From the NCBI GenBank assembly GCA_030390025.1, contig CM059432.1, positions 65,226,001-65,290,000 of the forward strand: a stretch of DNA of 64,000 bases, written 5' to 3'. Within the stretch, counting starts at the first letter, position 1, and each line of letters starts with the position of its first letter. Source of the stretch: Squalus acanthias. Lineage: Eukaryota. This document shows positions 1-64,000 of the stretch, one piece after another. The notes under the pieces were generated by a model that worked only from the letters and a program-made list of their open reading frames with translations, searched no databases and had not been told where the DNA came from. Made by a program: the position numbers and the translations under genes.

Positions 1-417
1 GGAATCCACAAACCACATTTGCAATGTCATGAAGGAGATATGGAATGACATGAAGAACACCCTGGTGAGTGTTGCAATCCAGCAAAGTTGTGCAGCATCA
101 AGATGTGATGAGAGCTCCTAAAGGCAATTGTTGTTTCAGAGTGGCAGCAGTGACTGCATACCCTGAAGAGCACCCAAGCTCAGGGCTTTCCATGGACTTA
201 ATTGGGAATATCTGGTTTGCTCTAATGCAGACCATTAGCCCAACTAAGCCTGTGCTCATGATAGTGATAACAGAGCTGCATCAATCCAGCCCCCTCTAAT
301 GCCAGCACAGGAGGGAGCTCCTGGCCTCGGCCTGGTAGGCATTAAACAAACAGTAACAGGACACCGTAGGAAGGTTCTGCAAGGACATCAGCATCACTCA
401 GTCCTTGAGGGCGCCAC

Positions 418-835
418 TGCTTTAGATGATGCTGCCAAAGGGCAGCATGTAGATTGGAAAGAGGAGGGGGCCAAAAATAAATCCTTGGGGGACTATGAAG
501 CTAACAGTGCAGGGGCAAAAAGAAAATACATTGCTAGAGATGCTCTGTCTACTATCGGATAGGTAAAAGTGGAACCAAGCAAGGGCAGTCCTACCAAGTT
601 GGACAATGGTGGAGAGGATTTGGAGGAGGATGGCGTGGTTGTCCATGTCAAAATTTGCAAAGGGGTCGAGGAGGATGAGAGCGGACAATATACTATGGTC
701 ATGGTCACAGAGAATACCGTTTGCGACTTTGATTCGAGCCGTTTCTGTACTGTGGGAGATGCAGAAACCTAATCGGAGAGATTTAAACAGTGATTTGCGG
801 CAAAAATTGTCACAAATTTGGGAGACGACAAAGAC
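418..835 (-). mobile_element. L2-type LINE reverse transcriptase fragment
   Basis: ORF 422-688(-) reads LILLD..A.FD..NH.ILLQ.L...LAWF.FYLSD.RQ...VPQG.I.GPLLF.IYMLP.G, typical of L2-clade RT; decayed. Confidence 0.8.
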
Positions 836-1142
836 TTCATGAGTTGCATGGCCTTCTCCTCATAGGGCAAGAGGTGTTTCGAAGGAGGAATAAATCATTG
901 CAGTTTCCAGCATATCTGGCATTGAAAATTGAAATGTAGGATCCTGTGCATGTTGTCATACACAATTTGTACACTGTGGGAGAGGAAGCCCTTCCTGTTT
1001 AGGTAGTTGAGAGGATTTTCTGTAGGAATTCGCAAAGCAATGTGGGCGCCATCCATTGCACCCTGGACCCTGATGGTCCTATCTCCCTGCTACCTTGCCA
1101 TGATGTCAAAGGTGATGAATTTGCCAGTTCTGCTGTAGATAT

Positions 1143-4100
1143 AGGGCTAGAAATTCGTTATAGCCAAGGAAAGGGCAGTGTCAGTAGAAAAGTTGGAGAA
1201 TTAGCGGCAAGCGCAAATGCTTTAGACTGCATGAAAAATTTGTGCTCATTGCTCAATAAAATGATTGGAGTCCTAAATCAAGTCTTAAAACCCAAGCTCA
1301 TTGGCATTAAACTTAAAGGGTGCACCAATATTGGGTGCAGTCTAATCACAATTCATAATTGCCACAGGCTTTTTACACTACTTAAAGGGGAGGTTCATTG
1401 ATGCTGCAGCACCTCATTCTCAGCATTGCTGGCTGTGCAGCTACTTCAGCAAGCAGAAGCAGGACAAGGAGAAGGAGCCGGAGGACTGAAGCAGGTATGC
1501 TCATGGCAGGTCCATGCTCCAGGGAGAGAGCCCACAGATTCTCCGATGAAGCATTAGAGGCATTGGTTTTCACTGTGGAGAGACGGAGGGCGGTGCTCTA
1601 CCTGGCAAGAGGTTGGAGACCCTCACCACAAGTCTTCCACACCATGTGGAGGGAGGTAGTGCAGCACTGTGATCCCCAGGACCCACACACAATGCAGGAA
1701 GAATTTTAACAACCTCACTCGGATGGTCAGGGTGAGTGAATGCTTCAACAAATGCTACATACCACCATCTGTACCACAATCTTCACACACTGCCCAAAGC
1801 ACCACACCCCCAGCACTCACCCACCAACAATCTCTACCTACCAACATTCACACCCACATCTCACACCTTGCACACAATGACAGCTATTCGACTATGGCAG
1901 GCACACCACCCAAACACATTGCTCCACACTCACTCACACACTTTCCTTACTCTTGCAGGCCAAGGTGGCTCACAACAGGAGAGAGCAGGAGCGCACAGGT
2001 TGGGGACAAGCCGACACCCAACCACTGTCTGAGCTAGAGACTCGAGTGCTGCAGATTATTGGGCACCAGGTGGTGGGCACCATGGCCACCGGTGATGTTG
2101 ACCCCCTTGGGGACAACAACAGTATGTTCATCCCTACTCCTTCTTCTCACATCCCACTTCCCCGCACCCCACAAGCCTTTCACACTTTCCAGCTAATCAT
2201 GCTGCGTGCATGCCTTTCTCCTTTCCTGCCCCCCTCCCTTCACCTTAACCTGACTATTGTGCCTTTATGCTTTCAGTTAATCAGCAAGCACCTGAGCAGC
2301 CTGTCCCTGAGGGCAGCATAGAGAGCGAGGCGGGAGAACAGGTGTAGGAAGAACACACCGTGTCACTGCATGTCTCACCTGCAGACACCAGCTCAGAAAC
2401 TGGCACTACGCATTCTTTAGAGGCTAGCATAGTAGCGGGATCTGCACAGGGTGAGGCACCGGAGATAATTGGGCAGCAGCCGGGGGAAAGGGTAGCTCGG
2501 GGGCCAGCTCCCTGGAGGGTGAGTTTGCGCATGAGTTCTGCTGCACAGGACTCAGATGAGGACCTCGATGGGGAGGCCTTTAAAACAAGGGTGATGGGCA
2601 TGCACACGGAGATGATAGGTGCAATTGCAAGGGTGCCCGAGAGCCTCTAGGCAATGGTAAGGAGCGTGGAGGAGTCCACCTCCAACATTGCACAAGGCTC
2701 TGCGCACACCATGGAGCCCATCACTTCCAGTCTGGAAAGGATGGTAGACTCCCAGAGAGACCATAGCGACCCAGACCTGATGCCACGTGTGATGGGCGAT
2801 CTGGCAGCTTCCATTGCAGCACAGGCGGAAGCGACGCAATGTCTCAGTGCTGTAAGGCAGTCTATGCTTGATGGCATCCAATCTCAGACTGCTCTCATGC
2901 AGTCTTAGCTTGATGCCACGCAAGCTCTGACTGCTGCCATCGTGGCTGGGTCTACCACCGTCGACCGGGGCTTTCACGGTGTCGCAGCAGGCCAGCAATC
3001 TGTGCTGCAACAGATTGCTAGTGATGCTGAGGTGCTGCCCCGGGAGAGTGGCAGTGGGTCAGTGGAGCAGGAACCTGCTGTCCTCTCTCAGGATGACATC
3101 ATTCCTGCTCCCACCACTGCCACTCCGCCATTGCACTTGTTGCTGCCTGTCATCCAGCCAGCCCAGACTGCTGCCGCCCATGCTGCGGTGGTACAGTCTA
3201 CAGTCGGGCCTTCCAGGTTCAGAGGTGGTTGAGGACATCCTGCAAGGCCATCTGAAGTCTCCCGCACAGACACTCAGCAGCCTTCCAGCAGCCCTGCTGC
3301 AGCCACTGGGCCAACACTTCATAGGAACACCAGAGTAGGCCAAGATACAGTAACGACAGGCACTAAGGGGTTGCACAAGGGTGAAAAGTAAATATTTTTG
3401 GTGTAAATATGTGTCCACTACTTTTTGATAAATTTATTACTTCATTTACCATTCTTTTGTGGTGTCTCTCATTTCAGCTGTGCGCTGTGATATGGGCTGC
3501 GAGAGGGATGGAATGATGGGGATGTGGTGAGAAATGGGGATCTGGGGTTTAAGTCATCCTGGTGTGAGGCTGGAGGTCTGTTTGCAGGAGGTGGCAGAGT
3601 TCTGTGACCACCTCCTTGGTGAAGCGGAGCCATCTAGTATGCTGCTCCTCGCTTAATTGAAGGTAGGAGAAGTGGTCTCAGAATACCCTCGGAGGGTAAG
3701 GCCTCCTGGTGAGAGCCCTGATGTCCCGCCTCATCTCTCTGCGCACATATTCCCCTATTTCTCGCTGGCTACGCTCCCTCCACCGTAGATCCCGGAGGGC
3801 AAGGTGGCGTGCCAGTACAGCCCCCATTAATGTTACCAAGTGTAGCAGTTTGAATCTTTGAAGAATAAATGTAGCTACTTTTAGTTGCCACAAGACTACT
3901 GATACAAAGGAATCTTGAAATTACTGAATGAAACTGTTCAGTGGGTGAAACTAACAAAAAAAACATTGAAACTGCACTAATCTGACAGATGTGAATGATT
4001 ACTAATGATCCCTTTAAATAAGGTCCCTGGAGCTAGCTTCCCGGTGCTACACGCCAGCTCTCCCTGTCAGTGTTTACTTTAGGCGGTGAGATAAGTGGCA

Positions 4101-4327
4101 AGAATCAATTTTGCAAATTGGGCGATCAGTGAGCATTGCACACTCACTAACGTCACGATCTACCTGGCGCTGACGTTCCCAGCGATACCTATTACCGGCA
4201 GCGCTCTGGGGGGCCGGATTTGACGTGCAGTGCTGGATTCGCCTCGCCCTGGCGATACTGATGTAGTGCCCCATTAGCACCATCTACTGGCGCTAACGGG
4301 AGGCAGTAAGTGGAAAAAATTTTCCCC
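1143..4327. mobile_element. Harbinger deletion derivative (family A): decayed Myb gene on +, 5' stump of transposase on -
   Basis: Ends AGGGCTAGAAATT ... AATTTTCCCC, subterminal similarity to element 6870-11213. Transposase N-terminus (MGAV...RRPYPPRVF*DHFSYLQLSEE...FTKEVVTELCHLLQ) at ~3830-3555, then deleted. Confidence 0.8.
1497..3390 (+). pseudogene. Harbinger Myb/SANT ORF2, 3 exons (1497-1731, 1959-2121, 2277-~3390), disrupted
   Basis: RERAHRFSDEALEALV..V..RR..L...W..V...RTHTQCRKNFNNL Myb/SANT motif; GT-AG sites; exon 2 is 163 bp, the same as in the complete copy; frameshift in exon 1 and stops in exon 3. Confidence 0.8.
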
Positions 4328-5889
4328 TGTAGAGTGCATCAGTCACCTGACGAATGCATGCCTGTGCAGCCTGGTTGATATTACAGAGATTCCCCCATGG
4401 CTGCCTGAAATCAGCGTGTGCCACAGAGATAGCAATGCAAGCAGATGACCCCGTGGCTGCAGATCCTCACGCAGAAGGTGGCAGTGCTCCCAATTGTCTC
4501 TTTGCTGAAGCACAATCTTATACACATTTTCTCACAGGGCCTGTGTTGCTTGTATATTTTATTGTTGGGGGGGGGGATATCTGTGGGCTGCATCCTCTTT
4601 AAATGCCGCCTGACTCTCCTTTGCTCCCATCCATTGCTGCTCCTCCTTGTCATCCATGATACTGGTATACAAGTGTATGCCCATTGGGAATGCTATACTT
4701 GCTCCTGAGAAGCCCTCACTGTTAGCTAGTGTGTGGTGGTGGTTAAATATTCTTGGTGGTCTGACCTTCCAGCAGACACAGAGCTGCTGGGCAATGGTAG
4801 TATAGGTTTATCACTGCAGTTGGTAACTGTGTACATGATTTCTGACTATAGCATCAAGTGGTGCTCATTGAAGTTCCTAAACGGCAAACACAAAAGCTGT
4901 GAGTAACTGGCCTGTTCCTCATGGATGCTCCTTTTCGACTTCAGACCTACACGGGACAGATAGCTATGTGCAGTACGGTTACAAATGAGAGCATCTCTCA
5001 GGTTGATGTAAAAGACCCCATGGAACTATTTTTTTCTGTGTGAAAATTGGCTGCTGTTTTCCTACGTTACAACAGTGACTACACTTCTAAAGTAATTCAT
5101 TGGCTGTAAAGCGCTTGGGGACGTCCTGAGGTAGTGAAAAGCGCGATATAAATGCAAATTCTTTCTTTCTTAATGGCTTCGTCAACCTTCACTCGCACGT
5201 TCACAGAATGATGCATTTATAGCACAGGAGGCAGCTTTGGAGAAATCCTTAGGAAGGTTGATGAGAGGAAGACTGGTTATGTGATAAGGAAAGGACATTG
5301 TGGAGGATTGCAAACTATCACATGAGAAAGAGTCCAGTCCTAAAGCTCTAAAGTGTTGGAAAATGAAGGTTTGAAAAGCAGTGCTGGTAGTTCTTCTTAC
5401 TCAAAGATGAACCCTTGAAACAGAATCTTGATTGTGCTGATAACTACTAAATTAATATATGGACAAACAAACGGACAGCTAGTTGTCAAAAAAGCTCCAG
5501 TGAGGTCCTTGGTCAGACAGGGTACCAGTACAGTGCCAGGTGTTGGAATGATGCAACTCCTAAAGAATAAGTGCCAAGTGGACACAAAGTAAATATCAAA
5601 TGATTCCCAAGGTATGGTACGAATTCAAAAGAACGCTGATAAAACACTAGGCGAGTCAAAAGCGAAGGAGGAAACTATTATTCCAAAGGGGAACAAAATT
5701 ATTCAGTGCAGGGTTCCCTAATGTGACAAACAATCACAACTGATCTAGCTCTGCCTCAGAGAGTCAGCACAGACCCGAGATCAGGCTCAATGCCTTTACC
5801 CAGTAAATCATCAGGAACTCAACATAGACCAAGGATCAATGCATTTACTCAGTAAACAATCGGGGAATCAGGGCAGACCAGGGATTGGT

Positions 5890-6490
5890 TCCATAACCTG
5901 TAGGATATGCGGCACATTCTTTGTTCCAGTCCTAATCAGGTCTCCTCCATCACCTCTTTTTCCGGTACATTGATGACTGTATTAGTGGCGTTTCCTGCTC
6001 TTGCCCCGAACTGGACAATTTCATCAACTTTGCCTCTAATTTCCACCCTTCCCTCGCCCTCACATGGTCTATCTCTGACTCTGCCCTTCCCTTCCTCGAC
6101 TTCCCTATCTCCATTTCTGGGGTTAGGCTATTGATCAATATACACTATAAGCCCACTGGTGCCCACAGCTACCGTGACTACACCTCCGCCCACTGTAAGG
6201 ACTATATTCGCTGCTCACGATGCGGTCTCCTCTACATTGGGCAGACCAAACGCAGATTGGGTGACTGCTTTCTGGAGCACATCCGTACAGTCCGCAGGCG
6301 TGACCCTGAGCGTCTGGTCACCTGTCATTTTAATTCTCCACATCACTCCCAATCTGACCTCTCTGTCCTTAGCCTCCTACACTGTTCCAATGAAACTCAA
6401 CGTAAGCTCGAGGAACAGCACCTCATCTGTCAATTAAGCACTTTACAGCCTTCCGGACTCAACATTAAGTTCAACAATTTCAGATCATAA
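5890..6490 (+). mobile_element. Penelope-like retroelement remnant (RT YIDD region joined by internal deletion to GIY-YIG endonuclease C-terminus)
   Basis: One open frame ~5936-6490: LFFRYIDDC...FLD...IHYKPT..HSY.DYTSAH, then YIRCSRCGLLYIGQTKRRLGD.F.EH...HFN...RKLEEQHLI..L.TLQPSGLN. Confidence 0.85.
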
Positions 6491-7382
6491 GAACATAAGA
6501 ACATAAGAAATAAGAGCAGGAGTAGGCCATTCAGCCGCTTATGCCTGCTCTGCCATTCAATAAGATCATGGTTGATCTGATCTTGGCCTCAACTCCACTT
6601 TTCTGCCTGCTCCCCATAACCCTTGACTCCCCTGTAGTTCAAAAATCTGTCTATCTCAGCCTTGAATATATTCAATGACTCAGCCTCCACAGCTCTCTGG
6701 GGTAGAGAATTCCAAAGATTCATGACCCTCTGAGAGAAGAAATTCCTCCTCATCTCCATCTTAAATGGGCGACCCCTTATTCTGAAACTGTGCCCCCTAG
6801 TTCTAGATTCCCCCACAAGGGGAAACATCCTCCCTGCATCTACCCTGTCAAGCCCCCTCAGAATCTTATGGGGTAAAAATTCAGTTGGTTGCGCCTCCCG
6901 TTAGCGCCTTAAATGGGCGCTAATGGGGCGTTAAGGCGCTAACGCCCGGGCGCAGCGCTGTTTGCGCCGCTCGAGAACTTAACTTGAGATTCTGCGGCGG
7001 CGCTAAAACTTACCGCTGCGACCACCTGCGCGCGCAGATTGTGACGTCATTCCGTGGTGCAACGCCCTTGGGGCGCCCCGGAGCGGAAATTGAGTGGCGC
7101 CCCCTGCCTTACCGCCTGGCGCTTCCAACGACCGGAAGACTGGAACGTTATCAATCGGTGTGGGGCTGGGGGGGGGCGCTATTTAAAGGGGGCCTCTTCC
7201 TGTCTTTTTCTGTGGTCGACATTTATGCACCACTCGTTCTGAGAGAGAGAGAGAGATTCGGAGAGAGAGAGAGAGAGACTTCTACATTGACTCAACGCTT
7301 TGTGAGGTAGTTTTGCCGAGTTCATCCTAATTTTGCTGCTACTTTCGTTGCTGTACCTCATTAATTTTCTGGCAAAGAGAAT

Positions 7383-8543
7383 ATGGGGGCTGCAATGATT
7401 GGGGGCGTCGTCCTGCTCCAGCTCAATCGGAGGAGAGTGAGACGCAGACAGAGAGTGGCAATGATGGCCAGACGGAGGAGGGCCATCAGGCGCATGTACA
7501 GGAGAGCTTACCCTCCCAGGGTATATCGTGAACAGCTCTCCTACATCCACATGTCCGAGGAGCTGTGTTTGCGAAGGCTGCGAATCAGCAAGGAGGTGGT
7601 CACTGAGCTCTGCCACCTGCTGCAGCCAGATCTGCAGCCTCAGCTGAGGTCCAGGACGTCTCTGTCGGTGACAGTGAAGGTCACAGTGGCTTTGAACTTC
7701 TACGCCACTGGCTCATTCCAAGCTGCTGTTGGGGACCTCGCCAATATCTCCCAGTTTGCGGTGCATCGCTGCATCCGACAGGTCACCAATGCCCTCTTCA
7801 CAAGGAGACGAGACTTCATCTCCTTCCCTATGACCCCAGACAAGCAGCATGACCGTGCTATGGGCTTTGCGAGGGTAGCGGGCTTCCCCATGGTGCAGGG
7901 CGCCATTGACTGCACGCATGTGGCTTTGCGTGCTCCGCGAGAGAATGCAGAGGAGTTCCGGAACAGAAAGGGGTTCCATTCCTTGAATGTGCAGTTGGTC
8001 TGTGACCACAGACAGGTGATTCTCGCTGTCAATGCCCACTATCCGGGCAGCTGCCACGATGCTTTCATCCTGCGCCAGAGTACTGTGGCAGAAATTTTCG
8101 AGGCATCGCATCAGCCAGTTGGTTGGCTTCTGGGGAACAAGGGGTACGCATTGAGCACCTGGCTGATGACACCGCTCCGTGCGCCAAACACCCCTGCTGA
8201 GCTGCGGTACCAGGAAAGCCAAGAAGCAACGAGGAACATTATTGAGCGCACAATCGGCGTGCTCAAACAACGATTCCGCTGTCTGGACCATTCCGGAGGA
8301 GCCCTGCAGTACTCGCCTGAGCAAGATTCCAAATTCGTAGTGGTGTGCTGCATGTTGCACAACATGGCAATCCTCAGGACGCAGCCAATGCCACCAGGCC
8401 TTGCAGCACCACAAGAGGAGGAGGAGGAAGAGGAGGAACAGGCCGAGGACGATGATCAGCAGCAGCACCAAGGCAGGAGGGCGGCCCACAATGGTCAAAC
8501 TGCAAGGGCCGTCCGTCAACGACTAATAGCAAGCCGCTTCTAG
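7383..8543 (+). CDS. Harbinger DDE transposase (HARBI1-like), 386 aa, uninterrupted
   Basis: Motifs [59 protein letters not shown]. Confidence 0.95.
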   Translation: MGAAMIGGVVLLQLNRRRVRRRQRVAMMARRRRAIRRMYRRAYPPRVYREQLSYIHMSEELCLRRLRISKEVVTELCHLLQPDLQPQLRSRTSLSVTVKVTVALNFYATGSFQAAVGDLANISQFAVHRCIRQVTNALFTRRRDFISFPMTPDKQHDRAMGFARVAGFPMVQGAIDCTHVALRAPRENAEEFRNRKGFHSLNVQLVCDHRQVILAVNAHYPGSCHDAFILRQSTVAEIFEASHQPVGWLLGNKGYALSTWLMTPLRAPNTPAELRYQESQEATRNIIERTIGVLKQRFRCLDHSGGALQYSPEQDSKFVVVCCMLHNMAILRTQPMPPGLAAPQEEEEEEEEQAEDDDQQQHQGRRAAHNGQTARAVRQRLIASRF

Positions 8544-8770
8544 GGCCCCTGCCAGTGCTACAAACACGAATCAACCCAGCACGCAACCCCTAAGCCGGCC
8601 AAGGCACCAATAATTCCAACCACCAGCCATATATATTTTGAATACAGAAACTTATTTATTGTACAAACTCTGTGTGTGTCAATTCCTCATGACAAACTCA
8701 TAGAAATAAACACAAAAAAACAGTCAATAACATAACTGGTTCTCACAACCTGGAGATAATGTCCAAAACA

Positions 8771-10856
8771 CTAAACAAAAGTTGGGCCATGAACCTCGGC
8801 CTTTAATAAAAAAATGACCAGCATTTTGGCACACCTCTTACTTTTTGCCCTTCGAGGATGATCTCCTTCCCTTGCGCACTTCCCCCTTCTAACCCTACTG
8901 CTCCTCCGTAATGGGACCTCAGTGGCTGCAGCAAGGCTGGTGGAAGGCTGCTGCTTGTCAGACCCTGACACTGCAGATGCCCCTGAAGGACGGCCTCGAC
9001 CACTTCTGGGCCTGGAGGGCCCGGCTGCAGACTGCACCAACTCTGCATGGGCGGCAGCAGTCTGTCCTACAGGCGGTGGCAAGTGCAGTGGAGAAGTGAC
9101 AGTGTTGGCAGCAGGAATGCTGTCATCGTGAGAGAGGACAGCAACTCCCTGCTCGCCCGACACACTGGCACTCCCACGGGGCAGCACTTCAGCATCCGGA
9201 GCAATTTGCCGGAGAACAGATTGCTGGCCTGCTGCGGCGCGGTGACAGCCCCGGGGACATGTGCACGAACCATCGAGGATGGCAGCAGTCAGTGCTCGCG
9301 TGGCCTCAATCTGAGTCTGCATGAGAGCAGTCTCAGATGGGTTCCTGGCAGCCAGTGACTGAATTGCAGCAGTAAGCTTTAGTGTGGCATCCGCCTGTGC
9401 TACAGCGAAGTGCTCCACACTCCTTGCCAGTGCCTCAATGCATTCGGGCACCCTTCCCACTGCACCCATGAGCTCAGTGTGCATGCCCACCGCCTGGCTG
9501 TTCATTTCTGCAATCAGCCGCTCCTCCTCTGCGTCCATTTCATTAGGAGTGTCTGGCATACTCTCCCTCTGGGGAGAAGGCTCCCGTTTTTCCCTCCCCC
9601 CCCCCCATGGCGTTGCTGCAGCCCGCTGGGTCCTGGAACTTCACCATCATCAGCCCCTTCCCCCCTGCTCCCCCGTTCTTCCCTCCCCCCCCAATGGCGT
9701 TGCTGCAGCCCGCTGGGTCCTGGAACTTCACCATCATCAGCCCCTTCCCCCCTGCTCCCCTCCGGGGAAGGCGTGTGCCCAGTGTGGCCATGGGCTTCCT
9801 CGGGAGAGGGTGGCACTGATGCTCCGGCTTCCTCTTCCTCCTCAGCTGCAGCATCACTCCCAGTGGCAGCTTCAGGGACCATCTCCTCAGCTGGTGAATC
9901 ACCATCTGAAAGCAGGGAGGTACAAGAGTGGCTTTAGCATGAGGACAGGGTGGCAGTAAGGGAGGAATAAGTGCAGCGAGTTAGCAAGTTGGATTGAAAG
10001 TGTCAAAGGCTGGTATTGTGAGGGACAAGTGGAAGGACAGAGGACAAAAAGGTGATGACCTTACCATTGCTGTCCACAACGGGGTCGGCGTCTCCAGTGG
10101 CGACGGGACCGATCACCCGGCTTGCCACAATCCTGTGGACGCGCTCCTCCAGATCGCTGAGATGTTGCAGCTGAAGCCGCCCTCTACCCGTCCGTTGCTG
10201 CTGTCTCCGATTATGAGCCAGCTTAGCCTGCAAGAAAAAGGACAGCATCTGAGTCAATATACAGCCATGGTCTTGCCTGATGTGCCTCCCATAGGTGAAT
10301 AGCCCTTACAATATACAGCCATGGTCTTGCCTGATGTGCCTCCCATAGGTGAATAGCCCTTACTGTATGCAGCCATGGTCTTGCCTGATGTGCCTCCCAT
10401 AGGTGAATAGCCCTTACTGTATGCAGCCATGGTCTTGCCTGATGTGCCTCCCATAGGTGAATAGCCCTTACTGTATGCAAAGTGTGGAATGTGTGTGTGT
10501 GTTTGATGAAAGGGCCATAGGTGTTGCATGAGTGTTGTGCATTGGGGTTTTAAGACCCTCTGGCCATAGAGTGAGGTTGAGATGGAGGGATGGAGAGGTA
10601 TTGAGAAAAAGCCACTCACCCTGACGACCCGAGTGAGGTCGTTGAACTTTTTGCGGCTCTGGACATGGGTCCTGGGCACCATGCTCCTGGAGGAGACGCT
10701 CTGAGCCACCTCCCTCCACACTCTTCTGAACTCGCGTGGCAAAGGCCTCATGCCACTCTCCGGGAACAGCATGCATCGTCTGCGCTCCACTGCATCAACC
10801 AGAGCATCCAAGGCCCACTCGGTGAAGCGATGAGCGCGTTCTCTCACCCTCTCCAT
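8771..10856 (-). CDS. Harbinger ORF2 Myb/SANT DNA-binding protein; exons 10856-10620, 10227-10065, 9905-8771, with one frameshift in a G-run near 9600
   Basis: Exon 1 MERVRERAHRFTEWALDALVDAVERRR..LF...W.EVA..V...RTHVQSRKKFNDL. GT-AG junctions of phase 0 and 1 keep the frame. Exon 3 needs a 1-nt shift to join ORF 8771-9559. Confidence 0.8.
9598..9760. repeat. 87-bp in-frame tandem duplication in Myb gene exon 3
   Basis: Two copies of catggcgttgctgcagcccgctgggtcctggaacttcaccatcatcagccccttc; peptide GSRGEGADDGEVPGPSGLQQRH twice. Confidence 0.9.
10258..10478. repeat. 54-bp minisatellite x4 in intron 1 of the Myb gene
   Basis: Unit cagccatggtcttgcctgatgtgcctcccataggtgaatagcccttac..; copies start ~10261, 10315, 10369, 10423. 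Confidence 0.95.
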
Positions 10857-11725
10857 GCTTGGCAGCAAAATGGATTACAGGTCTCTCCAGGCTGAGATTC
10901 AAGGCTGCAATGAGCAGGGTGTGGCTGGGGAGCAAGTGGCCCCCCCCGCTTTAAGAAGTGTCCGGCGCCAGTGTGTCTGTGTTCCCTCGCTAACTGGCAG
11001 CAGCTGCGCTGCGCTCGTGCGCTGAGGTAGCGCCTCACTCCTAGGCCTTTGCGCCTTAAGAGAGGTGTGCAGCGCCTAATTTAGCGCTCCACTCACCTCC
11101 CGGGGCGGTAAAAGTGATGTTTCCTGTCAGTGCCGATAATTAGCGCCAGGCGCTAATATTTGCGCGCGGACGATATTTGCGCCCCAAATGGGGCGCGACC
11201 TAATTTCTACCCCTATATGTTTCAATAAGATCACCTCTCATTCTTTTAAACTCCAATGAGTATAGGACCAACCTGCTCAACATTTCCTCATAAGACAACC
11301 CCTTCATCCCAGGAATCAACCTAGTGAACCTTCTCTGAACTGCCTCCAATGCAAGTATATACCTCCTTAAATAAGGAGACCAAAACTATATGCAGTAATC
11401 TGGGTGTGGTCTCACCAACGCCTTGTACAGTTGTAGCAAGACTTCCCTACTTTTATACTCCATCCTGCTTGCAATAAAGGCCAACATTCCATTTGTCTTC
11501 CTAATTACTTGCTGTACCTGCATGCTAACTTTTTATGTTTCATGTACGAGGACACCCAGATCCCTCTGTACCGCAGCATTCTGTAGTCTCTCTCCATTTA
11601 AATAATATTTTGCTTTTCTATTCTTGCTACCAAAGTGGATAACCTCACATTTTCCCACATTATACTCCATCTGCTAAATTTTTGCCCACTCACTTAACCT
11701 ATCTATATCCCTTTGCAGATTCTTT

Positions 11726-14700
11726 GGGCTCGATTTTGCCAGTGTGGGTGGGCTGGGGCGTGTCAGGTGGGAATCGTGTCAGGACCCCGACTCCGAAGTG
11801 CAGTGTTGAAAAATTGCGATTTTCCCCTAATTAGGCAATTGATTTCCAGCATGTGCGAACCCCTGGCCCAATGAGTCTTTTCATCCAGAAAGTCGCCTCC
11901 GATGACGTCATCAATGCTGCTGGATTTAAGGCCTGCAAGCAGCTTTGCTTCTTCTGGAGACTGGAAATGCTTTGGACATTGTATGAAGGACTTCATTTAC
12001 CGACCATGTCCACCAGCAAGCAAAAGTGTGCACCTCGCTTTGATGAGCCCTCCCTCCAAGCTCTGGTGCAGGGAGAAAGATCTAATAAGGAGGTGCTCTT
12101 CCCTTCTCAGGGAGAAAAAAGCCACCCCAGCAGACTAAAGATGTGTGGCTGCAAGTGGCCGAGGAGGTCAACTCCATATCGATGAGCCGCAGAACCTGGC
12201 TGCAATGCAGGAATAGGTTTCCTGACCTTCTCCGCACAGGAAAAGTGAGTATGACTTTCCCATCACCCTCAATCTGATCCCCATCGCCTCTCCTCACCAG
12301 CATTCTGCATTGCCAACCTCTTCCTCCACATCCCACTTGACACTTACATCCCTGCACCCTTAGCCATTGCCTCTGTCTCTATGGTCACATTCACTTAACT
12401 ATTCGACCATTCAGCCCTCACACTCTCTATCACTGTGATGCAACAACAACAACAACTTACAACACACAGGGAGGGCCCTTTGTCTCCTTTGTCTTCTTCT
12501 AAGCATCTGTGCTATGGATTCTCTATACTCACTCCTTCATTCTCACTCAAACTCCACTCTCATTGCAGGAAAAGAGAGCCACAATAAAAGGGAAAGAGCC
12601 ATGACAGGAGGAGGGCCACCCTCAGTAGCCCACCTGGGAGGAGGCAGCCCTGGAAAGCGCCGGGATCGAGGAGGATTCCCAAGTGGGGGACGGACAGACG
12701 GGCGCATCACAGCAAGCTGGTTACAGAATAGTTTGGCATCTCTCTCATTGACATTGCATGAGTCACTGATAATGAATCTGATGCTCTAACAGATTGACTT
12801 ATGATCATCTGCACTATTCAATGTGCATGTAACCTTGACCTCACATCTCTAACTCTTTCCTTTACTCCCCCACAGGACCATCGAAAGCCCCCGTCCCCAC
12901 TGTCCAGGAGGAAGAGCCTGAGCTTCCAGACTCCTCAGAGGAAGCTGCAACCTCTGAGGGCGCAGCGTCAGTAGAATTCAGCGCACTCAGCACCAGCGCA
13001 GACACTCACACCTCGGTGGGACCTTCGTGAGATAGAGTAGTGTTGGCACCTGGTGTAGCACAGCTCACAAGTGAGCATCAGCAGATGGTGGAGACAGGGT
13101 CCGCAGTGAAGAGTCCTCGTCGTAGGGCGCAGGACTCTGCCAGCTCGGCTCAGCTGCATGTCGACCCTGTGCCTCTGGGTCCATCCAGAAGGAGAGCGGT
13201 GCTGGAACTCCTGGAACAGGTGCAGGAGTCTCTGGCAGGTTTTGTCTCCAGGGTCGCTGCAAGTGTGGAGCGAATGGAGGAGTCCATCGCTAACATGAGC
13301 AGAGCCTTTCTGGAGGCATTGGCGCATGAACGCATCACCGCGGAAAGGATGGCAACCTCCGTGGAAAGGATGGCTAACTCCATGGTAAGGCTGGCTACCG
13401 TAGAGGAGAGGATAGCTACGGTAGAGGAGAGGTTGGCTACGGCCATGGAGGAGCTTAGTCGCCAGAGTATGGAAAACATGGTAATTGTTCAGAATAGAAT
13501 GACATCTCTTGAGGAGCAATGGTCAGCTATTGAGCATACAAACCAGACCTTCATGGAAGTCCTCTGGAGTAGGACTTCCAGTGCAGAAACGGGTCCTCAT
13601 GGCCCCCCTGAAGTGCAGCAAGGTGCTGTCAAGCCACTTGCTAGCTCTGAAGTGGGGCTGACCCATGAGCGGGATGTTGGTGGCAGACAACAAGGAAGTG
13701 GGGGCTCCTCTCCAAGCGCTCACACGACCATGCCACTGCAGAGCCCTCGGTCAAAGCCCCACCAGAGTCCTCACCCAACTGAGATGGGCGTCTCAGCCCC
13801 TGCACAGATGCAGGAGGAGCAGACTGTTGGCGAGCCCGCACAGGTTCGCCACCCCACAGGGCGTCGAGACAGGAGCAGCAAGAAAGTGAGCAAGGGGCCT
13901 CCACATCTGCCGAAGCCACAGGGAAGCACCACGTAGGAGCATGTATAAGAGGAAGATAAAGCAGAAGTAGTCACAAGGGTAGTCACTTGGGTGCTGTTAT
14001 GTTTTGTATTTGGACCAGCCATCATTGTCATTGTATTATAAACAGATTTGATGGCAAACTGTTGAAGTTGTGGCCTGTGTCATTTCGCAAATGGGACTTT
14101 CACATTGAGGGCTTAGGGTGCCTTGCAATTGTCAGTATGGTGGTCAGAGTGACAGGAATCCGTAGGTTCTTGTCCATTGTCGATGCTCTGGTAAGAAGTT
14201 GCGAGACAAAAGTGTTTGATTGTGCAGGCTAACCAAATCTGGCCAAGTTGAGTGCGTCCCTTGCATCCTGGGCAGCAATGTTGTCGCGCGCTGGCGCCTT
14301 CTGGCCTGTGCAGCTTCAGGTGGGTGACTAGCAGCTTGGCGCTCCTGTTGATGCTGCTGATGTTCATGGTTCTGCTGCTCCTGCGGCTGGTCTTCGTCCG
14401 AATCTGATGCCCAGGAGGAAAGGAATTAAATGGTCGCCATGCTTCTGGTATATACCTCAGTTGAGGAAGTCAAGGAGGGGAGAGGGGTTTCCCAGGAAGT
14501 CACACTGGAGATGGGTGTCAGGCTCCAAACTTCCACAACAATGAGTAGGCCTGCTAAAAGTTCACCCAGACCTGAGACAACAAAGTTCTGCCACCTGCAA
14601 ATGATCATCGGTGAAAACTCCTTTGTAATGGTGGAGCTGTAGCTGTACGTAAGCAATCCACTTGTGAGGCCGCCAGGATTACCTGGCATGTTCCAGAGGA

Positions 14701-14964
14701 GGCGTGTAGGATGGGGGAAATGTCTAAAAATTGGAAAGGCCTCTCAAAATGGGATAATAGAGGCAATTAAGTGATTATTAAGGGCCTTAAAGGCCTATCC
14801 CGCCTCTTGGAGGCGGGATGGAAATGGGGTCAGAAAACATGCTTGTGGGAAAATTGCTCAGAGGCGGGATGGAGGCGGGATCAGGCCTGCTGGCCATTTT
14901 TTTGCGATTTTACCACCTCCCACGCCTTCAAACCCGTCTCCTCGTGCTTGGCAAAATTGAGCCC
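11726..14964. mobile_element. Harbinger deletion derivative (family B, 3239 bp): Myb/coiled-coil gene on +, only a C-terminal transposase scrap on -
   Basis: TIRs GGGCTCGATTTTGCCA / TGGCAAAATTGAGCCC; TSD TTT; inserted in CR1. Myb exons 12006-12244, 12569-~12719, 12876-13936, with frameshifts and a TGA at 13028. Confidence 0.9.
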
Positions 14965-17180
14965 TTTGTGTCTCCTCATAACCTGCTTTCCCACCTATCT
15001 TTGTATCGTCAGCAAATTTGGCTACAGTACACTCGGTCTCTTCATCCAAGTCATTAATATAGATTGTAAATAGTTGAGGCCCCAGCACTGATCCCTGTGG
15101 CACCCCACTAGTTACAGTTTGCCAACCTGAAAATGACCCATTTATCCCGACTCTCTGTTTTCTGTTAGTTAGCCAATCCTCTATCTATGCTAATATTTTA
15201 CCCCCAACACCATGAGCTCTTATCTTGTGCAGTAACCTTTTATGTGGCACCTTATCGAATGCCTTTTGGAAATCCAAATACACTACATCTACTGGTTCCC
15301 CTTTATCCATCCTGCTCGTTACATCCTCAAAGAACTCTATGTTTCTAATAAATTTGTCAAACATGATTTCCCTTTCATAAAACCATGGAGACTCTGCTTG
15401 ATTGTATTATGATTTTCTAAATGTCCTGCTATTACTTCCTTAATAATGGATTCCAACTTTTTCCCAATCACAGATGTTAGGCTAACTGGTCTATAGTTTT
15501 GTGCTTTCTGTCTCCCTCCATTCTTGAATATGGGTGTTACATTTACGGTTTTCCAATCCGCTGGGACCTTTCCAGAGTCTAGGGAATTTTGGAAGATTAC
15601 AACCAATGCATCTACTATCTCTGCAGCCACTTTTTTTAAGACCCTAGGATGCAGGCCATCAGGTTCAGGGGATTTGTTAGCCTTTAATCCCATTAGTTTG
15701 CCTAGTACTTTTTCTCTACTGATAGTGATTGTTTTAAGTTCCTCCCTCCCTTTTGCCCTTGATTTTCCACTATTATTGGGATGCTTTTAGTGTCTTCTAC
15801 CGTGAAGACAGATAAAAAATATTTGTTCAAAGTCTCTGCCATGTCCTTGTTTCCCATTATTAATTCCCCAGTCTCATCCTCTAAGGGACCAATGGTTACT
15901 TTAGCTACTCTCTTCCTTTTTATATACTTGTAGAAGCTCTTACTGTCTGTGTTTATATTTCTTGCTAGTTTACTCTCATAATCTATTTTCTCCCTCTTTA
16001 TATTTTTTTAGTCTTCCTTTGCAAGTTTCTAAAAATTTCCCAATCTTCTGGCCTACCACTAATCTTTGCAACATTGTATGCCTTTTCTTTCAATTTGATA
16101 CCCTCCTTAACTTCCTTAGTAAGCCACGGATGGTTCATCCTTCTCATAGAGTCTTCCTTTCTCGCTGGAATATATCATTGTTGAGAGTTATGAAATATTT
16201 CCTTAAAAGTTTGCCACTGCTTATCTACAGTCTTAGCTTTTAATCTATTTTCCCAGTCCACTTTAGCCAACTCTGTCTTCATACCCTTGTAATTATCTTT
16301 ATTTAAGTTTAAGACACTAGTTGGAGACCCAAGTTTCTCACCCTCAAACTGAATGTGAAATTCTATCATGTTATGATCACTCTTCTCTAGAAGATCCTTT
16401 ACTATGAGATCATTAATTAATCCTGTCTCATTACACATTACCAGATCTAAAATAGCCTGTTTTCTGGTTGGTTCCACAATGTATTGTTCTAAGAAACTGT
16501 CCTGAATACACTCTATGAACTTGTCCTCAAGGCTACCTTTGCCAATTTGATTTGTCCAAAATGTATGAAGATTAAAATCGCCCACGATTATTGCAGTACC
16601 TTTCTTACAAGCCCCCATTATTTCTTGATTTATACTCTGTCCCACAGTGTTGCTCCTGTTAGGGGCTCTATAGACTACTCCCACCAGTGACTTCTTTCCC
16701 TTATTATTTCTTATCTCCACGCAAACTGATTCTACATCTTGATCTTCCGAGCCAAGATAATTTCTCACTACTGTACTGATCTCATCTTTATTAACAGTGC
16801 TACCCCACCTCCTTTTCCTTTCTGCTTATCCTTCCGAAATGTCAAATACCCCTGAATATTCAGTTCCCAGCCTTGGTCACCTTGCAGCCACGTCTCTGTA
16901 ATGGCGATCAGATCATAGCCATTTATTTCTATTTGTGCCATCAATTCATCTATCTTGTGCCGAATGCTGTGTGCATTCAGATAAAGAGCCTTTAATTTTG
17001 CCTTTTTACCATTTTTCCCTACTCTGACCCTATTTGCTGGTGCACTCTTATGCTTGTACGCTCTGTCCCTTTCTGTCACACTCTGGTTATCATAACCCCT
17101 ATCGCTACCCTGCACTATTGCCTTGTCCTTTCTCTTTAACTTTCTAAGTTTCCCCTCACCTGAAGCCTCCCCCCAACAAT

Positions 17181-17657
17181 TTAGTTTAAAGCCCTATCTA
17201 CAGCCCTAGTTATTCGAGTCGCCAGGACACTGGTCCCAGCACGGTTTAAGTGAAGCCCGTTCCAACGGAACAGCTCCCTCTTTCCCCAGTACTGGTGCCA
17301 GTGCCCCATGAATCGAAACCCATTTCTCCCACACCTCTTCTTGAGCCACGCATTCAAGTCTCTGATCTTATTGATCCTATGCCAATTTGCTCGTGGCTGA
17401 GGTAGTAATCCAGAGATTATTACCTTTGTGGTTCTGCTTTTTAATTTAGCCCCTAGCTGCTCATACTCACTCAGCAGAACCTCTTTCTTAGTCCTACCTA
17501 TGTTGTTGGTACCTACATGGATCACGACAACTGGATCCTTCCCCTTCCACTCCAAGTTCCTCTCCAGCCCCAAGGAGATGTCCTTAACCCTGACACCAGG
17601 CAGGCAACACAGCCTTCGGGACTCACACTCTCAGCTGCAGAGAACAGTATCTATCCC
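17181..17657 (-). pseudogene. CR1 ORF1 SGNH esterase-like domain (5'-truncated)
   Basis: VVVIHVGTNNI...VIISGLLP...LNAWL..C...GFRF..HW...NGLHLN, matching the GTND and DGLH motifs of CR1 ORF1 esterases (both Asp read as Asn here). Confidence 0.8.
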
Positions 17658-17678
17658 CAGCATTTGTGGAGAGAGAAA

Positions 17679-17720
17679 CAGAGTTAACGTTTCAGGTCGA
17701 TGACCTTTCATCAGAACTGG
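17679..17720 (-). ncRNA. Putative minimal type I hammerhead ribozyme (inverted copy)
   Basis: Minus strand reads AGTT-CTGATGA-A-AGGTC(ATC)GACCT-GAAAC-GTT^AACT with a perfect 5-bp stem II. Confidence 0.68.
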
Positions 17721-17982
17721 GGAAAGTTAGAGATGTAACAGGTTTTCAGAGAGCAGCTGTTGGTAATAATTCTGCTATTCCCATTTACACCTCCTTTTGA
17801 TCCATCTATAGTTTCTTTACTTATCCCATTACCATCTCCTTTTGCCTCGCACCATCATCCCTTTTGTCATTTAATCTCTCCTGCCTTCCAGCTTATCACA
17901 GACCTTCACTTTTGTTCTTTCCTCCCCTCCCCCTTAACCTGCCTCTGTACTTGTTTAAAACCTGTTACATTTCTAACTTTTT

Positions 17983-18024
17983 CCAGTTCTGACGAAAGGT
18001 CATCGACTTGAAACGTTAACTCTG
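17983..18024 (+). ncRNA. Putative minimal type I hammerhead ribozyme
   Basis: AGTT-CTGACGA-A-AGGTC(ATC)GACTT-GAAAC-GTT^AACT: core CUGANGA and GAAA, stem II, palindromic ACGU stem III, stem I AGTT/AACT. Confidence 0.65.
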
Positions 18025-18025
18025 T

Positions 18026-21000
18026 GGGCTTGATTTTAATAGCCCTGAGGAGACGGGTTTGAAGGCGGGTCTGTTGGGAAAATCAGGAAAAATGGCTTCA
18101 GACATCCAACCCGACTCCATCCTGCCCCCACCCGATTTTCCTGACTGTCTGTTTATCCGCTCCCAAACTGACCCGTCTCCAACCGGTGGGACAGGTAGTT
18201 AAAGCAGTTAACAGTCTGTTAACTCCCTTGCTAATCCTATTTACATAGTGGTTTCCCATTTTCCTGCTTCTGGCTCCTGTTTCCCAACTTGTCAGAAACA
18301 GGCCAGGTTCAAGGAGACGAGTTGCTAGAGGACATGATTTGTCTTTATTGGTGGAGCACTTTAACAGCGTCCCTGAAACATGACCGACATTCAAATGCAA
18401 CAACTTTGCTGTTGTCAGTATGGGATAACATTTTGCACCTCTACTGACCTTCTGACTGTTCAAGTTGGCACCCATCTGCAGTGTGTCATGAATGGAATAA
18501 TTTCAGGCCACTTCGACTGTGCGCTTGCAAGATTGTTACCTCAAATGAAATCTATAGCAAGGGGATGGGAAACATTTATGCCCTCTCATCCTGGTCCTCA
18601 TAATCGGGGGAGTAGCAGCCACGTGGCTCAGCACAGATCTTCCTGGGAAGAGGAGTAGGAGGAGGATGAAGGGAGCCTTGCATGCCCTGTTGTGACCAAT
18701 GCAGCATCCCTCCAGTTCACTGCTGCCCATCAAGCAGGGTATGCACACTGCCATGCCACACTACCATAAGCTTACTCTTCAACCATGGGTGGCCACCATA
18801 TGGCTCTGTAATTGCAGGCAACACTTGTCCAACGTCATACTTCATCTCTGCTGTACGCCGTTATTTCCTATCACTTTTACCATCAGCATTACAAATGCAA
18901 GTCGACCCTGAGCCCTAAATGCGTTTTTGCCATTTCCCATAACACATAGGCCACACAATCAACTGTTTGACATAATTTACCTTTAACACATGACAAAAGG
19001 ATAATATACCAGCAAGAGCCAGAAAAAAAAGAAATATCACCCAAGTGAGTCCCCTTGTGACTATAGGTGCTTAATCTTTCTCTTACACGTGCTTCTATGT
19101 GGTGCTTCCCCTGTGGCTTCAGCAGATGTAGAGGCACCTTGCTGATTAGGATGCTGCGCCTGCTTAGACACCTTTGGCGGGCATCCTCTGGGTTTGGGAG
19201 CCTGGGAGGGCTCTTCAACAGTCTGCTCTTCCTGCAGCTGTGCAGGGGCTGAAACGGCCATCTCAGTTGTCTCTGCAAAGTGGGTCTCTGACCGAGGGCT
19301 CCACAGTGGCATGGTTGTGTGAGCGCTTTGAGAGGAGCCCACACTTCCTTCTGTCCTGCCAACAACATCCCTCTCATGGGTCAGCTGCACCTCAGTACTG
19401 GCAAGTGGCAGGAGAGCACCTTGCTGCACTTCAGGGGGACCATGAGGACCTGTATCTGCACTGGCAGTCCTCCTCAAAAGGACGTCCATGAAGCTCAATA
19501 GCTGCCCATCGCTCCTCCAGAGATGTCATTCTATTCTGAACAGTCACCATGTTTTCCTGACTCTGGCGACTTCTTTCCTCCATGGCGGTAGCCATCCTTT
19601 CCACGGAGGTATCCATCCTTTCTACGGAGGTTGCCATCTTATCCATGGTGGTGCGTTCATGCGCCATTGCCTCCACCATGGCAGTGCTGATGTTAGAGAT
19701 GGACTCCTCCATTCTCTCCACACTCGCACTAACCCTGGAGGCAAACCCTTCCAGACACACCTGCACTTGTTCCTGTCTTTCACGAACTGCTCTTTTTCTG
19801 GATGGCCCCAGAGGCACAGCATCTGCATGCCGAGGACTCTCCACTGCTGTCGCTGTCTCCACCATCTGCTGATGCTCACTTGTGCGCTGTGATAGACCAG
19901 GTGGCAACACTACTCTAACTCGCGATGGCCCCACCGAGGTGTGTGTTGCTGCGCTGGTGCTGGGTGCGCTGAGTACTGGTGACGCTGGTCCCTCAGAGGC
20001 TTCAGGTTCCTCTGAGGAGTTGTCTGGGTCTTCGTCCTGGATCGTGGGGAGGGGGGCGCTCGATGGTCCTGTGGGAGAGTAAAGGCTTGAATTAGACATC
20101 TGATATTGATGTAGCAGACACATCCTTTTGAGCAGATGATACAAAGTGATTCTCTATGAACATCATATTCCATTGCTTTCTGAGAGGGATGAAACTCTAT
20201 TATGTCACCAGCTTCCTCTAGTGTGCCCGTCTCTCCATCGCCCACTTCCAGGTCTTCGCCACCTCCAACAATCTCGTTTGCTGCCTCCTCAGCACTGGTC
20301 AATGTTGCAAGGGTAGGTGTTCTTCCTCCAGTCATTGCTCTCTCCCTCTTATTGTGGGCTATCTTTTCCTGCAAGGAGGTGTTTCAGCCACAGTGATGGA
20401 GTGAGTGTGATTAATCCCTACCATAGAAGATTTGAAGCAGACGAAGATGTGGTAAGGTGCCAAGAGGAAGCTAGCTCCCTGTGCGTTGTTAGTTGTTGTC
20501 ACTGCACGACAGTGAGGGCGAGTCTAAGGGGTTCATAGGCAGGATGCTGAAGTGATTCAGTGCAGAGACAGAGATGGATAGGTAAGGGTGCAAGGGAAGT
20601 AAGGGTAAGGTGAGGTGTGAAGGAGGAGGCTTACAACGCAGAGTCCTGGTGATGAGAAGAGAAGGGAAGCAGAGTGAAGGCAAGTGTGCTGGGATACTCA
20701 CTTTTGATGTTCTCACAAGATCATTAAACCTTTTTTGGCACTGGATCCATGACCGTGCATAAATGGACCTTGCGCTCACCTCCTGAGCAATGCGCAGCCA
20801 GGCTGCCTTGGTCTGCTGAGGAGACTTCCTCCAGCCATCAGGCGGGAAGAGAATCTCCCTGCGCCCTCTGACAGCATCCACAAGAACTTGGAGGGACTCA
20901 TCATTAAACTGAGGAGCTGCCTTGCCTCTGGAAGAAGTTATAGCATTTAAATCAAGTGCAGGAAACCACAATAGAAAGGCTCAGGCTGGATGGCAGCTCT

Positions 21001-21203
21001 AAAAGCAGCTGCTATTATGATGTCATCAGAGGCGGCCAGCCGACCCGATCCCACTCATTGGACCGGCCAGCACGCCTCCATGAAATTAACAAGCTAGTTT
21101 AATAAAAATCGCAACTCTGCAGCTGTTCCCACCGGAAGCAGCTCCCGAACCCGCCCACCATGCAACCCGACTCCAACTCGCCTTGGGTATTAAAATCGAG
21201 CCC
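18026..21203. mobile_element. Harbinger deletion derivative (family B, 3178 bp): Myb/coiled-coil gene on -, transposase largely deleted
   Basis: TIRs GGGCTTGATTTTAATA / TATTAAAATCGAGCCC; TSD TGT. Myb exons ~20941-20702, 20368-20209, 20068-~19061 (APQFNDESLQVLVDAV..RREILF...W..IA..V...RSWIQCQKRFNDL); start appears mutated to ATA; frameshift near 19495. Confidence 0.9.
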
Positions 21204-21439
21204 TGTTTCTCTCTCCACAGATGCTGCCTGACCTGCTGAGTATTTCCAGCATTTTCTGTTTTTATTTCAGCCTTTCAGCATCTGCAGTATTTTGAAATGG
21301 AGCTGCCTAAAATCTTTAAGAGAATAAATAAAACATAGGAAATGATAAAAAAATCATCAAGAATCTTGATTGTTATGACATTATTTATTTTCAATGAGTT
21401 CCGAACTTCAGTAGTTTAATGGTCATGAAAGTTTCTTCC

Positions 21440-21778
21440 TATAGATAGAGAGAAACTGTTCCCATCGGTGGAAGGGTCGAGAACCAGAGAACACAGATTT
21501 AAGGTGATTGGCAAAAGAGCCAAAGGCGACATGAGGAAAAACTTTTTTGCGCAGCGAGTGGTTAGGATCTGGAATGCATTGCCTGAAAGGGTGGTGGAGG
21601 TAGACTCAAACACGGCTTTCAAAAGGGAATTGGATAAGTACCTGAAAAAATTTTTTTGCAGGTCTACAGGGAAAGGGCGGGGGAGTGGGACTAGCTGAAG
21701 TGCTCTTGCAGAGAGCCGGCACGGGCTCGACATGCCGAATGGCCTCCTTCTGTGCTGTAACCATTCTATGATTCTATG
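21440..21778 (+). mobile_element. CR1 LINE 3' fragment
   Basis: SRTR.HRFK...RKNFFAQRVVRIWNALP C-terminus and (ATTCTATG)n tail. Confidence 0.85.
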
Positions 21779-22679
21779 GTTGCCAGCCTTCTTTGTATGT
21801 GAAAATTTCTGGCCAGTAAAATAAATTACATTGATTATAAATGATTTCCTGAATGAAGATGTGAGGATCGATGGAAGAATGTTTATTATGTGTTGAGTGG
21901 TGACAGTCTGGTTGCTGAATTGGAACCAATATTCTGTGCAGCTTTGCAGGTTTGCAAGGAAGATTTAACAATCCTTAATTTCAGAACTCTATTATTGTCC
22001 ACAGTAGGTTATTGTGTTCTTATTGCTTGAATACATTTGTCTGCAGTGGAAGCAGTGGTTGCCAGTATACATTATCTGTTATATGTGGCAATTTATTCCA
22101 GGCGCAGAAATACTCTTATGTTTTCTTCTGTGAAAAATACATTTTAACATTTATATTTTATAGAAAATAGAATTGTTATTCAGATTTCTACCCATTGAGT
22201 CAGGCACTTTTAAGAGAGAAACTGAGTCTCAAGTGCTATACGATTCTTTTGATGGCTTATCGAGTACAGGAAACAATTGCCATAGACTGATGAGCCAAAT
22301 CCCATTGCTCCGACTTGATTGAAACAAGCTGTTCAGACCACAAGTGGTGAGAGATGTGTTCAACTTCAAATAATAAAAGATTTATTGGTGTTAGATTTAA
22401 TAGTTTTCTTCTTTTTAATGGTATAAGTTTGCACAACTTAATGGAGTGTTTGAGCCCGGTACAATCCTTTCTGTCACGCATTAAAACGTTGCAACTCACA
22501 CACATTACATTTCAGATCTATCACCAATCATACTTGCCTTGTACATGGTTCACCAAAAACGTGAACCATGTATAAGAGAATGCCCCTATTTTCCAGCTGA
22601 AAAAAATCTATGACTGATTTACAAGATGTATCTTCAGTCACCGCATGGAATTTGAATTTAGTATACAATGGTTGCTCCT

Positions 22680-23047
22680 TATAAGAACATAGGAAATAGG
22701 AGCAGGAGTAGGCCATTTGGCCCTTCGAGCCTGCTCTGCCATTCAATAAGATAATGGCTGATCTTCTACTGCATCTCCACTTTCCTGCACTATCCCCATA
22801 TCCCTTGATTCCCTTAATATTCAAAAATCTATCGATCGCTGTCTCGAATAGACTCAACGACTGAGACTCCACAGCACTCTCGGGTAGAGAATTCCAAAGA
22901 TTCACCACCCTATGAGTGAAGAAATTTCTCCTCATCTCAGTCCTAAATGGCTAACCCCCTATTCTGAGACTGTGACCCCTGGTTCTAGACTCCCCAGCCA
23001 GGGGAAACATCCTCCCTGCATCTACCCTGTCAAGTCCTGTAAGAATA
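22680..23047 (-). mobile_element. CR1 LINE 3' fragment
   Basis: MRRNFFTHRVVNLWNSLP; 3' UTR same type as 6486-6869. Confidence 0.9.
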
Positions 23048-24361
23048 ATCTACCACTGTAATAATATACAGCCAGAGACTGGGAGCCCAAGAAAGGGCAA
23101 CAGCAGAGTGGGAGTCTGAGAGCAGGAGTGCATTGAAACTGTGGGCTGCTACCAGCCACCAATTGCCATCCCTCCTGGACACACTGTGGCCATGGCGCCG
23201 ATGACCCAGACGGCTAACTTTGGTCCTCTTCAGATCTAGTGTACAGCCTCATGAGGCACGATGAGTACCCCCAGCACACCTGATGATGCAAGAGGACCAA
23301 TTCTGTGTGGTCCTTTTGCGCATCTGCTTCCGCACAACAGTTTATGCCCGAATTCAGGTGCGAACCAATAACTTCGCTTTTTATTTATAACTGATTGTTT
23401 TTCCTTTGTACTGCTTTATTCATCACATTTCTATAAACCAGTTGGAATGACAGACCAAGCAGGTTAGTTGTGGTGACTCCACAAGCAACTGCTAGAAGTG
23501 CACTGACATAAAGAAGACGGGGATATTCAAATCTAACTAAGTTTGGAAATGCTCTTCAATCTCACATTTTTGGGATTTATAAATAAATCTTTAGCACGAT
23601 GGCAATAGGCATCTGGCCAGATTTTCCTGCAATGACGAGATTGGCAAATCAGCCACTCAGAACCAATCTAAGAGCTGAAGTGATGGCATATTCATCATTG
23701 GGAGCCGCAGGAGGGTATCAGTAAATGGAAGTGCAAATTCTTAAATAAACTTTAATCTACAATTAAGCTTTGTATCAAACACTGACCTCCTGCTAAAATA
23801 CTCACATGCCCATGACAGAAAAATCAAGGAAAATAATTAACTCGGTTAAATAAACAAAATAAATGACTAAATAAACAAATGAGTAATAACGGCATTGGTT
23901 CCTTTGTGATTTGAGGCAGATGAAACTTTCTCAGGATAGTCATCGTCACAAAATTATAGGAACAACCTTCCACGTAAGGCATAAGTAACAATGTGGAATA
24001 CAATTGGATTTTGGCTCTCCATTTTCCATACCGACCTTGGAGCAATAAATCATGCCACTGTCAGGCTACCAGCGCAATTATTTTTAAGTCTTAAGTGACA
24101 GCAGAGTGAAATCTGACAAAAATGCATGAAAATAGCAATCGCCATTGATTTAAATGGGTGCAGGGCTATGATAATTCTGATTTTTTTTGCTGAGAGTAAC
24201 GGCGGAGTGGCATAAAAGTCACAGGAAAATATGGAGTGGCATAATTAATGGTGTAAGTCACTTACTCCATCATTTCCTCTTTCTTTTGCACCGTTCAAGG
24301 GTCCCCATGACATAGATGTTCCATTACAACAGTAAAAGTCCCTAGGAAAATCTGAGCCATT

Positions 24362-25419
24362 TGGCCATAATTTGCTGTGGCAGGGCATCTAACGACGTCT
24401 GCCGTTAGTTAGACTTGACCTTACATGTTTAGGGTTTTATATTTTTTGTGTGGCAAGTTGCTGAAAGTGTGAGCTGATAACATCGCAGCGAGGGAAAACA
24501 AGTATCTGGGACCTGAGTGAACATGGCAAGAAAGAAAGAAAGAAAGAAAGACTTGCATTTATATAGTGCCTTTCACGACCACCGGACGTCTCAAAGCTCT
24601 TTACAGCTAATGAAGTACTTTTAGAGTATAGTCACTGTTGTAATGTGGGAAACGCGGCATCCAATTTGCGCACAGAAAGCTCCCAGAAACAGCAATGTGA
24701 TAATGACCAGATAATCTGTTTTTGTTATGTGGATTGAGGGATAAATATTGGCCAGGACACCAGGGATAATTCCCCTGCTCTTCTTCAAAACAGTGCCTTG
24801 GGATCAAGCAAGTAAGTATGTGTGTATCTCCTTAACCAATCAGATTGAAGGATTGTGAAATTAACTGCACAAGGACTGAGGAGGAGGTGTAAATTCGAGG
24901 GGGTGAATTCAATGTCAAATCAGGTACAGAAAGAGAAATAAAGAGAGGGAAAGAAAGATTGGATTAAGAGAGAGAGATAAAAAGAGACAAAGGAAAAGTA
25001 AAAAGACATTTCTAATTTAAAATTTTACATTTTTAAAATCTCCAACAACAATTAAAACCTGAATGAATGAGACTCCACACGTGTAATAGTAAATTATCGG
25101 TGCCAGAGAGGTTGACTGACAATAATTAACACTTTGTTAAAAGGGTACTTAGACTGAAATGGATGAGACTTGATTTTCTGTGGTGAGTTTATTTCGTAAC
25201 CGTGCAAATACTGCAACTTCACACCATTCAATGGTGAGGCAGACAGTGAGTTGCCGTTTTCAAGAAGCAACAGCGGAGCGGTGCAACTCAGACAGCAACT
25301 TTTGGATATTTGAGTTCAACTGCGCATCTGCCTCTCCTGTAAAGTTACTGTACCATTTGCGCATAAATAACGGCGTGTGCCATACGTCTCAACGTTATTT
25401 TGACAGCAAATTATGGCCC
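24362..25419. mobile_element. Harbinger-type MITE carrying a nested SINE fragment (~24530-24806, -)
   Basis: Perfect 16-bp IR GGCCATAATTTGCTGT / ACAGCAAATTATGGCC; flanking ATT on both sides; no ORF. Confidence 0.75.
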
Positions 25420-25538
25420 ATTATCTCTGACAGTAGCCAGACAAGAGCTAGACAACAAAAGTTAACCAGCAAATAGAATTGCTTGTCATTAGACATAGCA
25501 GTCACCAACAAGGGGCACATTTTGTTGGTAGAGACTCT

Positions 25539-26897
25539 GGGGCGATTTTCTGACATCAGAGGAGGCGGGTAAGGCAGGAAAATCAGATTCAAAGAGGTAG
25601 GGTTCGGAACCCGCCTCTAACCCGCCTCCGTGGGATTTTGCTGGTTCCGAGTTTGGAGGTCGGGAAACGCTCCCACCTCCAGCTGGCCATTGCGCTATTT
25701 AACATCCTTAAATGCTCATTAAGGGCCTCTCTAAGCCTATTTTGAGAGGCCCTCGTGATTTTTCAAGCTTTTCGGTGTGATCCACGCACCTCCTAAACCA
25801 CGCCAGGTAAACCTGGCGGGTTGACTCGTGGGTGGCCTCCTCACTGCTGCAGGTCTAACAAGACATCGTTTACTGCAGCAAGGATTACTTGCAGGTGCCA
25901 GACCTTGGCTTTAAAAGGTCTCTGAGCACTTTTAGAAGACCTTCCGAAGTCGGAGGTGCTACAGCTTGACTCCATCAACTGTGGGACCTCCTTGGAAGAC
26001 CCTCTCCCCGCTTGCAATGAGTGCTTCCCCAAAGGAGGCATCTACAAGCAGCATGGGAACCATTCATTTCTTTCTGCATAGACCTCAGATGAGGATGAAG
26101 AGGAGGAGGAGGAGGATCTGGAGGAGGAGGAGAAGGAGAAGGTCAGAGCCCGGGATGCAAGGGATGAACTTATCATGGCCCGATTTGCATAGGTTGCCCA
26201 AGTTGGCACATGTCCTTTGCTCCATCCTAGGACATCATTGACAATGGACTCTCTGGCCTCCTTTCACTCAGGCCACCAACCTGACAATGCAAGTGTGGTG
26301 GTGCCCGCAATGTGGAGCTGCCTAAGGCGAAAGAACAGATGGCATAACGCCAACATTTTGGCTTCAAATCATTTTAATGCTTTCCAACAGGGATGGCATT
26401 TCATCAATACACAGAAACAGTCTCCCAATCTGCACACAGATCTGGAGGTTATATCCCTTGTCAGCTGTACCCACACAGCCTTGGTTTCTTTGGCAGGCAT
26501 CTTCCTCCGAGATGAGTGGAAGAGCACCTCCAAGCTAGCTGTCACCCTCTCCAACAACATTTGCAGCGCCTCATCCGAGAGCCTCGGGTTGGCCCTTGCC
26601 TTGGAATTGGACATAGTGGTTTCTCAAAAGATGTTGGAGGTGGTGCAGGAGATGCAGAAATGCTGTGGAATGATCCAAGGGAGCAAGAAGCCATAAAATC
26701 AGCTGGAAAAGTGCTGTCAACAGAGGTGAGTTTCAGACCCAAAACACTAATTGAGCAAGGGCATCCCACACCTCTGAAATCAAGTGGACAATCATGGGAA
26801 AATCGTAAATTTTTGAAACCTATCAGTGGAGGCGAGTTTCAAACCCAGCCAAACTGAAACCCGCCTACATCTCATCTCCAGTGGGAAAATCGCCCCC
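25539..26897. mobile_element. Short Harbinger derivative with remnants of both genes
   Basis: TIRs GGGGCGATTTTC / GAAAATCGCCCC; TSD probably TCT. Transposase C-terminus (acidic tract, RARDARDELIMARFA*) at ~26090-26193 (+) and Myb exon 1 remnant (PRLSDEALQMLLERV...ETKAVW) at 26614-26420 (-). Confidence 0.8.
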
Positions 26898-27619
26898 TCT
26901 GTTCTAGTAACTATATTCCACAGAGTGAAACAGTGTTCAAAACCTCCGAACAAATGCTAAATATTAAATTTTAAATGCTTTCTATCACGCTCCACATTAG
27001 CATGTTGAAATTCAAGAAGTGCATCAGAAAGAAAATTGTCAATGCATGATTGACAAAAATACAGTAAGGGTTTTAAGTGAAAAAAAATCCAAGCCCACGA
27101 GATTTTATTTTTAGAATTTTTGAAACTCTAATAATTACTAAGGCTGCTTTAAGCAATGGAGTATTATGTAGTATTGGTTTGGAGTTAACATGCCACCTTA
27201 AAGGAAACAATTTTACTCAGATACGCAAGGTTTGTGTTTCCTTTGCCAATTTCATTAAAGAGGAAGAAAAACCTAAGGAAGTACTTTTTGTTGAAAGTGC
27301 GATCTTACGAAAACAAAGGACTGGAAAAGACCAGTTGGTCCATCAAGCCTGTCCTATATTGTCATGATATAACACCTGCACACCTTGACACCCATTCACC
27401 ACCCCCTCCACCCACCAGCCAGACAATCTCATAGCGAGGCAATCAAATAAAGAAAGAAACCTTTGGGAAATTCCCCTCTGACCCCCAAAGGCGATCAAAC
27501 AAACCCACGGTCACTGGGAGACATGCTCCCCAGTGCCAGTCTATCTATATTTAGATACAAGGGCCACACTCAGGAACTTGTCCAGCTCCCTTTGAATGCT
27601 TACAGTGAATCACACTCAC

Positions 27620-27990
27620 TGCACATGCTGGAAACTTGTTGCATAGATTGATGACTTCCAGTGATAAGAAATATCTCCTGACATCTAACCTAGCTCTATG
27701 CTTACGCAACTTATTGTTCCTCCTTAGCCTATCTAGCTCAAGTGGCCTATCCACATAGACCAAATCGAATCACTCATTATTTTAAAGACCTCAATCAAAT
27801 CTCCTCAAAGTGCTTTTCTATAGTAAAACGTCCCAGTTCTCCAAGCCGATTGTGGTAACAAACTAGATATTAAACTAGTGGCCTTCCTCTGAATCTTTCC
27901 AGAGCCCCTATATTACCCACCACGTGAGGGGATCGAAACTGGACACTATTCTAAATAAGGCTTAACCAAGGCCTTGTACAGAGATAGTAT
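27620..27990 (-). mobile_element. Degenerate CR1 3' fragment
   Basis: RARLDVRRYFLS.EVI.L-like C-terminus and LY..LV...LE..VQF-like segment. Confidence 0.55.
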
Positions 27991-29080
27991 AGTATATAAA
28001 GTATTTCCCACGTTTTATAGAAGAAAATAATATTCTTACTATAAATTTCTTCAACGTGTTTTTTAAACGCTAACTTCAGTACAGGCATGAAGACCCTCAA
28101 GTAGATTGGTCCAGTGAAAGGCACGGCTAATGGCTCAGTACAAGAAACAGAATGGCTCCATTGCAAACAGTGGGCCCATGACTTCAGTCTGGCCAGATAG
28201 CAACCCTTACTACTGATGTGAGTGCAAATTTCTAAGCCAGTTGCTTGATTCCTGAGGTAAGGTAAGTCTTGAGCAGGACTTTGGTTAGTTCAAACTCATG
28301 CCCTTCACTGTTTACAATGGAGCTGCTCTGGGATGTATGGGAACACTTTCCATATTTAATAACACTAGAGCAGTTTAGCAGGGAGGGAAAGCATACTCAA
28401 GGATCTCTACGTCAGCAATTAAATTGACATTTAAACAAGAACACGGAATTTAAGGTAAGATTGTTGTTTTCTCTTATAGACGTTTTCCCTTTTGTATTCA
28501 AACCCTCAGTCGATTTACTTATTTCTTTTATATCCCTTTGAATGGTATGGGTCTTCCTTACAATGTTCTCATGGTCAGATAACTTGCTGTTATCAGTAAA
28601 TGTATCTTCAGAAATACCCTAATCCACATACAGTATATTAATAGTGTAGGTTCTTTACCTGCCCCTGCAGTGTCCTCTGGAGCCTTCCCTGCCTGACAGG
28701 GAGCCAAGCCTGTCAATCAGGCTGGCTTCCGGTTGGGGATTCTGTAGAAAAAAAAGTTGCACGCTGTGGAATTAAAATTCCACAGCAACCCGACCGAAAC
28801 CTGCCTTGTCGATATCGGGGCCAATATCTCCTATTAAAAAAAAAGCAATTCAGATGCTCAATCATATTAAAAACCAGGTGGGAGTCTCGTTTTTGTCTTC
28901 ACTGCATGAGCAGTAATCTGGCAGAACAGACTGCCATCCATTAAAGAACCTACCCAATATTCATCCCGTAACAGTTGGGTGATCCGCTCCGCCAGATAAC
29001 CACCCATGCGGTGACGATAAAAAATGATCTCTTTATCTCCATTACAGTAATGTATTTGAGACTAAAGAGCCAACATCACG

Positions 29081-30054
29081 GGGGGAATTTTAATCTAAAA
29101 AAATGAGTGGGTTTGGGTCGGGTGGCTAGTTAAAGTGTTAAAAATCTGAATCCCAACCAGAACCCGCCTCCAACCCGCCCACCGAGGTGGGACGAGGGGC
29201 AGGCAGCCAATCTGCTCCCAGGAGATGGGTCGCCCAGTTAAATATTATAAAGAGGCCGGAAGCCTCTGATTTAACCTCCATTTTGAATTTAACATGAGCT
29301 GGTTGGGTTTTGCAGGCTTCATGAAACCCGCCAGCTAAAGTAAGGTGAGGACTGCTGGATCCAGGAGGTAATTGCCTTTACACTAACCTCCTGGATCTAC
29401 CGTCACTGCCTAATCCATTCCCCCTCAATCGGAGACCCCCTCTCAGGAGGCCTCAGATCCCCCCCCACGAGGCCTCCCCCATGCTTCTCCGGCCCGCCAA
29501 TGTCGTCTGCTTTCCCGCCCCCCCCCCCACCCCACTCCTCCTGGCCTCCCATGCTTCTCCTGGTTCCCCCGTGCTTCTCCGACCCCGATTGTTACCGACG
29601 CCCCCCCGCTCCTCCAAACCCCCTAGCTCCTCTGACTACCCCCCCTGCTCCTCTGACCCCCCTGCCCCACTCCTCCAGCCACTGATCATTCCAAACCCCC
29701 TCTCTGTGTTGCTCCCGGCCCCCGATTGTTCCCGACCCCCTCCCGTGCTTCTCCTGGTCCCCGATTGTTACCAAAGCCAGCCCCCCGTGCCACTCCTCTT
29801 GCCCTCTCCATGTTCCTCCGGCTGACCCCCCCAGCCCCCATCCTTCCTTCTCTCCTCTCTGTGGTCTAGTGCCACAGGCCTACCCACCCGCAGCCAGCCA
29901 GCCTCTCAATCTGGCTGGCTGTGGGTGGGAAACAGAGGTTTCCCATGCATATCAGGCCACGCTGTTAAATTCACCAGGGCCCATTTTCCCAGGTTTCCCG
30001 ACCGCTTCAGAGCTTCCCTGCTGCCAACCCGCCTCCCCATTAAAACTGAGGCCC
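29081..30054. mobile_element. Harbinger-type MITE with C-rich interior
   Basis: Imperfect TIRs GGGGGAATTTTAAT / ATTAAAACTGAGGCCC; flanks ACG/ATG (consistent with a CpG-decayed TSD); CCCGCC subterminal motifs. Confidence 0.55.
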
Positions 30055-31125
30055 ATGACTGCATTTGCACCTGATTTTTGGTTATCAAATAGCTCATTAG
30101 CTGATTTTATGACCATCTGATACCTTTCTTTAACAATTTCCAGAAAAACTGTTCTGTAAATTGTCAATGTATGATTGAATATATTGTTCCCAACTGCATT
30201 AAAGTAAAGTCGTTTTCCTGGAATTTGTGCAGGGTTCTCCTAATTGTCCACCAGAACATTGGTGGAAGATCAGCAGAAATATTGGATAACGTCATAACTG
30301 GCCATTTACGGAATTTCTTCAGGGTTTACGCCTAGCTTTCGACTGAGTTACAGTGGACGATCAAGAGAATTCCCATAGAAATTCTGCCCCTATATGTTCA
30401 AATATTAACAGGTTGAAATTTACAAGTTTTTAGGAAAATATATTTCAACCTTGTTTATCATAAATTTGGAGTTTATTGACAAATGAACACAGGAATCACA
30501 TTGGATCAATCCAATACTCCTTACAACACGTGAGGATAAACTATGGTGAAAATGAGAGAAAGTATCTAAATCCTGCCATCCTGTTGGATCTTTCAAAGTT
30601 TTACTTGGCCGTAGTATCTTTAATTGCTCCAGAAATCTGCTGACAAGAATAGTTTCATGTCATAAAAGGAAAATCACCTCAGTAAGGTAACTAATAAAAT
30701 CTTTGAATTCTAACATAACTAAATATTTCAAATGCACAGAGAACAAAACCAGGCAAGCATTTGATCCTCTTGAGTAGTATTTTACAAGTTGGCAGATCAT
30801 TGGTGTATATTTAAATGTTTAAGATCCTGTGTCTGAAACATATTTATCCATTTTACAGTAATTTATAGACTATTTGCTACTCAGAACAAAAATATTATTT
30901 CGGTAACACGATACCTACACTGCCTGATAAATGAACTACACTGAGACTTGTAATTGCCCAGGGCAATTCGTTTGCCGTCCATACAGATTAACTGAAATAT
31001 GGAGTGAAAACATAAGCAAATAGGGAGTAACAAATTTTGGGTATATTGCGCTGGATACTCTCTCGGTTTCAGCATTACTAGCAACACTCCTAAGCAGACC
31101 TTGTGTTTTCTACAATCTGGAAGGC

Positions 31126-32136
31126 AATCAGTGCTGGGGCCTCAACTATTTACAATCTACATTAATGACTTGGATGAATGGACCGAGTGTAATGTAGCCA
31201 AGTTTGCGGATGATACAAAGATGGGTGGAAAAGCAAGTTGTGCAGAGGACTCAAAGAAGCTGCAAAGGGATATAGACAGGCTAAGTGAGTGGGCAAACAT
31301 TTGGCAGATGGCGTATAATGTGGGAAAGTGCGAGGTTATCCACTTTGGCAGGAAAAATAAAAAAGCAAATTATTATTTAAATAGTGAGAGAGATTACAAA
31401 ATGCTACAGTTCAGAGGGACCTGGGGGTCCTTGTGCATGAAACACAAAAAGTTAGCATGCAGGTACAGCAAGTAATCAAAAAGGCAAATGGAATGTTGGC
31501 CTTTATTTCAAAGGGGTTGGAGTATAAAAGCAGGGAAGTCCTGCTACAACTGTACAGGGTATTGGTGAGACCACACCTTGAGTACTGCGTACAGTTTTGG
31601 TCTCCTTATTTAAGGAAGGATATACTTGCATTGGAGGCAGTTCAGAGACGATTCACTAGGTTAATTCCGGAGATGATGGGGTTTGACTTATAAGGAAAGG
31701 TTGAGCAGGCTGGACCTATACTCATTGGAATTTAGAAGAATGAGAGGTGATCTTATTGAAACATATAAGATACTGAGGGGCATGACAAGGTAGATGCAGA
31801 GAGGATGTTTCCCCTCGTGGGGAAATCTAGAACGTGGGGGCATAGTTTTAGAATAAAGGATCGCCCTTTTAGAACTGAGATGAGGAGGAATTTCTTCTCT
31901 CGGAGGGTCATAAATCTGTGGAATTCTCTGCCCCAGAGAGCTGTGGAGGCTGGGTCATTAAATACATTTAAAGTGGAGATAGACAGATTTTTGCAAGATA
32001 AGGGAGTGAAGAGTTATGGGGAGCGGGCGGGGAAGTGGCTTTGAGCCCTAGATCAGCCATGATCTTATTGAATGGCGGAGCAGGCTCGAGGGGCCAAGTG
32101 GCCTATTCCTGCTCCTATTTCTTCTGTTCTTATGTT
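31126..32136 (+). mobile_element. CR1 LINE 3' ~1 kb
   Basis: SVLGPQLFTIYINDL..FADD through the C-terminus and 3' tail; stops present. Confidence 0.92.
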
Positions 32137-35094
32137 TTCTGCCCAATAACTAGTTCAATGGAAGAATGACCAAAAGATCAACAGAGAACTGTTATGACAT
32201 GTGCTGCCATGTGAATTCTCCTCTTTTTATGGAAGGTGGACTGAGATGGGGCACAGCTTCAGACCATCAATTGGTTTATTTACATAAAATACAAGCATGA
32301 ACAATATACAGTTTTCACAGTGAGTAAATTCAATTTTCCTACACCCCTCTGTTATGGAAAATAATAAGGACACAGTATACTAGCTCTCCATGCACAGGCT
32401 TAGTTCTGCAGCTAAGCCTTTCAAACCTAAGCTGGCTCAGACTTTTAAAACACAAAACAGCCTCTTACTGCTGCTTTAAGAAGATAGAATCCCTATATTA
32501 CAACAGTGACTATACTTCAAAAACACTTCATTGGCTGTGGAGCGCTTTGGGAAATCCTGAGGTCACGAAAGACACTATATGAATGCAAGCTTTTTTTTCT
32601 TAAGATCACCCTTGATGTCTGAGAGAGAAAGCCCATCTCATTAAATCTGTGAGATAGAAGGCTCCGCTTACTGAGCTGTCAATTAAAGTTACTACCTGTG
32701 GGGAATGCGTACTCTTTGATATGACAGTAGGGGGCTCCCACATGTTGACCTAAGCTAAGCTCCCCTCCTCCACTGTGCCAATGAAATGTAATGACACCAA
32801 AACCCTCAGATGTCACAAGGAGTGATCATCTGACAGCAGCATACAATGTTTGAGACTACACACAATGATCCTACCACTTATTATTAGTTAATACCTGAAC
32901 TCTATTTTGCTGACACAAATTCCAGGTTGCTGGCTTATTGTTGAAGAAACATACTGAATTTAACATTACAGAAATATGATAAGTTAAAATATCCAGCTCA
33001 AGAAATCAAATTTGCCACAAGGGGTTTACTCCTCAAGTGTGCCCTCATAGAAAGAAATGAATGAAAGTATGGGATTGATGGCAGGGTTTCCCCAATCCAT
33101 TCCCCTATCAACAAAGGATTGTATAGTTTTTTTGGGGGGGAGGTGAAGAGGAAGGAGCTAAGTACTAACAAAACACTATTGTGAAGTGTGGCTTTAATTA
33201 GCTATTAACAAAAGTTACTGAGGGCGATTTTCAAGTAGCGCCCGAAAACAGAGGCCAAGACGGCAGAGTGGCCTTTCCGCCTACCTGTGTGTGCCGGCGT
33301 GAGGCACGAGCAATTTGGAGACTCGGGCCTCATCAACATGCTGCCGGCGACCTGCAGCGCCAAACGTCAAGTGGCCCACTACAGCTTGCTGGTTCTGGAA
33401 TGGCAGGAAACCTGATGTCTCCCACCGCTGAACCGGTCGCTAGGTCAGGCCGGGGAGGATGCGAGTCAATCCCTAGGAAAGGGGGACTCAAATGAGCCGG
33501 CAGCGAGCCAGAGTTTTGTGGGGGGGGGGGCCCAGGAGGATCACCTCTGCGCCCACCAAGATAAAAATTGAAAGCTTCCTTGTCAGTTTTTTGAGCGGCC
33601 TCCAGCGGTCCCTTTAAGGTCTGCTGGTTAAGCTGTTCAAGGCCTGGTACAACTGGCCAGAGCACTTAACACTTTTTCCTGTTTTAATACAGAACATATA
33701 ACATTTCTCAGGCACAGCAACACTCTATAAAACAATGTGGTGAGAGAGAAGACAAAAAACAAATGACAAGCCTTCGATGCAAAGAGCCAACTCTGGTTAA
33801 GCATTTCCTTCTGCTAATAAACTGTTAAATGGAAACACGCACATTGCACCACCTCCAAAAAATAATGGTTTGACAAGGCCTTCCTGTGTACCTTTAAAAC
33901 TATAAGTCAGGGGCTCTGAAATCAAGCAATTTGTAAAGTAACTGCTAGACCATACCCAGTAATACTTGCAGGAAGTTGTTTGAGCTGAGTCTGCCCACCT
34001 GGAGCTCTATAACAAAAAACGCACAAAAAGACTGCTGTGGGAATCCTAACTATGCACTGAGGACCGATTAAGTTTTTATTACTCGATGGCACATTTGCTA
34101 TCATTACTTTTCTCTTTGGTTTAGTTTGTCAATTTCAGTTCATCTAAGTTCCTACATGTCTCACATAAGGAAACATTTACTGGCAATTATTGAAACAGCA
34201 TACCTAGGCTGTGTATTTAAAGCTTTAATTTAAACATTATGGGGAAGCGGAAAAAGTAGTCGCCCCATTACGTGCTTTGTTCGCAGCATCATTGAGTTGT
34301 TTGTTAAATATTAAGACTCAAATAAGAGAAGGAAATAATAACTAAATAAAATACTTGAAATAGGATGATGTGTCTTCGGTTATGGGTCCCAATTGTACTT
34401 GTCTTTTTGAGTGAGTTTGGGACGGAAGTACAGCATATCAGCATTTTTTGGGATGCATTTTGGGGCAGCACCCATATCTGCCAGGTGTCCACTCTAGAAT
34501 GGCTGCAATGATATTTCTGTTCAGGTCAGGACCTTCCCTGTGTGTGTATGTATTTGTGTGTGTGTATACACATGCATGTGTGTGTACCGATGCAAATGAG
34601 GGTGACTGGCATATGAGTGACCAAAACCCGTAACTTACACTCCCAATGCACCATGGGTAACTTAACGCTTATCTGATACTGGCAGAAGTGCTTTACTTTG
34701 GAGCCTGCAGCTCGGAGAAGCTTTCGAGAGATTCCTTGAGTATCAGCAGATTTTTGGGAGTGCTTCAGGAAATGTTTCCTTTTGTGAGACATGTAGGAAC
34801 TTAAATGAACTGAAATTGACTTATTTTTGTAATTGCACCTAGATAGGGCTGACCTTGCCTCTGACGGCCTGTGAGACCACTTGGATACTTCTACCCCACT
34901 ACAGTCAGAAGCTCTAAGTAATAGTTATGTGATTCTCAGTTGGTATTCACTTACTCTCTATTTTAATGGAGGAGCAGTACAAGATGAAGAAAAGGACTGT
35001 AGGATAGCGGCCAACAAGATATTACCTCCCCTAAAGAATTCATAGGCAATGCAGATCTTATGAAGATCTCAGTGAGGAGCTCTCCATGAGAATA

Positions 35095-35316
35095 CGATAG
35101 CAAAATACTGCGGATGCTGGAAATCCGAAAAAACAACAGAAAACGCTGGAAAAACTCAGCAGGCCAGGCAGCATCCGTGGAGAGAGAAACAGAGTTAAAG
35201 TTTCAGGTCAAAGAAAGGGGGAGCACAGGGTCTGACGAAAGGTCTTCGACCTGAAAGGTTAACTCTGTTTCTCTCTCCACGGATGCTGCCTGGCCTGCTG
35301 AGTTTTTCCAGCGTAT
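35095..35316. mobile_element. 222-bp palindromic Penelope-derived element with hammerhead-like core and 14-bp TSD
   Basis: ~66-bp near-perfect inverted arms (35144-35209 / 35248-35313); CTGACGAAAGGTCTTCGACCTGAAA at 35232; TSD TCTCCATGAGAATA (35081-94, 35317-30). Confidence 0.8.
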
Positions 35317-35884
35317 TCTCCATGAGAATAGTTCACTTCACCAAAGGGGCTGTAGGAGTGCTGTATCAACTTCTGGATGAAGACCTGTAGCCACGATCAT
35401 ATGCCTGGCCAGCTCTGTCTGTGGCTGTAAAAGTTATCACCTCATTCAATCTCTATGCTATTGTCTCCTATTAAGCAGCCATAGGAGACCTGTGTAATAT
35501 CAGCCAAGCTGCCATATGAGCAGGCATTTGTCAGGTAACTGACACCATTTTTAGGAGAGCTGAGGAATTCATCCAACAGTAAATGATGGCAAGGCAGCAG
35601 CACAATACAGCCATACAGTTTTATCACATTGCTGAGGCCACCTATCTTGGAATCTCATTGTTCAGGCCCTTTTGGAGTGCATAGTTGGGAAGGACACAGC
35701 AAGTTACCACTATGTGCGTTACATGATTGGGAGCATATTGCAGATTCCCTCCTGGTCTATCATGCAGTGAAAGCAAGCCTTTATGAGCCTTGACAACTCG
35801 GGTTTCACTGCTCAGCTGCTTTTCTTGCAACTCGCAGAGGGGTCATTATTCATGGTACTGGATGAGCTAAAATTTCCTCCAACT

Positions 35885-36707
35885 AAATATTGCGAAGACC
35901 GAAGCCATTGTTTACGGTCCCTGCCACTAACTCCGTTCCCGAGCCACCGACTCCATCCCTCTCCTTGGCAACTGTCTGAGGCTGAATCAAAACAGTTCAC
36001 AACCTTGGTGTCGTATTTGACCACAAGATGAGCTTCTGACCACATCACCAAGACCACCTACTTCCACCTCTGTAACATAGCCCGACTCTGACTCTGCCTC
36101 AGCTCATCTGCTGCTAAAACCCTCATCCATGCCTTTGTTATCACTAGACTTGACTATTCCAATGCACTCCTGGCCGGCCTCTCATCTTCCAGCCTACATA
36201 AACTTGAGCTCATCCAAAACTCTGCTGCCCATATCCTAACTTGCACCAAGTTCTGTTCACCCATCACCCCTGTGCTCGCTGACCTACATTGGCTCCCACT
36301 CTGGCAACGCCTCAATTTTAAAATTCTCATCCTTATTTTCAAATCCCTCCATGGCCTCGCCCCTCCCTATCTCATTAACCTCCTCCAGCCCTGCAACCCT
36401 CTGAGATCTCTGTGCTCCCCCAATTCTGGCCTCTTGCACATCCCCAATTTTAATCGCTCCACCATTGGCGGCCGTGCCTTCAGCTGCCTAGGCCTTAACT
36501 CTGGAATTCCCTCTCTCAACCGCTCCGCCTTTCTCCCTTTCTCTCCTCCTTGAAGACGCTCCTTAAAACCTACCTCTTCGTCATCTGTCCTAATATCTCC
36601 TTATGTGGCTTGGTGTCAAATTTTGTTTGATAACACTTCTGTGAAGCGCCTTGGGATGTTTTACTATGTTAAAGGCGCTATATAAATGCAAGTTGTTGTT
36701 GTTGTTG
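35885..36707 (+). mobile_element. L2 LINE 3' fragment
   Basis: LADLHWLP..QR..FKILILIFK.LHGLAP.YL C-terminus; tail aaaggcgctatataaatgcaag(ttg)n. Confidence 0.88.
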
Positions 36708-37949
36708 GTAGCAAGGGGTACACTTTGTGCCCAACAAGCCATTTGGTTATTTCATTATATTCTTTGAAGAGAGCAGAAAAGGCAGAATTCCTGAGGATGA
36801 AGGCACCATGACAACTTCAGCAAATTTGGTACTGACATGGAGAATTCTTTGCATCTGGTCATACACATTCTGCTCCTTCATGCCTAGATTCAGTCTGAGA
36901 ATCAGTGTCGCAAGAAGTGGCTGGCTGCTCTTATCGTACAAAAGGCTCATGGGATTGAGGTTACCTTCCCCTCATGACAGCTTGGTCCTAATGGAGCGCT
37001 ATGGGCTGTATCTCTTCAGCTTGTACATGGGCAGCTTGGTCTTGCTTTTTACGTGCCACTCGCCTAGTGATCTGCAGAAATAAGCAGAATGCCTGGCATG
37101 TGCTGCTGTCCTGAGAAATCAGAGCCTCATGCAAGTAGTCTCTAGATGTCACCATTCTGCTGGATCCTGGATCTGCTTATCAGCGGAATGTCTGGTCTAA
37201 TGGCAGTTGTCAGATAAGCCCTGAGAGACAGTGGACTGCATGGCGGCTTCTCAGGTGGGGACTGTCACAGACTCCCATGATACCAGCAGGGACAAAAACA
37301 CTTCCTGATGTTACTGCAAATGTACGCTTTTCTCAGCTGCTACAGATCCTTAGAGACTGACCTTAGTGATTGCATGTAGGGGTGACATTACTTGAAATCC
37401 CATCTGCAGCCTTTACTAGAGAGCTGGCACATTCTCACCAACTCCCCACTCCTCTGGTTTCCTCGTGCTCTGTGTATCCCCCCGTGCCACATCCTCATTT
37501 ATACTATTTATATCCCGCCCAGGTGAAAGGTGCATGGAAGTGAGGAAACAAGTGACGCATGAGGTGATGTCGAAAGAGTTAGGATAGAAGAACATGGTGC
37601 AGAGGTATGATCCAAGGACTTGTGTGGCCTGCTACTCATCATCATCCTCTTCATCATTATAGTATACAAGCAAGACATGCCTTCTCTATTTCGCCTTATC
37701 ATCATCTTCCTCCTTTAAATCTTCTGCCAACCTCTGTAATTGAACTGGAGGAAAGGTCATAAACTATAACTTCTACAGATTAAGTAGATGGTGAATGGTG
37801 AATGGTATGGAAGCTCCTGACTGTTTGCTGCTTCACAGGGATGCCTGGTCCACATAGGGCTCTTTAATGTCACTGATTGCTGGTGCATCACTCTGGCAAT
37901 TATTCGTCTATTTTACAAATACACAGGAATACTTTTGTTAAGAAAAGGA

Positions 37950-38376
37950 AGAACTTCCATTTATATAGTGCCTTTCACAGCCTCAGGACATCCAGTTAAT
38001 GAATCACTTTTGAATTGTTGTAATGCAGGGAAACATGGTAGCCAATTTGCACTCAGCAAGGTCCCACAAACAGCTATGAACTAAATGATCAGATAATCTG
38101 TTTAAGTGAAGCTGGTTGAGGGGTAAATGTTGGCCGGGACACTGGGAGAACTCTCCTGCTCTTCTTCGAATAGTGCCATGGAATCTTTTACATCCACCTA
38201 AGAGGGCAAACGGGACCTTGTTTATTCTGAAAGACGACACCTCTGACAGTGCAGCACCTCCTTAGTATTGCACTCGAATATCAGCTTAGACTGTGCTCAA
38301 GTTTCTTGAATGGGGTTTGAACCTACAACTCTCTGACTTAGAGGTGAGAGTGCTACTTCTGAGCCAAGGCTGACAC
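37950..38376 (-). mobile_element. tRNA-derived SINE with L2-like tail
   Basis: Reverse complement of the SINE at 41117-41597; diverged. Confidence 0.8.
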
Positions 38377-41116
38377 TCACCTATATGTTTTAGCATGGCT
38401 GACAGAATTGTGTTTGCTCCATGGTCCATGAAATATCACAAGGAACAAACACCAAAACTGCAGCTAAAACAAGGCATTCACAGACTCACATCAGGTGTCC
38501 TCTTCTGCCATTGGTTGAGGCAAGTATCCTTCTTCTCTACCTGTTCCTTAGCTATTCCCCTTTCCAGGGTAAGGTTGTGTAAGATACATTTAGTTATAGG
38601 CTGGCCTGTATCTGTCCTCCTTTGATCCTCTCCTTTCCTGCTCTAGAAGTAGCAGGTAGAGATGGTTGGCCAGCAGTATATCCATGTATCATTTTTAGAC
38701 AAAGCTCAATTACGGTTCCCTCAGCTAACATTCACATATGGCAGATCAGATGCAACCTTAAGAAGAAGTGAATACCTGTGACAATGAAACCCAGAGACAC
38801 CATGGAATTAACAATAAAATTACTGTATCAACATTCAGTTACATGATGCAATGAACAGAAAGACCAATCCAGCACAAGTTTTACGTGAATGCTGAGTTGT
38901 CACAGTGCTGTTCAGGCAATGAAACTGTATTTTTGGGCAAGCAGGTCAAATTTATTTTGAGGCCTTAATGAGCTTAGCACATGCCTTGTGTGCAAGTCTT
39001 CAACACGACAGGCAATTATCGACCACATTATCCCATGGTCTGCTAAATGTCTGCACAGCAGGCCTCAGTCACCTGGGCCCAATGGACATCAGCACTATGG
39101 GCAATGAGCATCACATTATTGGCTACACATTTAAATAATTTCCTTCTCCTTTAAATTTGACTATTAATTTGCAAACATCTAGTAAATTGCAAGACCTCAC
39201 ATGAGAAAACTATTAAATGTAATTAAAATTATTTTATAGAGGTTACATTTAAAACAATTTTCTCAAAACTCTTCCCTTTGGATATGATTTCCACATTACT
39301 AATTTGCCAGTTCTCTGTGAATAGTGTCTTTGTAAAGAACTATATAGCTGCCAATCTCCACATTTGCGACAGTACCTCATCGCATGTATGCCTCAGTCTG
39401 AAAGGCATCTGATATGTTTTATGTAATGTGTTTATCTGATGTGTTTTATTCATTTTAACACATTCCATCCTGTGCTAACTGCTTTAGTCCAAACCCATGT
39501 AGGATAGCCACTGTAAACAACCTTGACCATCACAGCGTAATAAATATTAGTTTGTTATGGTGCATAGTGATTTCTTTTTAATAATGGTTATCTGATTTAT
39601 ATTGGTGCACTATTTATATCATGGGTCATTGTTCTGCTAATAAGGGATGTCGTTTAGGAAGGCCACAAAGGCCACAACAAGGGTACAGAAAAGATACGAG
39701 GGCTGAGAGGCTTTGCTTATGAGAAGAGACTAGACAAACTGGGGCTCCTTTCAGTAAAAAGAGGATGTTAAGAGGAAATCTAATAGTGGTGTTCAAAATT
39801 ATGAGTTAAATAGAGAAAACTATTTGTATTGGTATCAATGCCTTCTGCATTTCCCAAATCGTATTATGTATATTAGATGACATAAAAATGGATTGAAACC
39901 GAAGGCAATTGTGAGGAAGATGTTGCATCAAACTGATTCTGACAGTTGCTGGGAGCACAGAAAAATCTGGAGGATTAAAAGCACAAGAATTTTTAGGAAT
40001 TGGAAAATGGCATTATGCCCAGTAATTAGGCCCTGTTCATTTTTTATTGGTCAATCCCACCTAACTCCTACCTTTTCAAATCCTGCTCTCTCATAAATAT
40101 ATTTAATTGCTTCAAACCCAATTATACAGTCCACTACAATGGCCTCCCGGTAACATATCATCCTTTGGGCGGAAACGTTCTGCTTGTTGTTTCTACTTAC
40201 TACTAAATTGCTATTTTTTGTCACCTTTTGTCCCTAATCGCAACCTGCAATTTTCCATCAATTGAAAGCAGTGGCAGGTGAGAATTTCCTTGGGTGAGAG
40301 TGCAGAAAATCTACCATCACATTTTTGTTCTTTGTCTCTAGTCCTCATGGTCTCTTCAGACTGAACATCACCTGCTGCTAAGAGGGTAGGTGGGCAACCT
40401 GCTCCCATACTTTAGCCAATTTGATCTCTCAAATGTAATGCTTCTTAAGGATTTTTGCCTAATGCTAAAAAGGAAAATCATTTGGCACTATTAGTTTGCG
40501 CCTCTATAGAGCTTAGTTTCTGAGTGCGTGTACAAATGATGTGGAGGAAAGAGGATTACTTTATCCTTACCCTCTGTTTATGTGCTTTGTGAAGGGCACA
40601 AATAACATTTGCTCTGGAAGGGATTTGTGATAAGGCAGTATCAAAAAATAGGAACCTGATTATATGACAAGTGAACAGGGTTTTCACCTTTTCACAATAT
40701 TCCTCCTGCAAGCATCACACAATTAATACAATACAAATGTAAATGTACACTTTCATAAAATATATGAGTGAATATACACCTAAATGTGAAATAGTTTCAT
40801 ATACATGTGAATATACTTTCTTGAGAAACCAAAGAAACAAAAGGGAGCAACAACAGGCAGAATGATATATGCCATGCAACATGATGGTTGTAATAACAAA
40901 AAAGATCAATAAAGAATGAAAAAACTTATAGCAAGAAATGTAATCATTAAGAAAGGAATGGAAAGGAACAAATTATTTTTACAAGTGAATTTTAAAGAAT
41001 GAATGAATGAAAAGAATGTTTAAAAAGCTGGAATAATTTTAGTAAACTAGAGGAAACAGACAATTTTCTGCTTCTGTTTCCATCTTTGTATTTTTTACTC
41101 TCTGGGGCTAGTTAGA

Positions 41117-41597
41117 GTGTCAGCCAGTGGCTCAGTGGGTAGCACTCTCACCTCTGAGTCAGAAGGGTGTGGGTTCAAAGTCCTACTCCATGAGACTTGA
41201 GCTAAAAATCTAGGCTGACACTCCAGTACAGTGCTGAGGGAGCGCTGCACTGTCGGAGGTGACATCTTTCGGATGAGACGTTAAACCGAGGTCCTGTCTG
41301 CTCTCTCAGGTGGACGTAAAAGATCCTGTGGCACTATTTCGAAGAAGAGCAGGGGAGTTATTCCCACTGTCCTGGCCAATATTTATCCCTCAATCAACAT
41401 CACTAAAACAGATTATCTGGTCATTATCACATTGCTGTTTGTAGGATCTTGCTGTGTGCAGATTGGCTGCCGCGTTTCCTACATTACAACAGTGACTCCA
41501 CTTCAAAAAAAGTACTTCATTGGCTGTAAAGTGCTTTGAGATGTCTGGTGGTCGTGAAAGGTGCTATATAAATGCAAGTCTGTCTTTCTTTCTTTCA
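41117..41597 (+). mobile_element. Full-length tRNA-derived SINE with L2-like tail (resembles shark DeuSINE-type elements)
   Basis: A box TGGCTCAGTGG, B box GGTTCAAAG; 3' end aaaggtgctatataaatgcaag(tctt)n shared with the L2 tail at 36670-36707. Partial copies at ~5000-5170 and ~32490-32600. Confidence 0.85.
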
Positions 41598-41650
41598 TTT
41601 TCACGGATTCTGTGAGGCAGGATTGGGGTGATAGCACTCCAAACATCGTG

Positions 41651-42233
41651 GGGCTGAACTTAGTGCCCGTTCCTGCTCCTCTTCTGTCCACCACTAATTT
41701 GATTGAGGCCTTCAAATGGCCAGTCCAGGCGCCCACCTATTTCAGGAGGGAGCCTACTTGTAATATGCATATCAGGATCCTATGACATGCACCGGATCTC
41801 AACACAATTTTGTGGTACTAATGGGAAAAGCGTCCACTGTGCACACTCCCTCCTTTGGTACTAGGCGGAGAGCAGCCTGAGCAGTGGTCCTTACAAAAAC
41901 CATGTTAGTTTCTGTTTTTTTACTGATTTTTATCAGGCCAGGAGGAGCACAAAAATCCTCCAACCTGCTACCAGCCCGTCCACGCCCCACCCCCATGATT
42001 GTTAAACTACCCCCCCCACCCACTTCACACCCAACTTCTGCTTCAGCTCCGCAGGGGAGCCACCGGATTTGCCACCCCGCCCCAATTGGTGAGTTACCTC
42101 TGAGCACTGGTTCTGCACTTGTAGCGCGCCAATGAAATATAAATGAGGCCCGGTCATCAAAATGACGCGGGCCTCTCGCCGAGAACATCGGACGGTTGAC
42201 ATGATTGCACCGCCTGCTCAAAGTGAAAAGCCC
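41651..42233. mobile_element. Harbinger-type MITE
   Basis: Termini GGGCT...AGCCC flanked by GTG on both sides; GC-rich; no ORF. Confidence 0.5.
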
Positions 42234-43888
42234 GTGCGTTTAATGTTCACTGCTTCTCTTATCCATTTCTACTGAACTTACTTGATTTCTGTGTTTGTCT
42301 TAATTTTTTCCATGTCTCCTGTTTGATTTAAATGTCTCCATTACTTCCTCTTGGTGTTCCCCTGTCTTTTTATATGTTTTCCTTGTGTTTCCCCATGAGT
42401 ATACATTATATTGTGCAGCTATTGCTTTATGTTCCCTACTAATCTGTGTTTGGTGCACAGCTGAGGTAAATTGAAAACTGACATTATCCTATGGCAAACA
42501 CGATTTTTTTTAAACCCCAGTGAACAGCATACAACGGGCAGGTTCAAAATAATTGTGCTTTATTTGAGGAGACAGGCAGGGGTATAGATTTTCTTTTGAG
42601 AATGATGAAGCCAAACTGGTAATAAGAACTCCAAAGGGAAGAGTGCAGCTGTTCTATGATATAAAGGACCTTTAGCACTACCATAGAGTTACTGGGTGAT
42701 GCCACAAAGAAACCAACGTCTGTTTCAATTTCACTGCACACATCATTTTAAAATCATAAGATCTAATCAACCATAAGCTTTACAGCGGGGATCCTAATGG
42801 CACGTTTAATGTGGTGCATGAGCCCTCACTATAATCAGATATGACACCCTCAACTAAGAAAACTTAAAAAAAGCTTTTAATACAAAGCTAGGTTAAATCA
42901 ATGGGCCTTGGTGGAACTCGTACTTACTCCCATAACAAAATATACTGTTAACATACAAGTAGAATCAACATCATCCCTGTTTGTTCCATTCTAAGCATGC
43001 CACATTTAAAGCAGCTGTTTTATTATTGTGTTACGAGCACTGTAATCTTATACAGCTGTTTAAAATAAACATAAACAAGCAAAATGTGTATTGGTAGCAG
43101 TTATTTCCAATGTAGAATATTATAATTCTGTCAATCTCTGATGCAAAAAAAAACTAGAGCATAGAAGTTACTGTTTTGGATATTAATGTACAAACTCAAT
43201 GCATTTGTATGACAGTCCTTTGTCCACTGCATTAACAAAAAGTTATTAATCCATTTAAAATAAACAGGTTAACTACACCATTAGAATAGCAAACAGAAGA
43301 ATGTCATTAACCATTTGGACAATAATTCACGACAATCATTTCTAGGTTAGTAATTCGCAGAAGCCACCATGCAGCTCTGCAAAGGAATATGCATCTTTTT
43401 TCAGATGACCTACAATAGCTCCAATGTGCGCACAACAAGTATGAATATACCTCTGATGGACAAACTCTTAATATTTCGCATTTCAGGAGCTTAGCAGCCT
43501 GAGATTAGAGACAGCATAGAGAGGTGGGCAGAGAAAGATAATGGTCCGGAATCTGCGGTAGGTAATAACAGTGAACGAACAGCTTTGAAACTGACCGCAA
43601 CTTCAGGATTTAGCGCTTGCGCATCCTAACGCGGAAATCCTGAAGTTGCGGTCAGTCATTCACTGCTCCGACACTGGCTGCGCTGACAGCTTGTGAGAAT
43701 TCTGCATTGTGGTTGGTTGCTTAGACAGCTTGTTGACATCACAGCAGCTCATATTAGGGATTCCCCATGAACTTCACTGCTGGCCGCCATGTTGTTAGGA
43801 AAGGGGAAAGGCGAGGAAGGGAGCCCTTATTAAAGGAGGAATGGACAGAGACGCACTTGAGAGGAGCAAAGTGAGATCGAAAGACAAT

Positions 43889-46800
43889 GGCCGGAATTTT
43901 CCTGCTGCCGTGCATGCGGGATTGGAGGCGGGTCAGGAGTAAAAGTCGCAAAAAATGGGAGCGTGTCTGGAACCCGCTGTCATCCTGCCTCTTCGTGCCT
44001 TTAACTCGGGCTCATTTGCCAGCGCAGCACAAACCCGAACGACAGAGGTGGGCGACCTAATTTAGCTCATTAATACCTTGTTGTTAGACCCTTATCAGTG
44101 TTTTTAACCAGACCTTCTGAAATTCAATGGATGCCCACAGGAATCATGCAGCTCGGGAACCACGTCTGTCAAGCTGAGGCGGAAGTTCAGTGGCATTGAT
44201 CGAGGTCATTACTGCAGAGCATCAAAAGCACAACAAATACTGCCACATGACACCTGCTTACTTGCCTAAGGGAAAGGCTCTTGCTGAGTGCATTTTGAGC
44301 ACAGATTTAGGTGTCTTCAGCTTGCAAGTCTTTTCTGCAACTTCAGAAGCCACTCTCCCCTCATTGCTACTAACTATCACACCATTGACAGATTGCTTCT
44401 CTGATCTCTACTTGACCTGCCATATATTACATCAGCATGGGTGCCACTTATACTGTCTCACCTTGTTCCTCAGAATCAGACCAGGATGAGCCCCAGCACC
44501 AGCAGTAGCAGGCACACCAGCAGCAGCAGCAACAACACCAACAACCTTCTCCTCAACAGCCTGATGCTTCACAGGACAAAGGGCATCAGCGCAGGACTGT
44601 ACCGCACCTGGATTCGATACTCCCAACACAGGATATACAGGCAGAGGATGAGCTTCCTCAACATGACTGAGCAGCAGTGCCAAAGGAGGCTCAGGCTATT
44701 GTGCCAGGTCGTCGCAGACATTTGCAGCTTGCTAGAGCAAGAGCTGCAGCCAAGAGGACCTGGTGGACATGCCTTATCAGTGGCTGTCAAAGTCACCAGC
44801 ACCTTAACTTCTTCACCTCAGGCTCCTTCCAAGAATCTTCAGCAGACATTTGCGGCATTTCGCAGTCAGCCGACCACAGATGCATCACACAGGTCACCGA
44901 TGCCATGTTTGACAAGTCAGCCAAATATATCAACTTTGCCATTGACGAAGCCAGTATTAATGAGCGGGCACTCGGCTTTGCCACTCTGGCTGGCTTCCCA
45001 CGGGTGCAGGGCGTCATCGACTGCACACATGTGGCCATCAGGGCACCCCATCATCACCCAGGAGTGTTTGTGAACCGCAAGGGCTTCCACTCCCTCAATG
45101 TGCAGCTCGTCTGCAACCATAGGAAGATCATCATGTGTGTGCCAAATTCCCTGACAGCTGCCGTGACATATTTGTCCTGCACCAGTCCACCCTCCCTCAG
45201 CTCTTCACATCGCCAAACAGACTTACCGGCTGGTTGCTTGGAGACAAGGGCTATCCACTGAAGACGTGGCTCATGACACCATTGAGGAGGCCAAGTACTG
45301 AGGCCCAGGAGAGATATAATGAAACCCACATGTCAACCAGATGTGTCATCGAGCAAAGAATAGGCATGCTGAAAATGCGCTTCAGATGCCTTGACAGATC
45401 TGGAGAAGCCCAGCAAAGGATAACGAAAAAAATGATAGAGAGAGAGAAGATAGCTTATGAGAGTAAGCTAGCAAGAAATATAGAAACAGACAGTAAGAGC
45501 TTCTACAGGTATATAAAAAGGAAGAGAGTAGCTAAAGTAAATGTTGGTCCTCTAGAGGATGAGTCTGGGGAATTAATAATGGGAAACAGGGAAATGGCGG
45601 ACACTTTGAACAAATATTTTGTATCGTCCTTCATGGTAGAAGACACTAAAAGCATCCCAATAATGGGTAATCAAGGGGCTATTGGGGTGCGGGGGGGGGG
45701 CGACTTAAAACAATGACTATCACTAGGGAAAAAGTACTAGGCAAACTAATGGGACTAAAGGTGGACAAGTCCCGTGGACCTGATGGCCTGCATCCTAGGG
45801 TCTTAAAAGAGGTGGCTGCAGAGATAGTGGATGCATTGGTTATAATCTACCAAAATTCCCTAGATTCTGGAGAGGTCCCAGCGGACTGGCAAACTGCAAA
45901 TGTAACGCCCCTATTTAAGAAAGGAGGAAGACAGAAAGCAGGAAGCTATAGATCAGTTAGCCTGACATCTGTCATTGGGAAAATGCTGGAGTCCATCATT
46001 AAGGAAGTGGTAGCAGGACATTTAGAAAATCATAATATAGTCAAGCAGAGTCAGCATGGTTTTATGAAAGGAAAATCATGTTTGACAAATTTGCTGGAGC
46101 TCTTTGAGGATGTAATGAGCAGGGTGGATAAAGGGGAACCAGTAGATGTCATGTATTTGGATTTCCAGAAGGCATTCGATAAGGTGTCACATAAAAGGTT
46201 ACTGCACAAGATAAGAGCTCATGGGCTTGGGGGTAATATATTAGCATGGATAGAGGATTGGCTAACTAACAGAAAACAGAGAGTCAGGATAAATGGATCA
46301 TTTTCAGGTTGGCAAACTGTAACGAGTGTGGTGCCGCAGGGATCAGTGCTGGGGCCTCAACTATTTACAATCTATATTAATAACTTGGATGAAGGGACCG
46401 AGTGTACTGTAGCCAAATTTGCTGATGATACAAAGATAGGTGGGAAAGCAAATTGTGTGGAGGATGCAAAGAATCGCCAAAGGGATATAGATAGGCTAAG
46501 TGAGTGGGCAAAAATCTGGCAGATGGAGTTTAATGTGGGAAAATGCGAGGTTATTCACTTTGGTAGGAAAAATAAAAAAACAAATTATTTAAATTGAGGG
46601 AGATTACAAAATGCTGAGGTACAGAGGGATCTGGGGTCCTTGTACATGAATCACAAAAAGTTAGCATACAGGTCCAGCAATTAATTAGGAAGGCAAATGG
46701 AATGTTGGCCTTTATTGCAAAGGGAATGGAGTATAAAAGTAGGGAAGTCCTGTTCCAACTGTACAGGGCATTGGTGAGACCACACCTGGAGTACTGTGTA

Positions 46801-48585
46801 CAGTTTTGGTCTCCTTATTTAAGGAAGGATATATTTACATTGGAGGCAGTTGAGAGAAGGTTCACGAGGTTGATTCCGGAGATGGAGGGTTTGTCTTATG
46901 AAGAAAGGTCGAGCAGGTTGAGCCTATACTCATTGGAGTTTAGAAGAATGAGAGGGGATCTTATTGAAACATATAAGATTCTGAGGGGCTTTGACAGGGT
47001 AGATGCAGAGAGGATGTTTTCCGTCGTGGGGAATCTAGAACTCGGGGGGCATAATTTCAGAATAAGGGGGCACCCATTTAAAACGGAAATGAGGAGGAAT
47101 TTCTTCTCTCAGAGGGTCGTGAAACTTTGGAATTCTCTTCCGCAGAGAGCTGCGGAGGCTGTGTCATTGAATATATTTAAGGTGGAGATGACAGATTTTT
47201 GAATGGTAAGGGAGTCAAGGGTTATGGGGAGCGGGCAGGGAAGTGGAGTTGAGGCCAAGATCAGATCAGCCATGATCTTATTGAATGTCGGGGCAGGCTC
47301 AAGGGGCCAAATTACCTACTCCTGCTCCTACGTCTTATGTTCTTATGTTCAGTACCCACCAGCCAGGGTCTCCAGAATCATCATCATCTGTTGCGTACTG
47401 CACAACATAGCCCAGCAACAAGGATTAGTGCTGCATGAGGAGCAAGGCTCTGAGCGCACAGCCTCATCAGAGCAGCAGGAGGAGGAAGAGCATCAGCTAG
47501 AAGACGAGGAGGAGGAGCAGGAGGAACCTGAGGCCCAGATTCCAGCAGCACCCGAGCACATTGTTGCCCGGGAGGCCAAGGATGGTCAGATTTACTTAAC
47601 TTCCTGCATTACACCCATATGGCTGCCACATGATGTGCCAGCTTCCCCCACAGCCCCTGCACCCCCCAAAACACCATAAAGCAACCCTGCAATGACCAAG
47701 CCATTGCTTTCACACTGACCCCCGTTGCTGGAGGTTACATTATGTCTGACCATTCACTCCAACTCACTAAGCCACTTCCAAAGTAGCATACAAAAATGGG
47801 CATGACCGGAGAGTGGTGAAAATAAATAGTTTTATATGTGACATAATAGTAACGGAACAGTAACAAAAATACTTCATTTTTCGTTTACACGTGCTTCTAT
47901 GAGGTGCAACCCCTGTGGCTTCAGCAGAGGTAGAGGCAGCCACCTCACTTCCCTGCTGTGACTGCGTACACACTTTTGCCGGATGTCCTCTAGATTTTGG
48001 AGCCGATAATGACCCCGCCAAAGTCTGCTGCTCCTGTGACTGTGCAGGGGCAGACTTGGCCATCGCGATCCGAGGAGGCATCCGGGGCTCTGAGTGAGGG
48101 GGAGGCAACGGGGGAGAGGTGTGAGCGCTTTGAGAGGAGCCTCCACTTCCATTTCCCCTCTCACCATCATCCGTCTCATGGGTCACCCGCACTTCACTGC
48201 TGGCAAGGAGCTGGAGAGCACCTTGCTGCACAGCAGTGGGGCCATGAAGACCCAAGTCTATGTTGACATCCCTCCTAGAGAGGAAGTCTATGAGCCACTG
48301 CCATCTGTTCTCCATAGATAGCATGTGCTCATGTGAGTGGCACATTAGCTGCTCCATGCATGTGGCCATCCAGTCCATGGAAAAGCACATCGTCCCCATT
48401 GCCTGCGACATGGTGGTGCTCATGCTGGAGATGGACTCCTCCATTCTCTGCACATCACAGCCGCAAAACCTGTCAGAGCCTCCTGCACTTCTTCCTGCAT
48501 CTCCAGGATCACCCTCTTTCTCGATGGCCCTCGAGGCTCAGTGTCTGCATGCAGCTGAGCAGAGCTGGGAGAATCCCAGGTTCAC
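43889..48585. mobile_element. Harbinger (family B) with frameshifted transposase on + (~44437-47600, split by CR1) and Myb exon 3 on - (~48580-47870); right end lost
   Basis: Left end GGCCGGAATTTT; motifs [41 protein letters not shown]; resumes QYPP.RVSRIII.CCVLHN at 47350; ORF2 tail homologous to 19061-19700. Confidence 0.85.
45412..47347 (+). mobile_element. 5'-truncated CR1 LINE inserted in the Harbinger transposase
   Basis: RT ORF 45713-46597 (YLDFQKAFD, PQGSVLGP, FADD); 3' tail ttcttatg; junctions split SGEA|LQY. Confidence 0.92.
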
Positions 48586-48589
48586 GAGG

Positions 48590-49505
48590 GCAAGGCGGTT
48601 GATATGGAAAACATGGATTTCCAAAAGGCGTTCGACAAAGTGCCACATAATAGGCTTGCCAGCAAAGTTGAAGCCCATGGAATAAAAGGGATAGTAGCTG
48701 CATGCATACAAAATTGGCTAAGTGACAGGAAACAGAGAGAAGTGGTGAATGGTTGTTTTTCGGACTGGAGGAAGATACAGTGATGTTCCTCTGGGGTCGG
48801 TACAAGGACCACTGCTTTTCTTGATATATATTAATTACTTGGATGTGGATGTACAGGGCACAATTTCAAAATTTGCAGATGACACAAATCTTGCAAGTAC
48901 AGTGAACAGTGAGGAGGAGAGTGATAGACTTCAAGAAGACATAGACAGGCTGGTGAAATGGGCCGACATGTGGTAGATGAAATTTAACGCAGAAAAATGC
49001 AAAGTGATACATTTTGGTAGAAAGAATGAGGAGAGGCAATATAAACTAAAGGGTACAATCCCAAAGGTGGTGCATGAACAGAGAGACTTAGGAGTATATG
49101 TGCACAAATCGTTGAAGATGGCAGGGCAGGTTGAGAAAGCAGTTAAAAAAGCATACGGTGATCCTGGGCTTCATAAATAGAGGCATAGAGTAAAAAAGCG
49201 TGGAAATTATGATGAAACTATATAAAACACTGGTTCGGCCTCAACTGGAGTATTGTGTCCAATTCTGGGCACCACACTTTAGGAAGGATGTGAAGACCTT
49301 AGAGAGGGTGCAGAAAAGATTTACGAGAATGATTCCAGGGATGAGGGACTTCAGTTACGTTGATAGACTGGAGAACATAAGAACATAAGAAATAGGAGCA
49401 GGAGTAGGCCAATCGGCCCTTCGAGCCTGCTCCGCCATTCAATAAGATCATGGCTGATCTGATCCTCACCTCAAATCTAAAGAACACAAGAAGTAGGAGC
49501 AGGAT
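48590..49505. mobile_element. CR1 RT fragment (+, 48590-49375) abutting a CR1 3' tail (-, 49372-49505)
   Basis: MDFQKAFDKVPH...FADD...[14 protein letters not shown]; then cataagaacataagaaataggagcagg. Confidence 0.85.
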
Positions 49506-50329
49506 TTACCCCTGCTTTTATGGGGTGAGAAGAGATAGAGAGAAAGACCCTTTTGGGGTGAGAAAAAGAGAGAAATAAGAGATCTAGTTGAGCATGCAGA
49601 AAACGAGACAATGGGAGTTACCTTGTTGGAGTGGAGAGAATTGCAGAGAGGTTGGAGGGAGGGGGGGAAAAAGGGAGGGTGAACAACCTTGATGCAATTG
49701 AGCATCTGGCTCTGCTAGGAGCAGGAAGGAAAATTGATGTCAAAGGCTAATAGCATCTAACATCATGAGCAACTCCACATGAAATCTACTAGTAGTAATA
49801 ATTCGTGTAATTCTCCTTGGGAAAAAAATGGAAATTGATGTCACAGTGACTCAGTCTACTGTTTATTTCAATTATGTAATAGTTCTTTCATATTTTGTTT
49901 GTTCGCTAAAATTATTTGTCTCAGCCAGAAAAAGCCTTGCCAGTACTTAGCAATTCCTCACATAATAAAATACAGCTTTTAAATAAACCTTTTGAGCGTG
50001 TCTGTCACACTCGAGACATCACACTTTGGGAATAATGTCCCAGCCATGCACTCCCAGTGGGGGGCTTCACATGCTGGCAACACATATTGGAAATTCACTG
50101 TGCACAATTTCTGACGTGTGTATGAAGTCGTAAAATTACTCCTTTTGTGAAATACAAAAACTATCTTGAAAACAAGCACGCAAAAAGAGAAAATAAGTTA
50201 ATTCCTGCTGTTATAGCTGACCTTCAGATAACAAGGAGAGATTGTTAAGGTAATGAGAGGAGCCAAGCAGTTGCCAATCTATGGAAACTTACAAAGATAA
50301 TTAGCTTCAAATTGACATCAGGGCCTAAT

Positions 50330-50880
50330 CCTGTTCTCCTCTCTCGCAAGTGCCACCAACACCTTTCTCCTCAAAATACCTACTCTTTGTCCTCATTAAC
50401 AGTTGCCCCATCTTTAGCCTCCTTTTCCTTTTCAAGGTCCTTGAACATGTTGTTGCCGGCCATATCCTTGCCCTCTCTCTCTGACTGTCATCCCTAATTG
50501 AATCCTTCCAATCAGGTTTTCACCTTTCCCACAACACTGACACGGCCCTAACCCAATGATAAACATTCTCTGTGACTGCATTAAAACTTCGTGCTCCTCA
50601 ATTCTCTGTAACCGTCGACATGGTCAATCACAGCTCCAACACCTCACTACTGTTGTTTGGTTCAGTCACTTGGTTCCACGCTTAGATATCCGATTGTAGT
50701 CAATGCACCTTTAGGATTGCCTTCTGTTTTTGTCCCTTGTATCATCCATGGATATGGAGTCAGCCTCCACATGTACATTGATGACATGAGGCTCTACCTC
50801 TCCACCACCTTTCTCAGCCCCTTCACTGCCCCCTTGGGATGTTTTCTGACTTTAAAGGCGCTATAATAATGCAAGTTGTT
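50330..50880 (+). mobile_element. Degenerate L2 fragment
   Basis: L2-like RT scraps (HMYIDD.RLYLS) and tail taaaggcgctata.atgcaagttgtt. Confidence 0.55.
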
Positions 50881-51577
50881 ACTGCTGCATTTAGTTCACT
50901 TTCCCCAAAGGGAATACCTGAGCACTGGTCATTAAAGTGACAGGCAAGGTTAGCTACTAAATTTTACAGCTTTACTCCAGATCCCAGAATAACCTTCACC
51001 CGAGCAGCGTAATGCCCCTGAAGATCAGCTAATAACGATGTAAGAAAAATAGATGATTCATTTTGGGTTCTGCATGTCTCATGTAGGGTGGTGGAATGTT
51101 AATTTGGCACCAAGCTTTGTCACCTGGGTTATTGGCTGGTTTGTTACCAAGTTTAAGGCCAAGTATTATAAGCTAGTTTTGGCACTCAATTGCAAACCGC
51201 AGAAAGAAATGACTTCAGTGCTTAGTTTGCCAACTAGCTCAGTTATTTTTGAGGACTATAATACCAAGTCCCTTATGAATTGACGTCCCTTGTAATTCTC
51301 TGTACTCCATGTGGGCTGACAGATTTGTGTTGCAAGACTGTAGTTTTTGCACTGTGTTTGTTTAGTTGCGTAACTAAAACTATTTTTGCACATCTGGGCC
51401 TCATAAAGACAAACAATTCAATAATTATCCAAAAAATGTTATCACTTGCAATCTCAAGTGCGACTATTTTCACCCCAGTTAATTCTTTTGCTTTGTGTTC
51501 AATAATACAGAGCAGTGGGTAGGCCACAGGGCTAAAAGTAGGTCACAGTGAACTAACAGTCTTGCTTAACATTAAAT

Positions 51578-52337
51578 GGCCCTGAATTTCCGATCGGAGG
51601 CTTCCTGCGGGCGGATGCCTCCGATCGTAAAAAAATCTACGAACCTACCTGCTGGTTCCGTAGATCCCGAGGTTTCTGATCCTGGGCCTCTCCTGTTGGA
51701 AATGCGCAGAGGCCCAGGTATCCCAGGGGCGCATGTGGTTCGTAAGCGCCCCTGGGTTCACGTGGGCCATGGGGAACCAATCAAAGAAGGGAATCCCCCT
51801 TCATACTTTTGACAGGTCTGTAGGGACAGAACTGTCAAAAGTATGAATGGGGATCACATTTAAAAACACACTAAAACATTAAATATTTTTTTTTAATTAC
51901 ATAATTAACATTAATTAAAATTCCATTTAATTAAGTATTTTTAGAAATTTGGGGAGAAAAAACTAAATGTTTTTATGGGGCTAAAAATAAACTTATCTTT
52001 CTGAAGAGTATATTTAATTTATAAATGAGTTATGAAATTTCATTTTTCTATTTTTCAACACTCTTAAGCTGGTAAAAGCAGGCCTTACGCTTGCTTTTAC
52101 CAGGCGTAAGAATTCTATGGCCTTTCAGCGGGCGGAAGTTGTGCAAAAAGCGCAACTCTCCACCTGCAGAGGCACTTTACCCGGGCAGGCAGATGACCTG
52201 TCAAGAGAAATCTTGACAGATAGCAAGTGCCGGTTTTCAGCACATGCGCTTCGCATGCCTGAAAACCGGCACTTGCACGGCCCCTACGGATGCGTACACA
52301 CCTCGTACGCACCCATGGGGGTCGGAAAATCCAGCCC
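51578..52337. mobile_element. Harbinger-type MITE with internal hairpins
   Basis: Imperfect TIRs GGCCCTGAATTTCCGA / TCGGAAAATCCAGCCC; flanks AAT/ATT; internal IRs at 51801-51846 and 52060-52112. Confidence 0.6.
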
Positions 52338-52356
52338 ATTGACTTTACTATCCTCC

Positions 52357-54099
52357 AGGCTAAGTGAATGGGCAAGAACATGGCAAATTGAATATAATGT
52401 GGAGAAATGTGAAGTTATCCACTTTGGTAGGAAAAATAGAAAAGCAGAGTATTTTTTAAATGGTGAAAGATTGGGAAATGTTGGTGTTCAGAGGGACTTA
52501 GGTGCCCTTGTACACGAATAACTGAAAGTTAACATGCAGGTACAGCAAGCAATTAGGAAAGCAAATGGTATGTTGGCCTTTATTACAAGAGGATTTGAGT
52601 ATAAGAGTAAAGGGGGGATAAATTCAGTATCGCCCCATTTGGGGCGCAATTATCGGCTGGGCGCAAAGATTAGCGCCTGGCGCTAATTATCGCCACCGAC
52701 TGCAAACTTGACTTTTATCGCCCCTGGAGGTGATTGGAGTGCTAAATCAGGCGCTTCACACCTGTCTTAAGGCACAAAGGCCGAGGAGCGAGGCGCTACC
52801 TCAGAGCGCTGGCAAAGCTCATGTGATGTCAGTCAGCAATGGAACACACACACAATGGCACCGGCCAGTTCTTAAAGGGGATGGTTGATCTTGCTTTCAA
52901 TCCACATCCTGCTCATTGCAGCCTTGAATCTCTGCCTGGAGAGACCTGCACATCAAATCTGCTGGAAAGAACAATCGAGAGTACCAGGGAAAGAGCTTAG
53001 AGTGCAGACCCCACAGTCTCTTCTAAATCGATACAAGGAATGGCAAATCAAAATGAACCTGCAAAGTGCTGCTCAGTACCCAAAACTCCTTCACACAGCG
53101 TTGAATCTCTCCAGAAGTCTCTCTCTCTCTCTCTCAGAATGCGTGGTTCAAAAATGTCACCAACAATAAAAGGCAGGAAGCGGTCGCCTTTAAATAGTGC
53201 TCCCCCAGTCCCTTCATGACTGCAATTCGCTCCCCTCAACCTGTCGTTGCTAGCGTCAGGCGGTAAGGCAGGGGGCGCTACTCAATATCTGCTCCGGGGC
53301 GATACCGGGGCGTTGCGCACTCGACTGACGTCACGATCTGCCGGCGCAGGAGATCGTGGCGGTAGTGTTTAGCGCCACCGCAAAATGTCTAGTTAATTTC
53401 GCGAGCGGCGCAAACATCGCCGCGCCTGGGCGCTAGATGCTTTGCACCCCATTAGCGCCCTCTTAAGGCGCTAACGGGAGGCGCAACCAACTGAATTTTT
53501 CCCCCAAGATGTCTTACTGCAATAATATAGGGCCCTTGTGAGACCACACCTGGAATATTGTGTACAGTTTTGGTCTTCTTATCTAAGGAAGGATATACTT
53601 GCCATAGAGGGAGTGCAACGAAGGTTCACCAGACTGGTTCCTGGGATGGGGGGATTGCCCTATGAGGAGAGATTGAGTAGACTAGGCCTATATTCTCTAG
53701 AGTTTAGAAGAATGAGAGGTGATCTCATTGAAACATACAAAATTCTTACAGGACTTGACAGGGTAGATGCAGGGAGGATGTTTCCCCTGATGGGGAGTCT
53801 AGAACACAGGGTCACCGTCTCAGAATAAGGGGTCGGCCATTTAGGACTGAGATGAGGAGAAATTTCTTCACTCAGAGGGTGGTGAATCTTTGGAATTCTC
53901 TACCCCAGAGGGCTGTGGATGCTCAGTTGTTGAGTATATTCAAGACAGAGATCGATAGATTTTTGAATATTAAGGGAATCAAGGGATATGCAGGAAAGTG
54001 GAGTTGAGGTAGAAGATCAGCTATGATCTTGTTGAATGGCGGAGCAGGCTTGAAGGACCGAATGGCCTACTCCTGCTCCTATTTCTTATGTCCTTATGT
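52357..54099 (+). mobile_element. CR1 3' fragment interrupted by a MITE
   Basis: RLSEWARTWQ...[11 protein letters not shown]...3' tail; continuous once 52613-53505 is removed. Confidence 0.9.
52613..53505 (-). mobile_element. 893-bp MITE derived from family A Harbinger
   Basis: TIRs GGGGGATAAATTCAGT / ACTGAATTTTTCCCCC; TSD AAG. Both ends align to the reverse complement of 11213-10870 and 7330-6870. Confidence 0.92.
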
Positions 54100-54469
54100 A
54101 CTTTTAGTTGGTTTCCGGGATATATTATTAACTCGGTTCAGTTTCACATCCACTATTACCCATACATTCCAAGCGTTTCCTTTTTACATGAACCACAGCG
54201 CTTGGAACCCTTGTATATATTTTCTGTGCTTGGGGCCTGAAATTTGTGGAGAAACTTCCTACCCCTCCCCCCATCCCACTCCTTCTGCGTCCAGTGGCTA
54301 ATGCATCGGATAAGGAGCCCTCATCGCGTGCTGCCAGTGCTACTGTCCCTGATTGCTGAATCTTTATTCGTGAGAATGAGAGTCCATTAGATTTTGGTTT
54401 TCAGGCTGCTTTACAGGTGTAATTTTATTTTGTGTTGTCAGCTTTTTTAGGGCTGTGTAAACTTTTTTG

Positions 54470-54640
54470 ATGCAAAAGCAAAATACTGTAGAGGCGTTCA
54501 GCAGATCAGACAGCATCTGTGGAGAGACCTGAAACTTTAACCCTACTTTTCTCTTTCCACAGATGCTGCCTGATCTGTTAAGTCTTTCCAGCATTTTCTG
54601 TTTTTATTCAGCATTTTTGTAGCTATATTTCAGCTTTTCT
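54470..54640. mobile_element. Degenerate copy of the palindromic Penelope-type element
   Basis: cagcatctgtggaga...tccacagatgctgcctga arms; hammerhead core lost. Confidence 0.6.
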
Positions 54641-54811
54641 GTGTTTTGTAGGTTGGCATGTATAGTTACCGTCATACAAGGAAAACTTGCCTTTGGTACT
54701 GAACCACATTGACTTTCAATCTGGTATATTATCAAAGTATTGCGTTCCTCATTTGTTAAATATATTTTGCTTCTCATGTTGAAAATAAAATTAAATAAAT
54801 ACATAAATAAA

Positions 54812-55254
54812 TACTTGCATTTATATAATGCATTTCATGACCTCAGGACATCCAAAGCGCATTACAGCCAATGAAGTACTTTTGAAGTGTAGTCACTGTT
54901 GTAATATAGGAAACATGACAGCCCATTCGCGCACAGTACGGTCCCACAAACAGCAATGTGTTAATGACTAAATAATCTGTTTTAGTGATGTTGACTGATG
55001 GATAAATATTAGTCAGGACTTCCCTTCTCCTCTTTGAAATAGTGCCATGGCATCTTTTATGTCCACCTGAGAGACCAGACAGGGCTTCAATTTAACGTTT
55101 CATCCAAAAGGCGGCACCTCTGACAGTGCAGCACTCCGTCAGTACTACACTGGAGTGTCAGCCTAGATTTTGCGCTCAAGTCCCTGGAGTGGGACTTGAA
55201 CCCACAACCTCTGACTCAGAGACAAGATAGCTACCATTGAGTCATGGCTAATAC
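54812..55254 (-). mobile_element. tRNA-derived SINE with L2-like tail
   Basis: Reverse complement of the 41117-41597 family. Confidence 0.85.
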
Positions 55255-55850
55255 CTTACCTTCAACAGTCTTCAACAATTCACCAATAAATGTTCTGCTT
55301 TTTAATAACATGTGGAAACACATTTAACTCTTGTATTAAGATAGAAGCAAACACACACTCCATCCTTCATGCACACTTTCAACTCTATACTCACACATAC
55401 TTTATACATTCTCATAAAAACAATGAAGTAATCATACACATCAACATTCACACCATCTGCTTTTCAGTATTGGCATGGTTTTATATCGTACAAGATACTT
55501 TTGTGTACAGATGCAGGGTCTTTTCGGCACATACTGTTTGAAATGTTAGTTTAATCATCACTCTTAGCCAATCGAGCTGACAGAATGAATCATATGTGTT
55601 CGTATGTGTAGTGACAGATGATGACAGATTGGCCTCAGTGAATCCGAGTTTTCTTGTAAATGCATCAAAAAGAATAAATTTATGATTTGTTTCACAGTGA
55701 CCAGAGCAACTTTTCCCCTCAATCTGACGTGGATGATCTCCATACATGCGTTTTACACATGGATCCAGTAACATTAAAATGAGTAATGGAATTCCATAAC
55801 AGCTCTTGAGGCCTTAACATACACATTTTTTCTTTTATTAGGGCACTTTT

Positions 55851-56695
55851 GGAAAGGATTTTGCCAGCCCTGGGGAGGCGGGTTTGGAGGCGGGACTGCC
55901 GGGAAAATGGCAGAATCTGGGGGCGGGTACCCATCCCGCCCCCAACCCGCCTCTGTGCCATCTTCCCAGGAGGCGGGTAGCCGACCCACGCCGGGTTCCA
56001 TCTCCTGGAGGCGGGAAGGGGATTACAGCCACTTAACTGCCTGTTAACAGGTAGTTAACAGGCAGTTAAGAGGATTATCCCCATTTTTCCACCAGAGGCG
56101 CGGGCTTCCCGACGTCGGGAAACCCCGCCAGGGTCACCGAGGCGAGCAGTGGGTCTGCGGGGGTATGCGGGGTGCAAAAGTGCGCTGTGGAGGTAAGTGA
56201 TGGGTGCAAGTGTGGAGAGGTAAGTATGTGAGGTGAGTGTAAAGTGAAAGAAAATGTTTACTTACCTTTGTTTCTTCCTGCAAGCTTCAATCGTTGGGGA
56301 ACCAGAGACTCCCGCATCTCACCGGCAGAGATGACAGATGGCTGCGGCATTCTCCGATGCAACAGCCATCTGATTTCTGCTCACAAAAGAGGTTTGATGA
56401 GTCTTGAATACAAGGACTCATCAAACAACAGAGAATGTCAGTGTTTGACAGCTTCTCAAAGCTGTCAAACGATGACAATTCATCTATCAAAAATTTTTGA
56501 CTGATGAAACGTCATATGCTGACGTTCTCTGTAACTGGCTTCCCCTTAATTGGCCTGCTAAGCCCGCTAGGCTGGCTTAACAAGGTCAATCAAGGGAAAT
56601 AGCGTGGGTTGGACACAAGTCGATGGAGGTGGGACTAAAACCCGACAAGCAGCAGTCCCGCCTTCAACGCGCCTCCATTGGCAAAATCACCCCCT
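55851..56695. mobile_element. Harbinger family-B-like MITE
   Basis: GATTTTGCCA ... TGGCAAAATCACCCC; dense GGCGGG/CCCGCC subterminal motifs like 14810-14960. Confidence 0.6.
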
Positions 56696-56919
56696 AAGAG
56701 ATCTAAGTGACAACAATATCAATGACATGATGATATTATTACATTGACAATGATATGTCACGAAAAATATTATTATCTTTAATAAAAGCAAATCTAAAAT
56801 TACAAATCACACTCTGTGATAGTTTAAGCTGCATTAACTATTAAGGATAAACTTTCTGGTCCCAGTGCAGAGGAGCCAAGACCAATCACAGGGAGTAAAG
56901 TACTTGCTGAAAGCTGCCA

Positions 56920-58527
56920 AGTCCAAACTTAAAGGAATTAATATTAGTAGATCCCCTGGACCTGATGGCCTATGTCCTAGGGTTCTAAAAGAGATGGCTG
57001 CAGAGATAGTGGATGCATTGGTTGTGATCTTCCAAGATTCCCTAGATTCAGGAAATGTCCCAGCAGATTGGAAGGTAGCAAATGTAACCCCACTATTCAA
57101 GAAAGGAGGAAGAGAGAAAACCAAGAACTACAGGCCAGTTAGTCTGACATCAGTCATCGGAAAAATGCTGGAATCCATTATAAAGGAAGTGGTAACAGGG
57201 TACTTAGAAAATCATAATATGACTAGGCAGAGTCAACATGGTTTTATGAAAGGGAAATCGTGTTTGAAAAATGTATTAAAATTTTTTGAGGATGTAACTA
57301 GCAGGGTAGATAAAGGGGAACCAGTGGATGTAGTATATTTGGATTTCCAAAAAGCATTCGATAAGTTGCCGCATAAAAGGTTGTTAAGCAAGATAACGGC
57401 TCATGGGGTTTGGGATAAGCTATTAGCATGGATAGAGGATTGGTTACCAGACAGAAAACAGAGAGTAGGGATAAACAGGTCATTTTCAGATTGGCAGGCT
57501 GTATAACTAGTAAGATGCCACAAGGATCAGTGCTTGGGTCTCAGCTATTTACAATCTATATTAATGACTTGGATGAAGGGACCGAGTGCAATATATCCAA
57601 GTTTGCTGACAATACAAAGCTAGGTAGAAAAGTAAGATGTGAGGAGGACGCAAAGAGCCTGCAAAGGATATAGGCAGGTTAAGTGAGTGGGCAATAACGT
57701 GGCAGATGGAGTATAATATGGGGAAAAGTGAGGTTATTCACTTTGGTAGGAAGAATAGAAAAACAGAATATTTTTTAAATGGTGAGAAACTATTAATGTT
57801 GGTGTTCAGAGAGGTTTGGGTGTCCTAGTACAAGAAACACAGAGAGTTAGCATGCAGGTACAGCAAGCAATTGGAAAGGCAAATGGCATGTTGGCCTTTA
57901 TTGCTAGAGGGTTGGAATACAAGAGTAAGGAAGTCTTGCTACAATTGTACAGGGCTCGGGTGAGACCACACCTGGAGTACTGTGCACAGTTTTGGTCTCC
58001 TTATTTAAAGAAGCATATACTTGCCTTAGAGGCAGTGCAACAAAGGTTCACTAGATTGAACCCTGGGATGAGAGGGTTGTCCTATGAGGAGAGATTGAGT
58101 AGATTGGGCCTATACTCTCTGGAGTTCAGAAGATTGAGAGGTGATCGCATTGAAACATATAAGATTCTGAGGGGGATTGACAGGGTAGATGCTGAGATTG
58201 TTTTCCCTGGCTGGAGAGTCTACAACTAAGGGGCACATTCTCAGGATAAGGGGCTGGCCTTTTAAGACTGAAATGAGGAGGAATTTCTTTACTCAGAGGG
58301 TTGTGAATCTTTGGAATTCTCTGCCCCAAAGGGCTGTGGATGCTCAGTCGTTGAGTCAAGGCTGAGATAGACAGATTTTTGAACTCTAGAGGAATTAAGG
58401 GATATGGGGATAGGGCAGGAAAGTGGTATTGAGGTCGAAGATCAGCCATGATCTCATTGAATGGCAGAGCAGGCTCGAGGGGCCTAGGGCCTGCTCCTGC
58501 TCTTAATTTTTATGTTCTTATGTTCTT
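56920..58527 (+). mobile_element. 5'-truncated CR1 LINE
   Basis: SPGPDGL.PRVLKE...YRPVSLTS...YLDFQKAFD...3' tail ttatgttcttatgttctta. Confidence 0.92.
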
Positions 58528-59858
58528 AACTTTAGGAGCCTGGAGGATCGATAAAGGCTGCCCCTTATTGGTGTAACAAGGCTGCCATCTCTTTGGTCTA
58601 AATCCACCAATAAGGAAGGCATCTCTTAATCCTTCAGACCGATGAAGCTCAAAACACTGAAGCCAGTGAGAGAAGAAAATTGCAAACTAGTGCATCAATT
58701 TCAAAAACAGCTTTGCAGACCAGATATTAGGAGCATATGAGCTGAATCTGATTTGCAGCCATGTATTCAACAATCTTGCTATAGTGCACAAATAATTAAT
58801 TTACAATAAATTCAACTAGAATTATTGCTTAATGCTTAATCAGCTTCTTATGGCAAATTCTTGGTATGACACAGCGTCTTGTCATAATATGCAAGCCACC
58901 TGCTAGTATAATCCAATGCACCAAACATTTATTGATACTGCCGCAGAACTTCTCAGCCCTGAAAGGTCCTAGTTTTTATACCTTTAAGTTTTTGAAGATA
59001 GAGCTATTAACCAATCATCATCAAAGGAAGAATGGCACAATCTTAAATCATAATATGGTGAAAGCGATCCAATGGAATGTTAATAAACAAGTAAACACAC
59101 ATTGTCTGGGGTCTGAGCTGTCCTTACACACATTAGCCAGACATTCTTAAGATGAAACAACAATGAAAATGCATTTATTATGAGACATCAATTAACTAAC
59201 CAACATCATGTGAACTGATCTCCAAGCACGTAATATACTAATTGATAGAAAATGCAAAATTCGTACTGCTGTGAACAGATTGTTACCTTTGAAATAGCAT
59301 TAACTAATTATATTAGTTGTGATGAAGCAATAGAAACCTTTTGAAACATGAACCATCAAAACATCAAAACAAAACTTTTAATGCCATAATGGGCTGAGTA
59401 TCACTCCTTCCACTGGTCGAAGTTCTGCCCATTGCGCTAAACCTGCCATGAGTCTGACCCGTCTTCTTACTCACACACAGTGGGCTCCTGGCAGAATCTC
59501 CAAAAGGAGCACTGGGGGCCTTCCATCCATGCTCCAGGGATGACTTCCACTCATCTCCTGCCAGAAGTCGAAGGCAGCAAAATCAGCCGAGTTATCAGGA
59601 CCTCTGCCATCATTTACATGGAGTGGTGAATAGGTGGCCGGCAGCCTTTCCTGCTGTCTCAGGGGGATTAAAAAACAGGTTGGGATGCGAAGAAATGATA
59701 AGCCTTGATTTCCCTGCACTCCACTGTCCAAGTTTGCAAAATCCATCTTAGTAAGTATACTTTTCATACTTTAAAAATAAATCAGCACACATTTCCCAAT
59801 TTGTAATACTCCTTTTTGAGCCTAGAATCATCACTCAACAATGGAAAATCATACCTAC

Positions 59859-60131
59859 CTTGTACAATGATGGACGCTGAGGATTGGATGGAATCTTGAT
59901 TGTTACTGGCATGACAGATGAACTGGCCGTGGTCCTGGAGGGTGACGTTGCGAATAAATAGGCCACCTGAGGAAGTGGTGGTGTACCTGGAGTGTGTAGG
60001 GAGCAGCTCTCCATTCCCTTTAGTCCATGTAACCCGGGGCTGGGGATGCCCAATGGCACTGCACTCCAGAGTGATACTTGATCCGACTAGAACCTCAGTG
60101 TTTTGTGGCTGAATCACAAAACTGGGCTTGG
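59859..60131 (-). CDS. PXDN: Peroxidasin-family internal exon (complete Ig domain: KPSFVIQPQNTEVLVGSSITLECSAIGHPQPRVTWTKG...SASIIVQ)
   Basis: Acceptor ttttctgctctAG, donor GTAGGT; 273 bp, phase 1-1. Splices in frame to the upstream exon (A+CC = Thr). Sequence matches the peroxidasin motif FVIQPQNTEVLVG.S.TLECSA.GHP.P. Confidence 0.92.
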
Positions 60132-62744
60132 CTAGAGCAGAAAATTGTGGCACATTAAAACACTCATTTTAAATATTCTATACTTTGGTTGATTAACATT
60201 CCTTAACTGCCAAACTAGGTAGACTAGGTGTACGGTATTTTAGGGTTAACGTGTAAGGGGTGGATTCTTATCTTCACAGCAGGGCCCTACTGATATAAAT
60301 CTGCCTTAATGCCGACCCTTATGTTGGGGTCATTTGGAATAGAAAATTCTGCAAGTGATTCAGCTGGACCATTGCTGTAGCACCAGAAGAGATGGCTGGC
60401 CAATTAAATGGGGCTTCTAGATGAGCTCCAAAGAGGACAACAACACGCTTTTTAGGCCTCAGCCACTATTCAAGCCCCTCTTGAATCGAATTTGGGGACT
60501 TACTCTCATTGCTTCAGGGTCTATTTCCACCTTTCTTCTGGCTGTTCCTGGGGTTGATACATACAGTGGCAGTAAGGAGAGAAATCGGATTGAAACCCAA
60601 GACCCACATCACCCACTGGCATTTACATGCAGCAAGTGGGAACGGGGCAGATCGCAGCCATTCCAGTAGGGACAGGGGGAGGGAAATTGATGTCCGGCGG
60701 AAACATGGTGGGTTTTGTTTGATGCTTCCCCATTTCCATCCCGCCAATTTTTGGTGGAACAGCAATGGAATATCCAGCTCTTGAGAGTCCCTATCACATA
60801 TTCCTTTTAGACTACACCAGGCCAGTTAAAATGATCAGAAGCAATCTCTGTGCTTTTGGGATGATTATCAGTATCATCCATAAATATGTCCCTTAAAGCA
60901 GAACTAAGATAACTTTTAAAATAGCACTGTCTTTATGAAAGCATGTTTGCTAATCATCTCCCATTATTTTACAAACACAATAACATAAATCACATTGGAA
61001 CATGACATTGCATTACTTATGCGCTCTCTTATTGTGATGAAAATGATACAATGAACTGCTTGGTATTTTCCAATCCCAAACAGAAAAAAGCTTGAAAAAT
61101 TTTTCTTGAAGAAAGTGATAGTTTAAAGAGAATGTGATCAGTCAGCAATGACTTTCTATTCATTGTTCCTTTTAATATGGGCCTATTGAAGATCCAAGAC
61201 ATTAGATGCCATCAAATTTGAAAAACATTGCCTCACCTAAAACTTCCCAAGTCTGATTCATCTTTTTAAAGTTATGCAAATTGTATTGAAATTGATATGA
61301 AAACACTCTGGTATTCAAAAAAGGCATCATCATTTATATTCCACAAAAATCAGACTTGTAAGCAGATGAAACAGAACTTTAAAGAGATGAGGACAGGATT
61401 GGGCATGACTGTAAGGCTTCACATGGGAGAACAGCCCACCGTAATTTGCTTACACCTTCCTCCCCCTTTAATTAGAACGTGCTCCACCTATACTTTAATT
61501 AAACAGGAAAGAGTAAAGAAAATACTTTTCATTCTAAGTTCAGCAGGCTTCAAACGTTGGAACGGCATCACAGGCCACCCCAATCCAGCTACTCACAACA
61601 TAAACTACGTGTGTCTTTGGGAGAGCTGTCATATCAAACATTCACAATGTTCGATATTAATTTTGCTTCTCATTTTTATATTTGAATTCAAATATTAGTG
61701 CCAATATGTCAACAATTTTTCTTTAGGCAACCTCAATCACGTGAATTTCACACTGAAATTCAGACTTGTACTGTAATTGTATTTTATGCTCTATCTGAAC
61801 AAATGGTCACATTTTAAGAGCACAATGTAATCTGACAGTAAACTGTGGGCTGTGTGATAGCATGCAGTTATAATGCATTTTAGTGCGTTACATGTTTTAG
61901 GTCTGTGGACACTCCTGAATCAAGAGTATGCCCATACTGTCAAATATCCAATTATACAATATTGGAACAATAGGAGCCCTTGTGATCTAACCTGCACTTA
62001 TTAGCCATTAATTTCTATGGTGTTCTCTTGATTGTCCACCATACCTTCAGCAGAAAATCTGTGGAATCCACAGAGAAATGGTGTAAAATCCATTTAAGCT
62101 GTTTCTCAGGAGCTTCCACAGATCTTCCACCAGATTTATGCCAGACGACCGGGAGGACCACCGGGGAAATTAATCCCGCTTGTCTTTTACATGTGCCCTC
62201 ACATGTGTTCCTCCAGTTTATCTAAAGGCAGAATAAAATAATTTGGTGAGATGAGGCTAGAAGTGAATCATAAATTGCTTTATTTTGCGGACTGCATGTG
62301 AACGAATAGAGTAACTAACAGATGTAATCAAATCTCACTTTGATTCAACTGCTGTTATTCTCCCAAAATAAATAAGGGCATCCTGCCTTAATGGACCTGG
62401 GTGAGACAATTGACCCACATTGCATCAGTTACAATAGACTGTGAGCTGTGATGTTCTGCAAACTAGCTCATCTGGCTTTAATGCACATCTTCAATGCCTG
62501 CAACCTATGGCTTTATTTTAAAATCAGTGCAAAAGTCACTTTATTTTAAAACAGACACTAATTTAATCTAAATTCCTTTCCATAAAGAAAGAAAAAAATT
62601 AATGATCCCAAAACGTGATACAAAGTACAGCTTTTTAACAATTCAACATAAAACTGCTGTGAGAATAGGACAGCAAGCAAGAAAACATTGGACAAATAAA
62701 ACAGGAAAGAAATAAAGAACACACTAATGTGGATGATTTCTTAC

Positions 62745-62914
62745 TTGGAGTACCAAAGTATCGGAGTAAAACGCCTTGGGTTGTGGCCTCTCCCACTACA
62801 TTTTTGGCCATGCACTGGTATGTCCCCTGGTCAGATTCCTGTGTGTTCTGGATCATTAAGGTACCATCATCTAGTAAATTCAGACGAATGTCATTCTTCA
62901 TGTGTAATTCATTG
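62745..62914 (-). CDS. PXDN: Peroxidasin-family internal exon (C-terminal part of an Ig domain: [56 protein letters not shown])
   Basis: Translation closely matches vertebrate peroxidasin from recall ([29 protein letters not shown]). Acceptor ttttattctAG before 62914 and donor GTAAGA after 62745; 170 bp, phase-1 end. PXDN vs PXDNL paralogue not resolved. Confidence 0.9.
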
Positions 62915-63429
62915 CTAGAATAAAATAGAGATGTAAACAGTCAAAACGGTCTCAGACTAATTGAAGGAATGGCTGTATTACATCTTTGTGAACTCTTCTG
63001 CTTAACTTTGGGTAAAACACAAAGATCAGGGGAAAGAATTTCTCTGGTTGCTGTGTGTAGCAAAATTGTAAATATATTGAAGCAAAAATCTGTGGCTGTT
63101 TTGGCACATTCCCAGTGTAACTTCAGTGGAAGTAGATTGGAAAGGCGAGAAAGTGTACCAGGATCAAGATACACCTTGGCACAAAAATTTTGGGGGGGCG
63201 CAGGTTGGAATCCATATGCCTAAATGGTGAGGCCTGAGGTGCCCCTGATATTGGGAGTCGGGCATCAGCCAGCAAAGTGTAAACAAAGATTGGGCCAATG
63301 CTAGCATTGTAGCTACCCTCAGGCAAGTGAGGGCCTGGGAGGGAGAAACGGAGGCCGGGGAGGGGGGTGCGGGAATCCAAAGCTTGGGGGGAGGGGGTCA
63401 TCAGAGGCAGTGTCAGGTCGGGAGATCAG

Positions 63430-64000
63430 AGACCAGAGAGGGGGATTGGAGGCTGGAGAGGGGGAATCGGAGGCTGGAGAGGGGGATCGGAGGCTGGAGA
63501 GGGGGATCGGAGGCTGGAGAGGGGGATCGGAGGCTGGAGAGGGGGATCGGAGGCTGGAGAGGGGGATCGGAGGCTGGAGAGGGGGAATCAGAGGCTGGAG
63601 AGGGGGAATCAGAGGCTGGAGAGGGGGATCGGGAGGCTGGAGAGGGGGGAATCAGAGGCTGGAGAGGGGGATCGGAGGCTGGAGAGGGGGATCGGAGGCT
63701 GGAGAGGGGGATCAGAGGCTGGAGAGGGGGATCGGAGGCTGGAGAGGGGGAATCAGACACCAGAGAGGGGGATCGGAGGCTGGAGAGGGGGATCGGAGGC
63801 TGGAGAGGGGTATCGGAGGCTGGAGAGGGGGCTCGGAGGCTGGAGAGGGGGATCGGAGGCTGGAGATGGGGATCGGAGGCTGGAGAGGGGGATCGGAGGC
63901 TGGAGAGGGGGATCGGAGGCTGGAGAGGGGGAATCAGATGCCAGAGAGGGGGATCGGAGGCTGGAGAGGGGGATCGGAGGCTGGAGAGGGGGATCGGAGG
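63430..64000 (+). repeat. G-rich 20-bp minisatellite (GGAGGCTGGAGAGGGGGATC)n, running off the window end
   Basis: More than 25 near-identical units visible. Confidence 0.95.

What the first reader, a model, noticed from the sequence alone, without database searches (positions are those of the whole stretch)
17658..18025. Two back-to-back minimal hammerhead ribozyme motifs in an inverted Penelope-type terminus
Seen: both arms read CTGAYGA-A-stem II (AGGTC/GACYT)-GAAAC-GTT^AACT, with AGTT/AACT closing stem I; one arm is on each strand (17720-17679 minus, 17983-18024 plus). Known: Penelope-like elements carry minimal type I hammerheads whose short palindromic stem III is thought to need dimerisation, and an extra nucleotide after A9 is tolerated in some natural hammerheads. 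Inference: the minus-strand copy is sense to the peroxidasin pre-mRNA, so the intron could self-cleave. The inverted arms could also fold into a long hairpin that silences the ribozyme.
Basis: partly seen in the sequence, partly recalled or inferred. Interest (0 to 1): 0.72.

Follow-up and report, generated by a model that had tools for sequence, protein, structure and literature searches.

The report
Fold-back Penelope stump with muted hammerheads
The two ribozyme motifs are real, but they are mirror-image ends of one broken copy of a very common jumping gene in a shark-type genome, an arrangement published in 2014, and the mirror copy is predicted to pair with the ribozyme and keep it from cutting the host gene's RNA.

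Summary
Observation confirmed. Both arms carry a minimal type I hammerhead motif that fits the published Penelope-like element (PLE) consensus. They are two copies of one sequence: 69-nt arms with 5 differences, set head to head. This is the inverted, 5'-truncated pLTR arrangement typical of PLE insertions. Opposite-strand pairs 100-700 bp apart and the extra base after A9 were both reported in 2014.

The family is very abundant in three organisms' DNA runs. This copy is decayed: a CR1 LINE cuts its left arm and a 3.2-kb Harbinger-type element splits its right arm.

Self-cleavage of the intron is unlikely. The antisense arm is transcribed first and is predicted to sequester the motif (stem II probability below 0.0001; 40 kcal/mol to free it). 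The window holds no intact same-strand partner, and no locus-specific conservation is seen. Cleavage was not tested.

The scan noted this kind before, in this genome and in two others. Ordinary; new only as one more cartilaginous-fish example.

The parts
17658..17746 (-). Inverted, truncated copy of the PLE terminal repeat (left arm); outer end cut by the CR1 LINE
   Evidence: family contigs run on past 17658 with the tail found at 21227-21256
17682..17718 (-). Minimal type I hammerhead motif, host-sense; predicted cut between 17686 and 17685
   Evidence: fits the consensus of Fig. S3 of PMC4209133
17743..17746 (.). Inversion junction: four T shared by the inverted arm and the forward copy (microhomology)
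   Evidence: 3 of the 32 contig pieces listed table 8 start at 17743; sequence
17743..18025 (+). Forward, 5'-truncated copy of the PLE 3' end (pyrimidine-rich pLTR part plus hammerhead)
   Evidence: family contigs cover it and join it to the arm in canonical order
17985..18021 (+). Minimal type I hammerhead motif, antisense to the host gene; predicted cut between 18017 and 18018
18026..21203 (.). Later insertion of a PIF/Harbinger-type DNA transposon (terminal inverted repeats, 3-bp TGT duplication, Myb/SANT ORF, no transposase found) that splits the right arm 8 nt after the predicted cut site
21204..21294 (+). Rest of the right arm, with the full 3' tail
6488..17657 (-). 5'-truncated CR1-type LINE abutting the left arm; itself split by two Harbinger-type insertions (about 6870-11213 and 11727-14971)
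   Evidence: the CR1 clade label is recalled from the esterase/APE/RT order and the 3' microsatellite, not from a family search
5900..6487 (+). Internally deleted PLE RT / GIY-YIG ORF fragment ending at the CR1 3' end; possibly part of the same original insertion (not shown)
59857..60144 (-). Last peroxidasin-family exon in the window (second Ig domain, GT donor); the finding lies about 42 kb into the following intron

Best explanation
The two hammerhead motifs are mirror copies of the terminal repeat of one truncated insertion of a high-copy retroelement family, most likely Penelope-like, that sits in an intron of a peroxidasin-family gene and is predicted to be catalytically silent there. 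Shown: motif anatomy, inverted duplication, high-copy family in several organisms, canonical family order, later CR1 and Harbinger-type insertions, and host exon strand. Inferred: during integration the element's reverse transcriptase copied about 370 nt of its 3' end and added an inverted shorter copy joined through a 4-nt T microhomology. The motif is inherited cargo whose job in the active parent would be slow, dimer- or protein-assisted cutting of tandem element transcripts. Predicted: in host pre-mRNA the antisense arm is made about 240 nt before the sense motif and locks it in a 69-bp duplex, so no cut occurs. The copy then drifted neutrally.
For: Fit to the published consensus, including the extra base and the C-G-U-U ending that 15 of 56 listed motifs share (counted by eye). 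Opposite-strand pairs 100-700 bp apart and an inverted 5'-truncated copy at the 5' end are described PLE features. 28,980 / 44,094 / 39,400 contigs were laid from DNA-type runs of 3 organisms. Loose ends at 17658 continue with the tail of 21227-21256 (30 of 30 letters in 3 of 4 runs), and loose ends at 17746 continue with the spacer end. Two more fold-back copies lie in the window, one with a 14-nt flanking duplication and the tail on one end only. A PLE RT/GIY-YIG fragment lies at 5900-6487. Hairpin z-score -10.5; stem II probability 0.0000 in 5 of 5 snapshots that contain it; freeing the motif costs 40.1 kcal/mol; the double-hammerhead dimer is -10.9 against -19.8 for two misfolded monomers. 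Arm differences inside and outside the motif are 2/37 and 4/55, p=1.0.
Against: No PLE ORF is contiguous with this pLTR: the fragment is 11 kb away across the CR1, so the PLE label rests on motif, architecture and neighbourhood. No target-site duplication can be read, because the left end is lost. Nearest-neighbour folding ignores tertiary contacts, proteins and ADAR editing, and no known active minimal hammerhead was folded as a control. None of the 13 positions where this copy differs from the family majority falls in the motif (chance 0.17), which does not exclude weak selection. Both cores are intact, though that has probability 0.25-0.37 at this divergence.
Confidence: 0.88

Rival explanations
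1. The host-sense motif cuts the peroxidasin-family pre-mRNA often enough to affect splicing or mRNA level, as a dimer with another copy or with help from PLE protein.
For: Core, stem I and stem II are intact and host-sense. The Anolis PLE hammerhead cleaves when the element's protein is added. Intronic ribozymes with proposed roles in mRNA biogenesis exist (passages).
Against: Predicted sequestration by the earlier-made antisense arm. The only other minus-strand arm with part of the motif lacks CUGANGA and G16.2. Low activity of such motifs even as dimers. No reads ended at the cut site in Anolis RNA-seq. No sign of locus-specific constraint.
Confidence: 0.04
2. Fold-back geometry is a selected safety catch: solo host-sense copies do cut pre-mRNAs and are purged from introns, while head-to-head copies survive because each motif is preceded by its own antisense copy on either strand.
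For: The geometry holds for both strands. 3 of 3 family insertions in this intron are fold-backs. A preprint reports that tandem hammerhead repeats are depleted from Xenopus introns (passage).
Against: n=3. Inverted pLTRs also occur in Naiad elements that lack canonical hammerheads, so the integration mechanism alone explains them. Even without the antisense arm, stem II is rarely formed in the model (0.001 and 0.018).
Confidence: 0.07
3. The palindromic unit is itself a mobile non-autonomous element (retrozyme-like or MITE-like) that is copied whole with a fixed centre.
For: It is compact and bounded by inverted repeats; the family is very abundant.
Against: The three insertions in the window have different centres and arm lengths. 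Family contigs leave the reference at 17746 and continue in canonical order (141, 240, 299 and 23 loose ends in the four runs). No tandem units.
Confidence: 0.04
4. The motifs are chance matches.
For: Rfam gives no hit; the isolated 42-nt motif folds no better than shuffles (z -1.4 and -0.7).
Against: 0 hits in 200 random sequences; full match to the published consensus; among the 40 variant rows shown the only core position is N7 (47-62%).
Confidence: 0.01

Closest known systems
Minimal hammerheads (min-HHR) in pLTRs of metazoan Penelope-like elements (Cervera & De la Pena 2014, PMC4209133)
   Same: CUGANGA plus one extra base, 5-bp helix II, GAAA, palindromic C15.2-G16.2 with no loop III, GUU triplet, 4-bp helix I, U-rich 5' flank. 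Pairs on opposite strands 100-700 bp apart are reported there, and Fig. S4A shows a 5'-truncated PLE with a second motif on the opposite strand.
   Different: The 10.1-11.1 pair is A-U, not the usual G-C (at least 2 of 56 listed motifs also have A-U). No cartilaginous fish is among the 56 motifs of Fig. S3. Activity is untested here.
Canonical EN+ PLE insertions with an inverted pLTR and a one-sided tail (Arkhipova et al. 2013, PMC3846280; Craig et al. 2021, PMC8557442)
   Same: Head-to-head inverted, 5'-truncated copy beside the forward copy; tail on one end and a flanking duplication in the sister copy at 35.1 kb.
   Different: Stump only, with no ORF between the arms; left end and any duplication lost at the CR1; right arm split by a DNA transposon.
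Poseidon element PAc of Anolis (Frangieh et al. 2024, PMC11167929)
   Same: PLE with a hammerhead near its 3' end and a tail beyond it.
   Different: PAc is intact and active in vitro, and its ribozyme is protein-assisted. Homologues of the ORF fragment here carry the Neptune-type CX2-5CXXC linker (20 of 27).
Non-LTR retrozymes (Li et al. preprint 10.64898/2026.07.22.740005)
   Same: Non-coding, type I hammerhead, PLE-derived; reported in one chondrichthyan.
   Different: Defined by head-to-tail tandem units; this is a single head-to-head pair.
Conserved intronic hammerheads of amniotes (RECK type; passages in PMC6155905)
   Same: Type I hammerhead sense to a host intron.
   Different: Those are canonical motifs conserved at orthologous sites; this is a minimal motif in a decaying high-copy repeat, with an antisense copy upstream.

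Membership tests
PLE minimal hammerhead | Catalytic core CUGANGA ... GAAA ... NUH | tested here: met
   both arms
PLE minimal hammerhead | One unpaired base between positions 9 and 10.1 | tested here: met
   A at 17707 and 17996; feature stated
PLE minimal hammerhead | Helix II closed by a standard 10.1-11.1 pair (G-C in most members, A-U in some) | tested here: met
   5-bp helix, A-U closing pair, so not the commoner G-C; 10.1 is G in 25-48% of family depth
PLE minimal hammerhead | Palindromic 15.2-16.2, helix III absent | tested here: met
   ACGU with no loop
PLE minimal hammerhead | Short helix I | tested here: met
   4 bp
PLE minimal hammerhead | Compensatory changes across family members | tested here: inconclusive
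   one search gives single-site shares only, 40 of 81 rows shown; 10.1 A>G is compatible with pairing but one-sided, and changes at 15.2/16.2 and 17698/17699 look like CpG decay
PLE minimal hammerhead | Self-cleavage as dimer or with protein | not testable with these tools
   all listed runs are contigs, which cannot show RNA ends
EN+ Penelope-like element insertion | Inverted 5'-truncated copy adjacent to the forward copy | tested here: met
EN+ Penelope-like element insertion | RT plus GIY-YIG ORF upstream of the pLTR | tested here: inconclusive
   ORF fragment 5900-6487 has PLE homologues (E 3e-56) but is separated from the pLTR by the CR1
EN+ Penelope-like element insertion | One-sided tail and target-site duplication | tested here: inconclusive
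   left end lost in this copy; both seen in the sister copy (35081-35094 / 35317-35330)
Neptune clade | CX2-5CXXC linker between RT and EN | tested here: inconclusive
   deleted in the window's fragment; found in 20 of 27 homologues; no tree made
Non-LTR retrozyme | Two or more head-to-tail units each with a full hammerhead | tested here: not met
Domesticated intronic hammerhead (RECK type) | Canonical monomer fold with a helix III | tested here: not met
   no helix III, no Rfam hit
Domesticated intronic hammerhead (RECK type) | Conservation at the orthologous site across species | not testable with these tools
   no genome held; laid runs keep mostly repeated sequence

The most novel reading that the evidence does not exclude
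Head-to-head integration is a built-in safety catch. Any read-through transcript meets the antisense copy before the hammerhead, so fold-back copies are harmless, while solo host-sense copies cut pre-mRNAs and are purged. Fold-backs would then be how this family fills shark introns, and strand bias among intronic copies would be the first genome-scale proof that PLE minimal hammerheads cleave in vivo.
Probability: 0.07. Interest if true: 0.55.

Novelty: new member of a known kind. Interest (0 to 1): 0.14.

Why it matters
As it stands it matters little: one decayed copy of an abundant repeat in a described arrangement. It extends the published list of minimal hammerheads to a cartilaginous-fish family, which I did not find described in the searches made. 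The family's size would allow a cheap test of an open question, whether these motifs cut RNA in vivo, by comparing strand bias of solo and fold-back copies in introns.

Tried and rejected
1. Rfam scan of 15000-21000 at E<=5: no hammerhead family, one chance snoRNA hit.
2. No whole genome is held, so copy number, junction variety and strand bias could not be counted.
3. Pattern scans of metagenome and viral contigs: 5 and 1 loci (L006 matches L001 in contig length and range). None resembles this family beyond the pattern (best E 0.03) and none matched the PLE ORF fragment. Not used as relatives.
4. Sequencing runs: no RNA holder listed. Run X16 is only guessed to be RNA and no silent control stretch was laid, so it says nothing about expression. 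Its lower shares at 3 of 4 CpG sites are not interpreted. No place where many molecules begin or end was found, which contigs cannot show anyway. No listed piece bridged the inversion junction, but these runs drop rare sequence, so this is no evidence.
5. Covariation could not be counted: one search gives no linked changes and hides 41 of 81 rows. That the hidden rows lie below about 9% is my inference from the smallest share shown (8.6%). Contigs were gathered by likeness to this sequence, which favours a conserved core.
6. Alternative register with a cut after UUA: rejected, it needs a fourth A in the GAAA box.
7. Search for later peroxidasin exons with 5 chondrichthyan proteins: none in the window. 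149 ORFs were scanned against Pfam out of 672 of 45 aa or more.
8. The paper devoted to dimer cleavage of these motifs (Lunse et al., PMC5785218) is not held; I saw only its title and a review's summary. It may list shark sequences. File 1 of the 2014 supplement and the preprint's supplements were not seen and may bear on novelty.
9. No known active minimal hammerhead was folded as a control.

Full report
Observation. On the minus strand, stem I runs 17718-17715, the CUGAUGA box starts at 17714, an extra A follows at 17707, a 5-bp stem II with a 3-nt loop spans 17706-17694, then come GAAA, C15.2, G16.2, U16.1, U17 (17686) and the 3' strand of stem I (17685-17682). The plus-strand copy has the same parts at 17985-18021. 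A strict descriptor hits only these 2 places in 64 kb and none in 200 random sequences of the same dinucleotide make-up. They are one sequence twice: arms of 69 nt with 5 differences, 210 nt apart. Rfam has no match at E<=5; my reading is that a motif without helix III falls outside its models.

Surroundings. The right arm does not end at 18025. A 3178-bp element with terminal inverted repeats, a TGT duplication and a Myb/SANT ORF, but no transposase remnant, is inserted there, and the arm resumes at 21204 and runs to about 21294. The left arm is cut at 17658 by the truncated 5' end of a LINE whose collinear pieces reach back to 6488 and are split by two more Harbinger-type insertions (the CR1 label is recalled). 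At the other end of that LINE lies an internally deleted RT / GIY-YIG fragment (5900-6487) whose best named relatives are shark and ray proteins (27 hits among 391 candidates, best E 3e-56). 20 of those 27 carry the linker motif that Craig et al. give for Neptune elements. Whether fragment and pLTR were one insertion is not shown. The host exons, on the minus strand at 62734-62925 and 59857-60144, match chondrichthyan peroxidasin-family proteins (96-98% for the second exon) and end in GT donors. No later exon is in the window, so the finding lies about 42 kb into an intron of more than 59 kb, if the gene continues. Identities suggest the peroxidasin-like paralogue; no tree was made.

The family. 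Two more insertions lie in the window, at 35.1 kb and 54.5 kb. Both are head to head, with other centres and without an intact motif, and the first has a 14-nt flanking duplication and the tail on one end only. Laying 4 of the 24 listed runs on 17600-17950 gave 28,980, 44,094 and 39,400 contigs from DNA-type runs of three organisms and 1,977 from a run guessed to be RNA. Loose ends at 17658 (386, 579, 885, 59) continue with the reverse complement of 21227-21256, letter for letter in 3 of 4 runs. Loose ends at 17746 (141, 240, 299, 23) continue with the end of the spacer. So the normal order is spacer, arm, motif, tail, and this locus is a forward stump plus an inverted shorter stump. Three of 32 listed pieces start at 17743, which marks four shared T at the junction. 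Of the 40 variant rows shown (41 hidden), those inside the motif are N7 (47-62%), 10.1 A>G (25-48%), one loop base, and the four CpG bases of stems II and III (1.5-19%). No invariant core base is among them. This fits a conserved core but is biased by how contigs were gathered, and linked changes cannot be read. This copy differs from the majority at about 13 of 293 positions, none in the motif (chance 0.17).

How it most likely works. In an active parent the motif would cut tandem transcripts slowly, as a dimer through the ACGU palindrome or with the element's protein. Cervera & De la Pena found no monomer activity and low dimer activity. Frangieh et al. found cleavage only with added protein, no need for it in insertion in vitro, and no RNA-seq reads ending at the site. 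At this locus the geometry works against cleavage. In the host-sense transcript the antisense arm is made first. The region folds into a long duplex (z -10.5), the motif is 96-99% paired to the other arm in 6 of 6 snapshots, stem II has probability 0.0000 in the 5 that contain it, and forcing the ribozyme fold costs 40.1 kcal/mol. The same holds on the plus strand. The double-hammerhead dimer scores -10.9 kcal/mol against -19.8 for two misfolded monomers. Without the antisense arm, stem II is still rare in the model (0.001 and 0.018), so the model is hard on these motifs in general, and I had no active control. No intact same-strand partner is in the window; the rest of the gene was not seen. 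The arms differ at 2 of 37 positions inside and 4 of 55 outside the motif (p=1.0), and two intact cores are expected with probability 0.25-0.37 at this divergence. Silence is predicted, not measured.

What is known. Cervera & De la Pena 2014 (PMC4209133; main text parts 1-2 of 4, supplement file 2 parts 1-2 of 3, file 1 not seen) report dual motifs 100-700 bp apart on opposite strands, the extra base between 9 and 10.1, the palindromic 15.2-16.2, and a truncated PLE with a second motif on the opposite strand. 15 of their 56 motifs end in C-G-U-U as here (counted by eye), and none is from a cartilaginous fish. Arkhipova et al. 2013 (PMC3846280, passages) and Craig et al. 2021 (PMC8557442, passages) describe the inverted pLTR, the one-sided tail and the head-to-head junction as typical, also in Naiads that lack canonical hammerheads. 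Frangieh et al. 2024 (PMC11167929): parts 1-2 of 4. Retrozyme preprint (10.64898/2026.07.22.740005): part 1 of 5 and passages, supplements not seen; it includes one chondrichthyan. Reviews PMC6765202 and PMC6155905: passages. Lunse et al.: title and a review's summary only. Searches for a description of this shark family listed none by title or abstract start. Earlier notes of this scan describe the same kind in this genome and in two others. One gave me the lead to PMC3846280, which I checked.

Verdict. A real, correctly read pair of PLE-type minimal hammerhead motifs in a described fold-back arrangement, in a decayed copy overlaid by two later insertions, and most likely silent. New member of a known kind; interest 0.14. 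The boldest reading left open is that fold-back geometry is a selected safety catch, testable by strand bias among intronic copies (probability 0.07).

Noticed in passing
window 35081-35330: Second fold-back insertion of the family, with a 14-nt flanking duplication, the full tail on the left arm only, and a motif broken at 15.2 (plus) or lacking its 5' half (minus).
   Followed up: partly
window 54473-54636: Third, more decayed fold-back stump with only the 3' half of the motif.
   Followed up: partly
window 5900-6487 and 6488-17657: The CR1-type LINE joins a PLE ORF exactly at its stop codon on one side and a PLE arm on the other, with the ORF's 3' UTR and the arm's tail both missing. It may have replaced a tail-to-tail PLE segment; this could not be tested.
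   Followed up: partly
window 6870-11213, 11727-14971, 18026-21203: Three Harbinger-type insertions within 15 kb with 3-bp duplications TAT, TTT and TGT; the last two are about 70% alike over 2.1 kb.
   Followed up: partly
window 17717-17718: Hundreds of family contigs per DNA run (e.g. 202 and 157 in X5) leave the reference at the 5' edge of stem I with mixed sequence (agreement about 0.35). Many subfamilies may share only motif plus tail, or many copies may be truncated there.
   Followed up: no
L003 2086-2118 (+); L002 2501-2533 (-); L005 297-329 (-): Unrelated metagenome contigs with the same core ending; L003 can form a 4-bp stem II and may be a minimal hammerhead of another eukaryote.
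   Followed up: no
window 7365-8540 (+): Uninterrupted 392-aa DDE_Tnp_4 (Harbinger-type) transposase frame, with a Myb/SANT ORF on the opposite strand at 10257-10874.
   Followed up: no
window 17678-18025: The predicted 69-bp intronic duplex would be a substrate for A-to-I editing, like other inverted repeats.
   Followed up: no
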